Source of the DNA: Myxococcota bacterium | Lineage (GTDB): Bacteria > Myxococcota_A > UBA9160 > UBA4427 | Length of the DNA stretch: 64,000 nt | Assembly (NCBI GenBank): GCA_965250285.1 | Contig: OZ252299.1 | Location: 4,768,001-4,832,000, forward strand | Reading direction: 5' to 3' | Program-made: the position numbers and the translations under genes | The notes under the pieces: generated by a model | What the model saw: only the letters and a program-made list of their open reading frames with translations | What the model was told of the DNA's origin: nothing | The model's database searches: none | In this document: in pieces, positions 1-64,000 of the stretch | Numbering within the stretch: position 1 is the first letter of the stretch | How the letters are laid out: every line of letters begins with the position of its first letter

Positions 1-1907
1 GACACGGGCGCGCGGAAGCCGATCTCCATCTTCATCGCTTCGAGCAGGCCGAGCGGGTCGCCCGCCTCGACCTCGTCCCCCACCGCAACGCCCACCGACA
101 CGACCATCGCCGGCGACGTCGACCGCACCTGGCCGGCCGTCTGCAACCCATAGCGATGCGCGATGCCATCGACCTCGAGGCGAAGCGACAGCTCGCTCGC
201 GTCGTAGACCACGCGTCGCACTCGACCGTCGATTTCGAACCGGGCGCGGTGCTCGTCCTCTTCGCGAAGACGTGCCGAGACGACGCGACCGTCGAGGTGC
301 ACGCGATACCGCCAAGAACCGATCGCGTAGACCATGACGCGATAGCTCTCGCCATCCTTCGAGAGGTCGACCTGCTGGCCCTCGCTCGGCGGGATCCGCT
401 CGCGCGAGACCGCGCTCGAGTCAGCGAAGAAGAACTCCCGCGCGCGCGCCCGCGCCTGCTGATACGCGATGATCGCGGCGCCGACGAACGCGTCTTCGGC
501 CAGACCGTCGGCCCGCGGCTCGGCTGCACGCCGCGCGTCGTTGAAGCCGTCGAGCCAGCGCGTGTCGACCGGGCCGGCCCGGACCGCTTCGGCGTCGAGC
601 ACGTCGAGCAGGTAGCCCTTGTTCGTGGCCCCGCCCTCGACGACGAGCTCGAAGTCGCGCAGGGCCACGGCGAGTCGACCGCGCGCCTCTTCGCGGGTGT
701 CGCCCGTCGCGATCACCTTGGCGATCAGGCTGTCGAAGTCGGAAGAAATGGTGGTGCCCGCGGTGACGCCCGAGTCGAGTCGGACGCGCGGCCCCAGCGC
801 TGGGTCGAAGCACACGATCCGGCCCGGCGACGGCAGGAAGTCTTCGTCGGGGTCTTCGGCGCAGACGCGCGCTTCGAGCGCGACGCCCCGCTCCTGGATC
901 TCGAGGCCCGAGATCGATTCGCCGCGTGCGATGCGGATCTGCGTCTGCACGAGATCGACGCCGGTGATCTCTTCGGTGATGCCGTGCTCGACCTGCAGGC
1001 GCGGATTGACCTCGAGAAAGTAGAACTGATCGCCCTCGAGCAGAAACTCGACCGTGCCGACGCCGCTGTACGAAACGTGCTTCGCCATGCGAACGGCCGA
1101 GGCCTCGATTGCATCGCGCACGGCGCGCGGGAGACCGGGCGGGGGCGCTTCTTCGAGCACCTTCTGGTTGCGACGCTGAACCGAGCAGTCGCGACTGCCC
1201 ACCGCGATCACGTGACCGTGCTGATCGGCCGCGATCTGCACCTCGATGTGTCGGCCGCCCGTGACGAGCTTCTCGCAGAAGAGATCGCCGTTGCCGAAGG
1301 CCGAGAGCGCCTCGGAGCTCGCCGATTCGAAGGCCGCCGGCAGATCCTCGGGCTCGAAGACGAGGCGAATCCCGCGCCCACCGCCGCCCGCCGTCGCCTT
1401 GACGACGACCGGGTAGCCGATCTGTTCGGCCTGCTCGACCGCGTCTTCGACGTTCTCGAGCGCACGCCCGCTCCACGCGGTGACGGGCACGCCCGCCTTC
1501 TCGGCGAGCTGCTTCGACGTGATCTTGTCGCCGAGCCCGGCCATTGCGTCGGCGCTCGGGCCGAGAAAAGCGATCCCCGCCTCGGCCAGCTTCGTCACGA
1601 ACTTCGGATCTTCGGCGACGAAGCCCCAACCGGGCCACACCGCATCGACGCGCATCTGCTTGAGCGCATCGATCACGCGCTCGTGGTTCAGGTAGGCGGC
1701 GACGGCGCCGTCGTCGCTCGGGATCTCGATGCTCTCATCGGCGTGGCGAACGAAGGGCGTGTCGCGGTCGGGGTCGGTGAAGATCGCGATGGCGGAGAGC
1801 TCCCGCCCCTCGACTGCACGCAGCGCCTTCACGGCGCGAATGCAGCGCATGGCGGCTTCACCGCGGTTCACGATACCGAGACGACGAATCGGGCGACCGA
1901 GCGTCAA
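1..1907 (-). CDS. Fused biotin carboxylase + biotin carboxyl carrier domain (acyl-CoA carboxylase), partial, runs off left edge
   Basis: Not in the ORF track because no stop lies in the window. TTG at 1907 overlaps the PPTase stop (TTGA). Translation gives MTLGRPIRRLGIVNRGEAAMRCIRA, WPGWGFVAED, KATAGGGGRGIR, RDCSVQRRNQK, and in the same frame the biotinylation motif LEAMKME at ~24-44. Confidence 0.93.
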   Translation of the reverse strand, partial: MTLGRPIRRLGIVNRGEAAMRCIRAVKALRAVEGRELSAIAIFTDPDRDTPFVRHADESIEIPSDDGAVAAYLNHERVIDALKQMRVDAVWPGWGFVAEDPKFVTKLAEAGIAFLGPSADAMAGLGDKITSKQLAEKAGVPVTAWSGRALENVEDAVEQAEQIGYPVVVKATAGGGGRGIRLVFEPEDLPAAFESASSEALSAFGNGDLFCEKLVTGGRHIEVQIAADQHGHVIAVGSRDCSVQRRNQKVLEEAPPPGLPRAVRDAIEASAVRMAKHVSYSGVGTVEFLLEGDQFYFLEVNPRLQVEHGITEEITGVDLVQTQIRIARGESISGLEIQERGVALEARVCAEDPDEDFLPSPGRIVCFDPALGPRVRLDSGVTAGTTISSDFDSLIAKVIATGDTREEARGRLAVALRDFELVVEGGATNKGYLLDVLDAEAVRAGPVDTRWLDGFNDARRAAEPRADGLAEDAFVGAAIIAYQQARARAREFFFADSSAVSRERIPPSEGQQVDLSKDGESYRVMVYAIGSWRYRVHLDGRVVSARLREEDEHRARFEIDGRVRRVVYDASELSLRLEVDGIAHRYGLQTAGQVRSTSPAMVVSVGVAVGDEVEAGDPLGLLEAMKMEIGFRAPV

Positions 1908-2602
1908 GCGCAGACCTCACGTACACGGCGCGCCACGGGTCGCGTGAGTGACCGGGCGCGGCGAACGTCGCGCTGCGACCAGGCGCAGGCGACGAATCGA
2001 CCGTGATGGGAGAGGGATACGTCGATCGACGCATCCTTCCCATCGACCATCACCACCGGCACGCGGGCGCGCCGGTCGAGAGAGAGGCGAGCACGGGGCA
2101 CGCCGAGCGCCGCGGCGAGGCGGCGGATCAAGCGGCGGCGCACGTACGCCGAGGGATCGATATCGCTGTGGCCACTCGCGGCCGGCAGCGCGGCAATCTC
2201 CGACTGCGGGGCCAGATCGCCGTCGCGCCAGGCCGTCACATGGACGCGGTCGGCTTCGGCATGGGTCTCGACACGCAGCCGCAGATCGGCGAGCCGACCG
2301 GCGTTCGGCCCTGCGAAGGTGACCCAGCCGAACCCGTGAACGAGGTCGCCCTCGACGCGACGAGTGTCGGTCTCGACCTCGAAGCTCGACGGAGAGAAGA
2401 CCGTCGCGCGATGCCCGCGCTTGACCGCCTTGTAGGCGGCCTCTTTCGCGGCCCACAGCTCCCAGCGGGCGCGATCGGCGTCGGGCCGTTCGGCGAGCCA
2501 CGCACGCTCCGCGGCAGCGAAGGTGCGCTCATCGAAGCGCGGCGAGTACGTCGACGCATCGGCGTCGACATCGGCCAGATCGACGATGTCGTTACCGACC
2601 AT
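1904..2602 (-). CDS. 4'-phosphopantetheinyl transferase
   Basis: VGNDIVD and WAAKEAAYKA motifs, C-terminal VSLSHHG; sits in the ACP operon. Confidence 0.9.
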   Translation of the reverse strand: MVGNDIVDLADVDADASTYSPRFDERTFAAAERAWLAERPDADRARWELWAAKEAAYKAVKRGHRATVFSPSSFEVETDTRRVEGDLVHGFGWVTFAGPNAGRLADLRLRVETHAEADRVHVTAWRDGDLAPQSEIAALPAASGHSDIDPSAYVRRRLIRRLAAALGVPRARLSLDRRARVPVVMVDGKDASIDVSLSHHGRFVACAWSQRDVRRARSLTRPVARRVREVCA

Positions 2603-3353
2603 CGACGTGCGCCTCTTCCATGCGCTTCAGCTGGCCGACGATCTGTTGCGCGATGTCGCGGCTGCGGCGCGCGCCGCGGTGGTCGCTCTTCGGTTCGATG
2701 CACGCGATGTCGACGTAGATCGAGTCGCCCTGCGCCGGATAGTCGCTCCAGCTCTCCTGGCTGCGACCGCGCAGGTACACGCAGAGCACGCGGCAGCCCT
2801 CTACGCCGCCGACGATCCGCCCGACGCCCCAGGCCGCTGCGCTCTCTTCGACCCGACCGCTGCGCGACCGGCCACCCTCCGGAAAGAGCAGGGCGACCTC
2901 GCGCTGCTCGAGGGCGTACGAGATGCGACCGAGCACGGCGGCCACATCCTGGCGATCGCCGCCGCGGCGAATCGGTATGCACTTGCCGAGATAGACGAGC
3001 ACCCGTCGGAGCGGCGTCGTCGCGAAGTTCGTTTCTTCGGGCGTGTTCCAGGGCAGCGTGTCGTAGTCGAACACGTAGGCCCACGGCCCGCGCAGCGCCC
3101 ACGCGATCAGGAACGAATCGACGAGCGTCAGGTGGTTGCCGCAGATCAGCAGGGGCGCATTCGAAGCGCGGCGAATCGCGCGGTACTCGGCGCGGATCCG
3201 CTTCAGGTCTTCGATGCGATAGCCATTGCGCCAACGCATGATCGCAGCGGCGGCGGGCACCCATAGGGGTGCCACCAGCCAGCCGACCAGCCGCTGGACC
3301 GCGTGCGCCCTGCGCATACGTCGTAGATCGTCCGTGGATGCGTTGCCCGTCAA
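2592..3353 (-). CDS. Lysophospholipid / 1-acyl-sn-glycerol-3-phosphate acyltransferase (PlsC family)
   Basis: NHLTLVD (NHxxxxD) and FPEGGRS motifs; TTG start preceded by GGAGG. Confidence 0.9.
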   Translation of the reverse strand: MTGNASTDDLRRMRRAHAVQRLVGWLVAPLWVPAAAAIMRWRNGYRIEDLKRIRAEYRAIRRASNAPLLICGNHLTLVDSFLIAWALRGPWAYVFDYDTLPWNTPEETNFATTPLRRVLVYLGKCIPIRRGGDRQDVAAVLGRISYALEQREVALLFPEGGRSRSGRVEESAAAWGVGRIVGGVEGCRVLCVYLRGRSQESWSDYPAQGDSIYVDIACIEPKSDHRGARRSRDIAQQIVGQLKRMEEAHVDGR

Positions 3354-3423
3354 GGAGCCCCCTCCAGGCGCACCTCGCCGGATCCCGATCTCGCAGCACC
3401 GCCGCGTCGCGGCGGCACGGGGA

Positions 3424-3672
3424 TCAGCCGAGCTTCTCGAGGATCAAGTTCACCGAGTCACCGACCGTGTTGACGCTGTCGACGTCCTCGTCGGCGATCT
3501 CGATGTCGAACTCGTCCTCGAAGGCAATCACGACATCGACGAGTCGGGCCGAGTTGACCTTGAGATCGTCGAGGATGTTCGTCTCCATCGACACGCTGGC
3601 CAGCGCATCTTCGTTCTTGACCCACGGCGTGAGAATCTTGACCACCCGCTCCATCACTTCGCCCTGGTCCAT
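3424..3672 (-). CDS. Acyl carrier protein
   Basis: 82 aa, acidic; DDLKVNSARLVDVVIAFEDEFDIEI, TVGD; strong AGGAGG RBS. Confidence 0.93.
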   Translation of the reverse strand: MDQGEVMERVVKILTPWVKNEDALASVSMETNILDDLKVNSARLVDVVIAFEDEFDIEIADEDVDSVNTVGDSVNLILEKLG

Positions 3673-3811
3673 CGTCGCTCCTCCTTCTTCTACTTACGTG
3701 ATCACGTGCTGTCGTGCTCACGCCGATCCGGCGCCCATCTGTCACGAACCGGGTGCACCCACGTCGGGCGCCACCGATTCGAGGGCCATCGAAGACCGCC
3801 CCCGGCGGCCT

Positions 3812-5089
3812 TCAGCCCTCCCACTTCTTGAAGACGAGGCACGCATTCACGTCGCCAAAGCCGAAGCCCGCCTTCATGATCACCTTCATGTCGGGCTGCT
3901 CACGCAGCTCGTGCGGAATCGAGGCCGCATGCGGCTCGATCTCCGGATGAACGTCTTCGCAGTTGATCGAGGGATGCACCCACCCGCCCGAAACCATCAG
4001 CACTGCGGCGACGGATTCGACGGCGCCCGCGGCGCCCAGGGCGTGCCCGATCATCGATTTCGTACTCGTGATGGTAGGAAGCTCGCCGGGCCCGCGCCCT
4101 AGGGCCTTCGCCCAGCTGCCGACCTCGCGCGGGTCGGCGCCGGTCGCCGTCAGGTGGCCGCTGATCGCGTCGACGTCGTCGGCGGTGATGCCCGCGTCGT
4201 CCATGGCGAGCTGGATGCAGCGCCGAACGCTCTCGGGATTCGGGGCCGTCATGCTGCCCCCCATGCGGTGGCCGCCGCAGTTGATGCCGGATCCGCCCAC
4301 CTCGGCCCAGATCTTCGCGCCCCGAGCCTGGGCACTCTCGAGGCTCTCGAGCAGCACCACGCCAGCGCCGGAGCCCGGGATGAAGCCACCCGCCGAGGCA
4401 CTCATCGGCCGCGACGCCTTCTCGGGTGCGTCGTTCGAGCCTCGGTTGAGCACCCGCATTGCGTCGAAACCGGCCCAGATATAGTGGCTCGCCGCCTCCG
4501 AGCCGCCGCAGAGCATGCGCTCGGCCTGTCCGTGTCGAATGCGATCGAGCCCCATCGCGATCGCCTCGGTGCCCGTGCTGCAGGCGCTCGAATTCGTCGT
4601 GACCTGGTTGCCGAGGGCGAACTGACCCGAGATGCGGGCCGAGATGCCGCTCGCCATCACCTGCTCGACGGCGGTCGAGCCCAGGCGGCGCAGCTTCCCG
4701 GCGTCGGTGAGCGGCACGACCTTCTCGCCGATCGTGTCCATCCCGCCGATGCCCGTGCCGATGATCGCGCCGGTATCCCAGTGGACCGTGTCGTCTTCGC
4801 GGGACGGCCGCTCGAGCCCGGCGTCCGCCCACGCCTCCACCGCCGCGAGGCTCGCGTAGCGGTGGTTCATGTTCATCGCGAGGAGCTCGTCCTCTTCGAA
4901 CGTCGACTCGGCCAGCGCGTCGATGCCTTCGCAAGAGCCCGCCACCGTGCAGCCGAACTTGTGCTCGACCATCACCTCCTGGTGCCGGATGCCCGACTGC
5001 CCCTTCTTGAGAGACGTTTCGAACGCATCTCGCCCGTTGCCGTTGGGCGCGATGATGCCGAGACCGGTAATGACCACACGCCGTGTCAT
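3812..5089 (-). CDS. fabF: Beta-ketoacyl-ACP synthase (FabF/KAS II-like)
   Basis: RRVVITGLG start; Cys-His-His triad in SSACSTG, SGHLTAT and KSMIGHALGAAG; GFGFG near the C-terminus. Confidence 0.9.
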   Translation of the reverse strand: MTRRVVITGLGIIAPNGNGRDAFETSLKKGQSGIRHQEVMVEHKFGCTVAGSCEGIDALAESTFEEDELLAMNMNHRYASLAAVEAWADAGLERPSREDDTVHWDTGAIIGTGIGGMDTIGEKVVPLTDAGKLRRLGSTAVEQVMASGISARISGQFALGNQVTTNSSACSTGTEAIAMGLDRIRHGQAERMLCGGSEAASHYIWAGFDAMRVLNRGSNDAPEKASRPMSASAGGFIPGSGAGVVLLESLESAQARGAKIWAEVGGSGINCGGHRMGGSMTAPNPESVRRCIQLAMDDAGITADDVDAISGHLTATGADPREVGSWAKALGRGPGELPTITSTKSMIGHALGAAGAVESVAAVLMVSGGWVHPSINCEDVHPEIEPHAASIPHELREQPDMKVIMKAGFGFGDVNACLVFKKWEG

Positions 5090-5556
5090 CGAGGTACTCC
5101 CATGCCGGAGAGTTCACCCGCACAGACCACGGTGCCGTCGTCGAGCCGCATCTCGACGTCGCACCGCAGCTTCTTGCGCCGGAAGAACTTCACCCGGCCC
5201 GTCGTCGTCACGCGATCCCCGGGCTTCACCATGCCACTGAACTCGACGTTCGCGTCGGTGAAGACGGTGATCAGCTTCTCGACCTCCTCTTGTGAATGGT
5301 CGAGCGCGTAGAGATAGATGCCGAACGCGACGACACCCGCCTGCGCCATCGTCTCGATGAGAATCACACCCGGCGTGATCGGATTGCCGGGGAAGTGACC
5401 GCGGTAGAAGTCCTCGTCGGCCTTGAACGTATAGCTGGCGACGATGTGCTCGCGGTCGAGCTCGGCGATCTCGTCGATGAAGCGGAAGGGGGCCTGCTGG
5501 GGCACGAGCCCGAGCACCTCTTCTTTCGACAGCTCGACGCCTGCGATCTCAGCCAC
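5086..5556 (-). CDS. 3-hydroxyacyl-ACP dehydratase, FabZ-like hotdog
   Basis: PQQAPFRFID and GHFPGNPITPGVILIE (His/Glu type). GTG at 5556 overlaps the fabG stop region; the ORF track starts at 5571. Confidence 0.88.
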   Translation of the reverse strand: MAEIAGVELSKEEVLGLVPQQAPFRFIDEIAELDREHIVASYTFKADEDFYRGHFPGNPITPGVILIETMAQAGVVAFGIYLYALDHSQEEVEKLITVFTDANVEFSGMVKPGDRVTTTGRVKFFRRKKLRCDVEMRLDDGTVVCAGELSGMGVPR

Positions 5557-6286
5557 CGTACATGCCCCCATTCACGTGCACGACCGTGCCGTTCACGTAG
5601 CTCGCCCGCGTCGAAAGGTAGGCGACGACGTCGGCGACCTCGTCGGCCGTGCCCATGCGGCCCTGGGGAATGCGCGAGAGGATCGCCTCCTTCACCTCTT
5701 CGGGCAGCTCCTCGGTCATCTCAGTGTCGATGAAGCCCGGTGCCACCGAGTTCACCAGGATCTCACGCCCCGCGAGCTCTTGCGCGAGGGATTTCGTGAA
5801 CGCATCGAGGCCGGCCTTCACCATCGTGTACGGGATCTGGCCCGGATTGCCGGTGTGCCCGACGACGCTCGAGATGTTCACGATGCGTCCATTGCCCTTG
5901 CGGAACATGAAGCGACGCAGCACCAGCTTGGTGAGATACCAGCTGCCGCGCGCGACGCCCGCGACATCGTCGTACTGATCGAGGTTCATCGACAGCATCG
6001 GTGCATTGATGTTGAAGCCCGCGTTGTTCACGAGCACGTCGACGCGTCCAGCCTCTTCCTTCAACGTCTTGATCAGCGCATCGACCGACTCGGGGTCGGT
6101 CAGATCGGCCTTGACGGTGAATGCGTCGGGCAGCTCGGCTGCGAGCTTCTTCGCCTTCTCCTCGCTCGAGCGATGGTGCACGGCCACACGGAAGCCCTCG
6201 GCCGCAAGCGCACGACAGCACGCCGCACCGATGCCGGTGCCTCCACCCGTCACGAGGGCGACGGGCTTTTCTTCGGGTTCGCTCAA
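5549..6286 (-). CDS. fabG: 3-oxoacyl-ACP reductase (SDR)
   Basis: TGGGTGIG, VNNAG, NISS, YTMVK, VAPGFIDTEMT, VNGGMY; operon context. Confidence 0.9.
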   Translation of the reverse strand: MSEPEEKPVALVTGGGTGIGAACCRALAAEGFRVAVHHRSSEEKAKKLAAELPDAFTVKADLTDPESVDALIKTLKEEAGRVDVLVNNAGFNINAPMLSMNLDQYDDVAGVARGSWYLTKLVLRRFMFRKGNGRIVNISSVVGHTGNPGQIPYTMVKAGLDAFTKSLAQELAGREILVNSVAPGFIDTEMTEELPEEVKEAILSRIPQGRMGTADEVADVVAYLSTRASYVNGTVVHVNGGMYGG

Positions 6287-6293
6287 CGCCTAA

Positions 6294-6571
6294 CGCTCCA
6301 TTCGGCCGCCCCGGCTGTTTTCGGAGGGCCAGGGGGCGCCTGCGGCGGGCGCAGGCGCACATTCATTCTCATCGCTCCATCTGGCCGCCGCGACTGTTTT
6401 CGGAGGGCCAAGGGGCGCCTGCAGCGGGCGCAGGCACACATTCATTCTCATCGCTCCATCTGACCGCCGCGACTGTTTTCGGAGGGCCAAGGGGCGCCTG
6501 CAGCGGGCGCAGGCACACATTCATTCTCATCGCTCCATCTGACCGCCGCGACTGTTTTCGGAGGGCCAAGG
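6294..6571. repeat. 79-bp tandem repeat, ~3.5 copies (last 45 nt of fabA + 34-nt hairpin-containing insert)
   Basis: CGCTCCAT recurs at 6294, 6373, 6452 and 6531; units are near-identical, and the fabG-proximal copy is the most diverged. Confidence 0.97.
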
Positions 6572-7135
6572 AAAGTCCGGATAGTCGATGTCCTTGAAGA
6601 GGCCGACGCGCGCGCCCTTCACGGTGTAGATCTCCTGGTCGTCGACGATCACCTTCGCGTCGCCGACGATCATCGAAGCACCCGCGCTCTCGAGGGTCGT
6701 GTAGCGCTTGACCTGCAGCTCGTAGCGCACGACCGAGTCGTGGGGACGGATCTGGCCGAAGAACTCGACCTCGCCGCAGCCGAGTGCGCGACCCGTGCCC
6801 AACCCGCCGCGCCAGTTGCAGTAGAAGCCGAAGAGCTGCCAGACCCCGTCGACGCCGAGGCAGCCCGGCTGCACCGGATCACCGAGGAAGTGACACTGGA
6901 AGAACCAGTCGTCGAGGTGGATGTCGCGCTCCGCGACCAGCGTGCCCCGGCTCTTGTTCGCCGTGATCTCGGTGATGCGGTCGACCATGAGCATCGGCGG
7001 CAAGGGCAGGCGCGCCTTGAAATCGGCCGGCGGATCTTTCACCAGGCGTCCGTACGCGAATGCGAGCAGCTCGGTCTTGCTGAACGAAGTGCGGCTCAAG
7101 AACTCGTCGTAGGTGATTGCGTCGCCGGGCGTCAT
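6527..7135 (-). CDS. fabA: 3-hydroxydecanoyl-ACP dehydratase/isomerase
   Basis: LPLPPMLMVDRI, WFFQCHFLGDPVQPGCLGVD (His/Asp type), GRALGCGEVEFFGQIRP. Confidence 0.92.
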   Translation of the reverse strand: MTPGDAITYDEFLSRTSFSKTELLAFAYGRLVKDPPADFKARLPLPPMLMVDRITEITANKSRGTLVAERDIHLDDWFFQCHFLGDPVQPGCLGVDGVWQLFGFYCNWRGGLGTGRALGCGEVEFFGQIRPHDSVVRYELQVKRYTTLESAGASMIVGDAKVIVDDQEIYTVKGARVGLFKDIDYPDFPWPSENSRGGQMER

Positions 7136-8154
7136 GCGGCCTCCCGGAATCGAACGAGATACGAGCCCCAGGTCAGACCTGCACCGACGCCCACCATCGC
7201 GACATCGTCATCGGCCTTCCACTTGTCCCAGTCTTGCGAGAGCACGCTGGCGCCGCTGGCGGCGCCCGTGTTGCCGAACCACTCGGCGTTCGAGTGGTGC
7301 CGGTCGGGCGGTATGTCGCAGCGTTTGCAGACGCTCTCGAGCATGCGCAGGTTGGCCTGGTGCCCGATGAAATGGAAGCTGCGGTCTTCTTCGACCCAGT
7401 TCTCACGCAGAGCGTTGACACGGCCAGCCGTCTTCTTGATGGCGAACATCTGAACCGTGCGGCCTTCCTGATCGAAGTGACCGAGGCGCGGGATCAGCAC
7501 CTTCTCGTTGCCCTGGGGATCGGATTCGAGGGTCGATCCCACGATCTCGGCCCGCCCCGTGTCGCGCGGCGAGATCACCGCCGCGACCGCAGCGTCGCCC
7601 CAGAGCACCGCCGACGAGCGGTCGGTGTAGTCGACCGTTCGCGTCATGCCTTCCATCGAGACCAGCAGCACGTAGTCGGGGAGCTTCGCGGGATCCATCA
7701 TCGAGAGCATGTAGATGCCCGCGTAGAAGCTCGTGCAGGCCGAGTTCATGTCGAGTGCGGGCACCCCGAGGTCGAGCTCGCGCGCGAGGTTGCACGCGTC
7801 GGCGGGCGTGACGGTGTCGGGTGCACAGCCGCCGCCGATCACGAGGCCGACCTGCTGCGCGTCGACGCCCGCACGCTCGAGCGCGAGCCGTGCGGCCCGG
7901 GCCCCCATCTGAGCCTGCGAGTACTCCGCCGCTTCGATCGCGTCGGCCGGGTTCGCGTTGCGGGTCTCACGGATATAGTCGAGGGGGAGCGCCGTGCGGC
8001 GGCTGCGGATGCCGACCCGCTCCATGATCCAGTCGTGCGAGGTCCCGATGTCGAGGCTCTCGAGGAACGCATTGTCGATCTCGTTCTCGGGATGGAAGTG
8101 CCCGAGCCCCGCCAGGAAAAGACTCACTCCGCTGCTCCCCGTCGCGTTCGACAT
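7132..8154 (-). CDS. Ketoacyl-ACP synthase III (FabH-like)
   Basis: TSHDWIMERVGIRSR, NSACTSF, GHQANLRM, GNTGAAS (Cys-His-Asn). Start uncertain (8178, 8154 or GTG 8127). Confidence 0.9.
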   Translation of the reverse strand: MSNATGSSGVSLFLAGLGHFHPENEIDNAFLESLDIGTSHDWIMERVGIRSRRTALPLDYIRETRNANPADAIEAAEYSQAQMGARAARLALERAGVDAQQVGLVIGGGCAPDTVTPADACNLARELDLGVPALDMNSACTSFYAGIYMLSMMDPAKLPDYVLLVSMEGMTRTVDYTDRSSAVLWGDAAVAAVISPRDTGRAEIVGSTLESDPQGNEKVLIPRLGHFDQEGRTVQMFAIKKTAGRVNALRENWVEEDRSFHFIGHQANLRMLESVCKRCDIPPDRHHSNAEWFGNTGAASGASVLSQDWDKWKADDDVAMVGVGAGLTWGSYLVRFREAA

Positions 8155-8363
8155 CGGGCCTGAGCCAGATGTCTCCACCGACCCGTGTGGGCCATCGCGG
8201 GCAGGGGGCTCCCCGCGAGAATCTCATCGATCTCGCTGCCCCCGCCCATCCTGCACGAGGGCGTGGCGAAAATAGCCCCGTCCGGCTCGCGTGCGCCTCG
8301 TTCGAGTGCAAACGTCGTGCAAATTCTCGAAAGATGGCCGTGATTTGCTGCGCGTTCGGAGGA

Positions 8364-11225
8364 TTATGACTCCGAGTCATCCGGAGTCAACGCCTGCGCC
8401 GATTCGTGCCCGAGCCGCAGGTCGTCGAGCAGCTCCTCGACGTCCTCGGGGCGCATGACATGGATCTCCGTACCCTCGGGGAACGCGTGGCCGAGACGTC
8501 GGAAGTAGCCCTTGTCGGTGCGGCCCTCGACGATCACGACGACGCCACGGTCGGTCTCGGTCCGGATCAGCCGGCCCGCCATCTGCTTCAGATACAGAAG
8601 CATCTTGCCAAGCGTGTATCTCTCGAAGGGGCGCCCGCCGGCCTCCCGCACGCGCTGCTCGCGCCTGCGCCGCAGCTCGGTCGGCACCTCGAAGGGCAGC
8701 TTCTCGATGACCACGGCCTGCAAGTGGTCGCCGGGCAGATCGAGGCCCTGCCAGAACGTGCGAGCGCCGAGCAGCACGGCGCCGCCCGGCGCGGTTCGAA
8801 AGCGCTCGACCAGACCGGCGGGGTCGTCGCCGGCCCGGCGCGGCGCCAAGACCTCGATTTCGTCTCCCGCGAGCGCGACCCCCAGCCGATCGGCCACCGC
8901 ATTCATCCGGCGCAGGCTGGTGAAGAGCCCGAGCGTCCGGCCGCCGAGCCGACGCGCGATCGTCTCGATCGTCCGGGCCGTCTCCCACTCGAGATCGCCG
9001 ATGCGAGACAGGGCCGCAACGCGCAGGTTCGCTTCGTAGTCGAAGGGGCTCTCGACGCGCACGCGCCGCAGCGGACGGCCGGTGAAGCCGTCGATCTCGA
9101 GCTCGCCGAGTGCCGCGAACTCATCGCCGTCGATGAAGAGGCTCGCCGACACGGCCGCGAACGAGTCGAGCCCCTCCATGAAGGCCGTCTGGAAGACCTC
9201 GCCGGGCGCGACCGAACGCAGCGCGAGCGTCCACCGGTCGTAGGGCACGGAGAGTCGAGAGAACGCGGCCACGACACCCTCGCGCTCGCCCTCGAACGCC
9301 AGCCGCAGGCCCCGTGCATTCTCGCGCCACGACTCGGCGTGCCGACGTACGGCGCTGTCGCCATCCCCCGACGTGGGGTCTTCGTCGAACGACCACTCCG
9401 CCGCGTCTTCGAGGCGCTCGGCCAGACCTGCGAGGTGCTCGAGCCGGGCGGCGCAGGCATCGGCGATGCGGGCGACATCAACGAAGGGCCCCTCGGCCAG
9501 CGCGGGAAGCTCGAGCTCACCGAACTCGCCCGCATGATCGGCGAGCGCACGCCCCACGCTCGAGAGGTCGACGAGCAGCGCGCGGCGCAGCTCGCGCACC
9601 TCCTTCGCGGCCTCCATGCGTTGTTTGCGCGGCAACAGCCCCGTGCCGGGATCACGTTCGAGGCCCATCTTCGATGGTGCACCGAACGTCTCGTCGAGAC
9701 GCTCGACGATCTCTTCGGGGCGCACGGTCTGCGCGTAGACCTCGTCGGCGACGCCCGCGAGCTCATGGCCCTCGTCGACGATCACGTGCGAGAACGAGGG
9801 ATAGTCGGGCGGCCAACGCAGCAGCAGATCGTGATTGGCCACGACGAGATCGGCCTTCGCGAGCGCCGCGCGCCGCAGTCCGAACGGGCACGTCGGGTGC
9901 TTGGCGCAGTCCTCGCGACTGCACTGCTCGGCGCGCGACGCCACCGATGCCCGCACGAGCTCGCGCAGCCTCGGGTGTCTGAAGTGCAGCGCGCCGGGCA
10001 GCGTCCCGACCTCGCCGTGGGGACGATTGCGGGCGCAGGCGAGCAGCGTCGCATACGTGAGACGCTCTTCGATGAACAGCTCGGGATCGCACCCCTCGGC
10101 GAGCGCCTCCTTCAGGCGGCGCTCGCACACGTAGTTCGCGCGCCCCTTGATCGAGATGGCCTTCAGCTCGGGCCAGCCGAGGAAACGCGCGGCGGCGGCG
10201 ATGTCCTTGCCGAGCAGCTGATCCTGCAAGAGCTTCGTGCGTGTCGAGACGATCACCGGCTGCTTGCGCTTGCCTTCGCGCGCATCCATCACGAAGGGGA
10301 TCGCGGCGGCGAGGTACGCGAGGCTCTTGCCGACGCCCGTGCCGCCTTCGATCAGCAGCGTCTCGCCGCGCTTCAGGTTGCGGGCGAACGCGCGCGCCAG
10401 CTCGATCTGCTCGTCACGCACCCGATAGCGCGGGAACGACCGGCGCCCGCGCGCCTCGTCGGCCAACGCTGCCGCGATCGCGTCTTCGTCGAAGGGCACG
10501 GGAGCTTCATGGGTTTCACCGACCGCGACGTAGGGACTCTCGGCTTCGAAGTCGTCGCTGGGCGCGAAGCCGACACCGAGCAGAGGACGCCACCCCGACT
10601 CGGGGGCGAATCGATCGAGCGCGCGGCGCGCATGGACGTAGCGGGCGTGCCCATCCGCCGCGCCCTCGGCGATCTTCACGAGGATCTCGACCGTATCGAG
10701 CACGTCGGAGAGCGCACGATGCTGCTCGGCGCGCCCGAGCAGAATCTGGGTGAACGACTCGAGTCGCTGGTCCTTCGCATCGGGATGCGTGAGCCCGAGC
10801 AGATCCTGGGTGTCGAGATAGCGCGCGCTCTGGAGGGCGCGGTCGATGTCCTTCGAGAGGAAGTGGCGCTCGAACGCGGCGTTGTGGGCGATGATGGTGC
10901 GCCCGCGCAGCGCCTCGGCGAGCCCGGGTGCGACCTCGGCGAGCGGCGGCGCATCGACGAGATCTTCGTCGCGCAAGCCGGTCAGCCGGCGGATCGCCGC
11001 AGGCAGCGCCCCCGTCGGACGCACGAGCGTCGAGATCGTCTCGACGGTATCCCGACCCGGGTCGACGAGCGCGGCCGCGAACTCGATCACGTGGGCCGAG
11101 CGGCGCTCGGGCAGGCCGGTGGTCTCGAGGTCGACGACCGCAAGGGGACCGTGCACTTCCAGCAACGGCCCGAGCGCCGGCCAGACGCGGACGGCGGCGG
11201 TTTCTCGCTTCAGGAGGCGCTGCAC
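8364..11225 (-). CDS. dinG: DinG-family helicase with N-terminal DEDDh exonuclease domain
   Basis: VVDLETTG, AHNAAFE, HRALSD; GGTGVGKS; Cys cluster typical of the Fe-S domain; IVDEGHEL; FWQGLDLPG; QMAGRLIR. Confidence 0.88.
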   Translation of the reverse strand: MQRLLKRETAAVRVWPALGPLLEVHGPLAVVDLETTGLPERRSAHVIEFAAALVDPGRDTVETISTLVRPTGALPAAIRRLTGLRDEDLVDAPPLAEVAPGLAEALRGRTIIAHNAAFERHFLSKDIDRALQSARYLDTQDLLGLTHPDAKDQRLESFTQILLGRAEQHRALSDVLDTVEILVKIAEGAADGHARYVHARRALDRFAPESGWRPLLGVGFAPSDDFEAESPYVAVGETHEAPVPFDEDAIAAALADEARGRRSFPRYRVRDEQIELARAFARNLKRGETLLIEGGTGVGKSLAYLAAAIPFVMDAREGKRKQPVIVSTRTKLLQDQLLGKDIAAAARFLGWPELKAISIKGRANYVCERRLKEALAEGCDPELFIEERLTYATLLACARNRPHGEVGTLPGALHFRHPRLRELVRASVASRAEQCSREDCAKHPTCPFGLRRAALAKADLVVANHDLLLRWPPDYPSFSHVIVDEGHELAGVADEVYAQTVRPEEIVERLDETFGAPSKMGLERDPGTGLLPRKQRMEAAKEVRELRRALLVDLSSVGRALADHAGEFGELELPALAEGPFVDVARIADACAARLEHLAGLAERLEDAAEWSFDEDPTSGDGDSAVRRHAESWRENARGLRLAFEGEREGVVAAFSRLSVPYDRWTLALRSVAPGEVFQTAFMEGLDSFAAVSASLFIDGDEFAALGELEIDGFTGRPLRRVRVESPFDYEANLRVAALSRIGDLEWETARTIETIARRLGGRTLGLFTSLRRMNAVADRLGVALAGDEIEVLAPRRAGDDPAGLVERFRTAPGGAVLLGARTFWQGLDLPGDHLQAVVIEKLPFEVPTELRRRREQRVREAGGRPFERYTLGKMLLYLKQMAGRLIRTETDRGVVVIVEGRTDKGYFRRLGHAFPEGTEIHVMRPEDVEELLDDLRLGHESAQALTPDDSES

Positions 11226-11268
11226 GCGGCAAGCCTCTCCCGGGACCGGGTCGGGGGTGGTGGACCGG

Positions 11269-11300
11269 GAGGGCGCAACGCCACCCGGCGTGGCGCCCTC
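11269..11300 (-). terminator. GC-rich hairpin after the TPP enzyme gene
   Basis: GAGGGCGCAACGCC-ACCC-GGCGTGGCGCCCTC; no U-tract. Confidence 0.35.
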
Positions 11301-11321
11301 ACCCTCTGGCAGCGCGACGGA

Positions 11322-12971
11322 TCAGACGTAGATCCCGCCCGACCACTCACGATCCTGCCGGATGTTCACGTTGATGCAGGCAGCCTTCCCGGACGCTGCC
11401 GCACGCTCGAGGGCCGGGCGCAGCTCGTCGGGGTGATTCACGTTCTCGCCGTGGCCGCCCATGGCTTCGACGATCTTGTCGTATCGCGTCGGGTTCAGCA
11501 GCGTGCCGTCGAGGCGGTCCCAGCCCATCATTGCACCCTGCGGCCGCATCATCTGGCCCCAGGCGGCGTCGTTGCCCACGATGCCGATCACCGGCAGCCC
11601 GAAGCGAATCGCGGTGTCGTACTCGAAGCCGTTCAGGCCGAACGAACCATCGCCATACACGATCACGACTCGCTTGTCGGGGTTCGAGAGCTGCGCCGCC
11701 AGCGCGAAGGGCATACCCACACCCAGCGTGCCGAGCGGGCCGGGATCCATCCACGCGCCTTCGCGCTTCACGGGCAGAATCTTCGCCGCCGTCGCGACGA
11801 TGTCGCCGCCATCGCCGATCACGATCGGATCGTCGAGCGTGCCGAGCCAGTCTCGCACCTCGGCACACATGCGCATCGGGTCGAGCGGGCTCTCGTCGCT
11901 GCCGAGCTTCGACTGCACCTTCTCTTCTTCGGCCGTCTCGATCGCGCGCAGCTCGTCTCGCCACGGCGAGTAGTCGAGCGTGACGCTCTGGTTCTTCATC
12001 TCTTCGAGCAGCAGATCGAAGGTGCACGCGAGATTGCCGACCAGCGGGACGTCGGTCTCGCGATTCTGGCCCATCAAGATGTTGTCCATGTCGAGCTGGA
12101 TGATCTTCGCATCGGCCGGGATGGTCGCACCGAAGCGCATCCGGAAGTCGAGCAGCGTACCGGCGAGCACGACGCAGTCGGCCTTCTTGAGCGCGTCGCG
12201 CCGTGCGCGATTGAAGAACTCGGGCGAGTCGGGCGGGACGGTGCCGCGCCCCATGCCGTTGCAGCACGTCGGCATGTGGGTCTCTCCGATGAACGCGTTC
12301 AGCGCCTCGGTCGCCTGTGACCACTTCACGCTCGTGCCCGACATGAGCAGCGGGCGCTCACTCGAAGCCAGGATGTCGATCGCCTTGCGCACCTCGTCCC
12401 GGTCGGGCGAGAGCCGCGGCGGTTGGGTGCGGATCGTCGGAATGTACGCGTGCTCGAAGCTCTCGACGGTGCCGTTCCACGTGTCCATCGGGATCTCGAG
12501 ATACGCGGGGCCAGGCGTGCCCGAGACCGCGTGGCGGATCGCCAGCTCGATGAACTCGGGGATGCGCTCGGGCTGGTAGACGGCGTCGCAGTACTTCGTG
12601 ATCGGCTTGACGACGCCGAGGTGGTCCATCTCCTGCAGCGACCCCTTGCGCAGTTGCGAGAACGGCCCCTGGCCGCCGAAGACGAGGATCGGCGAGTTGG
12701 CGCGCCAGGCATTCGCGATGCCGGTGACGCCATCGGTCACGCCCGGGCCGGCGGTGATGGCCGCGACGCCGATGCTGCCCGGGTTGCAGCGCGCCCACGA
12801 ATCGGCCGCATGCACGGCGGCCTGCTCGTGGCGAACGTCGATGATGCGGATGCCCTCGTCGAGGCAGCCGTCGTAGAGCGGCATGATGTGGCCGCCGGGC
12901 AGCGTGAAGAGGACTTCGACGCCCGCGTTCTTGAGTGCGCGGGCAGCCAGCTTTCCACCGTGTACGGGCAT
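11322..12971 (-). CDS. Thiamine-pyrophosphate enzyme (acetolactate synthase-like / 2-hydroxyacyl-CoA lyase family)
   Basis: VRHEQAAVHAA, TAGPGVTD, GDGSFG...GNDAAWG TPP motif; ATG 12971 follows CAGGAG. Confidence 0.9.
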   Translation of the reverse strand: MPVHGGKLAARALKNAGVEVLFTLPGGHIMPLYDGCLDEGIRIIDVRHEQAAVHAADSWARCNPGSIGVAAITAGPGVTDGVTGIANAWRANSPILVFGGQGPFSQLRKGSLQEMDHLGVVKPITKYCDAVYQPERIPEFIELAIRHAVSGTPGPAYLEIPMDTWNGTVESFEHAYIPTIRTQPPRLSPDRDEVRKAIDILASSERPLLMSGTSVKWSQATEALNAFIGETHMPTCCNGMGRGTVPPDSPEFFNRARRDALKKADCVVLAGTLLDFRMRFGATIPADAKIIQLDMDNILMGQNRETDVPLVGNLACTFDLLLEEMKNQSVTLDYSPWRDELRAIETAEEEKVQSKLGSDESPLDPMRMCAEVRDWLGTLDDPIVIGDGGDIVATAAKILPVKREGAWMDPGPLGTLGVGMPFALAAQLSNPDKRVVIVYGDGSFGLNGFEYDTAIRFGLPVIGIVGNDAAWGQMMRPQGAMMGWDRLDGTLLNPTRYDKIVEAMGGHGENVNHPDELRPALERAAASGKAACINVNIRQDREWSGGIYV

Positions 12972-13090
12972 GGGGGGCTCCTGGGGATGGGTGGGGTGGC
13001 ACGAGAGAAACGACTCTATCACCCGGGTTGAGCCGGGGCCAACGAGCCGACTCGTCCGCGACCAAGGCCCGAAACCGCGCCCCAAATGCA

Positions 13091-13120
13091 GGAGAGGCGG
13101 ACCCGGGGGTCCGCCTCTCC
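13091..13120 (-). terminator. Perfect 13-bp inverted repeat downstream of pal
   Basis: GGAGAGGCGGACC-CGGG-GGTCCGCCTCTCC, ~60 nt after the pal stop; weak U-tract. Confidence 0.6.
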
Positions 13121-13178
13121 ATGGATCATCGGCGCTGGTCGCTCGGCGGTGCGCACGCGCGCCGAGCGGGGCGTTCGG

Positions 13179-13694
13179 TCATTGAACGGCCTTGAAGACC
13201 GCGCGTCGGTTCTTCGCCCACGCCGTCTCGTTGTTGCCCTGCACGGCCGGGCGAAGCTCGCCGTAGCTCACGATGGTCAGCTGCCCATCGTCGACGCCGA
13301 GGTTCTCGAGGTAGCGACGCACCGAAGCGGCGCGGCGCTCACCCAGCGCGAGGTTGTACTCTTCGCTGCCCCGGTTGTCGGTATGGCCTTCGATCACGAT
13401 GTTCGCGCCGGTCTCCTTGAGCAGTTCCGCACCCGCGCGGAGGCCCTGCACGTAGTCGGACTTGATGTCCGACTTGTCGAAGTCGAAGTAGACCGTCGCG
13501 ATCTCGATCTCGACGACCGTGGGCATCTCGGCGGCCGCCGCGCTGGCGTCATCCGCCGTGTCGTCGAACTCACTCGGAGCCGTCTCGGGCACCTCTTCTT
13601 CGGGCGTCGACTGACAAGCGGCGGTGAAGAGAAGGAGCGCGGCCACCATCGCCAGCATCGACGCTTTGCGGCTGATGCGAATGAATCGAGTCAT
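13179..13694 (-). CDS. pal: Peptidoglycan-associated lipoprotein (OmpA-like domain)
   Basis: Lipobox FTAAC; VYFDFDKS; IEGHTDNRGSEEYNLALGERRA; SYGELRP; WAKNRR. Confidence 0.92.
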   Translation of the reverse strand: MTRFIRISRKASMLAMVAALLLFTAACQSTPEEEVPETAPSEFDDTADDASAAAAEMPTVVEIEIATVYFDFDKSDIKSDYVQGLRAGAELLKETGANIVIEGHTDNRGSEEYNLALGERRAASVRRYLENLGVDDGQLTIVSYGELRPAVQGNNETAWAKNRRAVFKAVQ

Positions 13695-13988
13695 GTATCC
13701 CTGCTTTCCTCAAGTTGTCAGGCCGTCATTGCGTGCCTGAGGTTTCGGGGGGGCAGCCGTTCCGGGCAGGATGCGGGCTTTCCAGCCCGAATCGAACCAG
13801 GACGGCGGCAATGATGTGGTGTCCCGTGGTTCTCTGCAAGCGGTGAAGCCTGCGAGTCGCACCCGATCGGGCCGTTCTGCGGCACATGTCGGCAATCACA
13901 CCCGCAGCCCGCGCCCCGATTCGGATGTCCAGCGGCCCCACTCCGCGACCTGGATCACACCGAGGCGGATTCGGCCGCACAGTCAGCA

Positions 13989-14082
13989 GTGATCAGGGCT
14001 CGGGTTCGGCTGGCGAGCGACCGGTGATCTGGGCTCGGATGCGGCTCGCGAGCGACGTGTGATCAGGGCCCGGGTACGGCTG
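13989..14082. repeat. 35-bp tandem repeat (~2.7 degenerate copies) containing the stop of the TPR lipoprotein gene
   Basis: GTGATC(A/T)GGGC(T/C)CGG at 13989, 14024 and 14059. Confidence 0.8.
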
Positions 14083-14827
14083 ACTTCGGAAGTCCGAGTG
14101 CCTCGAGCATGAGTGCCTGCAGCTCGGGCGCTTCGGCGTGACGCTCGAGACCGTCCGATAGAGCGCGCAACGCTGCGCGGCGGTCTTCGGCATCGAGCAG
14201 CGCGCGGCCCAGCCTCGCATCCAGATCGACGCGATCGGGGTCGGCTTCGATCGCTGCGCGCAGTGCCTCGATCGAAGCCGCTTCGTCGCCCGCGGCCAGA
14301 GCGGCCTCGCATTCGAGCACCAGGAGCTGCGCACGAACCGGCCCGGCCTCGACATGCGCGCAGTCTTCGGTCGCGTCGATGCGATCGAGCAGCTCGCCGG
14401 CACCGAGCTGCGAAGCCTCAACGCGGGCGGATGCAGCCGCCAACCACAGATCGCATCGCTCCCGCGGCGCCAGCGCGCGCGTCGACGGCTCGCCGATCGC
14501 CGTCGCCCGGTCGTCGAGCGCGACTGCCTCGTCGAACGACTGCTGAGCGATACGGACGCGCGCGAGGCCATCGAGCACGCGGGGATCGTCGGGCAACGCC
14601 TCACCGGCCTGTTGATACTTCTTGGCCGCGTCTTCGAGGCGACCGCGCGCAGCGGCGACGTCGGCCTCCTGCAAGGCGCGCTCTGCCGCCTGGTTCGACT
14701 TCGCAGACGGGTCGGCCGGATCGGCCGGACCGAGCAGCGCCTTGCAGCCGAAGGCACCAAAGGCTGCCAACAGGGTCAGGATCAGAGGAAGCCGACGGCG
14801 AACGCCGTCGCGATCGCGTCGAGTCAT
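14063..14827 (-). CDS. TPR-repeat lipoprotein
   Basis: ATG 14827 overlaps the upstream stop (ATGA); signal peptide ending AFGC; TPR-like helices (ALPDDPRVLDGLARV, ADPDRVDLDARLGRAL). Confidence 0.75.
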   Translation of the reverse strand: MTRRDRDGVRRRLPLILTLLAAFGAFGCKALLGPADPADPSAKSNQAAERALQEADVAAARGRLEDAAKKYQQAGEALPDDPRVLDGLARVRIAQQSFDEAVALDDRATAIGEPSTRALAPRERCDLWLAAASARVEASQLGAGELLDRIDATEDCAHVEAGPVRAQLLVLECEAALAAGDEAASIEALRAAIEADPDRVDLDARLGRALLDAEDRRAALRALSDGLERHAEAPELQALMLEALGLPKSAVPGP

Positions 14828-15426
14828 GAGATCGAATCGAGCTGCGTCACCAGCACCTTGGGATCGAGCCAGTGCTGGTAGTCGGTGCGCACGTCGATGA
14901 AGCGAACGATGCCGTCGCGATCGAGGATCAGCGTCGTCGGATGGGGTACGCCCTCTTCCATCACGTCGGGCCGTGACTTCAGGAGCCCGAGCTTGCGAAT
15001 CAAGGCGCTCTGCTCGTCGGTGAGAAAGTAGATCCGGTCGCGGAGACCGTACTCGTCGATCAACCGGCGCGTTCGCTCGCTGCACTGCTGTGCCGCCATC
15101 ACCCACACGATGTCGAGATCGGGCACGTCAGCCAAGGTCTCGCGCAGGTCGAGCAGCCTCGACTTCGTGAAGGGGCACCAGTCGATGCTGCGCTCGAACA
15201 CCAGTAAGACGCGGTTGCCGCGCAGATCGGACAGACCGACCGGAACGCCCTGCAGCGTGTGCAGGGTAGCGTCGGGCAACTGCTCGCCGATGCGAATCGG
15301 CTCGGCCGCGACGTCGCGTCGCACCTCGTCGTCGTAGCCGCGACTGCCCAGCCCGGTGCTGGGCAGCATCCAGTTCAGCACGAAGAGCAGGACGATCACG
15401 AGCGTGCCGACGATGCGAAGGGTCAT
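14824..15426 (-). CDS. Membrane-anchored redoxin (AhpC/TSA-like thioredoxin fold)
   Basis: N-terminal TM; GEQLPDATL, LSDLRG, WCPFT, PHPTTLILDRDGIVRF; ATGA overlap at the start. Confidence 0.8.
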   Translation of the reverse strand: MTLRIVGTLVIVLLFVLNWMLPSTGLGSRGYDDEVRRDVAAEPIRIGEQLPDATLHTLQGVPVGLSDLRGNRVLLVFERSIDWCPFTKSRLLDLRETLADVPDLDIVWVMAAQQCSERTRRLIDEYGLRDRIYFLTDEQSALIRKLGLLKSRPDVMEEGVPHPTTLILDRDGIVRFIDVRTDYQHWLDPKVLVTQLDSIS

Positions 15427-15887
15427 GTCGGCTCCTCGACCTCGGTGGCGGGCGTGGCCGGTGCGGCGGCTCCGGCCTCCGCCAGACGCGCGCCGCTGCG
15501 CGGTCGCAGCCACACCATACCCAGCGCCATCACGAGGAACAGAGACGCCTCGGTCCGCGGGAGATCCCCCAGCCAGACGGCATAGTCGCCCACGAACCAC
15601 GCGACCATGCGCACCACCGCCATCAGGCAGAACACCCACGCAGTGATGGTGGTGACCGTGCGACTCGCCTCGGGTGCCCGCGCCGCGCCGATCAGGCCGC
15701 CGCCCCAGCCGATGAGCGCACAGCCCGTGAAGGCGACGAAGTAGTAGCCGACCGGGCCCGTCGGGATGCTTGGATCGCTGAACGGCCGCTGATACGCGAA
15801 GAACGACCCCGTCAGCGCGATCCCGAACAGGAAGAACGCGAGACCGAGGGCGCCGACGTAGACCTGGTACACGAGGCGGATCGACAT
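15423..15887 (-). CDS. Hypothetical 4-TM membrane protein
   Basis: Four hydrophobic segments; stop overlaps the redoxin start. Confidence 0.75.
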   Translation of the reverse strand: MSIRLVYQVYVGALGLAFFLFGIALTGSFFAYQRPFSDPSIPTGPVGYYFVAFTGCALIGWGGGLIGAARAPEASRTVTTITAWVFCLMAVVRMVAWFVGDYAVWLGDLPRTEASLFLVMALGMVWLRPRSGARLAEAGAAAPATPATEVEEPT

Positions 15888-16055
15888 CGCCCTTATGATG
15901 CCCCGGATGAGCGCCGAGTTCTCGCGCGAATCGACGCTGAATCAGCGAGGCGATGCCCGGTTCACACGCGCGGGCGAGGTACGATCCAGAGGCCGGCGCG
16001 TCCCGATCACCCCGCTTGTTCGGGCGCTGCTCCGGCAACACCGCCGCCCGCCACG

Positions 16056-17381
16056 ATGGACGACATGAGCCTGCCCACGCACCGTGCTGCGGCGTCGATC
16101 CGCGAACCCGACCCGCCGCTCTCGGCCGACGAGCGCGCGCGGGGACGCCGCATCGCGATCACGAGCCACGCGTTCTCGATGACGTTCTCGATGGTGTTGC
16201 AGTCTCATCTGCCGACGCTCGCGCTGGTGTCGCTGGGCGCGAGCGAAGGGGTGATCGGGCTGCAGAGCGCGCTCAAGCTCGGTGACGTCGTGCAGCTGCC
16301 GGCGCTTCGCGCGGTCGCGCACTTCAGCAAGCGGCAGATCCTGCTCGCCGGTCAGATCGTCGGCCTGGTCGGTGCCCTGCCCTTCATCGCATTTCCGATG
16401 TGGCTCGATGCGAGCGCGTCACATCCGACCCTGGTTCCCTGGCTCGCGCTCTTCTTTTTCGCGGTCGTGACCGTCTCGCTTCGCGTCGGCGACGCCGTGT
16501 GGTTCCCCCTGTTGCGCGCCTACATGGAGCCTGGCGGCATCGGGCGCTTCTTCGGGACGATCCGGTCGTTCTGGCACCTCGCTCTGATCGTCTACTACCT
16601 CGCCGCCCAGATCTGGCTCGGCCGCCATCCCGATGGCTTCGGTCTGCTCTTCGCAGTCGCCTGGATCTGCGGCTTGACGCGTCTCGCCTTCATCATGCGC
16701 ATGCCCGAACGCGGCGAGCGCACGGGCGAGCGAATTCGTGTGCGCGAGGCCTTCGCTCTGCTGCGGCACGATCCTCGTCTACGGCGCTTCCTCGCCGGCT
16801 CGACCTGGGCCACCGCGGTGCGCGTCACCGTGATCCCGTTCGCGATCGTGATGATGCGTCGCGAGGTCGGCTTCACGTCGGCACACGTGCTGATGACGAC
16901 GGTGGCCTCGTTCGCAGGGGGCCTCGTCTCGCTCTACGGCTGGGGGCGCGTGATCGACCGCTTCGGCGCCGAACCGGTCTTCAAGAGCTCGTGCATCGGG
17001 CTCGGTGCGCTCACTGCCGCGCTCGTCGCCGTGAACGACGCGAGCCAGACCGCGCTCATGGGCCTCGTCCTCTTCTTCTTTCTACACGCGGTGCTGACCG
17101 CAGGCTTCGGAGTCGCCGACACCCACGTGCTCTTTCGCCTGACGCCGCCGGAGGCACCGGCGCGCACCCTCGTGCTCGCGAGTGTCGTGGTGGGGGCCCT
17201 CTCGAGCGTGGCGCCCATCGTGATCGGCTTCGGTCTAGACCGCTTCATCGCGAGCGCGAGCGATCCGCTTCTGGTCTACCATGCCCTCTTTGGCGGAGCG
17301 GCGGTGCTGCAGGCGCTCGCCTTCCTGCCGCTGCGGGGGCTCGATCACGCCGCTGGCTCGGAACTGCACCCGCACGGCTGA
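16056..17381 (+). CDS. MFS transporter
   Basis: ~12 TM segments; GRVIDRFGAEP loop motif. Confidence 0.8.
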   Translation: MDDMSLPTHRAAASIREPDPPLSADERARGRRIAITSHAFSMTFSMVLQSHLPTLALVSLGASEGVIGLQSALKLGDVVQLPALRAVAHFSKRQILLAGQIVGLVGALPFIAFPMWLDASASHPTLVPWLALFFFAVVTVSLRVGDAVWFPLLRAYMEPGGIGRFFGTIRSFWHLALIVYYLAAQIWLGRHPDGFGLLFAVAWICGLTRLAFIMRMPERGERTGERIRVREAFALLRHDPRLRRFLAGSTWATAVRVTVIPFAIVMMRREVGFTSAHVLMTTVASFAGGLVSLYGWGRVIDRFGAEPVFKSSCIGLGALTAALVAVNDASQTALMGLVLFFFLHAVLTAGFGVADTHVLFRLTPPEAPARTLVLASVVVGALSSVAPIVIGFGLDRFIASASDPLLVYHALFGGAAVLQALAFLPLRGLDHAAGSELHPHG

Positions 17382-17432
17382 CGCCGAACCGCCCCGACAC
17401 CGCCGCGATCCCCCCTCAGACCGAGTCGAGCC

Positions 17433-18968
17433 GTGACGACGACCACCGACCCCACAACGCCGAGACCCGTTGGCGGCAGTCCGCCGAGCGCCTTCGCCGA
17501 GCTCGTCCTCGTGAGACTCTCGGGCGACCTCACCACGAAGGCCGACGCCACGCGCAAGCGCTTCGTCTCGCGGCTGATCAAGAACATCAAGGACGCGCTC
17601 AAGGCCGAGGACTGCCGATGCCGCGTCGATCGCACCCGCAATCGGCTCTACGTCTATACCGAGCGCCCGGGCATGGCCGACGTCGTGCGGACGGTGTTCG
17701 GCCTGCAGTCGGTCTCGGTCGTCGAAGCCCGCAGGTTTACCACGGTCGACGACATCGTCGACGCCGGTGCCGAGATCTTCCCCGACGTCGTGCGCGGGCA
17801 GCGTTTTGCGGTGCGCGCGCGCCGGGTCGGCGATCGCCGACACATCGATATCAGCACTGGCGAGATCGAGCGCGAGCTCGGTACGCGGCTGCTCGAGCAC
17901 GGTGCGGGCGTCAACCTGAAGCATCCTGACCGCACGGCGTTCGTCGAAGTCATGCCGGGCACCGCCTACTTCCACTCGGAGGCGATCCAGGGCGAGGGCG
18001 GCCTGCCGCTGGGCAGCGAGGGACGCGCGGTGTCGCTGGTTTCGGGGGGCTTCGACTCGCCCGTGGCGACGTGGCAGCTGCTGCGGCGCGGCGTCGCGCT
18101 CGACTACGTCTTCTGCAACCTGGGCGGGCGAACCCATCAGCTCGAGACGCTGCGAGTGATGAAGGTCGTCGCCGACCGCTGGTCGCACGGCGTGCGCCCG
18201 AAGTTCCACGCCATCGAATTCGAGGACGTCTCGGCCGAGATTCAGGAGAAGACCGCCACGCGCTACTGGCAGGTCATCCTGAAGCGCATGATGTACCGGG
18301 CTGCCGACGCGGTGGCGCAAGAGCATGGCGGTCTGGCGATCGTGACGGGTGAGGCGGTGGGGCAGGTCTCTTCGCAGACGCTCCAGAACCTCGCCGTCAT
18401 CGAGCGCGTCACGCACCTGCCCGTGCTGCGGCCGCTCGTCGGCTATAACAAGCAAGAGATCATCGCGCTCGCGCGGCACATCGGAACGCACGACCTCTCG
18501 AAGCAGGTCGGTGAGTACTGCGCCATGGTGCCGACGCGGCCAGCAACGCGGGCACTTCTCGACGATGTCGAGCGCGAAGAAGCGCGCATGGATCTCGGTC
18601 TGCTCGAACGCGCTGTCGTCGAACGCAGTGTGTTCGATCTGCGTGGCCTCGACCTCGCGCGGATGGACGCACCCGAGATCGCCACCGATGCCATTGACGC
18701 AGGCAGCACGGTGATCGACGTGCGGTCGAAGGCCGCGTATGACCGCTGGCACTGGCCCGACGCGCTCCACCTCGAATTCGGTCAGGCCCTGGCAGCGTAC
18801 CCCCACTTCGACGCGAGTCAGCGCTACGTCGTCTACTGCGAGTTCGGCCTCAAGAGCGCCCATCTCGCCGATCGCATGCGCGATGCGGGGCTCCACGCGC
18901 AGCATGTGACCGGCGGCGAGAAGGCGGTCCAGAAGCTCGAGCCGATGCGGCCGGCCGGCGCGCGCTAG
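17433..18968 (+). CDS. thiI: tRNA 4-thiouridine synthase with C-terminal rhodanese domain
   Basis: THUMP region; PP-loop SLVSGGFDS; GEAVGQVSSQTLQN; RPLVG; EYC; rhodanese YCEFGLKS. Confidence 0.93.
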   Translation: MTTTTDPTTPRPVGGSPPSAFAELVLVRLSGDLTTKADATRKRFVSRLIKNIKDALKAEDCRCRVDRTRNRLYVYTERPGMADVVRTVFGLQSVSVVEARRFTTVDDIVDAGAEIFPDVVRGQRFAVRARRVGDRRHIDISTGEIERELGTRLLEHGAGVNLKHPDRTAFVEVMPGTAYFHSEAIQGEGGLPLGSEGRAVSLVSGGFDSPVATWQLLRRGVALDYVFCNLGGRTHQLETLRVMKVVADRWSHGVRPKFHAIEFEDVSAEIQEKTATRYWQVILKRMMYRAADAVAQEHGGLAIVTGEAVGQVSSQTLQNLAVIERVTHLPVLRPLVGYNKQEIIALARHIGTHDLSKQVGEYCAMVPTRPATRALLDDVEREEARMDLGLLERAVVERSVFDLRGLDLARMDAPEIATDAIDAGSTVIDVRSKAAYDRWHWPDALHLEFGQALAAYPHFDASQRYVVYCEFGLKSAHLADRMRDAGLHAQHVTGGEKAVQKLEPMRPAGAR

Positions 18969-19720
18969 CTCGGCTCGTCGAGCCCGTCGAGCAGCTTCTC
19001 GAGTAGCTGCTCGCGCTCGGCGGGATCCATCGCACGCAACCGACGCATCTGCTCGCGACGCCGTTCGCGCTCTTCTTCGGACATCGAACGCCAGCGCTCG
19101 GCATTGCGATCGAACTGCTCACGCTCCTCTGGCGAGAGCTCCATCAGGTCGTCCAGGCGGCGGCGCAGCTCGACGCGCTCGGCTTCGTCGAGTGAGCGAT
19201 AGCGGCGCATGCTCGAGCGCAGCTCCTTGCGCTCGGCTGCCGAGAGCGAACGAAGCTTGCGATGCAGGGCCTGCCGCTCTGCGGGCGTCATGTCGCGCAC
19301 GTGCTGCCGCATCATGCGCCGCTCCTCGGCGGGCATGCGGCGCCAGGCCTCGGCGGTGCGGCGCACCTCGCGCCGACGCTCGCGCATCACCGCCCGCTCC
19401 TCGGGCGTCGCCTGCTCGGCGACACGGCGCCGCAGCTCGAGCATGCGTCGGCGCTCTTCGGGGCTCGCATCGCGGAAGCGGCGCAGGTTCTCGGCTCGCA
19501 TCCGGCGCCGCTCCTCGGGGCTCGCATCGCGAAAGCGCTGGAGGGTCCGCCGGGCCTCGGGATCACCGGTGGCGCGCGCCTCGGTCTCGGCAGATGACGT
19601 CGCCGAGCCGCCCTCGCCCTGCGCGGCACTCGAATCGGCCCGCGCGAACGTCGACGGCCATGCCGACGACATGATCAGGCTCGCGAAGAGCAGCGCGATG
19701 TAAAGACGACGCCAGAGCAT
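18965..19720 (-). CDS. Secreted helical-repeat protein (DUF3106-like)
   Basis: Signal peptide; repeated F/W-x-x-x-S/P-P-E-E-R units; follows the sigma/anti-sigma pair. Confidence 0.7.
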   Translation of the reverse strand: MLWRRLYIALLFASLIMSSAWPSTFARADSSAAQGEGGSATSSAETEARATGDPEARRTLQRFRDASPEERRRMRAENLRRFRDASPEERRRMLELRRRVAEQATPEERAVMRERRREVRRTAEAWRRMPAEERRMMRQHVRDMTPAERQALHRKLRSLSAAERKELRSSMRRYRSLDEAERVELRRRLDDLMELSPEEREQFDRNAERWRSMSEEERERRREQMRRLRAMDPAEREQLLEKLLDGLDEPS

Positions 19721-20376
19721 CAGATGCGTCCGTCGGCCTCCATGGCGTCGAGCAGCTCGAGCAAGTCGAGCTGCGCGATCACGTCGTAGTCGGTCAGCTG
19801 GTCGTACTCGATCGCGAGCGCCAGCTCTTCGTCGCTCGCGGCCTCGAGGTCGAGCTCGGTCTGCGTCCTCGCCTCGCCGGCGAGCTCGGGCTCGGGCTCG
19901 GGCTCGGGCTCGATCTGCGTCATCGCCTCGCCCGTGGTTTCGAACTCAGCCTCGCCTCCCGCATCGGCGATCTGCTCCCTCGGTGCATCCCCCTCGATCT
20001 CGATCGGCGGCGCGTCGTCGGCCACGCGCCGCGGCGCACGCTCGCCCGTCATCTCCCCGCTGCGCCCGATCCACAGCGCGAGCAGCACGGCGGCGGCGAT
20101 CGCCGCGGCGGCGCCGAGCATTCGGCGACCGAAGCGCGGGTGCACGTCGATCGGCACCGCCTCGCCGCCTGCACCTCCGCTGACCTCGGCCGCCGCGATC
20201 TTCGCATCGAGGCCGGCGCGCATGCGTGCCAGCTGCTCGGAGGCGACGGGTTCGTCTCGCAGCGCACGCACGCCTGCGTCGATCTCGCGCGCCTCGTCTG
20301 CGCTCACGTCGTGGGCGGAGTCGTCGGTCTCGGCTCGCCGGTCGTCCTGCGGCCCTGCGTCGTCGCGCTCGCTCAT
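19720..20376 (-). CDS. Putative single-pass anti-sigma factor
   Basis: ATGA overlap with the sigma stop; one TM; acidic C-terminus; in-frame (CTCGGG)4 giving EPEPEPEPE at 19885-19912. Confidence 0.65.
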   Translation of the reverse strand: MSERDDAGPQDDRRAETDDSAHDVSADEAREIDAGVRALRDEPVASEQLARMRAGLDAKIAAAEVSGGAGGEAVPIDVHPRFGRRMLGAAAAIAAAVLLALWIGRSGEMTGERAPRRVADDAPPIEIEGDAPREQIADAGGEAEFETTGEAMTQIEPEPEPEPELAGEARTQTELDLEAASDEELALAIEYDQLTDYDVIAQLDLLELLDAMEADGRI

Positions 20377-20936
20377 GCCACGCCTCCTCCCCCCTTCAGC
20401 CGACCGACGATGCTCGATCGGGCTCGGTGCACCAGCGCCTTCACCGACTTCTCGCTGGCCCCCAGCATCTCGGCCACCTCGCGGTGACTGCAGCCCTCGG
20501 CGGCCGACATCCACAGCGCCACGCGTTGGCGGTCGGGCAGCTCATCGAGGGCGCGAGCGAGCGCGGCGTGGGCCCGCCGGTCGTCGGTCAGTCGATCGGG
20601 GGATGGCGCCGGCGACGCCAAGGCGAGCGCATCGGCGTCTTCGTGACCGCGTGCCCGACGCGGCCGCTTCAGCTCGTTCAGCGCGAGATTCGTGGCGATG
20701 CGATAGAGGAAGGTCGAGAAGCGGGCGCGCGGTTCGTAGCGGTCGCGCGCGTCGTGCACACGCAGGAAGCTCTCCTGCACCAGCTCCTCGGCCGTCGCCG
20801 CGTCGCCCACCATCCTCTCCAGGTATCGCAACAGCGGCCCCGCCCAGCGCTCGAAGAGCTGGTCGAAGGCACCGGCGTCACCAGCGCAGAAGGCCAGCAT
20901 GCGGTCGACGTCGGGATCGCGAGGTTGCGGTTCCAT
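20373..20936 (-). CDS. ECF sigma-70 factor
   Basis: GDAGAFDQL, AEELVQESFLRV, FSTFLYRIATN, LPDRQRVAL, SVKALVHRAR. Confidence 0.93.
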   Translation of the reverse strand: MEPQPRDPDVDRMLAFCAGDAGAFDQLFERWAGPLLRYLERMVGDAATAEELVQESFLRVHDARDRYEPRARFSTFLYRIATNLALNELKRPRRARGHEDADALALASPAPSPDRLTDDRRAHAALARALDELPDRQRVALWMSAAEGCSHREVAEMLGASEKSVKALVHRARSSIVGRLKGGGGVA

Positions 20937-21012
20937 TGTCTCGTCTTCTCGAACACCCCGGCGCCAAGAAGGTTGCGCGCTGTCTGGGGCTATCGGGGAC
21001 GCGCTGACCCGC

Positions 21013-21837
21013 TCACAAGGCCCCGATTTCCTTCAGAAAATCGACGACCAGGCCGTTGAAGGCGTCGGCCTCTTCGATGTTGAGGATATGGCCGGCGCCG
21101 GCCAGCACCCGGTGTCGGGCGTCGGGCAGCTTGGCCGCCATCACCTCGGCCGCCTGGAAGTACGCCGCGTCGTCCTCACCGACCACGACGAGCGACGGGG
21201 CCGCGATGTCGGCCAGATCGTCGATCACCGACGGAGCGAGCCCCGCGACGTGGCGTCCGAACTCGGCCAGCCCATGTGCATCCTGGGCGACGAACGCGGC
21301 GCGCGCCGCCTGGGCGGCCGGCAGCTCGGGCCGTCGACCGATGCACGTCGAAGCGGCCTTGCCGTCGACGAACGCCTCGAGGCCACGCTCTTCGAGGTAC
21401 CGCGCGGTGCGTTCGCTCTGCTCCTTCCAGCGCGCGGCCGCCTCGGGCTTCTTGAAGCCCGGGCCACTGCCCGCCAGCACGAGGCCGCGGACCCGGTCGG
21501 GGTGGGCCACCGCAAAGTGCAACGACGCGAGGCCGCCAAACGACAGGCCGGCGAGCACCACTTTCTCTCCCGGTGCGACCGCATCGACCAGCTGGGCCAG
21601 ATCGCCGACCACGCGCTTCATCTCGAAGCCCGAGGCATCGGTGGGCACACCCGAGCGACCGTGGCCCCGGAAGTCCCACAGCACCACGCGTGCACCCGCG
21701 GCCGTGAGCGCCGGCACCTGGGGCAGCCAGTTCACGCGCGTCGTCGTGTACGCGCACGAGAACACGATGGCAGGGCCGGTGTCGCCGTGCACCTCGTAGT
21801 CAATCGGGGTTCCGTCGGCGGCGATCAGCTCGGGCAC
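21013..21837 (-). CDS. Alpha/beta hydrolase
   Basis: WDFRGHGRS, GLSFGG nucleophile elbow, GEDD, GAGHILN. Confidence 0.88.
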   Translation of the reverse strand: MPELIAADGTPIDYEVHGDTGPAIVFSCAYTTTRVNWLPQVPALTAAGARVVLWDFRGHGRSGVPTDASGFEMKRVVGDLAQLVDAVAPGEKVVLAGLSFGGLASLHFAVAHPDRVRGLVLAGSGPGFKKPEAAARWKEQSERTARYLEERGLEAFVDGKAASTCIGRRPELPAAQAARAAFVAQDAHGLAEFGRHVAGLAPSVIDDLADIAAPSLVVVGEDDAAYFQAAEVMAAKLPDARHRVLAGAGHILNIEEADAFNGLVVDFLKEIGAL

Positions 21838-21939
21838 GGGGCGCTCCAGCGGGTGTCGGGTGTCGCCGACACGCGTTCGACTCGCACTCGACGAGTCAGG
21901 AAGAAAGAGAGAGAAGGCGGTCGGATGCGGCGAGTCGCG

Positions 21940-22362
21940 TCAGTCGCTTGCGGCGAGCTTCGCCTCGAGCGCCTCGGTCATCTCGTCGATCTGGTCCTCC
22001 ATCGGACCCTTGATCGTGAACTCGGGCACGAGCCGTTTGGTGGCGCCCTCGAGGTGAAGGACGACACGGCAGGTATCGCCGAGATCCTCGAGCTCGACCT
22101 GGCCGGCGAGCGACTTCCAGACGTTGCCGTCGCAGACCTTCTCGAAGCGGATGCCCCCATCCATCTGGTAGTCGATGTGGAAGGTCGCGGTGCCCTCGCG
22201 GCCGAGCGCGGTGTATCGCGTGCGGGTGGTGATGCGATCGCCCGAGCGATCGACCACCTCGGTCTCACCGGGGAACAGCGAGACCAGCGTGTCTTCGTGA
22301 CCGAGGGCGTCGCTCACGCGGTCGAACGATCGCGGGGCGGTGAAGCTGCGCTCCATCTTCAT
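21940..22362 (-). CDS. Hypothetical protein, probable SRPBCC/START fold
   Basis: ATG 22362 after GGAGG; 140 aa with beta-strand-like pattern and a C-terminal helix. Confidence 0.6.
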   Translation of the reverse strand: MKMERSFTAPRSFDRVSDALGHEDTLVSLFPGETEVVDRSGDRITTRTRYTALGREGTATFHIDYQMDGGIRFEKVCDGNVWKSLAGQVELEDLGDTCRVVLHLEGATKRLVPEFTIKGPMEDQIDEMTEALEAKLAASD

Positions 22363-22483
22363 CGCGGTCCTCCTTCCAGGCGGTCCCCGTCGCGGCGGTC
22401 CCCTGCATCGCGGTCCTCGTTGGCGCCGCCTGGCCGGGCGACGTGGGCAAGCTACCCGATCCCGGCCCGCGCCGGGGCCAGCA

Positions 22484-24190
22484 CTAGCGAATGTCGACCA
22501 GCACGGGCGGCACCAGCAGCGGGTGGCCGGCGGGCAGCTGACGGACGATGGACTCGAGCGTGCGGACCGATTCGGGCCAGGGCAGCGCACCGAAGGCCCA
22601 CGCCGTCGCCCGGGTGCGTGTCAGCTCGACGAGCTGCTCGCTGAACGTGAGCGGCGCGGGGAAGAGCCGCAGAACGGCGTCGTCGGTCTCGGCCAGACCG
22701 AGCTCACGCTTCACCAGCTGGACGGCGGCATGCAGACCGCCGAGCTCGTCGACGAGCCCGCGCTCGTAGGCCTGTCGACCCGTCCAGACCCGCCCCTGCG
22801 CGATCTCGTCCACCTGCTGCGTCGACATGTCGCGGCTCTCCGACACGCGCGTGAGAAAGAGCGCGTAGGTCTGCATCACCGAACGGTCGAGGATCGCCTG
22901 AGCGCCGGGCGAGAGCGGCTGCCCCGAGAGCAGGAAGTCGGCGTTCTCGCCGCGGGTGAGCGGCACCATCGTGATTCCCGCCTTGGCGAGCGTGTCCCCG
23001 AGCGCGGGGCGCAGCGCAAAGACGCCGATCGAGCCGGTGAGCGTGTTCGCGCCCGAGACGATGTAGTCGGCACCCGTCGCTGCGTAGTAGCCGCCTGAAG
23101 CGGCGACATCGGAGAACGACGCGATGAGCGGCTTGCCGCGCTCGCGCGCGCGCGTCATCGCGTCGTGGATCTGTTCGGACGCGAGCGCCGAGCCGCCGGG
23201 GCTGTCGATCCGCAGGATGATCGCGTCGATGTCGTCGTTCTCGGCCGCGTCGAGGATCGCCTCGCTCGCGGTGCGCGCCGCAAAGACCATGTCACTGCTG
23301 CGGCCGGCCTCGCCTTCGACGACGTTGCCGGTGCCATAGATGAGCGCGATCTCGGCCTTCGCGTCGATGCCCACGTCATCGAGCGTCACCCCCGCGAAGG
23401 TGTGCTGTGACACCACGTTGCCGCCGATCGTGTCGAGCAGCGTCTTGAGATGCCCCACCCCATCGACGAGACCCCGCGCCTGCAGCTCTTCGGGCAGGAT
23501 CAAGCCCTCGTCGACCATGCCGCGCACGGTCGCCACATCGAGGCCCCGCCCCTCGGCGATGGCGGTGAGAAACGTTCCGTTCAGATCGTCGAGCAACGAG
23601 TCAGCCATCTCGCGGGCCGGGTCGGACATGCCGGTCCCCGTGTACGACTCGACCGCGCTCTTGTACTTGCCGACGCGCGCCACGTCCCACTGGACGCCGA
23701 GCTTCTCGAAGAGCCCACCGAGAAAGAGGTACTCGGCCGCGAGCCCGACGATCGGCACAGAGCCTCCGGGCACGACGTGGATCTCATCGGCCGCGGTCGC
23801 GAGGTAGTACTCGCGACCGGCATTGAACGCAGCGAGATCGAGGTAGGCCGTCGTCGGCTTGCCGGCTTCGCGGAGGCGACCGATGGCATCGCGCAGCTCG
23901 TCGACCTTGGCCCAGCCGATGCCGAGGCGACGGATCACGATCACGACCCGCTCGATCCGATCGTCGCGAATCGCGAGATTGAACTGCGAGCCGAGCTGCG
24001 TGAACGAGCTGCGTCCATCCCCGAGCAGGCGATCGAACAGCGGCGCCTGGGCGCCCTCGACGTACGAGCCTTCGAGCTCGAGCACCAACGTGCTGCCCGG
24101 CTCGATCTCGACCGGCGGCGGATCGGCGAAGACGATCGACAGCACGAAGAGGCCGAGCAGGATGAGCAGCAGAATACGCAGACGCTTCAT
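22484..24190 (-). CDS. sppA: Signal peptide peptidase SppA (67K type)
   Basis: RVGKYKSAVE, LRIDSPGGSALAS, DVAASGGYY, TGSIGV, AQGRVWTG. Confidence 0.93.
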   Translation of the reverse strand: MKRLRILLLILLGLFVLSIVFADPPPVEIEPGSTLVLELEGSYVEGAQAPLFDRLLGDGRSSFTQLGSQFNLAIRDDRIERVVIVIRRLGIGWAKVDELRDAIGRLREAGKPTTAYLDLAAFNAGREYYLATAADEIHVVPGGSVPIVGLAAEYLFLGGLFEKLGVQWDVARVGKYKSAVESYTGTGMSDPAREMADSLLDDLNGTFLTAIAEGRGLDVATVRGMVDEGLILPEELQARGLVDGVGHLKTLLDTIGGNVVSQHTFAGVTLDDVGIDAKAEIALIYGTGNVVEGEAGRSSDMVFAARTASEAILDAAENDDIDAIILRIDSPGGSALASEQIHDAMTRARERGKPLIASFSDVAASGGYYAATGADYIVSGANTLTGSIGVFALRPALGDTLAKAGITMVPLTRGENADFLLSGQPLSPGAQAILDRSVMQTYALFLTRVSESRDMSTQQVDEIAQGRVWTGRQAYERGLVDELGGLHAAVQLVKRELGLAETDDAVLRLFPAPLTFSEQLVELTRTRATAWAFGALPWPESVRTLESIVRQLPAGHPLLVPPVLVDIR

Positions 24191-24348
24191 TTCGAGATCC
24201 CTCTGCCGGCCGGCGGACCGACCCAATCACGTGCGAGTGCCGCGAAGCTACCACTTCCCGCACGCCGACCGCGGCGCACGGCTGACGTATGATCGCGAGG
24301 GGGGCGCGCACCGCGTCCCAGGGTGTGCACGCATCGAAAGGAGGCGCC

Positions 24349-24768
24349 ATGAGCCCCGAAGATCTCGTCCAGATCGAGGCGATCAAGCAGCTGAAGGCCC
24401 GCTACTTCCGCTTGATGGACACCAAGGACTGGGATGCCTGGGAGCACGTCTTCACCGACGACGCGAGCCTGCGCTGGGGCCCCGAGCCCGATCAGATCAT
24501 GCACGGTCGGCCCACGATTCGGGCCGGCGTGTCGGGCTCACTCGAGGGGGCCGTGACGGTGCACCACGGCCACATGCCCGAGATCGAGCTGACCGGGTCG
24601 GATACGGCGAAGGGCATCTGGGCGATGTTCGATCGCGTCGACCACCCCGAGTACCTGCTGATCGGGCTCGGGCACTACCACGAGACCTACCGCAAGGAAG
24701 CCGGCGACTGGCGGATCGAGACACTCGTGCTGACGCGTCTCTACGAGGAGCGGACGCCCAAGGACTGA
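24349..24768 (+). CDS. SnoaL-like/NTF2 protein (BaiE-like dehydratase family)
   Basis: IKQLKARYFRLMDTKDW, HHGHMPEI, GHYHETY; AAGGAGG RBS. Confidence 0.85.
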   Translation: MSPEDLVQIEAIKQLKARYFRLMDTKDWDAWEHVFTDDASLRWGPEPDQIMHGRPTIRAGVSGSLEGAVTVHHGHMPEIELTGSDTAKGIWAMFDRVDHPEYLLIGLGHYHETYRKEAGDWRIETLVLTRLYEERTPKD

Positions 24769-24864
24769 TCGCGGTGCCGATGCGCGCGAGGCCGTGACGC
24801 GCCGCGGTGTCGCCCGCCTCGCCGCGCCGACCTACTCTGTTTGCACCGCGCCACGGAGGGGTCC

Positions 24865-25236
24865 GTGCCGTTCGAGTACGAGTTCCGCACAGAGCTGCGC
24901 CAGCTGCGCATCCGTTGGTCGGGCGACGTCGACGACGCCGACCTGTTGACCGCCGATCAGGAGCTGCGCGCGCACCCCGAGTTCGACCCCGACTTCGACG
25001 TCCTGGTCGACTTCAGCGCCGCATCCTCACGCGAGGTCTCGCGCTCGGGCATCCTGCAGGTCGTGGCCCGGCCGCCGGCGATGTCGTCGAAGAGTCGTCG
25101 CGTGTTCGTGGTCTCGGACGATCTCGGCTTCGGCCTCGGGCGCATGTTCGAGCAGCTGCGGGGCGTCGATACCGGCGAGACGCTGATCTGCCGCGACCTC
25201 GGTGAAGCCGAGCGCTGGCTGGCGCGTGAAGACTAG
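24865..25236 (+). CDS. Small SpoIIAA/STAS-like hypothetical protein
   Basis: GTG after GGAGG; VLVDFS, FGLGRMFE, EAERWL pattern. Confidence 0.7.
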   Translation: MPFEYEFRTELRQLRIRWSGDVDDADLLTADQELRAHPEFDPDFDVLVDFSAASSREVSRSGILQVVARPPAMSSKSRRVFVVSDDLGFGLGRMFEQLRGVDTGETLICRDLGEAERWLARED

Positions 25237-25274
25237 GTCGCCGAGGCGTGGCTCGATCGACGCCCGGGCATGAT

Positions 25275-25577
25275 TCAGAAGACGGGGCCCGACTCGCTGA
25301 CCTGGTGCTTGGTGACCTCCATGCCGGTCATGCCGAGGCCCCCCATCTTGCCCGTGAACGTCTTCATGTGCGGCGCAGCGAAGTGCGCGTCGAGCGCGCC
25401 CTGATCTTCCCACTGCTCGATCACGCGCAGGACGCCGTCTTCGACCAGATCCCACGTGAACGCGTACTCGACGTTGCCGGCCTCGGCCCGCGTCGCCTCC
25501 ATCATCTCGATGGCGGCGGCCGTCGCTTCTTCTTTCTTGGCGGGATCGAGGGTGATCTTGCCTGCGATCAGGATCAT
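25275..25577 (-). CDS. ABM-family (putative quinol) monooxygenase
   Basis: TRAEAGNVEY, EQWEDQGALDAHFAAPH; GGAG RBS. Confidence 0.88.
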   Translation of the reverse strand: MILIAGKITLDPAKKEEATAAAIEMMEATRAEAGNVEYAFTWDLVEDGVLRVIEQWEDQGALDAHFAAPHMKTFTGKMGGLGMTGMEVTKHQVSESGPVF

Positions 25578-25638
25578 CGGTGGGCTCCTCGCGACCGCTC
25601 GGGTCGCGCACGGTGGGAGGGCCGGTCGAGTGGGTGCG

Positions 25639-26838
25639 TCACCGCTCGGGCGTGAACTCGACCGGCAGATGCAGGAACCCGCGCACGAAGGATGACGGGG
25701 GGTAATCGGGCTCGTGGCCTTCGGGCACGTGCATGTCGGGCAGGCGCCGAAAGAGCTCTTCGTACAACACCCGGATCTGGGTGCGGGCAAGGCTCGCGCC
25801 CAGACAGAAATGCACGCCGATCCCGAAGGCCAGGTGCGGGTTCTTTTCGCGCGTCACGTCGAGGCGCTCGGGCTCTTCGAACACGCGGTCGTCGAAGTTG
25901 GCGGCCGGGTAGAGCAGCACGACCTGGTCGCCTTCGCGAATCGTCTGGCCGTGCATCTCGGTGTCGCGCTTCGCCGTTCGCCGCATGTTGAGGATCGGCG
26001 TGTGCCAGCGAATCAACTCTTCGACCGCGCCGGGCAGTCGCGACGGGTCGTCGATCAGCAGCTTCCTCTGGTCGGGGTACCGCGACAAGAGCTCCATCGT
26101 GCCGCCGATGACGTTGCGACTGGTCTCGCTGCCACCCACCAGCAACAGCAGAGTTTCGTGGATCAACTCGTCGTCGGTGAGTCGCTCGCCGTCGACCTCG
26201 GCGTTCACCAGAATGCTGATCAGGTCGTCGCCGGGCTCACTGCGTTTTCGCTCGCAGAGTGCCCGCGTGTACTCGGAGTAGTCGAGAAACGCCTGTGTGA
26301 GTTCGCCGATCGTCGTCTCGTCGACGGCGTCGCTGCCGAGCGTCATGACGTCCGACCAGTGACCCAGCCGATCGAGGTCTTCATGGGGCACGCCGAGGAA
26401 CTGCCCGATCATCTCGAGCGGCAGCCGGGCTGCGATGTCGACGACGAAGTCGCACTCGCCCTGCTTCGCGACCCCATCGATCAGCCGCGTCGCGATCGCG
26501 CGAATCTGGTCGCCGCGCATCGAGAGCTGCCGAGGCGTGAAGCCCTTCGAAACGAAGCGACGAAGCACGCCGTGATGAGGCTCGTCCTGGTTGATCATCG
26601 ACGGGTTGGTCGGGATGTTCGGTCGGCTGCCCTGGGCGCTCGAGAACGTGTCGGTCTGCTTCGAGACCGCGACGACGTCTTCATGGCGCGATACGCACCA
26701 CAGCTCGGCCTTCGGGTCCCAGTGCAGCGGCGACTCGTCGCGCAGAAACCGGTAGATGTCGAAGCTGGCTTCGGTGGGCGTCGCGAAGAGGTCGCGATCG
26801 AGGACGTTCAGGCTTGCGTCGAGGGGGGGCGCCGGCAT
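25639..26838 (-). CDS. Cytochrome P450 (resembles CYP125/142-type lipid/sterol oxidases)
   Basis: GGSETSRN I-helix, EELIR, HLAFGIGVHFCLG heme motif. Subfamily is inference. Confidence 0.92.
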   Translation of the reverse strand: MPAPPLDASLNVLDRDLFATPTEASFDIYRFLRDESPLHWDPKAELWCVSRHEDVVAVSKQTDTFSSAQGSRPNIPTNPSMINQDEPHHGVLRRFVSKGFTPRQLSMRGDQIRAIATRLIDGVAKQGECDFVVDIAARLPLEMIGQFLGVPHEDLDRLGHWSDVMTLGSDAVDETTIGELTQAFLDYSEYTRALCERKRSEPGDDLISILVNAEVDGERLTDDELIHETLLLLVGGSETSRNVIGGTMELLSRYPDQRKLLIDDPSRLPGAVEELIRWHTPILNMRRTAKRDTEMHGQTIREGDQVVLLYPAANFDDRVFEEPERLDVTREKNPHLAFGIGVHFCLGASLARTQIRVLYEELFRRLPDMHVPEGHEPDYPPSSFVRGFLHLPVEFTPER

Positions 26839-26932
26839 TCGATCACTCTACCGCACGCGCTCGCGGTGGGCGCTCAGCAGCACAGGGGGCGACGACGCGG
26901 CCCGACTCGCGAGCCACGACCGCGGGGGCAGA

Positions 26933-27427
26933 CTAGCCGTCCACGCTCGTGCGCAGCCGCGCCCCGACCACCTCGTCCGGTGAGCAGACCGAGGCAAGGA
27001 TCGAGTCGAAGATCGGCTCGAAGCGCGGCCACAGCGTGCACTCCGCGCTCGCCGTCAGATGCAGGTTTGCGTCGGGCGAAGCGGCCCACAGCATGTCTCG
27101 CTGAGTCAGGACGAGATCGTCGTGCAGCGCGTCATACTCGACGCTCGCCACCTCACCGCCCGACGGCCGGCTCGCGACACCGCGGCGCCGCACGTGCAGC
27201 CCGCGCTGGGTCTCGGCCAGGGTCGCGCAGAGTCGGTCGAGCGAACTCGTCAGGGAGCGGCCCGCGTCGCGCGGAACGAGCTCGAACATGACGTTCGCCC
27301 GCCAGCCGCGCTCGACTTTCGGGTGCATCGCGATCAGGCCGCGCAGGCCCGGGACGGGCTCGACGACCCACTCGGCGGGGCAGGTGAAGACGACGTCGCA
27401 CAGACGGTGAGTCACGATCTCGGGCAT
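26933..27427 (-). CDS. Hypothetical protein, possible DcrB/PsbP-like fold
   Basis: FTCPAEW, RANV, LTASA, FDSILAS pattern; the upstream part of the 500-aa ORF is antisense to the kinase and was discarded. Confidence 0.55.
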   Translation of the reverse strand: MPEIVTHRLCDVVFTCPAEWVVEPVPGLRGLIAMHPKVERGWRANVMFELVPRDAGRSLTSSLDRLCATLAETQRGLHVRRRGVASRPSGGEVASVEYDALHDDLVLTQRDMLWAASPDANLHLTASAECTLWPRFEPIFDSILASVCSPDEVVGARLRTSVDG

Positions 27428-27670
27428 GGGGGGCGGGGAACTCCAGAAGCCAGGTCTCACACGAGTCTCGGCGTCGTCGAGGCTCGGCTTGAGATCGAGC
27501 CGACGCGATCTCACGCGGCGCCCACCCGAAGCGGCGGCGATTCCGCTCCCCCGGCAGCGTGCCGTCCCGACGGAACGTGCTGCGCATCCAGGCGCGCTTG
27601 GCCCCGGTCGCTGGGCGAGGCAGCGTGCTGACGTCGACACATCAAGGCAGGCCCCCGCGACGCCGATTCG

Positions 27671-29488
27671 ATGCGCTGGAGTCCTGCGCACGTGCCCGAG
27701 GCCTATCAGCTGATCCTGCTCGTCTCCTGCATCGCCTGCGCGATGTCGGCGACCTCGATCCTCGTTCGCGATCCCGACGAGCCAACGAACCGGTACGCCG
27801 CGACGATCGTCTTTGGTGGTGCTTTCTGGGCCTTCTGCGAGGTGCTGTGGAATCGCACCGCAGACGCCAACACGGCGATGACCCTGATCAAGCTGTCGGC
27901 GCTGGGTTGGATCTTCATCGGGCCGCTCGGCATGCAGCTGCTGCTCGAGATGGCAGGGCGACCGAAGAAGCCCGTCCGGCACGTGCTGCGTCTGCTCTGG
28001 GTTTCGGCGTTCGTGCTTCTGGCGGTCGACTGGTTCACGCCGCTGATCCACGAGCGCGTGGTGCGAACCGCCTGGGGCTGGTCGTACGAGCTGGGGCCCG
28101 CGTATCTCCTCTTCTACGCCATCACCACGGCGTCGCTGATCACCGGCATCTCGGCGGTCGGTCTCGAGCTGCCGAAATGGACGTCGCGGGGCGAACGCGC
28201 CCAGGGCCTCGGGCTGATCTGCGGGATCCTCGTTCCGCTCACGGTCGCTTCTCTCACCGACGGCCTGCTCCCGCTCTTCGACGTGCACGTGTGGCATCTC
28301 GGGACCGCGTCGATCGCGATGCTCGGCGGCATCGTCACGTGGACGTTCCACCGCTATGGCTACTCGCTGCTCGCGCCGGGGACGTTCGCGCGCGAGATCC
28401 TCGAGACGCTGCCCGACGGCGTCATGCTGCTGCATCTCGATGGACGCATTCGGCGTGCGAACCCGGCGATGCTCGAGTTCGCCGGCGTCGAGTCATCCGA
28501 CCAGCTGCAGTTTCGGCGAGCCCAGGAGCTCTTCGATCAGCCCCTCGCGATGAGTGAGGAGATTCGCCACGAGGTCGAGATGCGCGTTCTCCCGCTCGGC
28601 GGTGGCACGATGACGCCGGTCGCCGTCTCGACGCGCATGCTGCGCAACCGACTCGACGAGCCCACCGGTCTCGTCGTCGTCGCACGCGACCTGCGCGAGA
28701 TTGTGAACCTGCGCCAGCGCGTCACGATCGGCGGACGCATGGCCGCCGTCGGTCAGCTGGCAGCGGGTGTGGCGCACGAGCTCAACAATCCCATCGCATA
28801 CGTGCGTGCAAACGTCTCGATGCTGCTCGAGCACTGGCAGACCCTGCGCGCGCGGCACGATCCCGACCTGTCCTCGCACGGGGGTGAAGAGCCCAAGCCT
28901 GAGGAGGACGTCTCGCTGTGGGACGAGGGCACGGAGCTGATCCACGAGTCGCTCGAGGGCATCGAACGCGCGACGTCGATCGTCCGCGACATCAAGACGT
29001 TCTCACACGGCGCGGGCAACGAGCGCGAGATCGCCGATCTGACGCGGCTGCTCGATGCCACGCTGCGCATCGCCGCGCCCCAGCTTCGCCATCGAGTGAG
29101 CGTCGAGCGCAGCGATGGGGACATCCCGGTCGTCGAGTGTGCGCCGCGCGAGATCCAGCAGGTCTTCCTCAACCTGCTGCTGAATGCCGTCGACGCGACG
29201 CCGAACGTCGAGTCGGGCTCGCTGCCGACCATCTGCGTCGAAACCAGCGCCGACGCGCGCAACGTGCGGATCCGCTTCGTCGACGAGGGCGAGGGCATCG
29301 AAGCGGACTGCCTCGAGCGCATCTTCGATCCGTTCTTCACGACGAAGCCGGCCGGCGAGGGCACCGGTCTCGGGCTCGCTCTGTCGTACGAGATCGTGCG
29401 TCGGCACGGGGGTGACATCAGCGTGCAGAGCGAGCTCGGCGCGGGCACCGCCTTCACCGTCGTACTGCCGCGGCTCGAAGACGACTAG
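27671..29488 (+). CDS. Sensor histidine kinase (7TM-type N-terminus, PAS, HisKA, HATPase)
   Basis: ~7 TMs; AHELNNP, QVFLNLLLNA, DEGEGI, FDPFFTTK, GTGLGL. Confidence 0.93.
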   Translation: MRWSPAHVPEAYQLILLVSCIACAMSATSILVRDPDEPTNRYAATIVFGGAFWAFCEVLWNRTADANTAMTLIKLSALGWIFIGPLGMQLLLEMAGRPKKPVRHVLRLLWVSAFVLLAVDWFTPLIHERVVRTAWGWSYELGPAYLLFYAITTASLITGISAVGLELPKWTSRGERAQGLGLICGILVPLTVASLTDGLLPLFDVHVWHLGTASIAMLGGIVTWTFHRYGYSLLAPGTFAREILETLPDGVMLLHLDGRIRRANPAMLEFAGVESSDQLQFRRAQELFDQPLAMSEEIRHEVEMRVLPLGGGTMTPVAVSTRMLRNRLDEPTGLVVVARDLREIVNLRQRVTIGGRMAAVGQLAAGVAHELNNPIAYVRANVSMLLEHWQTLRARHDPDLSSHGGEEPKPEEDVSLWDEGTELIHESLEGIERATSIVRDIKTFSHGAGNEREIADLTRLLDATLRIAAPQLRHRVSVERSDGDIPVVECAPREIQQVFLNLLLNAVDATPNVESGSLPTICVETSADARNVRIRFVDEGEGIEADCLERIFDPFFTTKPAGEGTGLGLALSYEIVRRHGGDISVQSELGAGTAFTVVLPRLEDD

Positions 29489-29716
29489 ATCGACGGCGCC
29501 CACGCGCGCATTCGCCGCGGTCGACCACGATCCGCGAGTCGCCTCGCGCCGAGCGGCATCGAAACCTGGACGTCGTCCAACTCCACGTCGGACACTGGCG
29601 CGTGTCCCATCCCCCTCACACCTCTTGACGCACCCTGTCAGCAGCGACGGCCCGAGAACCCCGCGCCGGGCCGACTCGCCTAAACTCCCCGCTCCACGGA
29701 CGGCAGGCGACCGCCC

Positions 29717-31063
29717 GTGATTCGATCGTCGGAGAAGCCCTTGCCCGAACCGGAGCGAAACACGACCCCGCTGATCCGCGACTTTCGGGTCGTCCGCGCG
29801 CGCAGCGAGGCCATTTGCGCCCACCTCGGCGACGAAGATCTCGTCGCACAGTCGATGGCGGATGCGAGCCCGGCGAAGTGGCACCTCGCCCACACCACGT
29901 GGTTCTTCGAGACGTTCGTGCTCGCCAGCTTCGCGAAGGATCACCGCCCGCATCATCCCACCTACGGCTTCTTGTTCAATTCGTACTACAACGCCGCCGG
30001 CGAGCGGCACGCTCGACCCATGCGCGGCGCCCTCACGCGGCCGACGCGCGTCGAGGTCATGGCCTATCGCGCCGCCGTCGACGAAGCCATCGTCGCGCTG
30101 CTCGAGAGCGACGCGCTCTCGGGCGACGCGCGCACCCAGGCCGAGTCGATCGTCCGCCTCGGTCTCCACCACGAGCAGCAGCATCAGGAGCTGACGCTCA
30201 CCGACCTCAAGCATCTCTTCTCGCTCAATGCCCTCGATCCGGCGTACCGGCCGCCCCTCGGCGTCGACGCAGCCGAGGCCGAAGGGTTCCGTTGGCTCGC
30301 TTTCGACGCCGGTGTGCGCGAGATCGGCGAGGGCGGGCCGTGCGCGACCGCCCTGCGACCGCGTTGGCACGACACCGCGCCTTTCGCGTTCGACAACGAA
30401 GGGCCGCGGCATCGCGTCTTCGTCGAAGCCCACGCGATCGCCGATCGCCTGGTCACCAATGCCGAGTTCCTCGCCTTCATCGAGGCCGGCGGCTACGACA
30501 CGCCGTCGCTGTGGCTCGATCGCGGTTGGGCGACGGTTCAGCGCGAAGGCTGGCGCCACCCCCTCTACTGGCGGAACGCCGATGGCGGGTTTCGGGAGTT
30601 CACGCTTGCCGGCCTGCGCGACTTCGCGCCCCATGAGCCGGTCTCTCACCTGTCTCTCTACGAGGCCGATGCATTCGCACGCTGGGCCGGCGCCCGCCTG
30701 CCGTCGGAGGCCGAGTGGGAGGCGGCTGCCAGTGAGCTCGGTACGTGCGGCACGCTCGCCGACGACGAACGCTTCCACCCTGCGCCGGCCAAGCCCTTGG
30801 GCGACGCCGCGCCGCGCGCGATGCGTCAGGCGTTTGGCGAGGTGTGGGAGTGGACTTCGAGCGCGTATGGCCCGTATCCGGGCTTCTGCCCCGCCGCGGG
30901 CGCCCTCGGCGAGTACAACGGCAAGTTCATGAGCGAGCAATCGGTGCTGCGGGGCGCGTCTTGCGTCACGTCGCACGCGCACGTGCGTCCCTCGTACCGC
31001 AACTTCTTCTATGCCCCGGATCGCTGGCAGTTCAGCGGTGTGCGGCTCGCAAAGGACCTCTGA
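29717..31063 (+). CDS. egtB: Ergothioneine biosynthesis sulfoxide synthase
   Basis: QSMADASPAKWHLAHTTWFFE, HHEQQHQEL, FGE-sulfatase domain, EYNGKFM, YRNFF. Confidence 0.93.
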   Translation: MIRSSEKPLPEPERNTTPLIRDFRVVRARSEAICAHLGDEDLVAQSMADASPAKWHLAHTTWFFETFVLASFAKDHRPHHPTYGFLFNSYYNAAGERHARPMRGALTRPTRVEVMAYRAAVDEAIVALLESDALSGDARTQAESIVRLGLHHEQQHQELTLTDLKHLFSLNALDPAYRPPLGVDAAEAEGFRWLAFDAGVREIGEGGPCATALRPRWHDTAPFAFDNEGPRHRVFVEAHAIADRLVTNAEFLAFIEAGGYDTPSLWLDRGWATVQREGWRHPLYWRNADGGFREFTLAGLRDFAPHEPVSHLSLYEADAFARWAGARLPSEAEWEAAASELGTCGTLADDERFHPAPAKPLGDAAPRAMRQAFGEVWEWTSSAYGPYPGFCPAAGALGEYNGKFMSEQSVLRGASCVTSHAHVRPSYRNFFYAPDRWQFSGVRLAKDL

Positions 31064-32130
31064 TGCCGCCCTCCGCCTCCGCTCCGATCTCGGCGACCGA
31101 CAAGACCGCGAAACGAAGCGAAGCCCGAACGGGCGCGCGCACCGTTGCACGGCACGACGCCGAGCCAGACGACGAGCTGCCGCTCTACGACCTGCATCCG
31201 GCGCCCGACGACATGCGCGGCGACATTCTCGCGGGCCTACGCGCCTCGCCGAAGACCCTGCCCTGCAAGTACTTCTACGACGAGCGTGGCTCGCTGCTGT
31301 TCGACGAGATCTGCGAGCTCGACGAGTACTACCCGACGCGCACAGAGACAGGCATCCTCGAGCGGCATGCGGTCGACATGGCCGCAGCGATCGGCGAGGA
31401 CGCGCTCGTAATCGAGCTCGGCAGTGGCAGCTCGACCAAGACGCCCCTGCTTCTCGGCGCGCTCGAGCGCGGGGCCGGCTACGTGCCGATCGACATCTCG
31501 CGTGCGCACCTGCTGAATGCAGCGGGTCGGATCCGCGACGCATTCCCCGAGCTACCGATCTGGCCGGTGTGCGCCGACTTCACCGCGCTGTCCGAGCTGC
31601 CGCCGATCGAGGGATCGCCCCGGCGTCGGTACGTCTTCTTCCCCGGCTCGACGATGGGCAACTTCGAATTGGCCGGACAGCAACGACTGCTCGAGCAGAT
31701 CGTCTCCCTGTGCCAGCCCGAAGGCGGCGGCCTGCTGATCGGGCTCGACCTGCTCAAGGATCGCGAGACCCTCGAGGCCGCGTACAACGACGCTCGGGGC
31801 GTGACGGCGGCCTTCAACCTCAACCTGCTCGAACGGGTGAACCGCGAGCTCGATGCCGACTTCGACCTCGAGGCCTTCGACCACCACGCGCCGTTCAACG
31901 CCGACGCGGGGCGGATCGAGATGCACCTCGTGAGCCGCGCCGACCAGACGGTTCGTCTCGGTGATGCGCGCATCGTCTTCGCAGAGGGCGAACGCGTGTG
32001 CACCGAGCACAGCCACAAGTTTTCGCTCGAAGCATTCGGCGCGCTGGCCGCCGAGGTGGGGCTCGAACGACGCGCGGTGTGGCAGGACGACGGCGGGCTC
32101 TTCGCCGTCGCCCTCTTCGAGACGGTCTGA
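31063..32130 (+). CDS. egtD: L-histidine N-alpha-methyltransferase
   Basis: KYFYDERGS, EYYPTRTE, ELGSGSSTKT, FPGSTMGN, AYND...FNLN, TEHSHK; TGATG overlap with egtB. Confidence 0.93.
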   Translation: MPPSASAPISATDKTAKRSEARTGARTVARHDAEPDDELPLYDLHPAPDDMRGDILAGLRASPKTLPCKYFYDERGSLLFDEICELDEYYPTRTETGILERHAVDMAAAIGEDALVIELGSGSSTKTPLLLGALERGAGYVPIDISRAHLLNAAGRIRDAFPELPIWPVCADFTALSELPPIEGSPRRRYVFFPGSTMGNFELAGQQRLLEQIVSLCQPEGGGLLIGLDLLKDRETLEAAYNDARGVTAAFNLNLLERVNRELDADFDLEAFDHHAPFNADAGRIEMHLVSRADQTVRLGDARIVFAEGERVCTEHSHKFSLEAFGALAAEVGLERRAVWQDDGGLFAVALFETV

Positions 32131-32276
32131 ACGGCGACCCTTCCGAAGCCAGACGGAATCCACGCTCTCGGTCGGTGACCGCGGGCGGGCACGCAGCCCT
32201 GCCGGCGTGCGGTACAGGGCCGTAGGGGCTTTTCGGCGTCGAGTCGGGCGCCGTACAGCGGCTATGCTCGCGCGCC

Positions 32277-34307
32277 ATGAATCGACCGCAGACTCGCCGA
32301 TCTCTCGCCTTCGCCCTTCTGTGCACGCTCGTCATCGCCTTCGCGCTCGCTTGCGAAGAGGGGCCGAAGAGCATCGACCCGAGCGCGTCGCCGGCGGGCT
32401 CCGCCGGCCGCGACGAGTTCGGTCGCGCCGCGCCAACCGCGTACACGGTCGCCGCAAACCGCGCGGTCGCCGATTCGTTGCCCTTCGACGACATGACCGA
32501 CTTCGAGAACGCGCGGCGCGGCTTCATCGGCGCGCGCACAGAGCCGAAGATCGTGCGCCCCGACGGCCGCGTCGTCTGGGATCTCGACCAGTACGTCTTT
32601 CAGGATGGCGTCGACGTCGCACCCGACAGTGTGAACCCGTCGCTGTGGCGCCAGGCGCAGCTGAACCGCATCCACGGCCTCTTCGAGGTCGTGCCCGGTC
32701 TCTATCAGGTCCGCGGGTACGACCTCGCCAACATGACGCTGATCGAGGGCGAGAAGGGTTGGATCCTGATCGACACGATGTCGACGATCGAGACGGCTGC
32801 CGCCGCCCTCGATCTGGTGCGCGAGCACCTCGGCGAGCGCCCGATCTCGGCCATCATCTACACGCACAGCCACATCGATCACTTCGGTGGTGTGAAGGGC
32901 GTGCTGAGCGACGACGAGCTCGCCGACGGCGTGGCGATCATCGCGCCCTCGGGTTTTCTCGAAGAGGCGGTGAGCGAGAACGTCTTGGCCGGTGTCGCGA
33001 TGGCGCGACGTGCCTCGTACATGTTTGGCTTCCTGACCGAGCGCTCGCCGCGCGGCCACGTCGACAGCGGTCTCGGCAAGTCGTCGACGCCCGGCACCTT
33101 CAGCCTGCTCGCACCCACCGAGATCATCAGCGAAACGACGACCGAGATCACGATCGACGGCGTGCGGCTGGTCTTCCAGAACACGCCCGGGGCCGAGGCA
33201 CCGGCCGAGATGATGATCTACCTGCCCGACTTCAGGGCGCTCTGCGGGGCCGAGAACGTCAGCCACGTCCTTCACAACGTGTTGACCCTGCGCGGCGCGA
33301 AGGTCCGGGACGCCCTGCTCTGGAGCAACTACATCCAGGAGACGATCGATCTCTTTGGCGGCAAGGCCGAGGTGATCTTCGGCAGCCATCACTGGCCGAC
33401 ATGGGGCGCCGAGAACGTCGTCGCCTATCTCGAGTTGCAGCGCGACATCTACAAGTTCATCCACGACCAGACGCTGCGGCTCGCCAACATGGGCTTCACT
33501 TCGGCCGAGATCGCCGAGCAGATCGAGCTGCCCGAGTCGCTGCGCACGAACTTCGCGACCCGCGGCTACTACGGCACCGTCAGCCACAACTCGAAGGCGG
33601 TGTATCAGCACTACTTCGGCTGGTTCGACGGCAACCCGGCGAACCTGCACCCGCTGCCGCCGACGCAGGAGGCCGTGCGGTACGTCGACGCGATGGGCGG
33701 CGCCGACGCGGTGATCGACAAGGGCAAGGCCGCCTACGACGCGGGCGAGTACCGCTGGGCGGCGACGCTGCTCAACCACCTCGTCTTCGCCGAACCCGAC
33801 AATGCCTCGGCCGCGGCGCTGCTCGCCGACACATACGACCAGCTCGGCTATCAGGCCGAGAGTGGACCCTGGCGCGACTTCTATCTGAGCGGGGCGCAAG
33901 AGCTGCGCCAGGGCATCGCGCCGCTGCCGGTCTCGAGGACGGGCGCGATCGACGTCATCGCGGCGATGCCGACCGACATGTTCTTCGACGCACTCGCCGT
34001 GCGGATCATCCCCGAGAAGGCGAAGGACATGACGCTCAACTTCGTCTTCACCGACATCGACGAGACCCACGTCGTCGAGATCGAGAACGCCGTGCTGCAC
34101 CATCGCCAGGGCGAGGCCGATCCCGACGCCGACGCGACGATCCGACTGACGCGCAACGTGTGGGACGACATCGTCGCGCAGACCGCGACCATCCAGGGCG
34201 TGCTGCTCGGCGGCGAGATCTCGGTCGAGGGCAGCCCGCTGGCGCTGGTCAATCTGTTCGGAATGATGGGCACCGAAGAGGTCGCGTTCGAGCTCGTACG
34301 GCCCTGA
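32277..34307 (+). CDS. Alkyl sulfatase (SdsA1/BDS1, metallo-beta-lactamase fold), probable lipoprotein
   Basis: FALAC lipobox; VNPSLWRQAQLN, QVRGYDLAN, THSHIDH, HHWP, RGYYG; C-terminal SCP2-like domain. Confidence 0.92.
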   Translation: MNRPQTRRSLAFALLCTLVIAFALACEEGPKSIDPSASPAGSAGRDEFGRAAPTAYTVAANRAVADSLPFDDMTDFENARRGFIGARTEPKIVRPDGRVVWDLDQYVFQDGVDVAPDSVNPSLWRQAQLNRIHGLFEVVPGLYQVRGYDLANMTLIEGEKGWILIDTMSTIETAAAALDLVREHLGERPISAIIYTHSHIDHFGGVKGVLSDDELADGVAIIAPSGFLEEAVSENVLAGVAMARRASYMFGFLTERSPRGHVDSGLGKSSTPGTFSLLAPTEIISETTTEITIDGVRLVFQNTPGAEAPAEMMIYLPDFRALCGAENVSHVLHNVLTLRGAKVRDALLWSNYIQETIDLFGGKAEVIFGSHHWPTWGAENVVAYLELQRDIYKFIHDQTLRLANMGFTSAEIAEQIELPESLRTNFATRGYYGTVSHNSKAVYQHYFGWFDGNPANLHPLPPTQEAVRYVDAMGGADAVIDKGKAAYDAGEYRWAATLLNHLVFAEPDNASAAALLADTYDQLGYQAESGPWRDFYLSGAQELRQGIAPLPVSRTGAIDVIAAMPTDMFFDALAVRIIPEKAKDMTLNFVFTDIDETHVVEIENAVLHHRQGEADPDADATIRLTRNVWDDIVAQTATIQGVLLGGEISVEGSPLALVNLFGMMGTEEVAFELVRP

Positions 34308-34339
34308 AGGACTCCCCTTCGGGGAAATGCCCGGGTGGA

Positions 34340-34395
34340 TTGCGACGCGGTGGCCGCTTCCCTAATCTGGTCCGACCAGAATGGTCGGGCCAGAT
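34340..34395 (+). promoter_or_regulatory. Sigma70-type promoter overlapped by two FadR-type operator boxes
   Basis: TTGCGA (34340)-17 nt-TAATCT (34363); ATCTGGTCCGACCAGAA (34365-34381) and GAATGGTCGGGCCAGAT (34379-34395). Confidence 0.75.
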
Positions 34396-34456
34396 GGCCC
34401 GGTGCGAGTTCGCCCCTCGCTTTCGTGCACCCAGCGCCCGCACAGAGCCGAACCCC

Positions 34457-35260
34457 GTGTCGCAACCCGAGCAACCCTGCCCGCCGACCTCGTTGGCGGA
34501 GCGCATCAGCGCGCAGCTGCGCGCCGACATCCTCACCGGCCGCTACCGCGCCGGCGATCGGCTGCCGAGCGAGCGCGAGCTCGCCGAGCGCTTCGAGACG
34601 CATCGCGGCACCGCGCGCGAGGCGCTGAAGAAGCTCGAGCAGCTGGGGCTCGCCGAGATTCGCAAGGGCGGCGTGCGCGCCGCCCCGATCGAAGAGGCGA
34701 GCCTCGACGTGGTCCGTCACCTGATGGACGTCGGGCCGACGCCCGACCCCGACGTGTTCGACCAGGTCTTCGAGGTGTTCGGCGCACTCTTCGCGCTCTC
34801 GGCCCAGCTCATGGCCGAGCGCGGCAGCGACGCCGAGCACGCCCAGGCCCTCGTGATTCTCGACCAGCTGATGACCGAGCGCGGTTCCTTGATCGAAGAG
34901 TGGGATCGCATGCAGGCGCTCTCCGAGCTGTTCGTCGACGCCAGTGGCAATCTCGTCTTGAAGCTCGTGCGGCGTGGGCTCCACACCGAGGTCGTCGAAC
35001 GCATCGAGCATCCCGAGGCGATCTTCCGCCCGCCCGAGCCGCGTCGCGACGACCTGCTTCGAGCCTTGCGCGACGCACTGGTCGCGCGCGACGGGCTGGC
35101 CGCATCGAACGCGATCTTCGCGATGACCCGAGCCGTTCGCGCCAACGGCGTCGCGCTGCTGCGCGAAGAGCGTGCCCGCGCCGAGGGGCGCGAAGCCCCC
35201 GAGCCGGGCGCCACCCCCCCGTCCCCGATCGCCGTCGTCCAGGGAGCGAAGAGCCGATGA
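34457..35260 (+). CDS. GntR-family (FadR-like) transcriptional regulator
   Basis: GDRLPSERELAERFETHRGTAREALKKLEQLGL; stop overlaps the MFP ATG; start approximate. Confidence 0.9.
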   Translation: MSQPEQPCPPTSLAERISAQLRADILTGRYRAGDRLPSERELAERFETHRGTAREALKKLEQLGLAEIRKGGVRAAPIEEASLDVVRHLMDVGPTPDPDVFDQVFEVFGALFALSAQLMAERGSDAEHAQALVILDQLMTERGSLIEEWDRMQALSELFVDASGNLVLKLVRRGLHTEVVERIEHPEAIFRPPEPRRDDLLRALRDALVARDGLAASNAIFAMTRAVRANGVALLREERARAEGREAPEPGATPPSPIAVVQGAKSR

Positions 35261-36555
35261 ACTCGAAGAAGATCCTGATTCCGCTCGGCGTCCTGGCCCT
35301 GGCCGGGTTCGGCGCGTTCGTGCTGCTCGCCACCGCGCCCGAGGTCGAGAGCGTCGCCAACGAACGGCTCTTGCCGATCGTCCGTACGGTGTCTGTTCAG
35401 CCCGGCGATGTCGTGATGACCGTGCGCAGCCAGGGCACCGTCGCGCCGCGCACCGAGAGCGATCTCGTCCCCGAAGTCTCGGGCCGGGTCGAGTGGGTCT
35501 CGCCCGCGCTCGTTTCGGGCGGCTTCTTCGCCGAGGACGAGCCGCTGCTGCGCGTCGATCGACGCGACTACGACGCCGCCCTCGCCAGTGCGCGCGCCGA
35601 CGTGGCGCGCGCCGAGGGCGAGTCTCGACATGCAGCGGCCGAGCTGAAGCGCCAGGAAGGTCTGGCGCGGCAACAGGCCACCAGCTCGTCGCAGCTGTCG
35701 AACGCCCGCCGGGCCGCGCGGGTGGCGCGTGCATCGCTCGAAGCCGCAGAGGTCGGGCTCGAGGTCGCCGAACGCGATCTCGAGCGCACCGAGATCCTCG
35801 CGCCCTACGCCGGCCGCGTGCGCAGCGAGCAGGTCGACGTCGGGCAGTTCGTGACCCGCGGTGCGCCGATCGCGAAGCTCTACGCGATCGACCACGCCGA
35901 GATCCGTCTGCCGCTCGCCGACAAGCAGCTCGCGTACCTCGACCTGCCCGGGATCCGAACCGGCGCCCGACCCGACGACGCCGAAGGGCCGGTGGTCGTT
36001 CTGCGCGCGCAGTTCGCCGGCGAAGAGCGCACCTGGCGCGGGCGGGTCGTCCGCACCGAAGGCGAGATCGATGCGCAGAGCCGCATGGTGCACGTCGTCG
36101 CGCGCGTCGCCGACCCCTACGGCGTAGGCACGTCGAGCCCGCAGCCGGTGCCGGACGAGGTCGAAGCGGGCGGACCGGGGGCCCTCGACGAAGCCGGTCG
36201 AACGACCGCGGTCGACGCACTCCCCGACGCGGTCGAGCCGGCTCCGCAAGACGCGGCGCCCGCCTTCCCGCTCGCCGTCGGACTGTTCGTGAAGGCCGAG
36301 ATCGAGGGGCGCGTCGCCCACGACGTGCTCGTCGTGCCTCGCGCCGCGGTGCGCGACGGCGAGCGTCTGCTCGTGGTCGACGGCGAGAGCCGGCTGCGTG
36401 AACGCGACGGTGAGATCCTGCGCATCGACCGCGACCAGGTGCTCGTGAGAGCGAAGCTCGAACCCGGGGATCGCGTGGTCGTCTCGCCGCTTCAGATCGT
36501 CGTCGACGGCATGCAGGTGCGTCCCCAGGATGCCGAGCTGGCGGGCCGTTCATGA
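35257..36555 (+). CDS. RND efflux periplasmic adaptor (MFP)
   Basis: N-terminal TM; GTVAPRTE, PEVSGRV, helical hairpin, APYAGRV, VPRAAV. Confidence 0.9.
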   Translation: MNSKKILIPLGVLALAGFGAFVLLATAPEVESVANERLLPIVRTVSVQPGDVVMTVRSQGTVAPRTESDLVPEVSGRVEWVSPALVSGGFFAEDEPLLRVDRRDYDAALASARADVARAEGESRHAAAELKRQEGLARQQATSSSQLSNARRAARVARASLEAAEVGLEVAERDLERTEILAPYAGRVRSEQVDVGQFVTRGAPIAKLYAIDHAEIRLPLADKQLAYLDLPGIRTGARPDDAEGPVVVLRAQFAGEERTWRGRVVRTEGEIDAQSRMVHVVARVADPYGVGTSSPQPVPDEVEAGGPGALDEAGRTTAVDALPDAVEPAPQDAAPAFPLAVGLFVKAEIEGRVAHDVLVVPRAAVRDGERLLVVDGESRLRERDGEILRIDRDQVLVRAKLEPGDRVVVSPLQIVVDGMQVRPQDAELAGRS

Positions 36556-39500
36556 GTGGCGTCATCGCGTGGTTCGTCCACAACCCGGTCGCCGCCAACC
36601 TGTTGATGATGGTGCTCGTCGTGGGCGGCCTCGTCGCCCTGCCCGGGATTCGCCAGGAGGAGTTTCCGGCGATCGATCTCGACATGATCCGGGTGACCGT
36701 CGAGTATCCGGGCGCGACCCCCGAAGAGAGCGAGTCGAGCGTCTGCCTTCGCATCGAAGAGGCGATCGAGGGCACACCCGACGTCGATCGAATGACGACC
36801 GTGGCGGCCGAAGGCGTGTGCGTCGTCAGCGCCGAGCTGATCATCGGCGGCGACGCAGACCAGGCGCTCAGCGAGATCGACAACCGGGTGCAGGGCATCG
36901 ATACGTTCCCCGACGAGGCGGAGCGACCGCTCGTCTCGAAGCTGCTCGCTCGCGGCATGGCCTTGCAGATTGCGCTCGCAGGCGACGCCGACGAACGCAC
37001 GCTCAAGGTGCTCGGGCAGCGCGCCCGCGACGAGATCGCCGCGTTGCCGGGCGTTTCGCAGGTGACCCTCGACTTCGCCCGGCCCTACGAGATCTCGATC
37101 GAGGTGCCCGAAGAGACGCTTCGCCGGCACGGGCTGACGCTCGATGACGTCGCCCGCGCGGTGCGCAGCTCGTCGCTCGATCTGCCCGGTGGCTCCGTGA
37201 AGACGTCGGGCGGCGAGATCCTGCTTCGCTCGGTCGGCCAGGCGTATCGCGGCGAGGATTTTGCCGACATCGCGGTCCTGACGCGACAGGACGGCACCAG
37301 TGTGGCGCTCGCCGAGATCGCGACCATCATCGACGGCTTCGAAGACATCGATCTGCGCGCGCGCTTCAACGGCAAGCCCGCCGTGATCATTCTCGTCGAG
37401 CGGCTCGGCGAGGAGGACATCCTCGAGCTCGTCGGGGCCGTCAAGCCCTGGCTCGCCGAGTTTCGCACGACGCTGCCCGAAGGCATCGAGGCGACGATCT
37501 TCGCCGATGCGTCCGAAGATCTGAACGCGCGGCTCGGCGCCATGACCCGCAATGCGCGCAGCGGTTTGATCCTCGTGGTCGCGATCCTCGCCCTCTTCCT
37601 GCGCTTCCGTCTCGCGATGTGGGTCGCCGCCGGCGTGCCCATTTCGCTGCTCGGTGCGATTGCCCTGTTCCCCGCCTTCGGCATCACGATCAGCACGCTG
37701 ACGGCGATGGCCTTCATCCTCGTGATCGGCATCCTCGTCGACGACGCCATCGTGATCGGCGAAGCGGTGCACAGTCACGAGGAAAGCAGTGAGAGTCAGG
37801 CCGATGCGGCGATCAACGGCACGCTCGAGGTCTACATCCCCGTCTTCTTCGGCGTGATGACGACGATCGCGGCCTTCATTCCCCTGGTGATCGTCCCAGG
37901 GAGGATGGGCGAGTTCTTCGGCTGGCTCGGGCTGACCGCGATCCTGTGCCTCGTCTTCTCGCTGGTCGAGTCGCAGCTGATCCTGCCGGCGCACCTCGCG
38001 CACCGGCGCACGTCATCGAAGAAGGGCGAGCCCAATGGGTTCGTCGCGACCTGGCAGCGTTTCCAGGGACGCATGGCGACCGGGCTCGAGCGCATCGGCC
38101 AGGTGCACTACGCGCGCGCCCTCGACTTCGCGATTGAGTGGCGATACGTCACGGTCGCCATCGCGATCGGCGTCGTCGTCATGACCATCGCGCTCTTCTC
38201 GAGCGGTCGTATGCGGTACCAGTTCTTCCCGGCCGTCGAGGGTGACATCGTCACGGCGTTCCTCACGATGCCCCAGGGCATCCCGCTCACGCAGACCGAG
38301 GCCGCCATCGCACAGATTCAGGCGGCGAGCGAAGAGCTCGAGCGCGAGCTCGTCACCGAGTACCCCGGCATCCCGATCGTTCGACAGACGGTCGGCACGG
38401 TGGGCTCGCAGCTCAACATGAACGGCGGTCCGCCCGACATGGGCGTGAACATCGGCGGCGCGCATCTCGCGAGCTTCGTCTTGCAGCTGCATCCGGCGGC
38501 CGAGCGACCGATCGGCGCGGTCGAGATCACGCGGCGGCTGAGGGAGAAGGTCGGAACGATCCCCGACGCCGTCGAGCTCGCGTTCTCGAGTGACACGTTC
38601 TCGGCGGGCGACCCGCTCAACTTTCAGCTCTCCGGCTCGAGCGTCGAACAGCTCACGCTGGCCGCCGCCGAGCTGCGCGCGAAGCTGGCGACCTACCGCG
38701 GCGTGACCGACATCGCCGACTCGTTCCGCGCGGGCAAGCAAGAGGTGCAGCTCAGCCTGCGCGACGAGGCGCGCCCCCTCGGTCTCTCGCAGATCGACCT
38801 CGCGCGCCAGGTGCGACAGGCGTTCTACGGCGACGAGGTCCAGCGCATCCAGCGCGGCCGAGACGACGTCAAAGTCATGGTGCGCTACCCGGTCGAAGAG
38901 CGTCGCACGCTGGGGTCGCTCGAGGAGATGCGCATTCGCACGCCCGAACGCGTCGAAGTGCCCTTCGACGCCGTCGCACACGCGAGCCTCGACCGCGGCT
39001 TCGCGACGATCCGCCGAACCGATCGCGAGCGCGTCGTGCAGGTCACCGCCGACGTCGACCGGGCGATCGTCACGCCCGAGAAGGTCATCGGCGAGATCCG
39101 CGTCTGGCTGCCGCAGATGCTCGCGCGCTACCCGGGCGTGACCTATGAGCTCGATGGCGAGCAGCGCGAGCAGTCTCGGGCGTTGGGCGGTTTGATTCGC
39201 GGCGTCGTGATCGCGCTGCTGCTGATCTATGCGCTGCTCGCGATCCCGCTCAAATCGTACGTGCAGCCCTTCGTCATCATGAGCGTGATCCCGTTCGGGG
39301 CGGTCGGCGCGATCCTCGGTCATCTCGTGATGGGTTGGGACGTCGTGTTCTTCTCGGTGCTGGGGATCGTCGCGCTGTCGGGCGTCGTCGTGAACGCGTC
39401 GCTCGTGCTCGTGCACTACATCAACGGTCAGCGCGAGCTGGGCCGGCCCCTGCTCGACTGTGTACGGGCGGCGGGGATCGTGCGGTTCCGGCCCATCGCG

Positions 39501-39737
39501 TTGACGTCGATGACGACCTTCATCGGGCTGGTACCGCTGATGTTCGAGGGCGCGGTGGCGGCGCGACCGCTCGTGCCGATGGCGATCGCGCTGGGCTACG
39601 GCGTGCTCTGTGCCGCGGTCGTGACGCTCTTCCTCGTCCCGACCGGCTACGTGATCCTGGCCGACCTCAACCCCGCGATGCGGGCCGAGTTTCGTCGCGA
39701 TGCGCCTCCCGATGCGACGGCCGAGCCCGCCCGCTAG
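36552..39737 (+). CDS. RND efflux permease (AcrB/AcrD/AcrF family)
   Basis: 1061 aa; NPVAANLLM, GILVDDAIVIGE, RFRPIALTSMTT. Confidence 0.93.
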   Translation: MSGVIAWFVHNPVAANLLMMVLVVGGLVALPGIRQEEFPAIDLDMIRVTVEYPGATPEESESSVCLRIEEAIEGTPDVDRMTTVAAEGVCVVSAELIIGGDADQALSEIDNRVQGIDTFPDEAERPLVSKLLARGMALQIALAGDADERTLKVLGQRARDEIAALPGVSQVTLDFARPYEISIEVPEETLRRHGLTLDDVARAVRSSSLDLPGGSVKTSGGEILLRSVGQAYRGEDFADIAVLTRQDGTSVALAEIATIIDGFEDIDLRARFNGKPAVIILVERLGEEDILELVGAVKPWLAEFRTTLPEGIEATIFADASEDLNARLGAMTRNARSGLILVVAILALFLRFRLAMWVAAGVPISLLGAIALFPAFGITISTLTAMAFILVIGILVDDAIVIGEAVHSHEESSESQADAAINGTLEVYIPVFFGVMTTIAAFIPLVIVPGRMGEFFGWLGLTAILCLVFSLVESQLILPAHLAHRRTSSKKGEPNGFVATWQRFQGRMATGLERIGQVHYARALDFAIEWRYVTVAIAIGVVVMTIALFSSGRMRYQFFPAVEGDIVTAFLTMPQGIPLTQTEAAIAQIQAASEELERELVTEYPGIPIVRQTVGTVGSQLNMNGGPPDMGVNIGGAHLASFVLQLHPAAERPIGAVEITRRLREKVGTIPDAVELAFSSDTFSAGDPLNFQLSGSSVEQLTLAAAELRAKLATYRGVTDIADSFRAGKQEVQLSLRDEARPLGLSQIDLARQVRQAFYGDEVQRIQRGRDDVKVMVRYPVEERRTLGSLEEMRIRTPERVEVPFDAVAHASLDRGFATIRRTDRERVVQVTADVDRAIVTPEKVIGEIRVWLPQMLARYPGVTYELDGEQREQSRALGGLIRGVVIALLLIYALLAIPLKSYVQPFVIMSVIPFGAVGAILGHLVMGWDVVFFSVLGIVALSGVVVNASLVLVHYINGQRELGRPLLDCVRAAGIVRFRPIALTSMTTFIGLVPLMFEGAVAARPLVPMAIALGYGVLCAAVVTLFLVPTGYVILADLNPAMRAEFRRDAPPDATAEPAR

Positions 39738-40037
39738 CCACCGGCGCGAGGTCGGGTGCGTCCCACCCCAGCTCACCGCCGTCTGGTCGTCGAAGCTGTC
39801 GACACATCAACCAACGGCTGCCCCAACGTCAGCAGGGGGCTGAACGCCCAAATTGCCCCTAGATTCCCCCGGGCGGCCCGATAGAATTCGGCTGAGTCCG
39901 GTCCTGCCCGCACACCCGGTGCGCGCCTGCGGGCTTGATGAAACGCGCGCATCGCGTTCTGCGTTGCGGCCGGAGCAGGCGCCCGCGCGCCCTGCTCCAA
40001 CAGATAGAGCCAGAAGAACAGAAGGGGGAAGCACCTC

Positions 40038-40775
40038 ATGGACATCATCACGACCGGTACCGGAATCGAGGTTCTGCTTCGCTGGATGCACGTGTTCGCC
40101 GGCGTCACCTGGATCGGCGTCCTCTACTACTTCAACTTCATCCAGACGCCGTTCTTCGGCACCGAGCTCGGCGGTCAGGCCAAGGGGCCGATGACGCGCG
40201 GACTCGTGCCGAACGCGCTTTGGTGGTTCCGATGGGGTGCGATGTTCACCTTCCTCTCGGGCTGGACGATCGTGCTCTACCGCTGGCAGCACCTCGGGAT
40301 TCCGCTGACCGACGGCTACATGACGAAGATCCTCACCGGCGGCCTGATGGGCACGCTCATGTGGTTCAACGTCTGGTTCGTGATCTGGCCGGCCCAGCAG
40401 GTCGTGATCAAGAACGCCGAGCAGGTCGCGGCGGGGGGCGACCCGATCCCCGAAGCGGCCGCGCGGGGTGGCAAGGCCGGCATGGCCTCGCGCACCAACA
40501 CCCTGTTCTCGCTCCCGATGCTCTTCTTCATGGTCGCCGCCGCGAACCTGCCGAGCCTCGCCGCCGGCAACAACGATCTGGTCTACTGGATCTGCGCGAT
40601 CGTCGTGATCGGCGCCGTCGAGATCAACGGACTGATCGGGCCGGGTGCAGCGACCCAGAAGCCGCTGACCACGGTGTCGGGCACGATCCACTTCGGCCTC
40701 GTTCTGTGGCTGGTGCTCTACCTGATCGGCGCGTTCGTCAACCCGGCGACGGGCCTCGCCGCCATGATGAACTAG
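40038..40775 (+). CDS. Multi-pass membrane protein of the PuuD/urate-hydroxylase N-terminal-like family
   Basis: RWMHVFAGVTWIG..YYFNF, LWWFRWGA, MWFNVWFVIWPAQ, SRTNT. Function uncertain. Confidence 0.7.
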   Translation: MDIITTGTGIEVLLRWMHVFAGVTWIGVLYYFNFIQTPFFGTELGGQAKGPMTRGLVPNALWWFRWGAMFTFLSGWTIVLYRWQHLGIPLTDGYMTKILTGGLMGTLMWFNVWFVIWPAQQVVIKNAEQVAAGGDPIPEAAARGGKAGMASRTNTLFSLPMLFFMVAAANLPSLAAGNNDLVYWICAIVVIGAVEINGLIGPGAATQKPLTTVSGTIHFGLVLWLVLYLIGAFVNPATGLAAMMN

Positions 40776-40820
40776 CGCCGCGGGCCAGCCACGCGCTGGC
40801 GCAACGTGGCCCCGAATCAC

Positions 40821-40856
40821 GACGCCCCCCGAGCCCACGACGGGTCGGGGGGCGTC
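40821..40856. terminator. Hairpin between convergent genes
   Basis: GACGCCCCCCGA ... TCGGGGGGCGTC, 12-bp perfect stem. Confidence 0.6.
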
Positions 40857-40914
40857 GGCGTTTCGGCTTGCGCAGCGTCGGGGGTCTTGGCGTTTCGGCC
40901 TGGTTGGCTGCGGC

Positions 40915-43900
40915 TCAGGCGCGCCGGCGCTCGGTCCGAGGGCGAGCCTCGTCTTCGTCGTCTCGGTCGTCTTCGTCGTTCTCGACGGCCGCCTCGTCGA
41001 GCATCGATGCGAGATCGCTGTTCGCTTCGCCTTCGAGCGCCTCGACGTCGCGCTGCTCGCGCCGATTCGCGCGGCGTGCACTCTCGGAGACGGCCAGCAC
41101 CGCGAGCGGATCGACGCGGCTCCACACCGGCAACGCCGACACTGCGATCGCGAGCAGCGAGGTGCCACGGGTGATCATCGCCAGCACGGCGGCCGAGAAG
41201 GCCAGCCCCGTGCGCTCCACAGCCCTGACCTTGACCTCGATCTCGTCCTGCTGCCGGTCGGCGGTCTCGCGCAGCTGGGTTTCGACGTCGTGCAGGGCAT
41301 CCTGCAGCTGCGCGTCGGCGAAGCCCGCGGCCAGGCGCGAGGCCTCGTCGATGTCTTCCTCGTCATCGTCGCGCGTGAACGAGAGCAGGCTCCCCGAGAG
41401 ATCGCCTTCGGTCGACCCGATCAAAGGCACGTTGGCGCTCTGAGAGATCGAAACGCCATCGAGTTGCGCCGCGTCGGAGCCCGCACCGGCATCCTCCCTG
41501 GCGAGCGGGTCGAATGCCGGGCCCGTTCGCAGGAGCGTCGTCTCGTCTTCGCCGATGCTGGTGTTCGACGTGTCGTCGTCGAGTGTCACCTCGTCGTCGG
41601 TGGGCTCTTCGGCGGTCTTCTCGTCTTCGGCTTCGGTCGGCTCGTCCTCGCTCGACTGCTTCTCGTCCTCGGGCTCGGACGCGTCCTCGTCATCGAGCGG
41701 ATCGACCGCAATGGGCGCCACCTCGATCGATACCGACGACTGCCCTGTGAGCGGCCCCCCCGCGCCCACGCCCCCGAGATCATCGACCGCGAGCGACATC
41801 GTCACCGTACCGGACGGAATCGCCAGCGCGGTGAAGGCCGCACCGTCGAGGGCCGTGTTCACCTGCGACAGCGTGCCCTCGAAGCGCATGTGCGCATCGG
41901 CCACGCCATCCCCTTCCAGAAAGTGCAGGCCTGCCGTCGAGCCGAGGCTGAGCTCACCCGCAGTGACCGACAGCGTGACCTCAACCAGTCCGTCCCCGGC
42001 GTCGAGATCGCCGATCGCGATCGCGTTCACGCCCGCTGACGAAAAGGTGATCGTCTCACCCGGCGCCAGGGTCTGTCCGGAAGGCATCGATACCCAGGGC
42101 GACTCGTTCGCATCGAGCAGGTGGACCGTCACGTCGGCCTCGGTCTGCAGGCCCCCGTCGTCCGTGACACGCACGCGAAGTACGCGGCTCCCGACCGTCT
42201 CGTGGTCGAGAGCCGCCCCGTCGACAACGCGCAGTTCACCCGTCCCGGAGCCGAGGCTGAAGGCCCCATCACTGTTGCCCGACACGATCTGGTACGACAA
42301 CACGCCCGAGCCATCGGGGTCACTCGCAGCCACCGTGCCCACGAGCGACCCCGCCACCGGCCCTTCGAGCAGATCGAAGGATTGATCGACGAACGCTGCG
42401 GGTGTGTTCGTGGCGACCACCCCGACGGTCGTCGTCGCGACCGTGCTCGGATCGGAACCGTCATCGACGACGAATCGAATCAGGCGGTCCGTCGTCGTCG
42501 GGTCGAGCGACGCGTTGTCGTAGGTCACCGTTCGGAGCACCTGCTCGAAGTCGGCCTGGGTGCCAGAACCATCGAGCGTCAGCATCCGCGAGCCGGCGTC
42601 CCAGGTCGCGTTCAGCGCGGTGCCCGTGACGTCCGCCGAGAGCGCCTCGAGGGCGCCATCGGGCATCGCGTCGACCGTGATGCGGATCGCGACGGGCACG
42701 TCGCCGTCGATGTCGGTGATCGACGCGTCCGAGTCGGCGACCGCGACCGGGCCGAGGCCCTCGGTGAAGCTCGCCTGGTAGTCGAGCCCGGCGCCCACGT
42801 CGTCGTTCGCGTCGAGATCGAGCACGGGAGCGTCGTTCTCGGGTGTGACCGTGATCGCGAAGGTCGCCGACCCGCTCGACCAGACGTGTCCATCGTTCAC
42901 ACTGAACTCGAACGAGGTGTCTCCGTTCCAGTCGGCCGGCGGCTCGTACGTCAGCAGGCCCGCATCGATGTCGAGTCTCGAGATCTCGTCACCCACCGAC
43001 ACCGCGCCACCCGAGAGGAGCAGGCCGCCGACCGGGAGCGAGTCGATGCGCACGCGATCGATCGAGTCGCCGGCGTCGGGGTCGGTCCCCCCGATCGAAA
43101 CGACGACCGAGCCATCCTCGGGCAACGACGTAGTGCCCGGCGTCGCCGTGGGCGCCGAGTTGGCACCGTAGAGCAGACCGACCTCGAAGTGCGTGAGCGC
43201 GCGGTCGTAGACGCGCAGATCGTCGATACCGCCCGTAAACTTGTACTGATCGCGGCCCGTCCGGTCACCGCCGATGTTGAGATGGTCGCTGACCGCAACG
43301 GGTCCCACGACGTCGGTGGCCGTCGCCACCGCCACGCCGTCGACCCACAGCGTCATCGTCGTGCCCTCGCGGTGTACGACGAGGTGGTGCCAGGCGCCAT
43401 CGTCGAGGTCGTCGAGGTAGATGCCGGTTTGCCACTGCTGCGATCCGTTCTCGAGATACGAGACGAGCTGACGATCGGGCGTTTCGTCGAACTGCAGGTT
43501 CCAGTGGTTGACCGAGCCGGTCGCGTTGGTCGCGGTGTAGATCCCGGCCCAGTCGTTCTGCACCGGGTCGGGGCGAATCCAGACCGATGTCGTGTAGTCG
43601 CCGGCGAGCACGGGCACGTCGCCCGAGCCCGTGACGATCATGTCGTCGATGCCGTCGGGATCGAACGCGTGCGAGCCGACCTGCCCCGGCACGAACTCGT
43701 CCCCCTCGCCCCCCTGGAGCGTGCCGTCGTAGCCGCCGGGACCGTCGTCCGTGGCGTCGCCGTCGAACGTCCAGTGCCCGACGAGGCTGGTCACCGTGGC
43801 CGTGAGGGATTGCGTCGTGCCGTCGTAGACGACCTCGGCCTGCGTCCGGTTCATGATCGACGTGGCGAAGCCGCCGTCCTCGACGTCGAGCGCGCCGAGT

Positions 43901-45129
43901 GCTGCATCGACGCGAAGGGTCCCGTCGAAGCCGGCGCCGGCGTCGAACACCTCGAGATCCCCGGTGACCTGGACGTCGGCCGTGGTGATCGAAGCCAGCA
44001 CGAGCTGGCCGACGTCGGCCTCGAGCGTCATCGCACCCGAGGGCGCACCGCCGACGTGGACGCTGCCGATGCGACCGCCCCCCCCGCCCACGACCACGCG
44101 ATCGACCGTCGCGCCGGCCTCGACCGTCAGGCTCGAGACGTCGGCGTCACTCGAGAGCTCGGCGAGATCGGCATCGAAGCGCAGCGTGCCGACGACGAGG
44201 CCCCCGTTCAGATCGCTCAGCACGACTCGGGTCGAGTCGTCGGTGCCCGCCGAGCCCGAGATGCTGAGCGTGTCGCTCGCGCCGTCGTAGCTGAAGTCGA
44301 TCGTGCCCGGCCCGGTCACGTCGATGCCGAAGCGGATCGCGCCATCGTCCCACGTGCCGGAGCCCGAGAACCCGGCCTCGCCGTGATCGACGAGCTGACC
44401 CGACCAGGTCTCGAGCGCCGCGGAGACGAGGCCCGTCTCGGCGACCGCGTCGTCCGCACCGCTCGAGGCCGCCTCGAGGATCCAGTCGCCCCCGCGACCC
44501 GTGACGTCGTCCGATGCGAAGACGTCGGCGCCCGTCAGATCGGCCACGCGATCGAGCAAGGCCTGCCCGGACACGACGTCGCCCGCGACGTCACAACCGA
44601 AGAACGAGATGTCGGCGCCCGAGACGAGGTGCGCGGAGAGATCACGCCAGGCCTCGGCGTTGGCTTCGCTCATGTCGGCGGTCAAGCCGCCCGGACCCCA
44701 AGCGACGCGCCCTTCCGAGCCATGCGTCAGTACGGAGAGCGATGCGATCGGCTCGCCGAGCGAGCCGGCGAGACCGCGCACCTCGGCCAGCACCTGCGTG
44801 ACGTCCTCGCGGTCGGCATCGAAGAGCACGAGCGTCGCGCCCGCATCGACCGCGCCGGCGAGCACGTCGACGTCTTCGAGATTGCGATCGATCAGGACGA
44901 TGCGCAGGCCGTCTTCGCCCGACTTCGGAGCGTCGGCGGTCTCCGGTGAGACGGGCGGATCGAGGTCGACCGGATCGCTCGGCCAGACCGGCGCCGGAGC
45001 TTCGACGTCGTCGACGCCGGGATCGACGAGCCAAGGCGCGACGTCCGCCGAGTAGAGTCGACGGCGCTCGAGCTGTTCGATGTGACGCGAGGGCGAAGCC
45101 TCGCTCTGCGGTCGATCGCGCCGTCTCAA
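40915..45129 (-). CDS. Large acidic surface/secreted protein: LEPR-XLL-like N-motif, DUF4347, LamG, Ig/cadherin repeats
   Basis: EQLERRRLYSAD; THGSEG...FFGCDVA...TGADVFASDDVTG.GGDWILE; LVGHWTFD...WHHLV...GGIDDLRVYDRAL; NSAP/NDAP/SDPDG cadherin-like motifs. Confidence 0.88.
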   Translation of the reverse strand: MRRRDRPQSEASPSRHIEQLERRRLYSADVAPWLVDPGVDDVEAPAPVWPSDPVDLDPPVSPETADAPKSGEDGLRIVLIDRNLEDVDVLAGAVDAGATLVLFDADREDVTQVLAEVRGLAGSLGEPIASLSVLTHGSEGRVAWGPGGLTADMSEANAEAWRDLSAHLVSGADISFFGCDVAGDVVSGQALLDRVADLTGADVFASDDVTGRGGDWILEAASSGADDAVAETGLVSAALETWSGQLVDHGEAGFSGSGTWDDGAIRFGIDVTGPGTIDFSYDGASDTLSISGSAGTDDSTRVVLSDLNGGLVVGTLRFDADLAELSSDADVSSLTVEAGATVDRVVVGGGGGRIGSVHVGGAPSGAMTLEADVGQLVLASITTADVQVTGDLEVFDAGAGFDGTLRVDAALGALDVEDGGFATSIMNRTQAEVVYDGTTQSLTATVTSLVGHWTFDGDATDDGPGGYDGTLQGGEGDEFVPGQVGSHAFDPDGIDDMIVTGSGDVPVLAGDYTTSVWIRPDPVQNDWAGIYTATNATGSVNHWNLQFDETPDRQLVSYLENGSQQWQTGIYLDDLDDGAWHHLVVHREGTTMTLWVDGVAVATATDVVGPVAVSDHLNIGGDRTGRDQYKFTGGIDDLRVYDRALTHFEVGLLYGANSAPTATPGTTSLPEDGSVVVSIGGTDPDAGDSIDRVRIDSLPVGGLLLSGGAVSVGDEISRLDIDAGLLTYEPPADWNGDTSFEFSVNDGHVWSSGSATFAITVTPENDAPVLDLDANDDVGAGLDYQASFTEGLGPVAVADSDASITDIDGDVPVAIRITVDAMPDGALEALSADVTGTALNATWDAGSRMLTLDGSGTQADFEQVLRTVTYDNASLDPTTTDRLIRFVVDDGSDPSTVATTTVGVVATNTPAAFVDQSFDLLEGPVAGSLVGTVAASDPDGSGVLSYQIVSGNSDGAFSLGSGTGELRVVDGAALDHETVGSRVLRVRVTDDGGLQTEADVTVHLLDANESPWVSMPSGQTLAPGETITFSSAGVNAIAIGDLDAGDGLVEVTLSVTAGELSLGSTAGLHFLEGDGVADAHMRFEGTLSQVNTALDGAAFTALAIPSGTVTMSLAVDDLGGVGAGGPLTGQSSVSIEVAPIAVDPLDDEDASEPEDEKQSSEDEPTEAEDEKTAEEPTDDEVTLDDDTSNTSIGEDETTLLRTGPAFDPLAREDAGAGSDAAQLDGVSISQSANVPLIGSTEGDLSGSLLSFTRDDDEEDIDEASRLAAGFADAQLQDALHDVETQLRETADRQQDEIEVKVRAVERTGLAFSAAVLAMITRGTSLLAIAVSALPVWSRVDPLAVLAVSESARRANRREQRDVEALEGEANSDLASMLDEAAVENDEDDRDDEDEARPRTERRRA

Positions 45130-45250
45130 GACCGGCTCCCCCGCGCGACACCGACAGACCGGCTCGCGGATAGGGTGATATTCCCCACATTCTCATCGGC
45201 GGCTCGGTGGAAGGCCTGAAGGCCGCGGCGCCGCCCACGGGTGCGGCCGC

Positions 45251-46756
45251 TCAGCTTGCGTCTTCGTCGCCTTCGACTTGCTCGAAGCCCGTCACTCGGT
45301 TGCGTCCCGTCTGCTTCGAGACGTAGAGCGCCTGGTCGGCCTGGTCGACCAGGGTGTAGAGGCTGTCGGCGCCGTGTTCGCGCAGGCTCGCGAGGCCGAA
45401 GCTCGCCGTGATCGGCACGGCCGCGAAGCCGTCGGCGCCGATGCTGCGACGCCAGCGCTCGGCCATCGAACGGGCCTCTTCGGGCGACATCCCGGGCAAC
45501 AGGACGCAGAACTCCTCACCGCCGTAGCGGCAGACACGCTCGCCGTCGGGTGACTGACTGAGCAGAGCGGTCGCCACGGCTCGAATGACTTCGTCGCCGG
45601 TCTGGTGACCGTGGTCGTCATTGACGCGCTTGAAGTGATCGATGTCGACCATGACGCAGCAGAGGTCGTCCCCTCGACGCTGCGCAGCCTCGACCTCGAT
45701 CTCGCCGGTCTCGAGGAAGCTGCGGCGGTTCGCCGCACCGGTGAGCGGATCGCGCCGCGCGAGCACCCGAAGCTCGTCGTTCTGCAATCGGATCTCGTCG
45801 CGCGACTTCTCGAGCAGCGCGAGGGCGTTCTCCAGCTCGCGGCTCTTGGCCTCGAGCTGGGTGATGTCGTCGAAACTCGCGATCGCCCCGCGCATCTTGC
45901 CGGCCCCGTCGAGCACCGGTGCGCCGTTGACCATGAAGGTGCGCACTTCGTCCTCGTCCCGCAGACACAGCGCGGCGCCCGTCGTCGTCGACTGGTCGGC
46001 GAGGGCGTCGTTCCACGGCATCGAGCGTGCCGGCTCGAACGAGCCGGGCACGAGCCAACCGAGCCCCGACGCCTTGCGCCCGACGAGCTTCTCGCTCGAT
46101 TCGCCGACGCGCTCGGCGAACGCGCGGTTCGCCAGCACGATGCGCTCGCCCCGATCGACGAGCAGCACGCCCTCCGACATGAGATCGAGGGCCGCCTGGA
46201 CGCGGGGGGGAATGACCGACGAAGGGTCGAGATGTCGAAGTGTTCGCCGCAGATACAGCGCGTACGCGACGAAGCTCGCGACCCCGAAGACCAGCACCAG
46301 TCGCACGACGGGACGGTGCCAGAGCGAAGCGACGAACGAGGCCGACACGGGCTCGACGAAGCGCACCTCGAGCGTGGCCCACGGCGCACCGCCACGCGTC
46401 AGCTCGACGACGATGTGCGTCAGGTTCGTGCCGGGTTCGACGTTTTCGTCCCACAGCGCGCGGTGCTGCTGGCTCGCGACCATCAATCGGCCGTAGCGAT
46501 CGCGCAGGCCCACCGAGAGCACGTCGTCTTCGGCCTCGACGGCGTGGTCGAGCTCGACCCGCAACCGGGCGAGCCCGGCCCTCGAAGGGTCGGTCGTTGT
46601 ACGCATCGCCAGCTGCTCGACGATGCGCGATCGGCGCTCGACGACCGGATCTTCACTGATCGGGACCAGGCCGAGCAGATCGAGGCCGAACAGGATCGAG
46701 ATGGTCAGGCAGACGAGGCCGAGGGAGAGACGAAAGAGCGCGGACCGATGCCACAT
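45251..46756 (-). CDS. Membrane diguanylate cyclase (2 TM, PAS, GGDEF)
   Basis: DPLTGAANRR, DIDHFKRVNDDHGH, RYGGEEF, ADQALY. Confidence 0.93.
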   Translation of the reverse strand: MWHRSALFRLSLGLVCLTISILFGLDLLGLVPISEDPVVERRSRIVEQLAMRTTTDPSRAGLARLRVELDHAVEAEDDVLSVGLRDRYGRLMVASQQHRALWDENVEPGTNLTHIVVELTRGGAPWATLEVRFVEPVSASFVASLWHRPVVRLVLVFGVASFVAYALYLRRTLRHLDPSSVIPPRVQAALDLMSEGVLLVDRGERIVLANRAFAERVGESSEKLVGRKASGLGWLVPGSFEPARSMPWNDALADQSTTTGAALCLRDEDEVRTFMVNGAPVLDGAGKMRGAIASFDDITQLEAKSRELENALALLEKSRDEIRLQNDELRVLARRDPLTGAANRRSFLETGEIEVEAAQRRGDDLCCVMVDIDHFKRVNDDHGHQTGDEVIRAVATALLSQSPDGERVCRYGGEEFCVLLPGMSPEEARSMAERWRRSIGADGFAAVPITASFGLASLREHGADSLYTLVDQADQALYVSKQTGRNRVTGFEQVEGDEDAS

Positions 46757-46766
46757 GGCGCCCTCG

Positions 46767-47843
46767 TCAGTTCATGCCGTGTCGGTGATCGCCGGCGTCG
46801 GGCACGAAACGCACCTGGCACCGCAGACCACTCGGAATCGCATGGTCGGCGTTCGGCAGCTCGAGCCAGACGCCAAAGGTGCCACTGGTCGGATCGACGA
46901 CCCGGTCGGCGATCTCGACACGCGCGAGCTGGACTCCGAGCTCGGGGAGCTCGGGCGAAACCTCGGCGACCATCCCGGCGCGGATGCGCCCGAACTCGCT
47001 CGCGGGCACGATCACTTCGACTCGCAGCGGGTCGATCTCGGCGACGGTGAGCAGCGTCTCTTCGCGCGCGATCTCGCCGGGCAGCTTGAGCTGCTCGACG
47101 ACGACGCCGTCGATCGGGCTGCGGATGATCCTGCGTTCGAGACGAGCACGCGCCTCATCGAGCTCGAGCGTTCGCAAGCGCTTCAGGTCGCGCGCCTGTT
47201 CGAGCTCGGCGCGCGCCAGAGCCGCCTCGGTGCGCGCCTCTTCGGCGACGTCGATCGAGACGACCGATTCGGTGTGCAGGTTGGTCGCGCGGCGTAGTCG
47301 GCTCTCGCCGAGCGCGAGGCTCGCGGCGCGTGCGCGCACCGAGCTCTGCATGTTCGCGCGCGCTTCGGCGACGGAGACCGCGGCGCGCTCGACGTCCGAC
47401 TCGAGCTCGACCAGGACCTGGCCGGCCTTGACCTCGTCGCTGCGGTCGACGTGCACCGATTGAACGACGGCCGAGAGCGCGCTGCTGACGTCGATCACGC
47501 GCCGAGGCTCGATTAGGCAATCGAACTCGCCCCCGACGCTCGACGCGGCTGCCATCGACCGATGCGGCACGGGCTCGTCTTCGGCGAGCACCTCGTCGCT
47601 CCAGTTCGGTGCGATCGAAGGCGCCGGGTCGACGGCCGCGGGCGGCGTCGTATCGCTTTGCGCACTCGCCGTCGACGGCGGTGCAGCGGCCACGCGCCCG
47701 GCCGGGGCCTCGCTCGCCGAGGCCGGCTTCGAGGCGAGCAGGGTCGACGGGCTACGATCGACCAGATTCATGCTGACGAGCGCGACCAGCGCAGCGACGA
47801 GCAGGATGCCCGCCGTCCTTCGCGCCCACCGGCTCTTCATCAT
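46767..47843 (-). CDS. Periplasmic adaptor (HlyD/RND MFP family)
   Basis: N-terminal TM; CLIEP, VKAGQVLVEL, RSPIDGVV, IDPLRVEV, VVDPTSGTF. Confidence 0.87.
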   Translation of the reverse strand: MMKSRWARRTAGILLVAALVALVSMNLVDRSPSTLLASKPASASEAPAGRVAAAPPSTASAQSDTTPPAAVDPAPSIAPNWSDEVLAEDEPVPHRSMAAASSVGGEFDCLIEPRRVIDVSSALSAVVQSVHVDRSDEVKAGQVLVELESDVERAAVSVAEARANMQSSVRARAASLALGESRLRRATNLHTESVVSIDVAEEARTEAALARAELEQARDLKRLRTLELDEARARLERRIIRSPIDGVVVEQLKLPGEIAREETLLTVAEIDPLRVEVIVPASEFGRIRAGMVAEVSPELPELGVQLARVEIADRVVDPTSGTFGVWLELPNADHAIPSGLRCQVRFVPDAGDHRHGMN

Positions 47844-48080
47844 GTGCAGTCGCACGCTCAGCCCCGCCTCTGCCAGATCGACGCAGATGGAACACGCATC
47901 GATCTCGCACTCGGTCGGACGCTCCGACAGCGTCCACGGCCTTATGTTTCGGTCGACCGGTGGCTTGACCCAAGCCGAAGCGCGCGCCGACGAACCGAAC
48001 GAAGAGCGACCTCGCGCATGCGCAAGAGACACGCAGATGTGATGCAGATCGAGCGCAGGGATCGGGCGGTGTGGAGCGGT

Positions 48081-50243
48081 TCAGACGTCGAAGTGACCGA
48101 GGAAGAGACGAGCGAGGCTGCGGCCGATGCGCGGGGCCAGCGGCAGCTGACCGTGATCGAATCGAACGAAGACGCGCTCACCGATCGCAACCTGTTCGGG
48201 CTGCTCGGCGAGCTCGACCTCGAGCAGGAAGACGGGCTCGAGCGCAACGGTCCCGGCCTCATCGTTCGGATCGATGGCGAAGGGTCCCCCACCCAGCGTG
48301 CCCAGGGCTGCGCTGGGTAGATCGGTCGTCGCTGCCGGCACGGCCCGTACGAGCCGCGCGGCGCGGACGCGGCCGAGGCTGCCCGCCAACCGAAGCTCGA
48401 TCGCGTCGGTGCGCTGCCGCACGTCTTCGATGGCGTGCTGGGGGACGGCGACGCGCGCCGTGACGGCCCCGGCGCCGACGACGTGGCCCAGCAGCTCACC
48501 CTGGCGAACCATGCGGCCAACGGGATCGAGCGCACCGGCGAGGAGAAAGCGCCCGGCGCCCGGGCTTCGCACGACCAGCGCATCGCGACGCGCCTGACCG
48601 AGCGCCCGCTCGGCTCGCACCGTGTCGAGTTCGGCCTCGGTGGTGCGTGCACGAACGAGGTCGTCGGCCCGCTCGGCGAACATGCGCAGCTCGAGCGCAT
48701 CGATGCGTGCATCGAGCACTGCGAGCTCGGCGTCTAGGAGCGGCTCCTCGAGCACGAAGAGCGGCTGCCCTTCGATCACTTCTTCTCCCGGTGCCACCTG
48801 TTGTCGCACGATCAGCCCATCGACCTCGGCGCGCACCTGCGCACGCTCGGGCGGCCAGACGACACCCTGAGTGCGAGAGTGGAAGGGCAGCGGCAACGCG
48901 AAGAGCAGCACGGCAGCGAGCACGACCGCAGCCGCGGTGATCGAGACCGCACGCACGCGGCCGGCAGAGAGTCGCGGACTCGTCGCGACGAAGGCGAGAC
49001 CCCGCGCCAGCGGCAAACCGATCTGAAGACCGATCGTCAGCGCCGCAATCGCCACGCCCACGATGGGCAACGTCGTCGCAACGAACCACCCGATGCTGAT
49101 CCCGAGCACGACGCGATAGATGGCCGATGCGATGCCGTAGGCGATGAGCCAGGGGCGCTCGCTCTCGGTGTCGACGGTCGCGCGCACGTCGGCGAGACCG
49201 AAGACGCGGCGCTGAATCGATCCGATCAGGTGGGCGGACGCTCGCTGCTGCAGATTCGGAATCTCGAGCGCGTCGGCGAGCGCGTAGTACCCATCGAACT
49301 TGAGCAGCGGATTCGCATTGAAGAGCAGCGTCGACAGCGTCCCGATCCAGATCATCTGGAGCGCGATCGCGCGAACCCAGCCATCGGCCACCGAAGACCA
49401 GACGAAGAACGCGATCGCGGCGAGCGCGAGCTCGGCGGCGATCCCGGCGAGACTGACCACGATGCGACGCGTCTTGTCGGGCAGGATCGACACGCCCGAT
49501 ACGTCGATGTACGGCAGCGGTGCGAAGACCAGGAAGGCGAGGCCGGTCTCTCGAACCTCGACGCCGCACACCCGAGCGGCGCACCCGTGCGCGAGCTCAT
49601 GCAGCGCCTTCGCGAAGACGTAGACGAGCGGCAGCACGAGCCAGCCGCCCCCGCCGAGCAGTCGCGTCGGCAGATCGTGGGCGAGCTCGGGCCACACCGG
49701 GATCGAGGCGAGCAGCGCCGTCACCACGAGCAGGGCCCAGAAGAACGCGCCGCCGCGCGTGAAGATCGGCGCTGCGAAAGGCGCGATGCGTTCGAGCAGG
49801 GGGTCGGGGTCGAACAGCGGCACCTTGATCGACAGCGGGCTCAGCAAGCGCATCCAGCGCTGCTGGCCACGTGCGCGGCGACGCTCTCGAAACATCGCTT
49901 CGAGATCGGGGGATACGTCGAGCGACAGCACGTGGGCGCCCTGCAAGAGGCCGATCACGTGCATGGCTTCGGCACGCGACGGCGCGGCCTCCCCGAGCTC
50001 GTCGGCGCAGGCGGTCCAGGCCGCTTCGATGGTGCAGCGCCCATCGAGGCGTGCGACCAGGTTCCAGGCGGCCGCCGAGATGCGATGGCAATCGCCGCGC
50101 ATCGGGTCACGGAGCACGATCCAGCGGCGCCCGCGCACCCGATGTCGCGTCGGCGTCGCCTCGTCTTGCAGGCGCGGCCGGAGCCCACACACCCGCTCCC
50201 ACATCGCCGCATCGTCGTGGCTTCGCGTCGAGTCGGAGCTCAC
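48081..50243 (-). CDS. M50 (site-2) zinc metalloprotease fused to a HlyD-like adaptor domain
   Basis: HELAH zinc motif, NANPLLKFDGYY, several TMs, C-terminal lipoyl/hairpin region; GTGA overlap with the upstream stop. Confidence 0.88.
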   Translation of the reverse strand: MSSDSTRSHDDAAMWERVCGLRPRLQDEATPTRHRVRGRRWIVLRDPMRGDCHRISAAAWNLVARLDGRCTIEAAWTACADELGEAAPSRAEAMHVIGLLQGAHVLSLDVSPDLEAMFRERRRARGQQRWMRLLSPLSIKVPLFDPDPLLERIAPFAAPIFTRGGAFFWALLVVTALLASIPVWPELAHDLPTRLLGGGGWLVLPLVYVFAKALHELAHGCAARVCGVEVRETGLAFLVFAPLPYIDVSGVSILPDKTRRIVVSLAGIAAELALAAIAFFVWSSVADGWVRAIALQMIWIGTLSTLLFNANPLLKFDGYYALADALEIPNLQQRASAHLIGSIQRRVFGLADVRATVDTESERPWLIAYGIASAIYRVVLGISIGWFVATTLPIVGVAIAALTIGLQIGLPLARGLAFVATSPRLSAGRVRAVSITAAAVVLAAVLLFALPLPFHSRTQGVVWPPERAQVRAEVDGLIVRQQVAPGEEVIEGQPLFVLEEPLLDAELAVLDARIDALELRMFAERADDLVRARTTEAELDTVRAERALGQARRDALVVRSPGAGRFLLAGALDPVGRMVRQGELLGHVVGAGAVTARVAVPQHAIEDVRQRTDAIELRLAGSLGRVRAARLVRAVPAATTDLPSAALGTLGGGPFAIDPNDEAGTVALEPVFLLEVELAEQPEQVAIGERVFVRFDHGQLPLAPRIGRSLARLFLGHFDV

Positions 50244-52066
50244 CACCAGCTCCACGCGCCGAGTCGGAGCCAATCGATCAGGCGATGCGTCGCGATCCAG
50301 AGCAGCGGCCGGTCGCCCGCGTCGAGGCGCGCGATGCCCTCCATGCCGGGGCGCAGCCGGTCGTCGGAAGCAAAGGAACCAACGGGGTCGGCCACGAGCT
50401 CGGCCTCGACGCGGAAGTGGTTGCGGCCCCCCTCGGCGACGGTCACTGGCTGAATGCGCGCGATCCGCAGCGGCAGCGGCTGCGCGGGGAGCGCCTGCAG
50501 CTTGAGGTGGCCGAGTCCGCCTTCGGCGATCGCGGCGACGTCGCGCTCGTCGACCTCGAGAATGATCCGATAGCCCCCGCGCGGCGCCAGCTCGAAGAGC
50601 ATCTCGCCGCGCTCCACCGGCGAGCCCAGTCGCTGGGAGAGATCGCCGGCGACCACGACGCCGTCGAACGGGGCCACCAGCGACGTTCGGGCCAGGCGCG
50701 CCTCGACGAGGGCCTGCTCGGCAGCGGCCTGTCGCATCCGGGCGCGCAGGATGCTCGCCTGGCTGCGGTCATGCCGCGCGAGCGCCTCTCGAAACTCGCC
50801 CTCGAGCTCGGCCAGCCGAGCGTCGCCCGTCTGCTGTTCGAGCCGCAGGTCGCGATCGTCGAGGCGAGCAAGGATCTGCCCGGCCTGCACGATCTCCCCC
50901 GCACGCACGTGCGCTTCGGCGACGAAACCGTCCATGCCTGCGACGATGGCCCGCTGCACACGTCCTTCCAGACGCGCATCGGCGCGGACGCGGTACGAGA
51001 CCGGCAGCAATGATGCAAAGAAGATCAGCGCGATCGTCGCATACACGCCGACCTTGAGTCGCGTGTGTCCAGGCCCGAAGAGCGCTTCGACGAACGCATC
51101 GAAGTCGTCGAGGCATCGACGCCAGATGCCGCGCTCGGCTCTTCGCGCGAGCAGAAGAGCGGGGCCGACACGACGCGCCGCGAGCTCGCAGAGGCGTCGG
51201 GTCGATCGATCGCTCGCGGCACCGGCCGGCGCCTCGAAGGCGAACGCGCAGCGCTCGCCGTGTGATTCGACCGGCACACTGAAGACGTCGCACGCGCTCG
51301 ACGTGCGTTGCCACGCGCGGTGCGCCCACGGCCGCACCGGCGCGACTTCGTCGCTCGCATCATCGTCGGCTTCGCGCGCGTACGCGGCGAGAGGCTGCCC
51401 CGCATCCATCGACTCTTCGACGGCCGCGCGCCACGGCTGCAGCCAGCGTGCGCCGCGATCGAAGTCGAGGCCGTTGGAGACCGCGATGACGCGGGCCGAT
51501 GCGTCGTCGAGCACGAAGAACCCTGCGCGACTGCACGGCGTCATCGCGACGAGGCGCGCGAGCGCACCGGTCGCCGACTCTTCCAGCGTCGCGCCCGATC
51601 GAGCAGCCTCGAGCACGGCGTCGGCTGCGTTCGACTCGGCGACCCGCGCGCCCGCGTCTCGCAGTGCGTACAGCCAGGCGCCCTCGGCGCGCAGCGCCTC
51701 GCAGACCCGCTTGATGCGATCCTCTGCGTTCGCCTCGTCGCCTGGATCGAGCTCGACGGCAACGACGAGCGCGGGCTCGGACTCGCTCGCCGGAGGCCCT
51801 GCACCTCGGTTGGCGGCACGATCGACCGGGACCCCGACGAGCGCAATGCGTTCATCGTCGCCGACGCGCAGCGACCGCACGACGCGGCGGCCATGGCGCG
51901 CGGCCGACTCGGCCGTCTCTTGCAGCCTCGGCTCGACCGGTGCGTCTTCGGGCCAGCACACGAGGACGTCGGGTTCGCCCGGCGCGGGCCACAGCAGGCA
52001 GGCCGAGCGCACGCCCTCGAGCGTGTCGCAGCGCCGACCCAGCCACCCGCGAATGTCGTCGCGCAC
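50240..52066 (-). CDS. GAF-like domain + HlyD family adaptor protein
   Basis: N-terminal GAF-like region, one TM, AGMDGFV...VRAGE, APFDGVV.GDL, LRPGMEG; GTG 52066 after GGAGGGG. Confidence 0.82.
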   Translation of the reverse strand: MRDDIRGWLGRRCDTLEGVRSACLLWPAPGEPDVLVCWPEDAPVEPRLQETAESAARHGRRVVRSLRVGDDERIALVGVPVDRAANRGAGPPASESEPALVVAVELDPGDEANAEDRIKRVCEALRAEGAWLYALRDAGARVAESNAADAVLEAARSGATLEESATGALARLVAMTPCSRAGFFVLDDASARVIAVSNGLDFDRGARWLQPWRAAVEESMDAGQPLAAYAREADDDASDEVAPVRPWAHRAWQRTSSACDVFSVPVESHGERCAFAFEAPAGAASDRSTRRLCELAARRVGPALLLARRAERGIWRRCLDDFDAFVEALFGPGHTRLKVGVYATIALIFFASLLPVSYRVRADARLEGRVQRAIVAGMDGFVAEAHVRAGEIVQAGQILARLDDRDLRLEQQTGDARLAELEGEFREALARHDRSQASILRARMRQAAAEQALVEARLARTSLVAPFDGVVVAGDLSQRLGSPVERGEMLFELAPRGGYRIILEVDERDVAAIAEGGLGHLKLQALPAQPLPLRIARIQPVTVAEGGRNHFRVEAELVADPVGSFASDDRLRPGMEGIARLDAGDRPLLWIATHRLIDWLRLGAWSWW

Positions 52067-52319
52067 TCGTTTCCCCTCCCCGGACAGGGACTTGCGCCTC
52101 TCTCTTCGGCCTGCTGACGCTGGGGATTGAGCCCGCTGCACAGGCCTCCGAGCCGGGCGGCCTGCGACCGCGCGAGCTGCCGGGATTCCACAACGCCGAG
52201 CGCCCGGCGCACCTCACCGAAACGCCTCGAAGACGCCCACCCCGAATCGAAACGGCTCGATGCGATTCCGCTCCGCCCACCCCTCTGGGCGGTCGATACG
52301 CCCTGCGAGGCAACCTGAC

Positions 52320-54851
52320 GTGACGAGCCCCATCGAAAGATCGGTCCGATCGACCACCCTCCTGCCGGTGATCGTCGCAGCGCTGGCGTGCGCGGCGGTG
52401 GCCTTCGACCTCGTCGGCGTCCACCGCGATCTGGCGGCGTTCGCCAACGCGCAGCGGCAAGCCCTGGCCCGCTCGGCTTTCGCGCTCGCCTGGGTCGAAT
52501 CGAGCGTCGCCCACGATCCCCGCGTCGTACCGAGTGGTGCCGACGCCGAACGCTGGGCACCGACGCGGACGCGTCTGCGTCAGGCCCTCGCCGAGGCCTT
52601 TCCCGAGGCGGCCGACGCCGAAGCGGTGTGGTCCGAGCGGCAGCACGCGCTCGAGAATCAGCTCGAACGCGCCTACGACCTGCGGGCCGGCGGGCAGACG
52701 GAGGTCTCCGATCGCCTGCTCGAGGACGGTTGGGACCGCTTCGTCGATACGTGGCTGCGCGCCGATCTCGCCGCGACGGTCGCCGAAGCGCTGGCCGACG
52801 CCGATGCCGCCACACACCGAGCCGAGGACGACGCCAATCACTGGCAGTCGCTCGTCACCATCGATGCCCCGGTGCTCGATGCGGCGCTGGCCGATCTTCA
52901 CCGCGCCGTCGCCACCCAGCGCATCGCGAGCGATGCGCTGCACGCAGCCCGCGACGCGCGGCTCGATGGCGCGACGAGCGAACGCGCCCGAGCGAGCCGC
53001 GATCTACTCTCGCGTCGATGGGCGCGCTTCGAGTCGGCCCGCGATCGCGTCGAGCCCGAGCGCGCCGACGCACTGCGTGCGCTGACGACCGCCGTTGCCG
53101 GTGCACCGGGCGCCCGACCCGGAGACGTGCATCAAGCCCTCGACGTCGTGCACGAGTCGATCTGGCCACTCCTGCACGCCGATGCAGAGCGACTTGGCGG
53201 GCGACTCGCCGTCGTCGAGCGCGCCAGCGCGCGCGCCGGTGCGTTCGCCATCGGCTTCGCCCTGGTCGCGCTCGTGCTCCCGGTGATCGGCCTGCTGACC
53301 GTGTCGCGTTGGCTGACGCGCCCACTCGCGCGCACGCTCGATACGGTCGAGGCGATGAGCGAGGGACGCCTCGACGATGCGCGGATGCGCGACTGGCCGC
53401 GCCCGTGGCGCGCGTTCGGCGTCGACCTCGAGCAGATCCGCGGCCGGTTGGAAGAGGCCGAGGGGCATGCGCGCGCACTGCTGCTCTACGACGCGACGAC
53501 CGGGCTCGTCAATCGACGTCACTTCACCGAGCGGCTGAACGCGAGCCTGGTCTCGGCGCGCGTCGATGGTCGAACGATGGCGTTGCTGTCGATCGGGATC
53601 GACGGTCTCGGCGGGCTGCACGAATCGCATCGCCCCGAGGAGTACGACGCGCTGCTGCGTGAAGTCGCGCAGCGTGTGTCTTCGAGCGTCCGCGTGAACG
53701 ACGTGATCGGGCACGGCGCGGGCAGCAGCCCACTGCCGGTGGTCGGACAGACGTCGGAGACCGAGCTCACGGTGCTGCTCACGAAGATCGCGGCGGGCAG
53801 CGACGCCGCCATCGTCGCCGAGCGCACCCTCGGCGCATTCGAGAAGCCGCTCGTCGTCGCCGAGCTCGGCATCGAGTGTACGGTGCAGGTCTCGATCGGC
53901 ATCGCGATCTCACCGGCCGATGGCCGCGACACCGGCGAGCTGCTGCGCAACGCACAGTCGGCCCGGGCCGCTGCACAGGCACGCGGATCGGGCACGGCGC
54001 TCTTCTGCTCCGACGCGCTCAACGCTGCGGCGTCGCGCAAGTACGAGGTGCGGCGACGGCTCGGCCGCGCGCTCGAACGCGACCTGCTCGAGCTCCACTA
54101 CCAGCCGATTCGAGACACGCGATCGGGGCGCGTCACGGCGATCGAGGCCCTGCTGCGCTGGAGCGACGTCGAGTTCGGTCCGATCTCACCCGGCGAGTTC
54201 ATCCCGATCGCCGAAGAGTCAGGCCTCATCTCGACCATCGGTCGGTGGGTGGTGCGTCGAGCGTGCGAAGACATCGTCGGCTGGCGCGAAGCCGGTCTCG
54301 CCCCGGTTCGCGTCTCGATCAATGCGAGCCCGGCGCAGCTGCACGAGAGCGACTTCGCCGACTTCGTACTCGATACGCTCGACGAGATGAAGGTTTCGCC
54401 CGAGGGCATCGAGCTCGAGATCACCGAGAGCGTGGTGATCGAGCAGAACGCGGCGACGGGTGAGACGCTGGGCCGTCTGCACGAAGCCGGCATCGGTCTC
54501 GTACTCGACGATTTCGGGACGGGCTATTCGTCGTTCTCACACCTGCGGCGGTTCCCGATCGAGCGCGTCAAGATCGACCGGTCGTTCATCGCCGAGGTGA
54601 GCGAAGGCGGTGAAGGTGCCGCGCTCACGTCGGCGATTCTCGCGTTCGCATCCAGCCTCGGGTTGCCGGTCGTGGCCGAGGGCGTCGAGACCGATCTGCA
54701 GGCCGACTTCCTCATGCAGATGGGCTGCGACGAGATGCAGGGCTATCTGATCAGCCAGGCGGTTTCACCGACCGAGTGTGCTCGCTTCTTCGAGCTCGAG
54801 AAGCCCGAAGCCGAAGCGGACAGCAGCGGCGGCGGCGAGCTCGACGACTAG
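52320..54851 (+). CDS. Membrane c-di-GMP phosphodiesterase (HAMP-like, degenerate GGDEF, intact EAL)
   Basis: IEALLRW, ELEITES, DDFGTGYSS, KIDRSF, AEGVET, QGY; the GGDEF position reads TSETE. Start approximate. Confidence 0.88.
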   Translation: MTSPIERSVRSTTLLPVIVAALACAAVAFDLVGVHRDLAAFANAQRQALARSAFALAWVESSVAHDPRVVPSGADAERWAPTRTRLRQALAEAFPEAADAEAVWSERQHALENQLERAYDLRAGGQTEVSDRLLEDGWDRFVDTWLRADLAATVAEALADADAATHRAEDDANHWQSLVTIDAPVLDAALADLHRAVATQRIASDALHAARDARLDGATSERARASRDLLSRRWARFESARDRVEPERADALRALTTAVAGAPGARPGDVHQALDVVHESIWPLLHADAERLGGRLAVVERASARAGAFAIGFALVALVLPVIGLLTVSRWLTRPLARTLDTVEAMSEGRLDDARMRDWPRPWRAFGVDLEQIRGRLEEAEGHARALLLYDATTGLVNRRHFTERLNASLVSARVDGRTMALLSIGIDGLGGLHESHRPEEYDALLREVAQRVSSSVRVNDVIGHGAGSSPLPVVGQTSETELTVLLTKIAAGSDAAIVAERTLGAFEKPLVVAELGIECTVQVSIGIAISPADGRDTGELLRNAQSARAAAQARGSGTALFCSDALNAAASRKYEVRRRLGRALERDLLELHYQPIRDTRSGRVTAIEALLRWSDVEFGPISPGEFIPIAEESGLISTIGRWVVRRACEDIVGWREAGLAPVRVSINASPAQLHESDFADFVLDTLDEMKVSPEGIELEITESVVIEQNAATGETLGRLHEAGIGLVLDDFGTGYSSFSHLRRFPIERVKIDRSFIAEVSEGGEGAALTSAILAFASSLGLPVVAEGVETDLQADFLMQMGCDEMQGYLISQAVSPTECARFFELEKPEAEADSSGGGELDD

Positions 54852-55234
54852 AAGAGAGCGAGCAGCACCGCCGACCAGGCCGCGCGCAGCAGCAGCGCCA
54901 GATTCGCCAGCCACCCGAGCACGAAGCCGATCGTGCGCTTGGTCGGATCGGCCACGTAAGAGACGGCATAGATCGGTCGAGCGACGGCGAACGCCAGCCC
55001 GCCGACCAGCACGAAGGTCGTCGCCTGGAAGTACGCGCAGAGCCAGAGCGCCGGTAGGAAGATCACGAACTGCTCGACGGTGTTCAGCTGAACGCGGTAC
55101 CAGCGCTCGTAGTGCTCGTCGCCCACGACCTTGGGCGCGGGAATGCCCGCCTTCTGGCGCGCGGCACCCACGAGGCCCTGGAACACGAAGTACTCGATCA
55201 AGACGATCACGGTGATCAGTGCGGCCCAGTGCAT
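54848..55234 (-). CDS. MAPEG family membrane protein
   Basis: VGAARQKAGIPAP, ERWYRVQLNTVEQ, ARPIYAVSY; GGAGG RBS. Confidence 0.88.
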   Translation of the reverse strand: MHWAALITVIVLIEYFVFQGLVGAARQKAGIPAPKVVGDEHYERWYRVQLNTVEQFVIFLPALWLCAYFQATTFVLVGGLAFAVARPIYAVSYVADPTKRTIGFVLGWLANLALLLRAAWSAVLLALF

Positions 55235-55298
55235 GGCATGCCTCCGGTCGTGGGCCGTGCGAGGAAGGTCGGCCCGCGCGCTGATATACTCGCATGCC

Positions 55299-58247
55299 AT
55301 GTGCGCAGCTGCCCGCGACGCAGGGCCCCCGAATCGAACCCGCCGCTTCGCGTGCACATGCATCGTGATCGCGCTTTCGTGGGTGCTCGGCCCCGCCGCG
55401 GGGGCGGCGACCCCGCCGAGCGCGCTCGAGCCCTCTTCTGCGAATGCCGGCGGCATCGAGCCGCGATTCGAGGTCGCCCCTGCGCCCGATTGGGTCGTCG
55501 ACGTCGCGGTGCCCGAGAGCGCCGGCGTCGGCGCAGAGGCGTTGCATGATGGGGTCGCCGATCTCTTGACCGACACGCAGGTGCGGATCGGCGACCAGCC
55601 CGAGCATGCGTTCAACCGCTACGTCAGCGAAGTCGTCGAGCCCACGGGCGTATCGAGCGTCGGGCGGATCCAGATCGACTTCGCCGCGACCTACCAGACG
55701 CTCGAGCTCCACTGGATTCGACTCGTGCGCGACGGCGTGGTGCAGGAGCGACTCGACCCCGGCAAGGTGCGGATCCTGCAGCAGGAAGAGGACATCGACC
55801 TGCACATGTACCACCAGACCGCGACGGCGCTGGTGCTGCTCGATGACGTGCGGGTCGGGGATCGCGTCGACTACGCATTCTCACTCGTCGGTGCCAACCC
55901 GATCTTCGAGGGGCGATACCAGGACTGGCTCTACCTCGAGTGGTGGTATCCGTTCGGCCGGATCCACAACCGCATCGTCGCGCCCGAAGACCGCGCGCTC
56001 TTCTTCGAACGGCACAACACCGACGAGCTGCCCGAGCGGCGAGCAATCGAAGGGCGCGACGGCCTCGTCGAGTGGGTCTGGCAAGGCGACGCCGTCGGGG
56101 CCGCCCTGAGCGAAGACTCGATGCCGTCCGATCTCGATCCGCTCGCCGCGCATCAGGTCAGCGAGTTCGAGACCTGGGGCGAGGTCGCGAGCTGGGCGAG
56201 CAGCGTCTTCGAGGTCGGCGACCCAGATGCAGACAACGGTGTACGGAAACTCGCCGAGGAGATTCGCGCGGCCCACGCCACAGACGAGGAGCGGATCATT
56301 GCCGCGCTTCGCTTCGTGCAGGACGACGTGCGCTACCTCGGCCTCGAGATCGGCGTGAACGCGTTCCGTCCGCACGCGCCGGCGCTCACCCTCGAGCGCC
56401 GCTTCGGCGACTGCAAGGACAAATCGAGCCTCTTGGTCGCGCTGCTGACCGAGCTCGGAGTCGAGGCACACGTCGCGCTCGTCAACACCGAGCTCGCAGG
56501 CGCCGTCGAGGCGCTGCACCCCACCGCCAGCGCCTTCGATCACGCCATCGTCCGCGTCACGTACGACGGGCGGTCGTGGTGGCTCGACCCGACGCTCACC
56601 TACGAGCGGGGCCCACTCGCAGACGAGGAGTGGTTCGAGTATGGCCACGCGCTCGTGGTCGACGTGTCGAGTGAAGCACTCGACGTCGTCGAGCCGCACG
56701 AGAGCCGCGTGCTGCCGGCGCGCATCGAACACGCGTACACGAGTGAGTCCTACACGGCGCCGACGCAGCTCGAAGTGAGGTCGACGTACCGGGGTGACCG
56801 CGCCGATTCGTTTCGAGCCTGGGCCGCTTCGATGGCGAACGACTCGATCGAGCGGCAGTACCAGAACTACTACGCACGTGACATGCCCGACATCGAGCTC
56901 GCCCAGCCGCTTCAGATCGAGGACGACGAGGTCACCAACACGATCGTGGTGACCGAGCGCTACCGCGTGCCCGACCTGTGGTGGCGGCGCGATGTCGATG
57001 GGCCGTGGCGCGCAAACTTCGTCGCGCGCGAGCTGCGCGATGAGCTCTCGACGCCCGACACCGTACAGCGCACGCACCCGCTCGCGGTCGCGCATCCGGT
57101 TCGGACCGAGGTGACGATTCGCGTCGACGCCGCCGAGCCAATCAAGGTGCGCACGGTCGACGACCGCATCGAGGGCCCGGCGTTCGCCCTCGACTACGCC
57201 GTGCGGGCCGACGGCGACGACGCGGTCATCGATTACGTCTACGTGTCGACGGCCGATCGTGTGGCGCCCGGCGAGGTGGGCAGCCACCTCGACGCCGTCG
57301 ACGAGGCCTGGAACACGACCGAGTATCGAATCGGCACGAGCCGACTCGACGCGGTGACGGATCGAGCGACGCGCATCGACCGCGCGCTTCGCAACGGCGC
57401 GGTGGCCGCCGTCGTGCTGACGGGGCTCGTCTTCATCGCGTGGCCCACCCTGCTGCTTCGCCGGGGTGTCGGCGGTGTACTGCGTGGTGACCTCGCGCGA
57501 GCCACCACGCGCCTGCGCATGGCTTCGCGCATGGCGCCGGCCCGCAGCGGCCTCGCGCGACGCAGTGAGCTCGCGCTCTCTCTCGCGCTCGGTACATGGG
57601 GCCGACGCGACGAGGCGCTCGGCCTCGCCGCCCGGATGGCGCGCCTGGACGCGAATCCGCTGCGGGCCCGCCTCGTGCGGGCCGCCGCGTGGGCGTGGCG
57701 CGCGGAGCTGGCGCGCGACGTCGATGCCGAGACGGCGCTCGCCCATGCCGATCGTGGTGTGGACCTCGCCCGTGAGCTGACCGGGGCCGACGGCTGGGCC
57801 GTGCGCGCCTGCACCCTCTCGACGCGCGCCGGCCTGCGAGCCCGCGGCGGAGATCTCGAGGCCGCCGCGCGCGACCTCGATGAGGCCCGCTCCCACCGAA
57901 GCGAAGAAGGCGACCGCGCCCGGGGCTGGTTGCCCCTGCTTCGCCTCATCGCGAATACCGACCGGGCCGCCGTGCAGGTCGCCGCGGCCCGTGGCGACCT
58001 CGAGGTCGCCCTGCGCGCGAGCGAACGCTACCTCGCCGACGCGAAGCAGCGCTGGCCCGCCGCGCATCCCGCGCTCATCGACGCGATGTGCCTGCACGCC
58101 GAGTGTCTGATGGCCGCGGGCGACGCGCCGGCAGCGGTGCGCGCCATCGCCGGCGTCGAGTCGGCCCTCGGCCCTCACGTCGATGCCGAGAGCCCGCTGC
58201 GCACGCGCGCAGCCGAGCTTCGGGCCCAGCTCGCAGCCAGCGGCTAG
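55299..58247 (+). CDS. DUF3857 + transglutaminase-like protein with C-terminal TM and helical tail
   Basis: APAPDWV, DVRVGDRVDY, FVQDDVRY, GDCKDKS, FDHAIV, WLDPT. Confidence 0.82.
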   Translation: MCAAARDAGPPNRTRRFACTCIVIALSWVLGPAAGAATPPSALEPSSANAGGIEPRFEVAPAPDWVVDVAVPESAGVGAEALHDGVADLLTDTQVRIGDQPEHAFNRYVSEVVEPTGVSSVGRIQIDFAATYQTLELHWIRLVRDGVVQERLDPGKVRILQQEEDIDLHMYHQTATALVLLDDVRVGDRVDYAFSLVGANPIFEGRYQDWLYLEWWYPFGRIHNRIVAPEDRALFFERHNTDELPERRAIEGRDGLVEWVWQGDAVGAALSEDSMPSDLDPLAAHQVSEFETWGEVASWASSVFEVGDPDADNGVRKLAEEIRAAHATDEERIIAALRFVQDDVRYLGLEIGVNAFRPHAPALTLERRFGDCKDKSSLLVALLTELGVEAHVALVNTELAGAVEALHPTASAFDHAIVRVTYDGRSWWLDPTLTYERGPLADEEWFEYGHALVVDVSSEALDVVEPHESRVLPARIEHAYTSESYTAPTQLEVRSTYRGDRADSFRAWAASMANDSIERQYQNYYARDMPDIELAQPLQIEDDEVTNTIVVTERYRVPDLWWRRDVDGPWRANFVARELRDELSTPDTVQRTHPLAVAHPVRTEVTIRVDAAEPIKVRTVDDRIEGPAFALDYAVRADGDDAVIDYVYVSTADRVAPGEVGSHLDAVDEAWNTTEYRIGTSRLDAVTDRATRIDRALRNGAVAAVVLTGLVFIAWPTLLLRRGVGGVLRGDLARATTRLRMASRMAPARSGLARRSELALSLALGTWGRRDEALGLAARMARLDANPLRARLVRAAAWAWRAELARDVDAETALAHADRGVDLARELTGADGWAVRACTLSTRAGLRARGGDLEAAARDLDEARSHRSEEGDRARGWLPLLRLIANTDRAAVQVAAARGDLEVALRASERYLADAKQRWPAAHPALIDAMCLHAECLMAAGDAPAAVRAIAGVESALGPHVDAESPLRTRAAELRAQLAASG

Positions 58248-58360
58248 CGCTGCGCGCTCGGTGCATCGACGCGCGGTGCGATCACGGGCGAGGCGCTCGG
58301 GCAACGACTAGTCTGATTCGACCGGCGGCATCCCCGCACGGCCCGAACGGAGGCACCCCC

Positions 58361-59407
58361 ATGCAGATCGCCACCATGCTCGGCTACTCGGGCGGCTTCG
58401 AAGACTCGGTCGCCGAGGTGCAGCGCCTCGAACAGGAAGGCCTCGACACGGTGTGGGTCGCCGAAGCCTACGGCTTCGACGCACCGAGCCTGATGGGCTT
58501 CATCGCCGCGCGCACGTCTCGGGTGCGCATCGCGTCGGGCATCCTGCCGATCTACACGCGCACGCCGACGCTGCTCGCGATGACCGCCGCCGGCGTCGAC
58601 GCGCTCTCGGGTGGGCGCGCCATGCTCGGGCTCGGTGCGTCGGGGCCGCAGGTCATCGAGGGCTTCCATGGCGTGAAGTACGACGCCCCGCTCACGCGCA
58701 CCCGCGAGATCATTGAGATCTGCCGTCGGGTCTGGCGACGCGAGCGCCTCGAGCACGACGGACGCAAGTACCAGATGCCGCTGTCGGCCGAGCAGGGCAC
58801 GGGCCTCGGCAAGCCGCTCAAGATGATCACCCACCCGGTGCGCGACGACATTCCGATCGCGGTCGCGGCGCTGACGCAGAAGAGTGTCGCACAAACAGCC
58901 GAGCTCGCGGACGGCTGGCTGCCGGTCTTCTTCCATCCGACGAAGGCGATGGATCGCTGGGGCGACGCGCTCGCGGAGGGTCGATCGAAGCGAGACCCGT
59001 CACGGGGTCCGCTCGAGGTGTTCGTCGGTGGCTCCGTCGCCATCGGCGATGGCCTCGAAGCGCTGCGCGATCGCGGGCGTCCGATGACGGCGCTCTACGT
59101 CGGCGGCATGGGCGCGAGAGAGAAGAACTTCTACAACGACGTCTTCGCGAGCTATGGCTACGAGAAAGAGGCGAAGGAGATCCAGGATCTCTACCTCTCC
59201 GGCAAGAAGCGCGAGGCCGAGGCCGCGATCCCGGCGGGCTTCATCGAGGAGACCACCCTCATCGGCCCCGAAGGCTTCGTGAAGGACCGGCTGGTGCAGT
59301 ACAAGGAGTCGGGCGTCACGTCGCTCAACGTCTCACTGCACGGCCACACGCTCGACGAGCGCGTGCGTACCCTCGGTCTGCTGCGCGAGATCCTGGCCCA
59401 GATCTGA
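58361..59407 (+). CDS. LLM-class (probably F420-dependent) oxidoreductase
   Basis: WVAEAYGFDA, RTPTLLAMTAA, GLGASGPQVIEGFHG, YVGGMGAREKNFY; GGAGG RBS. Confidence 0.9.
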   Translation: MQIATMLGYSGGFEDSVAEVQRLEQEGLDTVWVAEAYGFDAPSLMGFIAARTSRVRIASGILPIYTRTPTLLAMTAAGVDALSGGRAMLGLGASGPQVIEGFHGVKYDAPLTRTREIIEICRRVWRRERLEHDGRKYQMPLSAEQGTGLGKPLKMITHPVRDDIPIAVAALTQKSVAQTAELADGWLPVFFHPTKAMDRWGDALAEGRSKRDPSRGPLEVFVGGSVAIGDGLEALRDRGRPMTALYVGGMGAREKNFYNDVFASYGYEKEAKEIQDLYLSGKKREAEAAIPAGFIEETTLIGPEGFVKDRLVQYKESGVTSLNVSLHGHTLDERVRTLGLLREILAQI

Positions 59408-59601
59408 ACGGCGCATCGGGTCACAGGTGCGGGCCCGGTCTCGTGCGCGTCGCCGACCGCTCCGCGCGGCATCCAAGCAAGTGAGGCCCGTCGAGCGAGG
59501 CGGCCGGCGGAGGCTTCGCCGCGGTGCTCTCCTTGTTCGAGTCGGGCCCGGCCGAGTCGCCTCGGGCGAGCGCCGAGCGACGCACCGACCCAGGAGCCCA
59601 C

Positions 59602-60171
59602 GTGGACTACTACGACCCGCATCCGACGCTGCAGCTCGAACGATCGCTGGCGCTCGTCGGGTTCATGGGCTCGGGCGTGCGCAACGTCGCGCGCGGTCTG
59701 TCGGCGCGCACGGGTCTGCCGCTCCACGACCTGCAGCGCATGGCCGAGAGCGAGGCGGGCATGTCGTGGGCGCGGCTGCTCCTCGAAGGCGGACCCGACG
59801 GGCTCGCGCGGGCCGAAGCGCGCGCCCTCGACCGGGCCCTCGGCGAAGCGCAGCCGGGCGTCATCGCGTTCTCGCACGGGGCCCTGCTCGATGCCGGCAT
59901 TCGCGAAGCCGCGCTGTCGCGCACGCGCCTGGTCTATGTCGAGCGCCCGCTCGACGTGGCGTTCGAGCGCGTGCGGGCGAAGCTGAAGGCCCAGCCCGCG
60001 AGCATCGCCGAGTTCATGCTTGGCCCGCCGCGCCGGGTCGACGATCTGAAGCCCTACTTCGACGAGCGCGAACCCGGCTACCTCGAGGTGCCGGTGGCGA
60101 TCGGGGCGCGCGATCTCCACGACCAGGAGATCGTCGAGAGCCTGCTCGGGGAGCTGCGCGAAGGCGCCTGA
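59602..60171 (+). CDS. Shikimate-kinase-like protein with degenerate P-loop
   Basis: ALVGFMGSGVRNVARGLS, AGMSWARLL..G, LVYVERP, EREPGY; GTG after CAGGAG. Confidence 0.72.
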   Translation: MDYYDPHPTLQLERSLALVGFMGSGVRNVARGLSARTGLPLHDLQRMAESEAGMSWARLLLEGGPDGLARAEARALDRALGEAQPGVIAFSHGALLDAGIREAALSRTRLVYVERPLDVAFERVRAKLKAQPASIAEFMLGPPRRVDDLKPYFDEREPGYLEVPVAIGARDLHDQEIVESLLGELREGA

Positions 60172-60366
60172 TGCTCGACGCGGCGCGCGCGCTCCGGAGC
60201 GCGCGTGGCTGAGCGCGTGGCTGAGCGCGACGACGCACGCCCTTGCGTGACGTCCCGCACACGCCTCATCTCGATTGCGCGAACGAATCGGCCCCCGGTG
60301 CCGCCCGTCACCCAGCATGTCTACGAGACGCCGATGCAGAGAGGGACTCCAGACGGGAGACCTCCC

Positions 60367-60675
60367 ATGCGACTCCTCATCTTCGGCTTCATCGTCGGTC
60401 TCGCGGCCATGCACCACGAGACCCTCCTCGACCACGGAGAGCAGCTGCTCTCGCCCGGTGACTCACCCGAGGTCGTCGCCGCCCTCGAAGTTCGATGCGG
60501 CGGCGCCGTGGGCCTCGATCGCCGTCACTGCGAGGCCGACCTCCGCGAGGCCTTCGAGCGGGGCACCAGCGATGCAGGGACGATCGTGCGACTGCACTGC
60601 ACGCACTTCGACAATCGCTGGAGCGCCGAGCAGCGCAACGACTCGCCGATCTGCCAGTCGCTCAGCGAGAGCTGA
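60367..60675 (+). CDS. Small hypothetical exported protein with 4 Cys
   Basis: Hydrophobic N-terminus MRLLIFGFIVGLAA; GGGAG RBS. Confidence 0.55.
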   Translation: MRLLIFGFIVGLAAMHHETLLDHGEQLLSPGDSPEVVAALEVRCGGAVGLDRRHCEADLREAFERGTSDAGTIVRLHCTHFDNRWSAEQRNDSPICQSLSES

Positions 60676-60722
60676 GCGCGGGGCGAAGCGAAACGGTTCA
60701 TCCAGAATGGGGAGGTGAAGGT

Positions 60723-60756
60723 CGGGGTCGGCGTACCCAGTTGGGCGCCGACCCCG
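60723..60756. terminator. Hairpin between convergent genes
   Basis: CGGGGTCGGCG ... CGCCGACCCCG, 11-bp perfect stem. Confidence 0.55.
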
Positions 60757-60775
60757 GCTCGACCCCTCGCCGGGC

Positions 60776-62086
60776 TCAATTCGAGCTCGGGGCCTCGAAC
60801 GCGTGGGCCAGTTGCTGCGTGATATCCCCCGCCGTCACCGGCCGGGTCTCGTCTTCGGCCGGCGGCGTGCCGCCTGCCGAGATCAGCGTCATGTCGACGT
60901 CGGGGCTCTCGGCGCGCAGCGCCGCGACGGTGCATGCCTCGCGTTTGCGATGCGCGAACGGGTCGAACGCGTAGTCGCGCGCCGCGTTGGCCCACGTCAT
61001 CTTGTGAATTTCGTCTTCGGGCACGCCTTCGAGACTCTTCGCGAGCCGCTCGGGCGCGTTGGGCCACGTCGTATCGGAGTGCGGGTAATCGCACTCCCAG
61101 TTGATCGTGTCGATGCCGACGTCGTGACGCAGCTTGATGCCGATCGCGTCGTCGATGAAGCACGTGAGGATGTGCTCGCGAAACACGTCGCTCGGCTTCT
61201 TCTTGCCGAAACTCTGATTCGTCCACTGGTGGTGGTGCTCATAGACGTAGTCGGCGCGCTCGAGGAAGTACGGGATCCAACCGATCCCCCCCTCGCTGAG
61301 CGCGATCTTGAGGTTCGGGTACTTGCGCAGCACCGGGCTCCAGAGGATGTCGGCGGCGCAGGTGACGATCGAGATCGGCGACACCGTGATCATCACGTCG
61401 ACGGGCGAATCCATCGAGCTGAAGACCATGCCGGCCGAGCTGCCGATGTGGATGCACACGACAGTGCCTTCGTCGTCGCACGCCTGCCAGAACGGGTCCC
61501 AGTGCGGATCGTGGAACGACGGCATGCCGATCTTCGTCGGGTTGTCGGTGAACGAAACCGCGTGGCAGCCCTTCTTCGCCACGCGCCGCACCTCTTCGGC
61601 CATGAGGTTCGGATCCCAGATGGGCGGGATCATCAGCGGGATGAAGCGGCCCGGGTACGTGCCGCACCACTCGTCGATGTGCCAGTCGTTGTAGGCCTGG
61701 CTCATGACGCGGGCGAGCGTCTTGTCCTCGGTCGTGTTCCAGAGCTGGCCGCAGAAGCTCGGAAACGATGGAAAGCAGATCGACGCGAGCACGCCGTTCG
61801 CGTTCATGTCGCGCACGCGCTCGTGGACGTTCCAGCACCCGGGGCGCATCTGGTCGTAGCTCGTGGGCTCGACCCCGTACTGCTCGGGCACCCGGCCCAC
61901 GACCGCGTTGAGGCCGATGTTCGGCAGCTTGCGCCCGTCGAACTCCCAGACGTCGGCGCCGCCGGGCAGCTGCACGACCTTCGGCGCCTTCGCCTTCCAC
62001 TCGGGCGACAGGTGTTGGTCGAACATGTCGGGCGGCTCGACCACGTGATCGTCGACGCTGATCATGATCATGTCTTCGGGGTTCAT
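60776..62086 (-). CDS. Amidohydrolase family protein (Amidohydro_2-like)
   Basis: ISVDDHVVEPP, AYNDWHIDEW, CIHIG, LSEGGIGW, WECDYPHSD. Confidence 0.9.
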   Translation of the reverse strand: MNPEDMIMISVDDHVVEPPDMFDQHLSPEWKAKAPKVVQLPGGADVWEFDGRKLPNIGLNAVVGRVPEQYGVEPTSYDQMRPGCWNVHERVRDMNANGVLASICFPSFPSFCGQLWNTTEDKTLARVMSQAYNDWHIDEWCGTYPGRFIPLMIPPIWDPNLMAEEVRRVAKKGCHAVSFTDNPTKIGMPSFHDPHWDPFWQACDDEGTVVCIHIGSSAGMVFSSMDSPVDVMITVSPISIVTCAADILWSPVLRKYPNLKIALSEGGIGWIPYFLERADYVYEHHHQWTNQSFGKKKPSDVFREHILTCFIDDAIGIKLRHDVGIDTINWECDYPHSDTTWPNAPERLAKSLEGVPEDEIHKMTWANAARDYAFDPFAHRKREACTVAALRAESPDVDMTLISAGGTPPAEDETRPVTAGDITQQLAHAFEAPSSN

Positions 62087-62174
62087 CGCGGGCTCCTCAG
62101 CCACTTCGAGTCTTCGAGGTTCATCGCAGGCTCCTCGGCCGCGTCATCTCTTCGAGGTGCATCGCGGGCTCCTC
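62073..62174 (-). repeat. 38-bp tandem triplication of RBS + start codon, forming two 13-aa uORFs
   Basis: GAGGAGCC(C/T)GCGATG(A/C)ACC(C/T)CGAAGA with ATGs at 62162, 62124 and 62086. Confidence 0.88.
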
Positions 62175-62362
62175 CGCCGCCGGGCCGGGTCGAACATCTG
62201 GGGAGGATTCGGCGCGAGGACGGGGTTCCCGGCGCTTGAGACCGATTCTGACGCCCCGTCAGAAACTCGTCAAGCAGGGGGCGCGGACGCGGGCGTGCCC
62301 GTCCACCGATGCCCCGAGGGGCAAATCTGGAGATCGCAGGGGTGGCGTAGAGCGGGGCGCGT

Positions 62363-62863
62363 TCAGCTCTCGGCGTCGAGGGCCGTCGCGAACATCTCGT
62401 CGACGACCTGCTGCTGCGCGGCGTTCAGCTGCCCGAACTTGCAGCCCATGCCCATCTGGCCGTTCTCGGCGTTGACCCCGGTCGAGGCCACCTCGGCCGG
62501 CAGCTCGACGGTGCCGGCGCCCGGCCCGACGCGAATCAACAGCATGATCTCGGTGCCGACCTCGACCGCATGGTCGGTGGCGATGAAGAGGCCGCCGCGC
62601 GAGATGTTGCGGATCAGCGCGCTGCCGAGATCGCCGTGGTTCGAGTACTCGACGAGCATCCGCGTGGGCAGGCGGAGCGTCTGGCGCCGCTCTCCGCCCG
62701 GCGGGCGCGTGCCCTGCGGAAAGCTCTTTTCGAGCGTCGCGCGCAGCTCGGCCCAGCGCTCGAATTCACCCGGCGTCACTGAATCCTGGGTGCGCTTCTT
62801 CTCGAGCCTCCCGTACTCGCGGACGAGGGGGAGCAGTCGCTGGACGGAGTCAGGGCTCGGCAT
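62363..62863 (-). CDS. PilZ-domain protein
   Basis: RRQTLR (RxxxR) and NISRGG (D/NxSxxG) c-di-GMP motifs; GMGCKF. Confidence 0.85.
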   Translation of the reverse strand: MPSPDSVQRLLPLVREYGRLEKKRTQDSVTPGEFERWAELRATLEKSFPQGTRPPGGERRQTLRLPTRMLVEYSNHGDLGSALIRNISRGGLFIATDHAVEVGTEIMLLIRVGPGAGTVELPAEVASTGVNAENGQMGMGCKFGQLNAAQQQVVDEMFATALDAES

Positions 62864-63006
62864 GATGCGTGTCTCTTCGGAGAAACAGATCGCCGAATGA
62901 AGAGCGAGCCGGGGCCGCGTCGGTGCGAAGACGCGTCGGCCGGGGCGCCTTGCGCCGATTCGGACGGGCCCGGCCGAGGGGCCGCCGCGTAGCTAGTCTG
63001 TCCGGC

Positions 63007-63849
63007 ATGCCCGCTGCTTTTCCGCTCGAGTTCGAACCCGATCACCGCGCCCCCGACGCGGTGCCCGAAACGCCCCTCCTCTTCGCCTTTCGCGGGCGCG
63101 AGATCCTGCTCGACGAGCAGGGTCAGCTGCCGAGCGTGCAGCAGATCGATTCGAACGGGATCGAGGCCGTGCGCACGCAGTACCTGGGCCGGCTGGGCGA
63201 GACCCACTGCTACTCGGCCGAGCTCGACGACGGCGAGGCCGAGCCCGCAGGCTTCGCGTTTCGCGACCTGCGCATGGCATTCGGCTCCCTCGCCCCCGAC
63301 GTCCACGCCGTGGCCTCTCGAGCGGTCCAGATCGTCGACTGGGATCGCTCACACCAGTTCTGCGGACGCTGCGGGAGCCAGACCGAGCTCGCCGAGAGCG
63401 ACCGCTCGCGGCACTGCCCCGGCTGCAAGATCCCTTACTACCCGAAGCTCGCCCCGGCGATGATCGTCCGCGTGCTGAAGGGCGACGAGATTCTGCTCGC
63501 GCGTGCGAACAACTTTCCGCCGGGCATCTACAGCGTGCTCGCCGGCTTCGTCGAGCCGGGCGAGAGCGTCGAAGAGGCCGTCGTCCGCGAAGTCTGGGAA
63601 GAGACGCGGATCGTCGTCGACAACGTCCGCTACTACTCGAGTCAGCCCTGGCCGTATCCGAACTCGCTGATGCTCGGCTTCACGGCCGAGTACAAGGACG
63701 GCGAGATCGACACGAGCCACGATGCCGAGGTCGAAGACGCGGGCTGGTTCCGAGCCGAAGAGCTGCCCGGCGTCTTCCCGGGCCGGATCAGCATCTCGCA
63801 GTGGCTGCTCTACGACTGGGTCGACGAGCAGAAGGGCAGCGCTGGCTGA
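63007..63849 (+). CDS. nudC: NAD(H) diphosphatase / NAD-cap decapping Nudix hydrolase
   Basis: CGRCG...CPGC zinc ribbon, AGFVEPGESVEEAVVREVWEET Nudix box, SQPWPYPNSLM. Confidence 0.94.
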   Translation: MPAAFPLEFEPDHRAPDAVPETPLLFAFRGREILLDEQGQLPSVQQIDSNGIEAVRTQYLGRLGETHCYSAELDDGEAEPAGFAFRDLRMAFGSLAPDVHAVASRAVQIVDWDRSHQFCGRCGSQTELAESDRSRHCPGCKIPYYPKLAPAMIVRVLKGDEILLARANNFPPGIYSVLAGFVEPGESVEEAVVREVWEETRIVVDNVRYYSSQPWPYPNSLMLGFTAEYKDGEIDTSHDAEVEDAGWFRAEELPGVFPGRISISQWLLYDWVDEQKGSAG

Positions 63850-64000
63850 CGCGCATCAATCGCGGCGTCCGCGCGGCTGCGCTCGCGGCGCCCCCGCGCG
63901 AGGGCACCCAGCAGCGGCAGCCCGGCCCCCCACATCGCGAGCCAACCCGGCTCGGGCACGGGCAGACAGGGCGCCGGCGGCGCGGGCGGCGTCGGCTCGG
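63810..64000 (-). CDS. C-terminal end of a PEP-CTERM-type protein (partial, enters from the right edge)
   Basis: Translation ...PCLPVPEPGWLAMWGAGLPLLGALARGRRERSR...TQS*; VPEP + hydrophobic stretch + Arg cluster; overlaps the nudC end by 40 nt. Confidence 0.65.
   Translation of the reverse strand, partial: EPTPPAPPAPCLPVPEPGWLAMWGAGLPLLGALARGRRERSRADAAIDARQPALPFCSSTQS

Follow-up and report, generated by a model that had tools for sequence, protein, structure and literature searches.

The window, as the whole stretch of 64,000 nucleotides analysed here is called, carries a fatty-acid operon on its minus strand (1904..8178), composed of a fabH-like gene, fabA, fabG, fabZ-like and fabF-like genes and the genes of an ACP, an acyltransferase and a phosphopantetheinyl transferase. 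A sigma-70-like promoter match (10/12; 8390-8363, minus strand) precedes the fabH-like gene, where a DinG/exonuclease gene ends. All the features of the fabA/fabG junction described below are on the minus strand. The fabA-like gene (6527..7135) encodes a dehydratase/isomerase of 202 aa (NCBIfam PRK05174, 208 bits for a cut-off of 124) and the fabG-like gene (5549..6286), which starts with TTG, a 3-oxoacyl-ACP reductase of 245 aa (NCBIfam PRK12826.1-2, 222.9 bits for a cut-off of 222; TIGR01830, E = 1e-74). The two genes are separated by a tandem array of 3.5 copies of 79 bp (TRF score 493, 95% matches), each unit being made up of the final 45 bp of fabA (F) and a 34-bp insert. Three full units (6571-6493, 6492-6414 and 6413-6335) are followed by a terminal 45-bp copy (6334-6290), called T. 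A first-pass annotation of this DNA had reported 79-bp repeats at this place and a 29-aa peptide encoded in them; the unit length, the position and the peptide all hold. The coding copy F1 (6527..6571) is the 3'-terminal 45 bp of fabA itself; it reads PWPSENSRGGQMER, then the stop codon TGA, and ends in ATGA. Insert 1 (6493..6526, 34 bp) is unique to the locus and includes a predicted 9-bp hairpin (6516-6494). Unit 2 (6414..6492; F2 6492-6448, insert 2 6447-6414) is identical to unit 1, and unit 3 (6335..6413; F3 6413-6369, insert 3 6368-6335) has three C-for-T differences from it. In the fabA frame, T (6290..6334) reads PWPSENSRGGRMER and stops at TAG; it is followed by GCG and then by the TTG start of fabG. 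Comparison with relatives shows that this T-type junction corresponds to the ATGA junction of the family plus 7 nt (7-nt shift, 6287..6293).

Three mini-ORFs run through the array. Mini-ORF A (6369..6530, 53 aa) is ATGA-coupled at both ends (its TGA being at 6371-6369), mini-ORF B (6290..6451, 53 aa) goes from the ATG at 6451 to the TAG at 6292-6290, 3 nt before fabG, and mini-ORF C (6283..6372, 29 aa) ends with a TGA (6285-6283) that overlaps the fabG TTG. The first-pass annotation had read an unbroken stop-start chain from fabA to fabG, in which the fabA TGA (6529-6527) meets the ATG at 6530, the TGA at 6369 meets the ATG at 6372 and the TGA at 6285-6283 meets the TTG at 6286. These coordinates are exact and both of its frames, of 53 and 29 aa, stand, but the middle ATG at 6451, which opens the second 53-aa frame, had been left out. 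The GGAG that it noted before each ATG is also present, but it lies only 2 nt from the overlap ATGs, too near for the usual Shine-Dalgarno spacing. Another GGAG (6296..6299) is the candidate Shine-Dalgarno of fabG, with a 9-nt spacer and a duplex energy of -6.1 kcal/mol, close to the genome median; across the starts, the energies go from -5.0 to -6.1 and do not separate the overlap ATGs from the fabG start. No promoter- or terminator-like site was detected on the coding strand of the array, and its Rfam search returned a single chance match (E = 0.52), with none above noise.

The array was also sought in short-read contigs from runs X1-X3, which belong to one study and possibly to the assembly's own source, and from run X5, which belongs to another (run X4 was left out, its coverage being too low). 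Read depth over the shared repeat segment is about double that of its unique neighbours (79 vs 34-41 in X1, 76 vs 45-50 in X2 and 390 vs 185-190 in X3), which fits three units. X1-X3 yielded neither a contig joint skipping the array nor an empty allele, in contigs that drop rare variants. In X5, a 109-nt contig crosses copy, insert and copy at unchanged spacing, with 9 differences and no gaps. The whole array is spanned by none of the contigs listed, as might happen if it were an assembly artefact. Yet the doubled depth in three runs, the divergence between the units, the same unit in a contig of an independent study and a separate array in a congener leave this explanation, which the first-pass annotation had named as one that would overturn its reading, with a practically negligible probability: as far as the contigs show, the array is real. 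In the X5 insert (window 6414-6447), all five changed codons alter the ATG-frame peptide. Four of its six changes are silent in the frame leading into the fabA-frame copy (p = 0.06), a pattern that the inserts of the congener do not have. The stem changes in this genome and X5 all keep pairing, as G-C or G-U. The array is old enough for a diverged strain to have it as well, which fits weak maintenance.

The junction in relatives and the possible origin of the insert

A FabA match was obtained in 32 of the 41 genomes searched, among which G001 is the only congener of the genome studied here (G000). Thirty loci were compared, 28 of them from other genera. In 25 of these 28, fabG stands directly behind fabA with no repeat, and the other three are without an adjacent fabG match. 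Read by eye, the junctions of the other genera mostly display a DTGA overlap, often with GGAGG or GGAAG 8 nt upstream. The state of the family is an array-free junction. G001 has an array at the same junction, in which two 76-bp units of 45 + 31 bp are followed by a T copy that encodes the same peptide and precedes an ATG. The mini-ORF peptides differ between the two genomes. A pattern scan of metagenomes retrieved two array-free loci of the same genus, L031, which has the ATGA end, and L032, in which the T-type end is the real end of fabA. The fabG start is ATG in G001 and L032 where G000 has TTG. At 4-fold sites, L032 and G001 diverge by 4-5%, and the other pairs by 29-38%. L031 groups with G000 in the tree (93/92), but a topology with L031 as the outgroup is also compatible with the data (p-AU = 0.074), and the tree therefore does not settle the sequence in which the events took place. 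In the same operon, G001 bears a 37-bp array on the fabG stop codon (L052:6719-6836), a position at which G000 has none.

The insert is confined to this junction. Short-word blastn found nothing beyond 19-nt chance matches elsewhere in the 6.25-Mb genome, and the genome-wide search that had been proposed for it gave only the three local inserts at up to 8 mismatches. Each insert, in G000 as in G001, has its best match in the 5' end of its own lineage's fabG, at a weak level (rank p = 0.02-0.08 among 5,208 gene starts), and the inserts of both genomes are not significantly alike (p = 0.13). The insert may derive from a copy of the 5' end of fabG that has decayed, an origin that so weak a resemblance can only suggest, which counts against the explanation favored below. 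A copy of upstream fabA was discarded as its source, there being no similarity. A CRISPR array or an off-target neo-array was discarded as well, as the inserts are copies of each other and not distinct spacers; no CRISPR-like array was found in G000.

The array had been likened in the first-pass annotation to the mycobacterial MIRUs (or MIRU-VNTRs) that were reportedly described by Supply et al. in 1997. In the portions considered of three papers, MIRUs are tandem units of 40-100 bp between operon genes, with an internal ORF that overlaps the flanking stop and start codons at -4; they form a dispersed family at 40-50 sites, whose tetranucleotide direct repeats suggest transposition, and they are proposed to be harmless since coupling is kept (PMC3184786, PMC12548453, PMC2734929). 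The fab array is similar in that its 79-bp units are arranged in tandem between two genes of an operon, with -4 stop/start overlaps and coupling predicted to be kept. It differs in that it has one ORF for every two units and in that its unit, made from the junction itself, is locus-unique, with three local inserts in place of about 40-50 sites per genome. Set against the empty alleles of L031 and L032, what has been duplicated is a 45-bp piece of fabA and not a 4-bp target. The G+C-rich inverted repeat of MIRUs may have a counterpart in the 9-bp hairpin of the G000 insert, but the G001 insert is unfolded and the wider class of repeats described below has no folding excess; moreover, most repeats of that class sit on plain stop codons. 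As for copy number, which the first-pass annotation proposed to compare in related genomes, it does vary between lineages (three units in G000, two in G001, none in L031 and L032), these being different lineages and not one species, but all of X1-X3 have three. Since the insert is unique to the locus and the unit is built from the fabA end, the array is not a dispersed MIRU element. More generally, a MIRU-like or MITE/REP-like mobile unit, entering at start codons and amplifying in tandem, would agree with the unit size, the -4 geometry, the internal hairpin and the existence of both filled and empty alleles. Nevertheless, the genome has no second copy, Rfam gave no match above noise, a piece of the host gene is duplicated and the insert found at this junction in the congener is a different one, which makes such an origin very unlikely.

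Tandem repeats of two sizes in the genome

TRF was run on the whole genome and its results were combined with our own gene calls (5,208 genes), which gave 193 arrays with a period of at least 25. The 54 non-triplet arrays of 30-47 bp are distributed as 30 on a stop codon only, two on a start only, four on both and 18 intergenic, when random placement predicts 3.4, 3.8, 1.7 and 4.0, respectively. The 14 non-triplet arrays of 66-86 bp include nine on a stop only, none on a start only, three on both and two intergenic. Overall, 39 non-triplet arrays are stop-only vs two start-only, for roughly equal numbers under random placement. A TRF-free scan (period 15-130) detected 269 near-exact repeats, 116 of them at 33-47 bp, 39 at 70-84 bp (155/269 in both bands) and 10 at 48-69 bp, a single one of which is not a multiple of 3. 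The genome contains over a hundred site-specific repeats of about 39 or 78 bases, mostly at gene ends. The units of this class are copies of local sequence: among 72 stop-spanning units there is neither a shared motif nor excess folding relative to matched windows, the best 4-6-mer having p of about 0.001 before correcting for hundreds of words. The possibility that the 70-84-bp units are dimers of shorter ones was rejected (just 3/23 at p < 0.05, which do not include the fab unit). Triplet repeats inside genes have their peaks at these sizes as well, which indicates that the process is not confined to gene ends. The window includes two further members of the class, a 35-bp array on a stop codon (13989-14082) and a 38-bp array at a gene boundary (62068-62180). 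The genome also harbours a dispersed 119-146-bp repeat family, which occurs in tandem too (G000:C1:7164, 1096153, 1539235, 4146877, 5018971, 5069502 and 5764131).

In G001, 484 kb out of about 5.8 Mb contained 15 arrays, 10 of them non-triplet, and one of the 15, at the fab junction, is matched in G000. A sample of 1.175 Mb, taken from 13 further genomes of the order, contained five non-triplet arrays, two of them in the size bands where 12.6 would be expected at the G000 rate, a comparison between kin that are not independent and with a small sample per genome. The presence of the class in G000 and G001 and its scarcity in the 13 other genomes make it a trait of this genus. Some constant-size bacterial satellites have comparable properties. 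In the portions considered of the work of Subirana and Messeguer, those of Bacillus and others have units of 20-21 and 52 nt, with a length spread of +/-1 nt in Bacillus, and are described as lineage-restricted, of preferred length, variable in sequence, often non-triplet and of unexplained origin (PMC8161180, PMC6749651). The present class resembles them in its preferred unit length, variable sequence and restriction to a lineage. In contrast, it occupies two wider bands (33-47 and 70-84), mostly has 2-5 copies, lacks families and shared short motifs and is tied to gene 3' ends. This tie is absent from the portions considered of PMC8161180, in which "stop codon" and "intergenic" have 0 mentions. 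Our literature search, whose coverage leaves out most subscription papers, found no account of size-banded stop-codon duplications in this group, nor a paper combining tandem repeats, stop codon, translational coupling and MIRU.

One possible explanation for the class is a mutational process targeted to gene 3' ends through a size-setting machine, in which selection would be secondary. Candidates for such a process include transcription complexes that stall or collide and flaps bound by SSB, with a length of one or two footprints. It would agree with the sharpness of the two-band spectrum, its 1:2 ratio, its gap at 48-69 bp and the fact that few of the larger units are dimers. When only the arrays clear of any stop codon are considered, 23 of the 33 in-gene in-class arrays are located in the 3' half (p = 0.02) and 20 of the 27 intergenic ones are closer to the stop upstream of them (p = 0.01). 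Convergent junctions make up 17% of all junctions and account for 37 of 116 arrays. Yet a 3' bias is also what selection would produce unaided, given the lower tolerance of starts, promoters and N-termini. Furthermore, the peak of in-gene triplet repeats at the same sizes speaks for a genome-wide process, there is no leading/lagging bias (30 vs 37) and no genus-specific repair gene was found among those searched. The weak 3' polarity of the stop-free arrays makes a targeted process possible, but we consider it unlikely.

The survey of candidate machinery showed PolA 5' nuclease and MutS in 31/31 genomes, and ExoVII, Mfd, RNase HI, Rho and SSB in G000. No reverse transcriptase (PF00078) was detected; Ku was not found in G000 or G001 and is present in 8/31 genomes. 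RecJ (TIGR00644) matches in 0/41 genomes of the order and in 13/14 controls, and SbcD is present in just 4/41. As these lacks are order-wide, they cannot explain a genus trait; they may reflect an order-wide loss of single-strand exonucleases. Cas1 was rejected as the machinery of the genus, as it occurs in 6/41 genomes and was not found in G001 (83% completeness). In G000, it is a solo gene of 409 aa (G000:C1:3245618-3246844), near which neither a CRISPR array nor another cas gene was recognised, and is adjoined by five tandem paralogues of about 165 aa (G000:C1:3242021-3245023).

Predicted translational coupling and proposed history of the array

The stop-start chain through the fab array closes in silico for any number of units from 0 to 6, because T ends both incoming frames: with an even number of units, at the TAG 3 bases before fabG, and with an odd number, at the TGA over the fabG start. 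The 7-nt shift closes the relay for odd copy numbers and places GGAG 9 nt from the fabG start. How easily a relay arises was evaluated by simulating 2,718 duplications of 453 real 4-nt-overlap junctions. The relay was automatic in 79% of them, with closure in 99% for unit lengths of 2 mod 3 and in 3% for lengths of 1 mod 3 with odd copies, which is the fab case. A random shift closes the odd frame about once in three times, so the 7-nt rescue is, by itself, only suggestive. Coupling at ATGA overlaps is said to work by termination-reinitiation (reportedly Huber 2019 and Huber 2023). According to the portions considered of a review, coupling is seen in E. coli reporters, some exceptions aside, at spacings from -4 to +3 nt, and a Shine-Dalgarno is helpful, not required (PMC12548453). 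The -4 or +3 spacing at each hand-over of the fab array is inside this range, and its short ORFs are likewise predicted to have ribosome delivery as their sole role. The unlike features are the two predicted hand-overs in a chain and their birth by duplication.

Eleven further arrays lie over tight stop/start overlaps in a caller-independent test: eight have the length that preserves a one-unit relay, one is in frame and two have doubtful TTG starts. For a base rate of 0.36, the probability of eight relay-length arrays goes from 0.002 (8/9) to 0.03 (8/12, counting the fab array and the doubtful cases against), in a count that is small and depends on our own gene calls. This proportion makes it likely that purifying selection for coupling acts on overlap-junction arrays. 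Together with closure at 0-6 units, it supports the suggestion of the first-pass annotation that the repeats are tolerated because they keep coupling. The fab array, whose unit length does not give such a relay, is the exception that the 7-nt shift rescues. A 43-bp junction array elsewhere in this genome was confirmed as well. The eight relay-length arrays have one mini-ORF per unit (G000:C1:3650-3925, 582828-583009, 1102860-1102929, 1211675-1211761, 1592906-1593271, 3420658-3420774, 4687506-4687668 and 5104182-5104369). The genes at G000:C1:3650 are presumably ruvC and ruvA, judging from N-terminal sequence, and the 77-bp array at G000:C1:1592906 gives four 26-aa frames.

We therefore favor, with a probability of roughly 0.7, the view that the array arose by tandem copying of the junction between fabA and fabG, likely through a genus-specific duplication process of about 39 or 78 bp, and was likely kept since both genes remained intact and the stop-start chain closed. 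In that case, coupling would have been lost with a first duplication of 76-79 bp, whose length is 1 mod 3; a micro-duplication of 7 nt within the distal copy would have closed the frame again and given fabG a normally spaced GGAG; and the insert would be what decay left of the copied 5' part of fabG. The 45-bp copies could then have exchanged unequally, which would amplify the unit, or collapse it to a T-type empty allele such as that of L032. Ribosomes leaving fabA would reinitiate through throw-away mini-ORFs until they reach fabG, which may also start independently. The mini-ORF peptides are likely devoid of function, and repeats of about 39 or 78 bp likely survive just where genes and coupling stay intact.

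Alternatively, the array could be a selected expression tuner, as the first-pass annotation had proposed for the downstream fab genes. The number of units would set the FabG-to-FabA stoichiometry, and hence that of the downstream fab genes, through the added reinitiation steps and the hairpin 10 nt behind each ATGA. Structure just 3' of the upstream stop reduces coupling, according to the portions considered of the same review (PMC12548453). The closure at every copy number from 0 to 6 would suit a tuner, as would the fact that both genomes of the genus have an array here, at their sole common site among 15. The hairpin of insert 1 is also more stable than its shuffles (z = -3.3 to -3.5), and pairing is kept in all the G000/X5 stem variants. 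However, the whole unit is not better than its shuffles, a C-to-T change in the stem always yields G-U, and excess folding is absent from the class taken together. The insert of the congener has no significant similarity, the peptides of the mini-ORFs vary freely, L031 and L032 have zero copies and X1-X3 all have three units with no skipping joint. Besides, a GGAG lies 9 nt before fabG itself, and most members of the class are found on ordinary stops, with no relay. Tuning is accordingly a quite improbable reason for the maintenance of the array.

The terminal copy is less easily accommodated by the duplication of the junction that we favor. Of its 45 nt, five differ between G000 and G001, and none of these changes alters the peptide of the fabA frame (P of about 4e-4), while 4-fold sites differ by 37%. 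T is thus nearly frozen, and a neutral copy should not show all-silent divergence; this counts against the favored explanation, as does the trend to silent changes in the X5 insert. Part of the effect is due to polarity, as several differences from F are recent C-to-T changes in the coding copy, part to conversion from F and part to a coding role of T-type ends as in L032, but these do not explain it fully. A silent bias of distal copies was rejected as a genome-wide rule (37 silent vs 142 non-silent differences, no bias). The frozen T could also mean that the locus is an alternative-end cassette, in which both types of 45-bp end are kept coding by frequent collapse of the array or recombination with empty alleles, T repeatedly serving as a real fabA end. 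This would account for the wholly silent divergence of T and for the T-type end that is coding in L032, only 4-5% away from G001 at 4-fold sites. Nevertheless, no empty allele was seen in X1-X3, whose contigs drop rare variants, and the coding end of L032 lacks an R codon that both non-coding T copies have. A cassette would be compatible with the duplication of the junction, and we assign it a low probability.

At the scale of the genus, these observations could be brought together by a hitherto undescribed process of duplication whose ruler, of about 39 nt, is used in one or two lengths and which, aimed at gene 3' ends, would continually seed new stop-codon repeats and, at overlapping junctions, MIRU-like relays. 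The fab array would be an old, domesticated product of it, in which the 7-nt shift made coupling independent of copy number. This proposal is tentative and, in our judgment, rather doubtful; if it were true, the genus would offer a natural model for how MIRU-type units and constant-size satellites can arise without a mobile element. On its own, the fab array is a tidy, ordinary case of a junction duplication that keeps coupling. The arrays of the class may be used as strain-typing markers in an uncultured lineage. Their banded unit sizes, found in two congeners and scarce in 13 other genomes, point to a mutational mechanism that can be approached by comparative genomics, and a genus with many independent small duplications is a natural experiment that shows what selection tolerates at gene ends.

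Follow-up and report, generated by a model that had tools for sequence, protein, structure and literature searches.

How could a large adhesin-like protein be exported by a cassette that encodes three HlyD-type adaptor domains and an intramembrane protease, and no motor? The question is raised by a six-gene locus within a 64,000 nt stretch of Myxococcota DNA (the window; Table 1). The six ORFs reported in the first-pass annotation are all real genes on re-checking, the GTGA overlap does couple the GAF-HlyD and M50-HlyD frames, and gene order and co-occurrence in relatives bear out that the locus is a conserved unit whose likely cargo is the large protein. All frames of the locus are open, with coding-like GC3 (0.83–0.87) and 0 stops or frameshifts across 11 kb of locus genes; for the start of the stand-alone membrane fusion protein (MFP), GC3 is 0.86 downstream of the chosen ATG vs 0.71 in the upstream extension. 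No sigma-70-like promoter match was found in the locus, terminators occur only at chance level, and GC-rich repeat matches are explained by chance.

Table 1. Features of the locus and its neighbourhood (positions in the window)
Feature	Position	Strand	Remarks
GAF-GAF-TM-HlyD adaptor, 608 aa	50240..52066	-	GTG start 52066, stop 50240
RRE-like + M50 site-2 protease + HlyD fusion, 720 aa	48081..50243	-	PF02163; GTG start 50243
PqqD/RRE-like domain of the fusion, residues ~12-110	49914..50210	-	Predicted leader-binding
HELAH zinc motif of the fusion, residues 215-219	49587..49601	-	NPLLKFDG at residues 311-318
Spacer between M50 and MFP genes, 237 nt	47844..48080	-	Site of ~2-kb secA2 in relatives
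Stand-alone MFP	46767..47843	-	TIGR01730 above cut-off; likely start ATG 47843
Two-TM PAS-GGEEF diguanylate cyclase	45251..46756	-	Motif intact
Likely cargo, 1404 aa	40915..45129	-	LEPR-XLL tag, DUF4347, LamG, Ig/cadherin
LEPR-XLL tag (IEQLERRRLYSAD)	45034..45084	-	NF012209 profile
DUF4347, His136/Cys179	44398..44901	-	Likely cysteine-protease (CPD-like) domain
Acidic low-complexity linker	41320..41694	-	Pro/Ala-rich or acidic in 6/6 relatives examined
Conserved C-terminal helix + hydrophobic RGG...LPAW..DP motif	41083..41319	-	Candidate membrane/channel anchor
Divergent two-TM GGDEF(degenerate)-EAL phosphodiesterase-like protein	52260..54851	+	Start probably near 52320
MFP + AcrB-type RND pair	35260-39737	Opposite to cargo	~1.2 kb beyond cargo stop

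An ORF and profile check confirmed that no ABC ATPase, TolC or SecA is encoded in the locus. Across the whole genome the SecA_DEAD profile has a single match, the canonical SecA, and the SecA2 profile finds nothing beyond it, so that the unlinked secA paralogue that had been suggested as worth seeking does not exist in the assembly; in the spacer between the M50 and MFP genes, the matches listed in a search for a secA2 remnant are at chance level only. The description of the locus as ‘ATPase-less’ is thus accurate in that no dedicated ATPase is encoded in it or elsewhere in the assembly, but this is not the normal design. The sister locus (G027) has the same gene order with secA2 intact, and secA2 is found in 37 of the 41 M50-positive genomes of the class, in 21 of 27 genome loci (the remaining six being cut by contig ends) and in 59 of 66 informative metagenome loci. 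The M50 protein is 44–46 % identical to SecA2-linked orthologues and is nested among them in trees built by quick or FastTree methods. By this phylogenetic evidence the loss is a derived one, from a SecA2-bearing lineage, and it is old, since no remnant is left in the spacer.

A secA2 gene present in the organism and missing from the assembly is extremely improbable. The genome is 95.4 % complete, and the three runs that cover the region (X1, X2 and X3) belong to one study, which could be the source of the assembly itself; but the genome is a single contig, one contig of X1 covers 40000-56000 with 0 differences, and the M50-MFP junction is bridged without differences by overlapping contigs of X2 and X3 as well. 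Since all three runs cover this junction, secA2 is absent from the position where relatives have it and could sit only in an unassembled region or a plasmid. A close strain (run X4) speaks for a working cassette, with 22 differences in the locus genes, 19 of them synonymous, although its contigs have a depth of 2–3 and leave the junction uncovered, so that secA2 may persist there.

The loss is not confined to this genome and has long-lived precedents. An AU test rejects a single origin for the seven rows that lack secA2 (p-AU 0.0008), and the trees indicate that secA2 has been lost several times independently. Three loci (L070, L071 and L217) form a fully supported clade in which the three M50 proteins come from three families and the MFP gene directly follows the M50 gene; a second clade (L072 and L216) carries a SecA2-like frame that lacks GEGKT and DEAD (HHalign 90 %, E-value 1.5e-6); and L176 has an independent GAF-M50-MFP-LEPR order with a cargo of ~1500 aa. 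On metagenome contigs such as these, secA2 may be supplied in trans. The literature covered, which lies mostly outside subscription journals, reports no secA2-less form and no experiment on the module.

The M50-HlyD fusion itself looks intact. The HELAH and NPLLKFDG motifs noted at first reading are intact, residues H215, E216, H219, N311, P312 and D317 are invariant in 44/44 M50 sequences, and the M50/site-2 protease signature (HExxH with NPxxxxDG in a multi-pass membrane domain) is present, so that the protein is a putative protease; the daptide_HExxH profile also matches (E-value 1e-44, under its cut-off). In the predicted model (pLDDT 86) a whole-protein Foldseek search gives MFP matches only, among the matches listed, and a three-strand, three-helix winged fold is present at the modelled N-terminus. 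This RRE-like domain resembles TbiB1 (5v1u; Z 8.1, rmsd 2.8, 81 aligned) and lasso B1 (6jx3; Z 8.0), and although Z 8 is near the ambiguous level of the tool, the family profile also matches PqqD (3g2b; E-value 3.8e-6). From its fold the domain is predicted to bind a leader. PF05402 is matched by 131 of 140 family members and not by the copy here, which weighs against the reading that we favour below. De novo TIM-barrel matches in profile searches with the RRE-like and DUF4347 domains were taken as noise.

The adaptor encoded upstream was called GAF-HlyD, and its HlyD domain is matched (HlyD_3, E-value 4e-18). The GAF label holds by homology only: no Pfam GAF domain is found in this copy at E<=0.1, but the protein has near full-length homology (38–40 %) to GAF-positive orthologues, and GAF matches occur in three of the four orthologues examined. 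Both fusion proteins have drifted in a similar pattern. The identity to consensus of the HlyD part is typical in the M50 fusion (0.53 vs a median of 0.54) and in the GAF protein (0.60 vs 0.65), while the RRE-like domain has fallen to 0.41 (median 0.66, sister 0.62) and GAF2 to 0.28 (median 0.53, sister 0.38), below all 58 comparison rows. The cytoplasmic domains have thus changed and the adaptor domains have been kept, a pattern of sequence drift that would be expected if a cytoplasmic partner had been lost from a retained conduit.

We tentatively favour, at somewhat less than an even chance, a working motor-less exporter of the neighbouring LEPR-XLL protein that borrows a TolC encoded elsewhere; since the cassette looks intact and has no secA2 gene, the motor may be optional. 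Against this stands the rule among relatives, which carry secA2. The main rival is slow decay: were SecA2 obligatory, export would be disabled, and the remaining genes would be wearing away or would persist on account of the c-di-GMP enzymes encoded in their operon, a reading that we consider somewhat unlikely. It draws on the alteration here of 51 of 214 invariant M50 columns (4–21 in each of six orthologues), on differences at 18 of 131 conserved columns (median 7), and on GAF2 being the most divergent of all rows. All domains of the M50 protein lie under the clade minimum, and its evolution is faster than that of the orthologues by a factor of 1.57, the factor for the GAF protein being 1.47. 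Fast evolution is seen as well in the sister, which has SecA2 (0.82 vs 0.86), so that speed alone cannot separate decay from a lineage effect. The absence of RRE drift in six of the eight other secA2-less M50s counts against the favoured reading. Against slow decay stand an old loss that has left every frame open, retention of the catalytic residues and HlyD domains, drift mostly on the cytoplasmic side, and secA2-less clades in several families. The idea that canonical SecA has co-adapted to the loss was rejected, its rate ratio being 0.99.

The 1404 aa cargo has the DUF4347, LamG and cadherin matches already described, together with Big_9, and contains one Cys. The absence of a classical signal peptide was confirmed, but an N-terminal LEPR-XLL tag had been missed, as had the DUF4347 His/Cys pair and a C-terminal motif. 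The tag scores 16.3 bits (17 with neighbours) against a cut-off of 17, barely enough and a second point against the favoured reading; it is the sole match in the genome and is not listed in a single-protein scan of the cargo at E<=0.01. Its Arg, at a position occupied by I, L or V in 25/25 locus relatives, could be counted towards decay. Arg at that position is common in planctomycete tags, and the tag of another secA2-less cargo (G019) reads LETRRVL, so this residue may not be damage. Decay would also fit a cargo shorter than those of G027, G046, G098 and G059 (2236–3135 aa frames). Conserved co-occurrence, the lack of which would have counted against a shared function, is pronounced: LEPR-XLL proteins track M50-HlyD tightly, with matches at E<=0.01 in 27/32 M50-positive and 0/28 M50-negative genomes of the class, and in the present genome the two are single-copy neighbours.

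The His136/Cys179 pair of DUF4347 is invariant in 22/22 sequences, with a spacing of 43, and all 22 have the clan CD dyad signature (His-Gly ... Gly-Cys). The profile is weakly linked to Tce1 (PDB 9qpe_G, E-value 8e-4), one member matches Peptidase_C80 at an E-value of 0.24, and an ESM Atlas search gave no usable match (PF14252 skipped). The domain is likely to be an autoprotease of the CPD-like cysteine type, as predicted from these motifs. A profile search with the C-terminal motif finds 4802 clusters at E<=0.001; a single-sequence search with this region finds only itself among 884 candidates, and ESM Atlas returns clusters of hypothetical proteins without a name. The motif is marginally hydrophobic (KD19 >1.6 in 76/150 matches).

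These features also suit a processing or signalling unit, in which the C-terminal motif tethers the cargo in the inner membrane, the M50 protease releases it by regulated intramembrane proteolysis and DUF4347 removes the leader. The motif has Gly/Pro helix breakers, which are typical of site-2 protease substrates, and lies <=100 aa from the C-terminus in 149/150 matches; no TolC is encoded in the loci of same-order relatives, and what is known of M50 families is protease function rather than pore formation. We nevertheless judge this reading distinctly unlikely. The three HlyD-type domains, with an MFP fold in the structure match of the M50 fusion, speak against it, TolC matches do occur in 4 of 80 metagenome loci, some LEPR cargos (L074 and the RTX-bearing L217) have no C-terminal motif, and Chlorobium LEPRxLL giants are reported, in the available part of a preprint, to leave the cell (bioRxiv 2026.03.19.712371).

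In the favoured motor-less exporter, the RRE-like domain would bind the LEPR-XLL tag on the cytoplasmic side and the M50 protease would trim the leader, a step for which daptides offer a precedent in the RRE-M50 fusion MpaP. The M50 membrane domain would act as the inner-membrane gate, and the three HlyD-type domains as a periplasmic conduit to TolC. The cargo would exit N-terminus first, pulled by folding of its LamG/Ig/cadherin domains outside; this pull may suffice for a protein ~800 aa shorter than that of the sister, with possible help from housekeeping SecA or the proton-motive force. The acidic linker would then span the envelope, the hydrophobic C-terminal motif would keep the protein at the surface, and self-cleavage by the DUF4347 His/Cys domain would lead to its maturation. 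More generally, there may be an ATPase-free, leader-directed route across two membranes around an intramembrane protease, for which SecA2 is a dispensable feeder of very long cargo that can be lost or dead, with short cargo pulled by folding, anchored C-terminally and matured by DUF4347; this whole scheme we regard as doubtful.

Candidate outer-membrane partners exist: the search for an unlinked tolC, proposed earlier, found five TolC-family genes elsewhere in the genome, two of them without an obvious pump beside them. Another machine might export the cargo altogether, although we think this very unlikely. A dedicated ABC transporter had been named as a possible objection, and an unlinked T1SS-like ABC-HlyD-TolC operon (G000:5295678-5300700) does exist, its ABC protein being closest to type I secretion permease/ATPases (E-value 7e-44, far under cut-off); nothing ties this operon to the cargo, which has no RTX nonapeptide (0 GGxGxDx[LIVF] motifs), LEPR-XLL tracks M50-HlyD and not T1SS, and the genome has neither a TIGR01843 match above cut-off nor a C39 domain. 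The stated lack of an RND permease is correct within the cassette, but an MFP and AcrB-type RND pair lies just beyond the cargo gene. It was rejected as a partner, since it is conserved beside the cassette in only one of 187 related loci (24 % identity) and looks incidental. A transglutaminase-like gene near the locus is matched in 0/187.

Control of the cassette by c-di-GMP, as suggested at first reading, is no more than a possibility. The cyclase and EAL genes also flank the SecA2-containing relatives L013, L017, L079, L080/L081 and L215 and are absent from most more distant loci; they are thus not specific to motor-less forms, and a role as SecA2 substitute was rejected. The EAL protein has intact EAL motifs and a degenerate GGDEF motif, as does its counterpart in the sister locus, where secA2 is present.

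Some of the largest bacterial proteins may be secreted by the parent module, with SecA2 as its supposed motor, and natural losses together with Walker-dead secA2 copies make the energy question directly testable; the losses also indicate that the RRE-like and GAF2 domains probably face the motor. At ~11 kb and with a 1404 aa cargo, the present locus is compact enough for expression as a whole, and the widespread C-terminal motif and the His/Cys pair offer two more concrete starting points. If the locus only decays, its interest shrinks to showing how such a module disappears.

Among known systems, HlyB-HlyD-TolC (type I) secretion, together with Lap adhesin retention, shares with this locus HlyD-type adaptors, a large repeat adhesin with no signal peptide, nearby c-di-GMP enzymes and possibly a retention module. 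Control of Lap adhesins by c-di-GMP involves a LapD-type receptor and a LapG-type periplasmic protease. Here the HlyB-type ABC protein is absent from the unit, the tag is N-terminal and not a C-terminal RTX signal, the candidate anchor is C-terminal, and no LapG/LapD pair is seen (NF045673 LapD score 108 for the EAL protein, cut-off 1020). The closest relative is the GAF-HlyD/M50-HlyD/SecA_DEAD/HlyD module described computationally by Kamneva, Poudel & Ward (2015; PMC4452313). The paper names Methylobacterium extorquens AM1, which carries the full module. As far as the available text goes, the module has the same succession of three proteins with HlyD domains (M50-HlyD, GAF-HlyD, here by homology, and a stand-alone HlyD/biotin-lipoyl protein), no ABC protein and an OEP that is often elsewhere, and it bears out, with the counts above, the remark that M50/HlyD clusters often include SecA_DEAD. 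The M50 protein was there proposed as a membrane pore or ABC substitute, so that the same suggestion made for this locus is not new; both the predicted module and this idea date from 2015. In the available text there is no mention of a cargo, an RRE domain, a LEPR-XLL tag or a C-terminal motif, and what is new is that the defining secA2 is missing from both the locus and a single-contig genome. DUF4347 of Pseudomonas Tce1 and CPD-type domains share the His/Cys pair (PMC13323088, in the part available), with protease activity putative in both; here the domain follows the leader within a protein that resembles an adhesin. The LEPR-XLL proteins (NF012209; PF07595) Cag_663/665 of Chlorobium likewise have an N-terminal tag and no classical signal, the present cargo being small beside them; the accessible part of the preprint assigns their export to SapC/TolC/HlyD and does not mention ‘M50’ (bioRxiv 2026.03.19.712371). 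Finally, daptide MpaP (NF041824), which cleaves off a leader carrying the ELExMEAP motif according to the available part of its description (bioRxiv 2023.03.08.531785), shares an N-terminal RRE fused to M50, matched over residues 33–420 with a score of 153 against a cut-off of 300; the fusion here has an extra HlyD domain, and its substrate would be a 1404 aa protein in place of a RiPP.

The six frames that the first-pass annotation had drawn as one locus lie at the positions it gave, and all are recognized by Pfam and NCBIfam profiles. Third-position GC is 0.83-0.87 across the six genes but 0.71 in the stretch before ATG 47843, where the MFP gene probably starts. The M50, GAF and cargo proteins are each encoded once in the genome (G000), a single 6.25-Mb contig with a completeness of 95.4 %. 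Overlooked at first were the LEPR-XLL tag at the cargo N-terminus, a marginal match and the sole one in the genome, and an MFP-RND pair convergent to the cassette and 1.2 kb from it, which accompanies the cassette in 1 of 187 loci and is thus not conserved there. The RND permease in the table points toward the cargo gene, and cassette neighbourhoods elsewhere do not keep the transglutaminase-like protein.

Features of the cassette, its surroundings and compared loci (window positions unless prefixed)
Feature	Position	Strand	Remarks
GAF-HlyD protein	52066-50240	-	HlyD match; Pfam + NCBIfam
M50 plus HlyD fusion	50243-48081	-	Pfam + NCBIfam
MFP	stop at 46767, likely start ATG 47843	-	Pfam + NCBIfam; GC3
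PAS-GGDEF cyclase			Pfam + NCBIfam
Cargo, DUF4347/LamG/Big_9/cadherin			1404 aa; Pfam + NCBIfam
GGDEF-EAL protein		divergent	Pfam + NCBIfam
Cargo C-terminal motif S[IV]GYxxWLxRGGxLxxSxLSxLPAWxxxDPLP	41083-41319	-	4802 clusters at 50% identity
Regulator-like frame, MFP, AcrB-type RND permease	34500-39737	+	no TolC of its own
DUF3857/transglutaminase-like protein	55131-58247	+	membrane segment, helical C-terminal part
Stand-alone PilZ protein	62363-62863	-	E 2e-12
T1SS-like operon: ABC (729 aa), HlyD, TolC	G000:C1:5295678-5300700 (L214)		C39 domain absent
SecA2-like frame between M50 and MFP	L072:8297-9712	-	G038; Walker A, DEAD motifs absent
SecA2-like frame between M50 and MFP	L216:about 8750-10531	+	G163; Walker A, DEAD motifs absent
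Independent secA2-less locus	L176:13644-22091		1500-aa cargo, then hybrid histidine kinase

In close relatives (L013, L017, L079 and L080/L081) the order is a divergent EAL gene, GAF-HlyD, M50-HlyD, secA2 (a secondary SecA_DEAD gene), MFP, cyclase and cargo, although in L013 (genome G046) the EAL gene is co-oriented, unlike in the others. The sister in the tree (G027) has the same arrangement; both GEGKT and DEAD are intact in its secA2, and its cargo frame of 2236 aa is on a second contig. In the present locus the gap between the M50 stop and the MFP start is just 237 nt. The search for an unlinked secA paralogue proposed by the first-pass annotation yielded none: PF07517 found canonical SecA alone, and neither tblastn with 16 SecA2 queries nor a SecA2 profile over 41,598 frames found anything else in G000, remnants included. 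It is very improbable that secA2 is hidden in an assembly gap, given that one contig of sequencing run X1 covers 40000-56000 with zero differences and overlapping contigs of runs X2 and X3 cross the M50-MFP junction; the junction is real in these data, all three runs being from one study. Several loose contig ends in X2 and X3 start with GATC, which we take to resemble restriction-based proximity-ligation libraries, and leave the junction unaffected.

Absence of secA2 recurs elsewhere. Among 169 genomes of the class the M50 fusion is present in 41, of which 37 have a SecA2-type match; those lacking one are G000, G019, G038 and the fragmentary G179. No such match occurs in 28 M50-negative genomes picked from the survey lists. 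LEPR-XLL tracks the M50 fusion, with matches at E<=0.01 in 27/32 M50-positive vs 0/28 M50-negative genomes, kin not being independent; three weak matches (E 0.02-0.08) occur among the latter. secA2 is present in 59 of 80 metagenome loci, does not adjoin M50 in 7 (which may have it in trans) and is beyond reach in 14 that end too soon, while 27 genome loci comprise 21 with secA2, two where the beginning of the gene is visible at a contig end, and four that are cut. In a 130-row FastTree phylogeny (10 rows unlabelled, L072 scored as secA2-less) the 12 secA2-less rows require 9 changes, at least 6 of them forced by starred branches, and a single origin is rejected (p-AU 0.0008, 20-row subset). 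Two secA2-less lineages look long-lived. In L070, L071 and L217, from three families, MFP lies directly 3' of M50; the genome G178 has secA2 at a different copy of the module. The second, L072 and L216, keeps a SecA2-like frame without Walker A or DEAD motifs, and with the two M50s paired as sisters (100% support) these frames seem to form a clade of pseudo-ATPase SecA2 proteins. L070, L071 and L217 represent a distant M50-HlyD subtype (identity ~30%), and in the cargo of L217 a LEPR tag occurs together with RTX repeats. Locus L074 of G019 (94% complete, canonical SecA its sole SecA) encodes GAF-HlyD, an MFP-like protein, M50 and a DUF4347 cargo with a LETRRVL tag and no C-terminal motif.

Slow decay of the cassette is the main rival reading, and we consider it unlikely, if deserving of attention. 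Measured as distance to five or six orthologues relative to distances among those orthologues, rates are 1.57 for M50, 1.47 for the GAF protein, 1.29 for the cyclase, 1.26 for MFP, 1.18 for EAL and 0.99 for canonical SecA; the branch of the SecA2-containing sister is as long as this M50's. Identity to consensus in the PqqD-like N-terminal domain (RRE) of M50 is 0.41, against a median of 0.66, a fifth percentile of 0.47 and 0.62 in the sister, a drift also seen in L176 and L182 and absent from six other secA2-less rows, and GAF2, at 0.28, is lowest against 58 comparison rows (sister 0.38). The HlyD parts stand at 0.53 in M50 (median 0.54) and 0.60 in the GAF protein (median 0.65, sister 0.56), and the M50 zinc ligands are intact. 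In run X4 (depth 2-3, junction outside its coverage) 22 of 40 differences listed sit in cassette genes, 19 synonymous. The evidence leans towards kept function.

A function in export would begin with the M50 N-terminus, modelled as three strands and three helices. The family profile matches PqqD, and PF05402 is matched by 131/140 members, this copy being among the misses; structural alignment of the model to TbiB1 and lasso B1, two RREs with bound leader, gives Z 8, near the ambiguous range, where unrelated winged helices score alike. The best NCBIfam match is the daptide RRE-protease, whose RRE and protease we liken to the N-terminal part of the fusion and which, in the portion of the source available, is reported to remove a leader (bioRxiv 2023.03.08.531785). 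By analogy, the RRE-like domain may bind the LEPR-XLL tag and the protease trim it. That the cassette serves inner-membrane processing instead of export we regard as improbable; the C-terminal domain of the fusion is modelled with an MFP fold. For export, TolC would be supplied from elsewhere in the genome, which has five OEP (TolC-family) genes, two of them without an obvious pump alongside. Export of the cargo by the unlinked T1SS-like operon, complete with ABC, HlyD and TolC, is a little less probable still; the analysis found no cargo for that operon. The weakest step of the proposed mechanism is its energy source, for which we would favour a folding ratchet, given the persistence of Walker-dead SecA2 and the lack of any sign that canonical SecA has co-adapted.

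In the cargo, His136 and Cys179 (its sole cysteine) of DUF4347 are invariant in 22/22 sequences at constant spacing. Self-cleavage by DUF4347 is plausible from sequence, since its profile weakly matches Tce1, described in the available part of the source as a putative TcdB-like cysteine protease (PMC13323088). A low-complexity linker leads to a hydrophobic C-terminal motif common to 7 relatives and matched by no Pfam family. It lies <=100 aa from the end in 149 of the best 150 matches (4802 clusters in all), and of the 24 among these best 150 that are >=1500 aa, 21 have DUF4347 and 19 a LEPR-like tag; the pattern used for the LEPR-like tag hits 0/257 long frames of G000 and also misses the cargo's own Arg-containing tag. 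The C-terminal motif is strongly tied to LEPR-XLL/DUF4347 proteins and is best read as a putative retention anchor; alternatively, it could be the M50 substrate. Several very long frames, the longest of 5142 aa, also occur in G000; their GC is coding-like, and they contain neither RTX nor LEPR motifs.

Control of export by c-di-GMP is possible. The cyclase has an intact GGEEF motif, and in the EAL protein EAL, DDFGTG and EGVE are conserved whereas GGDEF is degenerate, as it is in the sister; both genes accompany the cassette in this clade with or without secA2. In L176 a histidine kinase takes their place, its N-terminal sensor region akin to that of the cyclase here. The PilZ protein, 7.5 kb from the EAL gene, is a possible c-di-GMP effector.

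The SecA2-type module itself is already in print. As far as the available part of that paper goes, Kamneva et al. (2015; PMC4452313) describe a locus of GAF-HlyD, M50-HlyD, a secondary SecA_DEAD and HlyD without an ABC transporter, and propose, without experiments, that SecA_DEAD is the ATPase and M50 the pore. Our literature search found neither an experiment on the module nor a secA2-less form, and Fig. S13 of PMC4452313, a gene presence map, may bear on the point. The present cassette matches the gene set of the module save secA2; it lacks the secA2 that marks membership, but is predicted to work like the module.

Follow-up and report, generated by a model that had tools for sequence, protein, structure and literature searches.

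The C-terminal module of a large adhesin follows a co-encoded sensor and not the neighbouring M50 protease

Introduction

A large adhesin-like protein ends in a short hydrophobic module, and a site-2 protease is encoded in the same run of genes. Does the module belong with the protease? A preliminary description of this DNA proposed that it does, as a CTERM-like sorting signal paired with the M50 enzyme. We argue that it belongs with another neighbour, a membrane sensor. The window is the whole stretch of DNA that was analysed, 64,000 nucleotides from a Myxococcota bacterium. The adhesin gene is the last in a minus-strand run of five, after genes for a HlyD adaptor, an M50-HlyD fusion, another HlyD protein and a PAS-GGDEF sensor. 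The features of the run are listed here; signal-peptide and transmembrane (TM) assignments throughout are by inspection and hydropathy.

50240..52141, minus strand: second HlyD-type adaptor with a long N-terminal region, in the position of the GAF-HlyD gene of a published locus
48081..50273, minus strand: PqqD/RRE - M50 site-2 protease - HlyD fusion, with HELAH (49587-49601) and NANPLLKFDG (49290-49319) intact
46767..48032, minus strand: HlyD-type periplasmic adaptor
45251..46756, minus strand: partner sensor, 501 aa, with TM1, a periplasmic Cache/PAS-like domain, TM2, a conserved L-D-P-S juxtamembrane motif, PAS and GGDEF
40915..45129, minus strand: adhesin-like protein, 1,404 aa, with a LEPR-XLL-like leader, DUF4347, laminin-G, cadherin/Ig, a linker and the membrane module
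45043..45078, minus strand: degenerate LEPR-XLL-type N-terminal leader of the adhesin (NF012209, 13.3 bits against a cut-off of 17; 16.3 bits)
41290..41709, minus strand: acidic low-complexity linker, about 140 aa, 31% D/E, on the N-terminal side of the module
41089..41217, minus strand: conserved C-terminal membrane-type module, adhesin residues 1305-1347, made up of an uncharged helix, a near-invariant Arg1321, a second uncharged stretch and an invariant P-x-W-x3-D
40918..41088, minus strand: charged tail of 57 residues, C-terminal of the module, predicted to be cytoplasmic

The hydrophobic segment, the D/E-rich linker and the charged tail are where the preliminary description had placed them, and the minus-strand translation of the module is the 43-residue peptide quoted there.

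A conserved module at the adhesin C-terminus

The adhesin as a whole is acidic (18% D/E, 5% K/R). The module contains its most hydrophobic 19-residue window, with a Kyte-Doolittle value of 1.78. It had been called the only notably hydrophobic segment of the protein, which is slightly overstated since an Ig strand reaches 1.50. The earlier statement that it is not PEP-CTERM, RTX or an autotransporter holds, as the adhesin matches no such model in Pfam or NCBIfam.

Among 1.84 billion representatives searched, 174 match the module at E<=0.001. P-x-W-x3-D is present in 150/150 among the matches listed (query included), 9-81 residues from the C-terminus. The preliminary description had made its proposal depend on conservation among homologs, and the motif is conserved. 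An alignment of 105 rows shows no variation at P1334, W1336 and D1340, with R1321 at 94%, L1325 at 92% and P1341 at 95%. The strict RG...LPxW...DPL pattern first proposed is too narrow, fitting 5 of the 105 rows, but its core, R-x3-L-x8-P-x-W-x3-D, fits 92 of them. This core occurs a single time in the 9.9 million residues of the six-frame ORFs of this genome. A pattern search around M50-HlyD relatives found a giant ORF with the same terminal motif at 5 of 27 loci, a set in which many of the remaining loci end short of the adhesin C-terminus.

In none of its 105 members is the module covered by a Pfam or NCBIfam model, and no CTERM family in either collection matches them at E<=0.1 or matches the window adhesin. 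A word-index search with the module returned the query itself; this is a limit of sensitivity, as the matches from the larger search show. Searches of the open literature, mostly at the level of listings, pointed to no description of the module.

The "helix-breaking RG" of the preliminary description fares less well. In the same 105 rows the G that follows R1321 is conserved in 53%, and the following G in 70%. An AlphaFold model (pLDDT 91, pTM 0.48) predicts a single helix, 1282-1331, that runs unbroken through R-G, with a kink at the invariant Pro. The uncharged run N-terminal of the Arg has a median of 15 residues, and the best 19-mer has a median Kyte-Doolittle value of 1.63 across the alignment. 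A membrane-spanning topology is not certain, since this run is short and only moderately hydrophobic. The membrane part would be either two uncharged runs of about 15 residues each or a single run of about 27 that buries the Arg.

The module follows the sensor across genomes

If the module were a signal for the protease, one would look for it wherever the protease is found. Profiles for the motif, the sensor and M50 were run over the same genome sets. In the large sets the best 7-26 candidates were scored per genome, so divergent motifs may be missed. Because of this the C-termini of giant proteins were also examined directly, and the motif is absent from those examined in G100, G230, G236, G146, G020, G019, L006 and L024.

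Among 221 Burkholderiales genomes (the order of G041) the motif is found in 17, the sensor in 19 and M50 in 40 (27 at E<1e-100). All 17 motif-positive genomes have the sensor. For 20 of the 23 motif matches the sensor gene is directly downstream on the same strand; the other 3 have no adjoining sensor. The 40 M50-positive genomes divide into 16 with both motif and sensor, none with the motif only, 1 with the sensor only and 23 with neither (Fisher p 3e-10 for motif against sensor, among kin that are not independent). Across the whole set of 221, G204 and G256 have the sensor only, and on inspection each shows a divergent motif just upstream of it. M50-HlyD is present in 16/17 motif-positive Burkholderiales and in 10/11 motif-positive relatives. 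This agrees with the preliminary description in so far as substrates of M50-HlyD carry at their C-terminus a conserved module of membrane type that belongs to no curated family. That the motif is the paired sorting signal of M50 is not supported, since 24 of the 40 M50 genomes lack the motif, and the motif tracks the sensor instead.

The other genome sets give the same picture. In 251 Desulfobacterota genomes (the phylum of G042) there are 3 motif and 3 sensor matches, which are pairwise adjacent and lie in the same 2 genomes. Seven genomes of this set have a close M50; 6 of them lack both motif and sensor, and the motif is found in 1. In 41 relatives the motif is found in 11, the sensor in 10 and both in 9; M50-HlyD is found in 16 and shared with the motif in 10. 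The motif-only relatives, G004 and G009, are fragmented assemblies of 910 and 500 contigs, and in the sensor-only relative, G038, the adhesin is interrupted by a contig end. G019, G020, G025 and G026 have M50 and lack the motif even with a broader profile. In annotated loci a homolog of the sensor N-terminus is found in motif-bearing systems and is absent from motif-less ones.

Genomes with motif-less machines hold LEPR-XLL giants of 8,000-26,000 aa, and the ends of these that were examined differ. Some of them have other mildly hydrophobic stretches.

It is worth considering the classical alternative here. CTERM signals consist of a signature motif, then a TM helix, then a short basic cluster at the very end. 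They are found on surface proteins, with an intramembrane enzyme nearby. One can imagine the module as such a signal dedicated to M50, which would cleave it and transfer the adhesin to a surface anchor, and the sensor would then be incidental. The C-terminal position, the hydrophobic helix and the intramembrane protease in the operon all fit, and the module shares its hydrophobic segment and its nearby enzyme with PEP-CTERM, GlyGly-CTERM and MYXO-CTERM. However, the order is reversed, with the signature residues C-terminal of the helix and not before it, and the tail is long and often acidic. The genome counts also disfavour it, as the module does not pair one-to-one with the enzyme across genomes and comes close to doing so with the sensor. 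We consider this scenario very improbable.

Motif and sensor sequences change together

Distances were compared for 28 motif-sensor-M50 triplets. Loci where M50 is absent or ambiguous were left out, and 7 of the 28 triplets were joined across contigs or distant sites by the single or best copy. The correlation between motif and sensor is 0.73 (partial 0.74), and 0 of 5000 permutations were as high. Between motif and M50 it is 0.14 (partial -0.18, p 0.95). The result is little affected by removal of the distant G061. The main clades are common to the motif and sensor trees and are mixed in the M50 tree. Motif presence, gene position and sequence follow the sensor, not M50.

It must be noted that co-transfer as a cassette could give the same tree match without contact, because motif and sensor are mostly encoded by adjoining genes. 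In the window's subtype, however, about 4-22 kb separate the two, sometimes more than the distance from the motif to M50, and the sensor gene is before the adhesin or in a divergent operon. Cognate and non-cognate motif-sensor pairs are found within single genomes (G035, G062, G174 and G413).

This brings up a scenario where the module is a passive retention anchor. It would tether the adhesin and do nothing else. Sensor and adhesin would form one regulatory cassette in which the sensor controls adhesin expression, and the two would never touch. Gene adjacency alone can account for the co-occurrence and for part of the tree match, and a hydrophobic helix C-terminal of a long acidic linker fits a tether. 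However, a tether has no need for an invariant P-x-W-x3-D. The sensor is also absent from 23 of the 24 machines with motif-less giants, and it is retained beside the small module proteins described below, which have no adhesin domains. We regard a mere tether as quite unlikely, though not as improbable as the CTERM scenario.

The module without the adhesin

The module is also found on proteins of about 200 aa. At three Burkholderiales loci these begin, by inspection, with a basic-hydrophobic-AxA start, and a homolog search gave 15 such proteins. They have two invariant Cys, a Pro/Ala linker, a signal-peptide-like start and no leader. Their module aligns with that of the adhesins (hhalign 95%, E 3e-8). 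An ESM Atlas look-up of one of them gave no usable match. These features suggest an N-out, C-in membrane anchor.

The short form is present in 14 of the 28 genomes of the family of G256. A sensor-GGDEF gene is directly downstream in 12 of the 14, and the other 2 are at contig edges. The short-form genes lie away from any M50 gene, and 11 of the 14 genomes have an M50 match elsewhere. The genomes without M50 are G256, G138 and G534. Two of these three have broken loci, so G256, which has one SecA and no LEPR-XLL match, is the only intact case. Independence from M50-HlyD genes, which the preliminary description had named as evidence against its proposal, is thus found at the level of gene neighbourhoods, and genome-wide it is found in this one intact genome. 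In the short forms Arg1321 is replaced by His or Gln, and the Arg may serve the export machine.

What the protease would cut

The M50 enzyme is available for a substrate. HExxH and NxxPxxxxDG are invariant in 12/12 aligned M50-HlyD proteins and intact in the window. In 11 of the 12 a PqqD/RRE domain is N-terminal to M50 (PDB PqqD 3g2b, E 3e-4). The best NCBIfam match of the fusion is the daptide peptidase NF041824 (E 1e-44, residues 33-420, 153 bits against a cut-off of 300). According to the part of the source covered, the daptide intramembrane peptidase is RRE-dependent and removes an N-terminal leader (PMC10036551). The LEPR-XLL leader co-occurs with the machine regardless of whether the tail is present. 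Because the RRE resembles that of the daptide peptidase and the leader co-occurs with the machine, the N-terminal leader would be the likelier substrate of M50. The LEPR-XLL-type leader of the window adhesin is a likely ligand of the RRE-M50 protein.

One can imagine a scenario where M50 acts at both ends of the story. The module would bind the sensor as an anchor and M50 would cut it, after load or export, which would release the adhesin and switch the sensor. It is the proposal of the preliminary description recast for signalling. Several observations favour regulated cleavage of this kind. The catalytic motifs are invariant, and the adhesin-borne motif is nearly always in a genome with M50-HlyD. 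Arg1321 is kept in the alignment and lost in the short forms that are unlinked to M50, most short-form genomes keep an M50 elsewhere, and two of the three exceptions are broken loci. The mildly hydrophobic ends of some motif-less giants would even make a loose C-terminal substrate possible. Against this, 24 of the 40 M50 genomes do without the motif, and the motif sequence does not track M50 by partial correlation. The RRE points to the N-terminal leader, and the predicted structure is without a break at R-G. We find cleavage unlikely, and yet it is the alternative to which we give the most weight.

The export machine is that of a locus described by Kamneva, Poudel and Ward in 2015 (PMC4452313). 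In the parts of that paper covered, a secondary SecA_DEAD / type-I-related locus has three HlyD-type genes, one of them fused to Peptidase_M50, and no ABC transporter, and a role in secretion is proposed. The window also has three HlyD-domain genes, one with Peptidase_M50. A Pfam search of the 50240..52141 copy gave no match to GAF. The main text of the paper names no substrate, no C-terminal motif and no cadherin, and the parts covered have no such sensor. The published locus has a secondary SecA_DEAD, whereas this genome (G000) is without one. Its sole SecA, in a frame of 1,037 aa, has a metal-binding tail, and five TolC-type genes lie elsewhere in the genome. Extra SecA copies are found in the relatives G001, G007 and G034. 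Since the secondary SecA of relatives is absent here, the local system may be altered. Our reading would sort out the 2015 locus in a simple way: the leader likely belongs to the protease, the tail to the sensor.

The sensor

The window copy of the sensor has an intact GGEEF and lacks the RxxD inhibitory site. Its structure model has a pLDDT of 89.5. In a wide structure search the one periplasmic match was 3cwf_B, over residues 32-134 (Z 11.6, rmsd 2.7, 96 aligned); a Foldseek search with the whole model gave matches mostly from the cytoplasmic PAS domain. A Pfam search assigned the N-terminus to no family, so both it and the tail module are uncatalogued domains. A LapD- or CHASE8-type identity was considered and not assigned, as it had single weak matches only (CHASE8 0.07, sCache_4 0.063). 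A profile search for the sensor found 320 proteins, and among the 120 listed the majority are hybrid histidine kinases and the remainder mainly GGDEF proteins. Those listed carry names from Burkholderiales, Planctomycetota, Methylococcales and Deltaproteobacteria.

The module as a probable co-receptor

We argue that the module is probably an inner-membrane anchor that acts as a co-receptor, packing against the two-helix sensor and setting its activity. An anchor in the inner membrane is likely because the module travels and evolves with the sensor and not with the protease. The route would be as follows. The HlyD/M50 machine would export the adhesin N-terminus first; the RRE would likely bind the LEPR-XLL leader and M50 would likely remove it. 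Export would halt at the tail helix, which would remain in the inner membrane and leave the charged tail on the inner side. The acidic linker would cross the envelope, spanning the periplasm or the export channel. The helix and P-x-W-x3-D could then touch the membrane helices of the sensor or its L-D-P-S juxtamembrane segment. Whether the anchored adhesin is present, loaded or lost would shift diguanylate cyclase output here and kinase output elsewhere. The net effect would be outside-in c-di-GMP signalling, with the anchored adhesin reporting its own state to biofilm signalling.

The support for the co-receptor is comparative throughout, and from it we infer binding, topology and cleavage. 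Small-xxx-small pairs are found at three position pairs of the module in 77/105, 88/105 and 87/105 rows, as raw counts. These count for packing because the same kind of motif mediates the binding of PilO to the cyclase SadC, as described in the part of that report covered (10.1101/2020.10.17.343988). A complex prediction that paired the module with the sensor dimer (1-301) had a score of 0.01 and a mark of 0.32, with no control folds beside it, and we count it neither way. Among the points against the anchor is that a substrate of a type-I-like channel would have to leave a helix behind in the inner membrane, a step for which this reading offers no mechanism.

Comparison with known systems

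LapA/LapD/LapG offers a parallel, in that a terminal module there retains a large adhesin at the envelope and links it to c-di-GMP. That module lies at the N-terminus, in the periplasm, and the signal travels inside-out, towards a protease. In the window the module is instead hydrophobic and at the C-terminus, and the signal would travel outside-in.

A likeness in function is found in pili. In PilA-PleC a surface-structure protein binds a membrane kinase through a single helix in the membrane, and surface contact is linked to c-di-GMP (PMC7196804, which also cites PilA-PilS; covered in part). In PilO-SadC the partner is a diguanylate cyclase. What our system shares with these two is a sensor coupled to a helix-bearing protein and small-xxx-small packing motifs. 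This would be a likeness in how they work; we claim no homology and do not count our system as a member of either. The differences are that the helix here is the C-terminus of a giant adhesin and that the sensor is dedicated and co-encoded, with an output that can be swapped between GGDEF and a hybrid kinase; the interaction itself is putative here. In the daptide protein MpaP, as here, an RRE at the N-terminus is fused to an intramembrane protease of the M50 type, to go by the part of its description covered (PMC10036551, NF041824). Unlike MpaP, the window M50 is fused to HlyD and serves giant proteins, not RiPP precursors, and its cleavage of a leader is presumed.

Studies of how bacteria sense attachment have mostly gone by way of pili and flagella. 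In the present case a giant adhesin has a sensor of its own and a short invariant module open to residue-by-residue mutation. The short forms offer a minimal two-gene system. Tentatively, the idea may extend further, although we hold this wider version to be doubtful on balance. The giant leader-exported adhesins of several phyla could be adhesion receptors, in which the inner-membrane C-terminal helix and an unfolded linker through the export channel pass the force of attachment to a dedicated cyclase or kinase. The same helix would have been moved onto small periplasmic proteins for other inputs. A scan of metagenome loci gave 2, and both have the motif and a sensor kinase.

Secondary SecA and divergent c-di-GMP genes

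In relatives the secondary SecA gene is placed between the M50-HlyD fusion gene and the HlyD gene. No secondary SecA gene is found between these two genes in the window (48032-48081) or in the whole genome, G000. The window M50 sits on a long branch, and the window adhesin carries a degenerate leader. Taken together, these three points mean the window system may operate without a motor of its own, or it may be drifting. In one related machine a group II intron reverse transcriptase (L006:14962-16263; L numbers are fetched loci with internal coordinates) separates the secondary SecA from the HlyD gene.

Divergent genes adjoin the machine:
window 52260-54851, HAMP-type GGDEF-EAL gene
L001:2921-8092, L043, L049 and L056 (relatives), hybrid kinase and GGDEF-EAL pair

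These divergent genes may add a second c-di-GMP layer to the system. A family of ~200-aa proteins (L084:2146-2928, L078:106-1242, L134-L145) is paired with the sensor-GGDEF gene. They have a D-G-x-G core flanked by two invariant Cys, no Pfam domain among the matches listed, and frameshifts or stops in several copies.

C-terminal ends of the large proteins

Giants that lack the P-x-W-x3-D module have other ends:
L096:2872-19998, L101:2-12874, L105:1-11133 (genomes G100, G236, G146), I-D-W/F element
L006:1-6345, L024:3-7103, L061:7087-12642, L098:4744-19998, short Gly/Ala-rich hydrophobic stretches, then basic tails

The I-D-W/F element is unlike the P-x-W-x3-D module and looks shared among its three giants; it is possibly a second C-terminal module class. 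The Gly/Ala-rich stretch with its basic tail is perhaps a third type of anchor.

Three LEPR-XLL frames have these lengths:
G230:C1:5987114, 25,859 aa
G100:C1:2506229, 12,249 aa
G100:C1:1893490, 10,327 aa

Among the long ORFs of G000:C1, several further large acidic proteins (for example near 860131, 3941446 and 4139580) have classical helix-plus-basic C-terminal tails, which differ from the module of the window adhesin.
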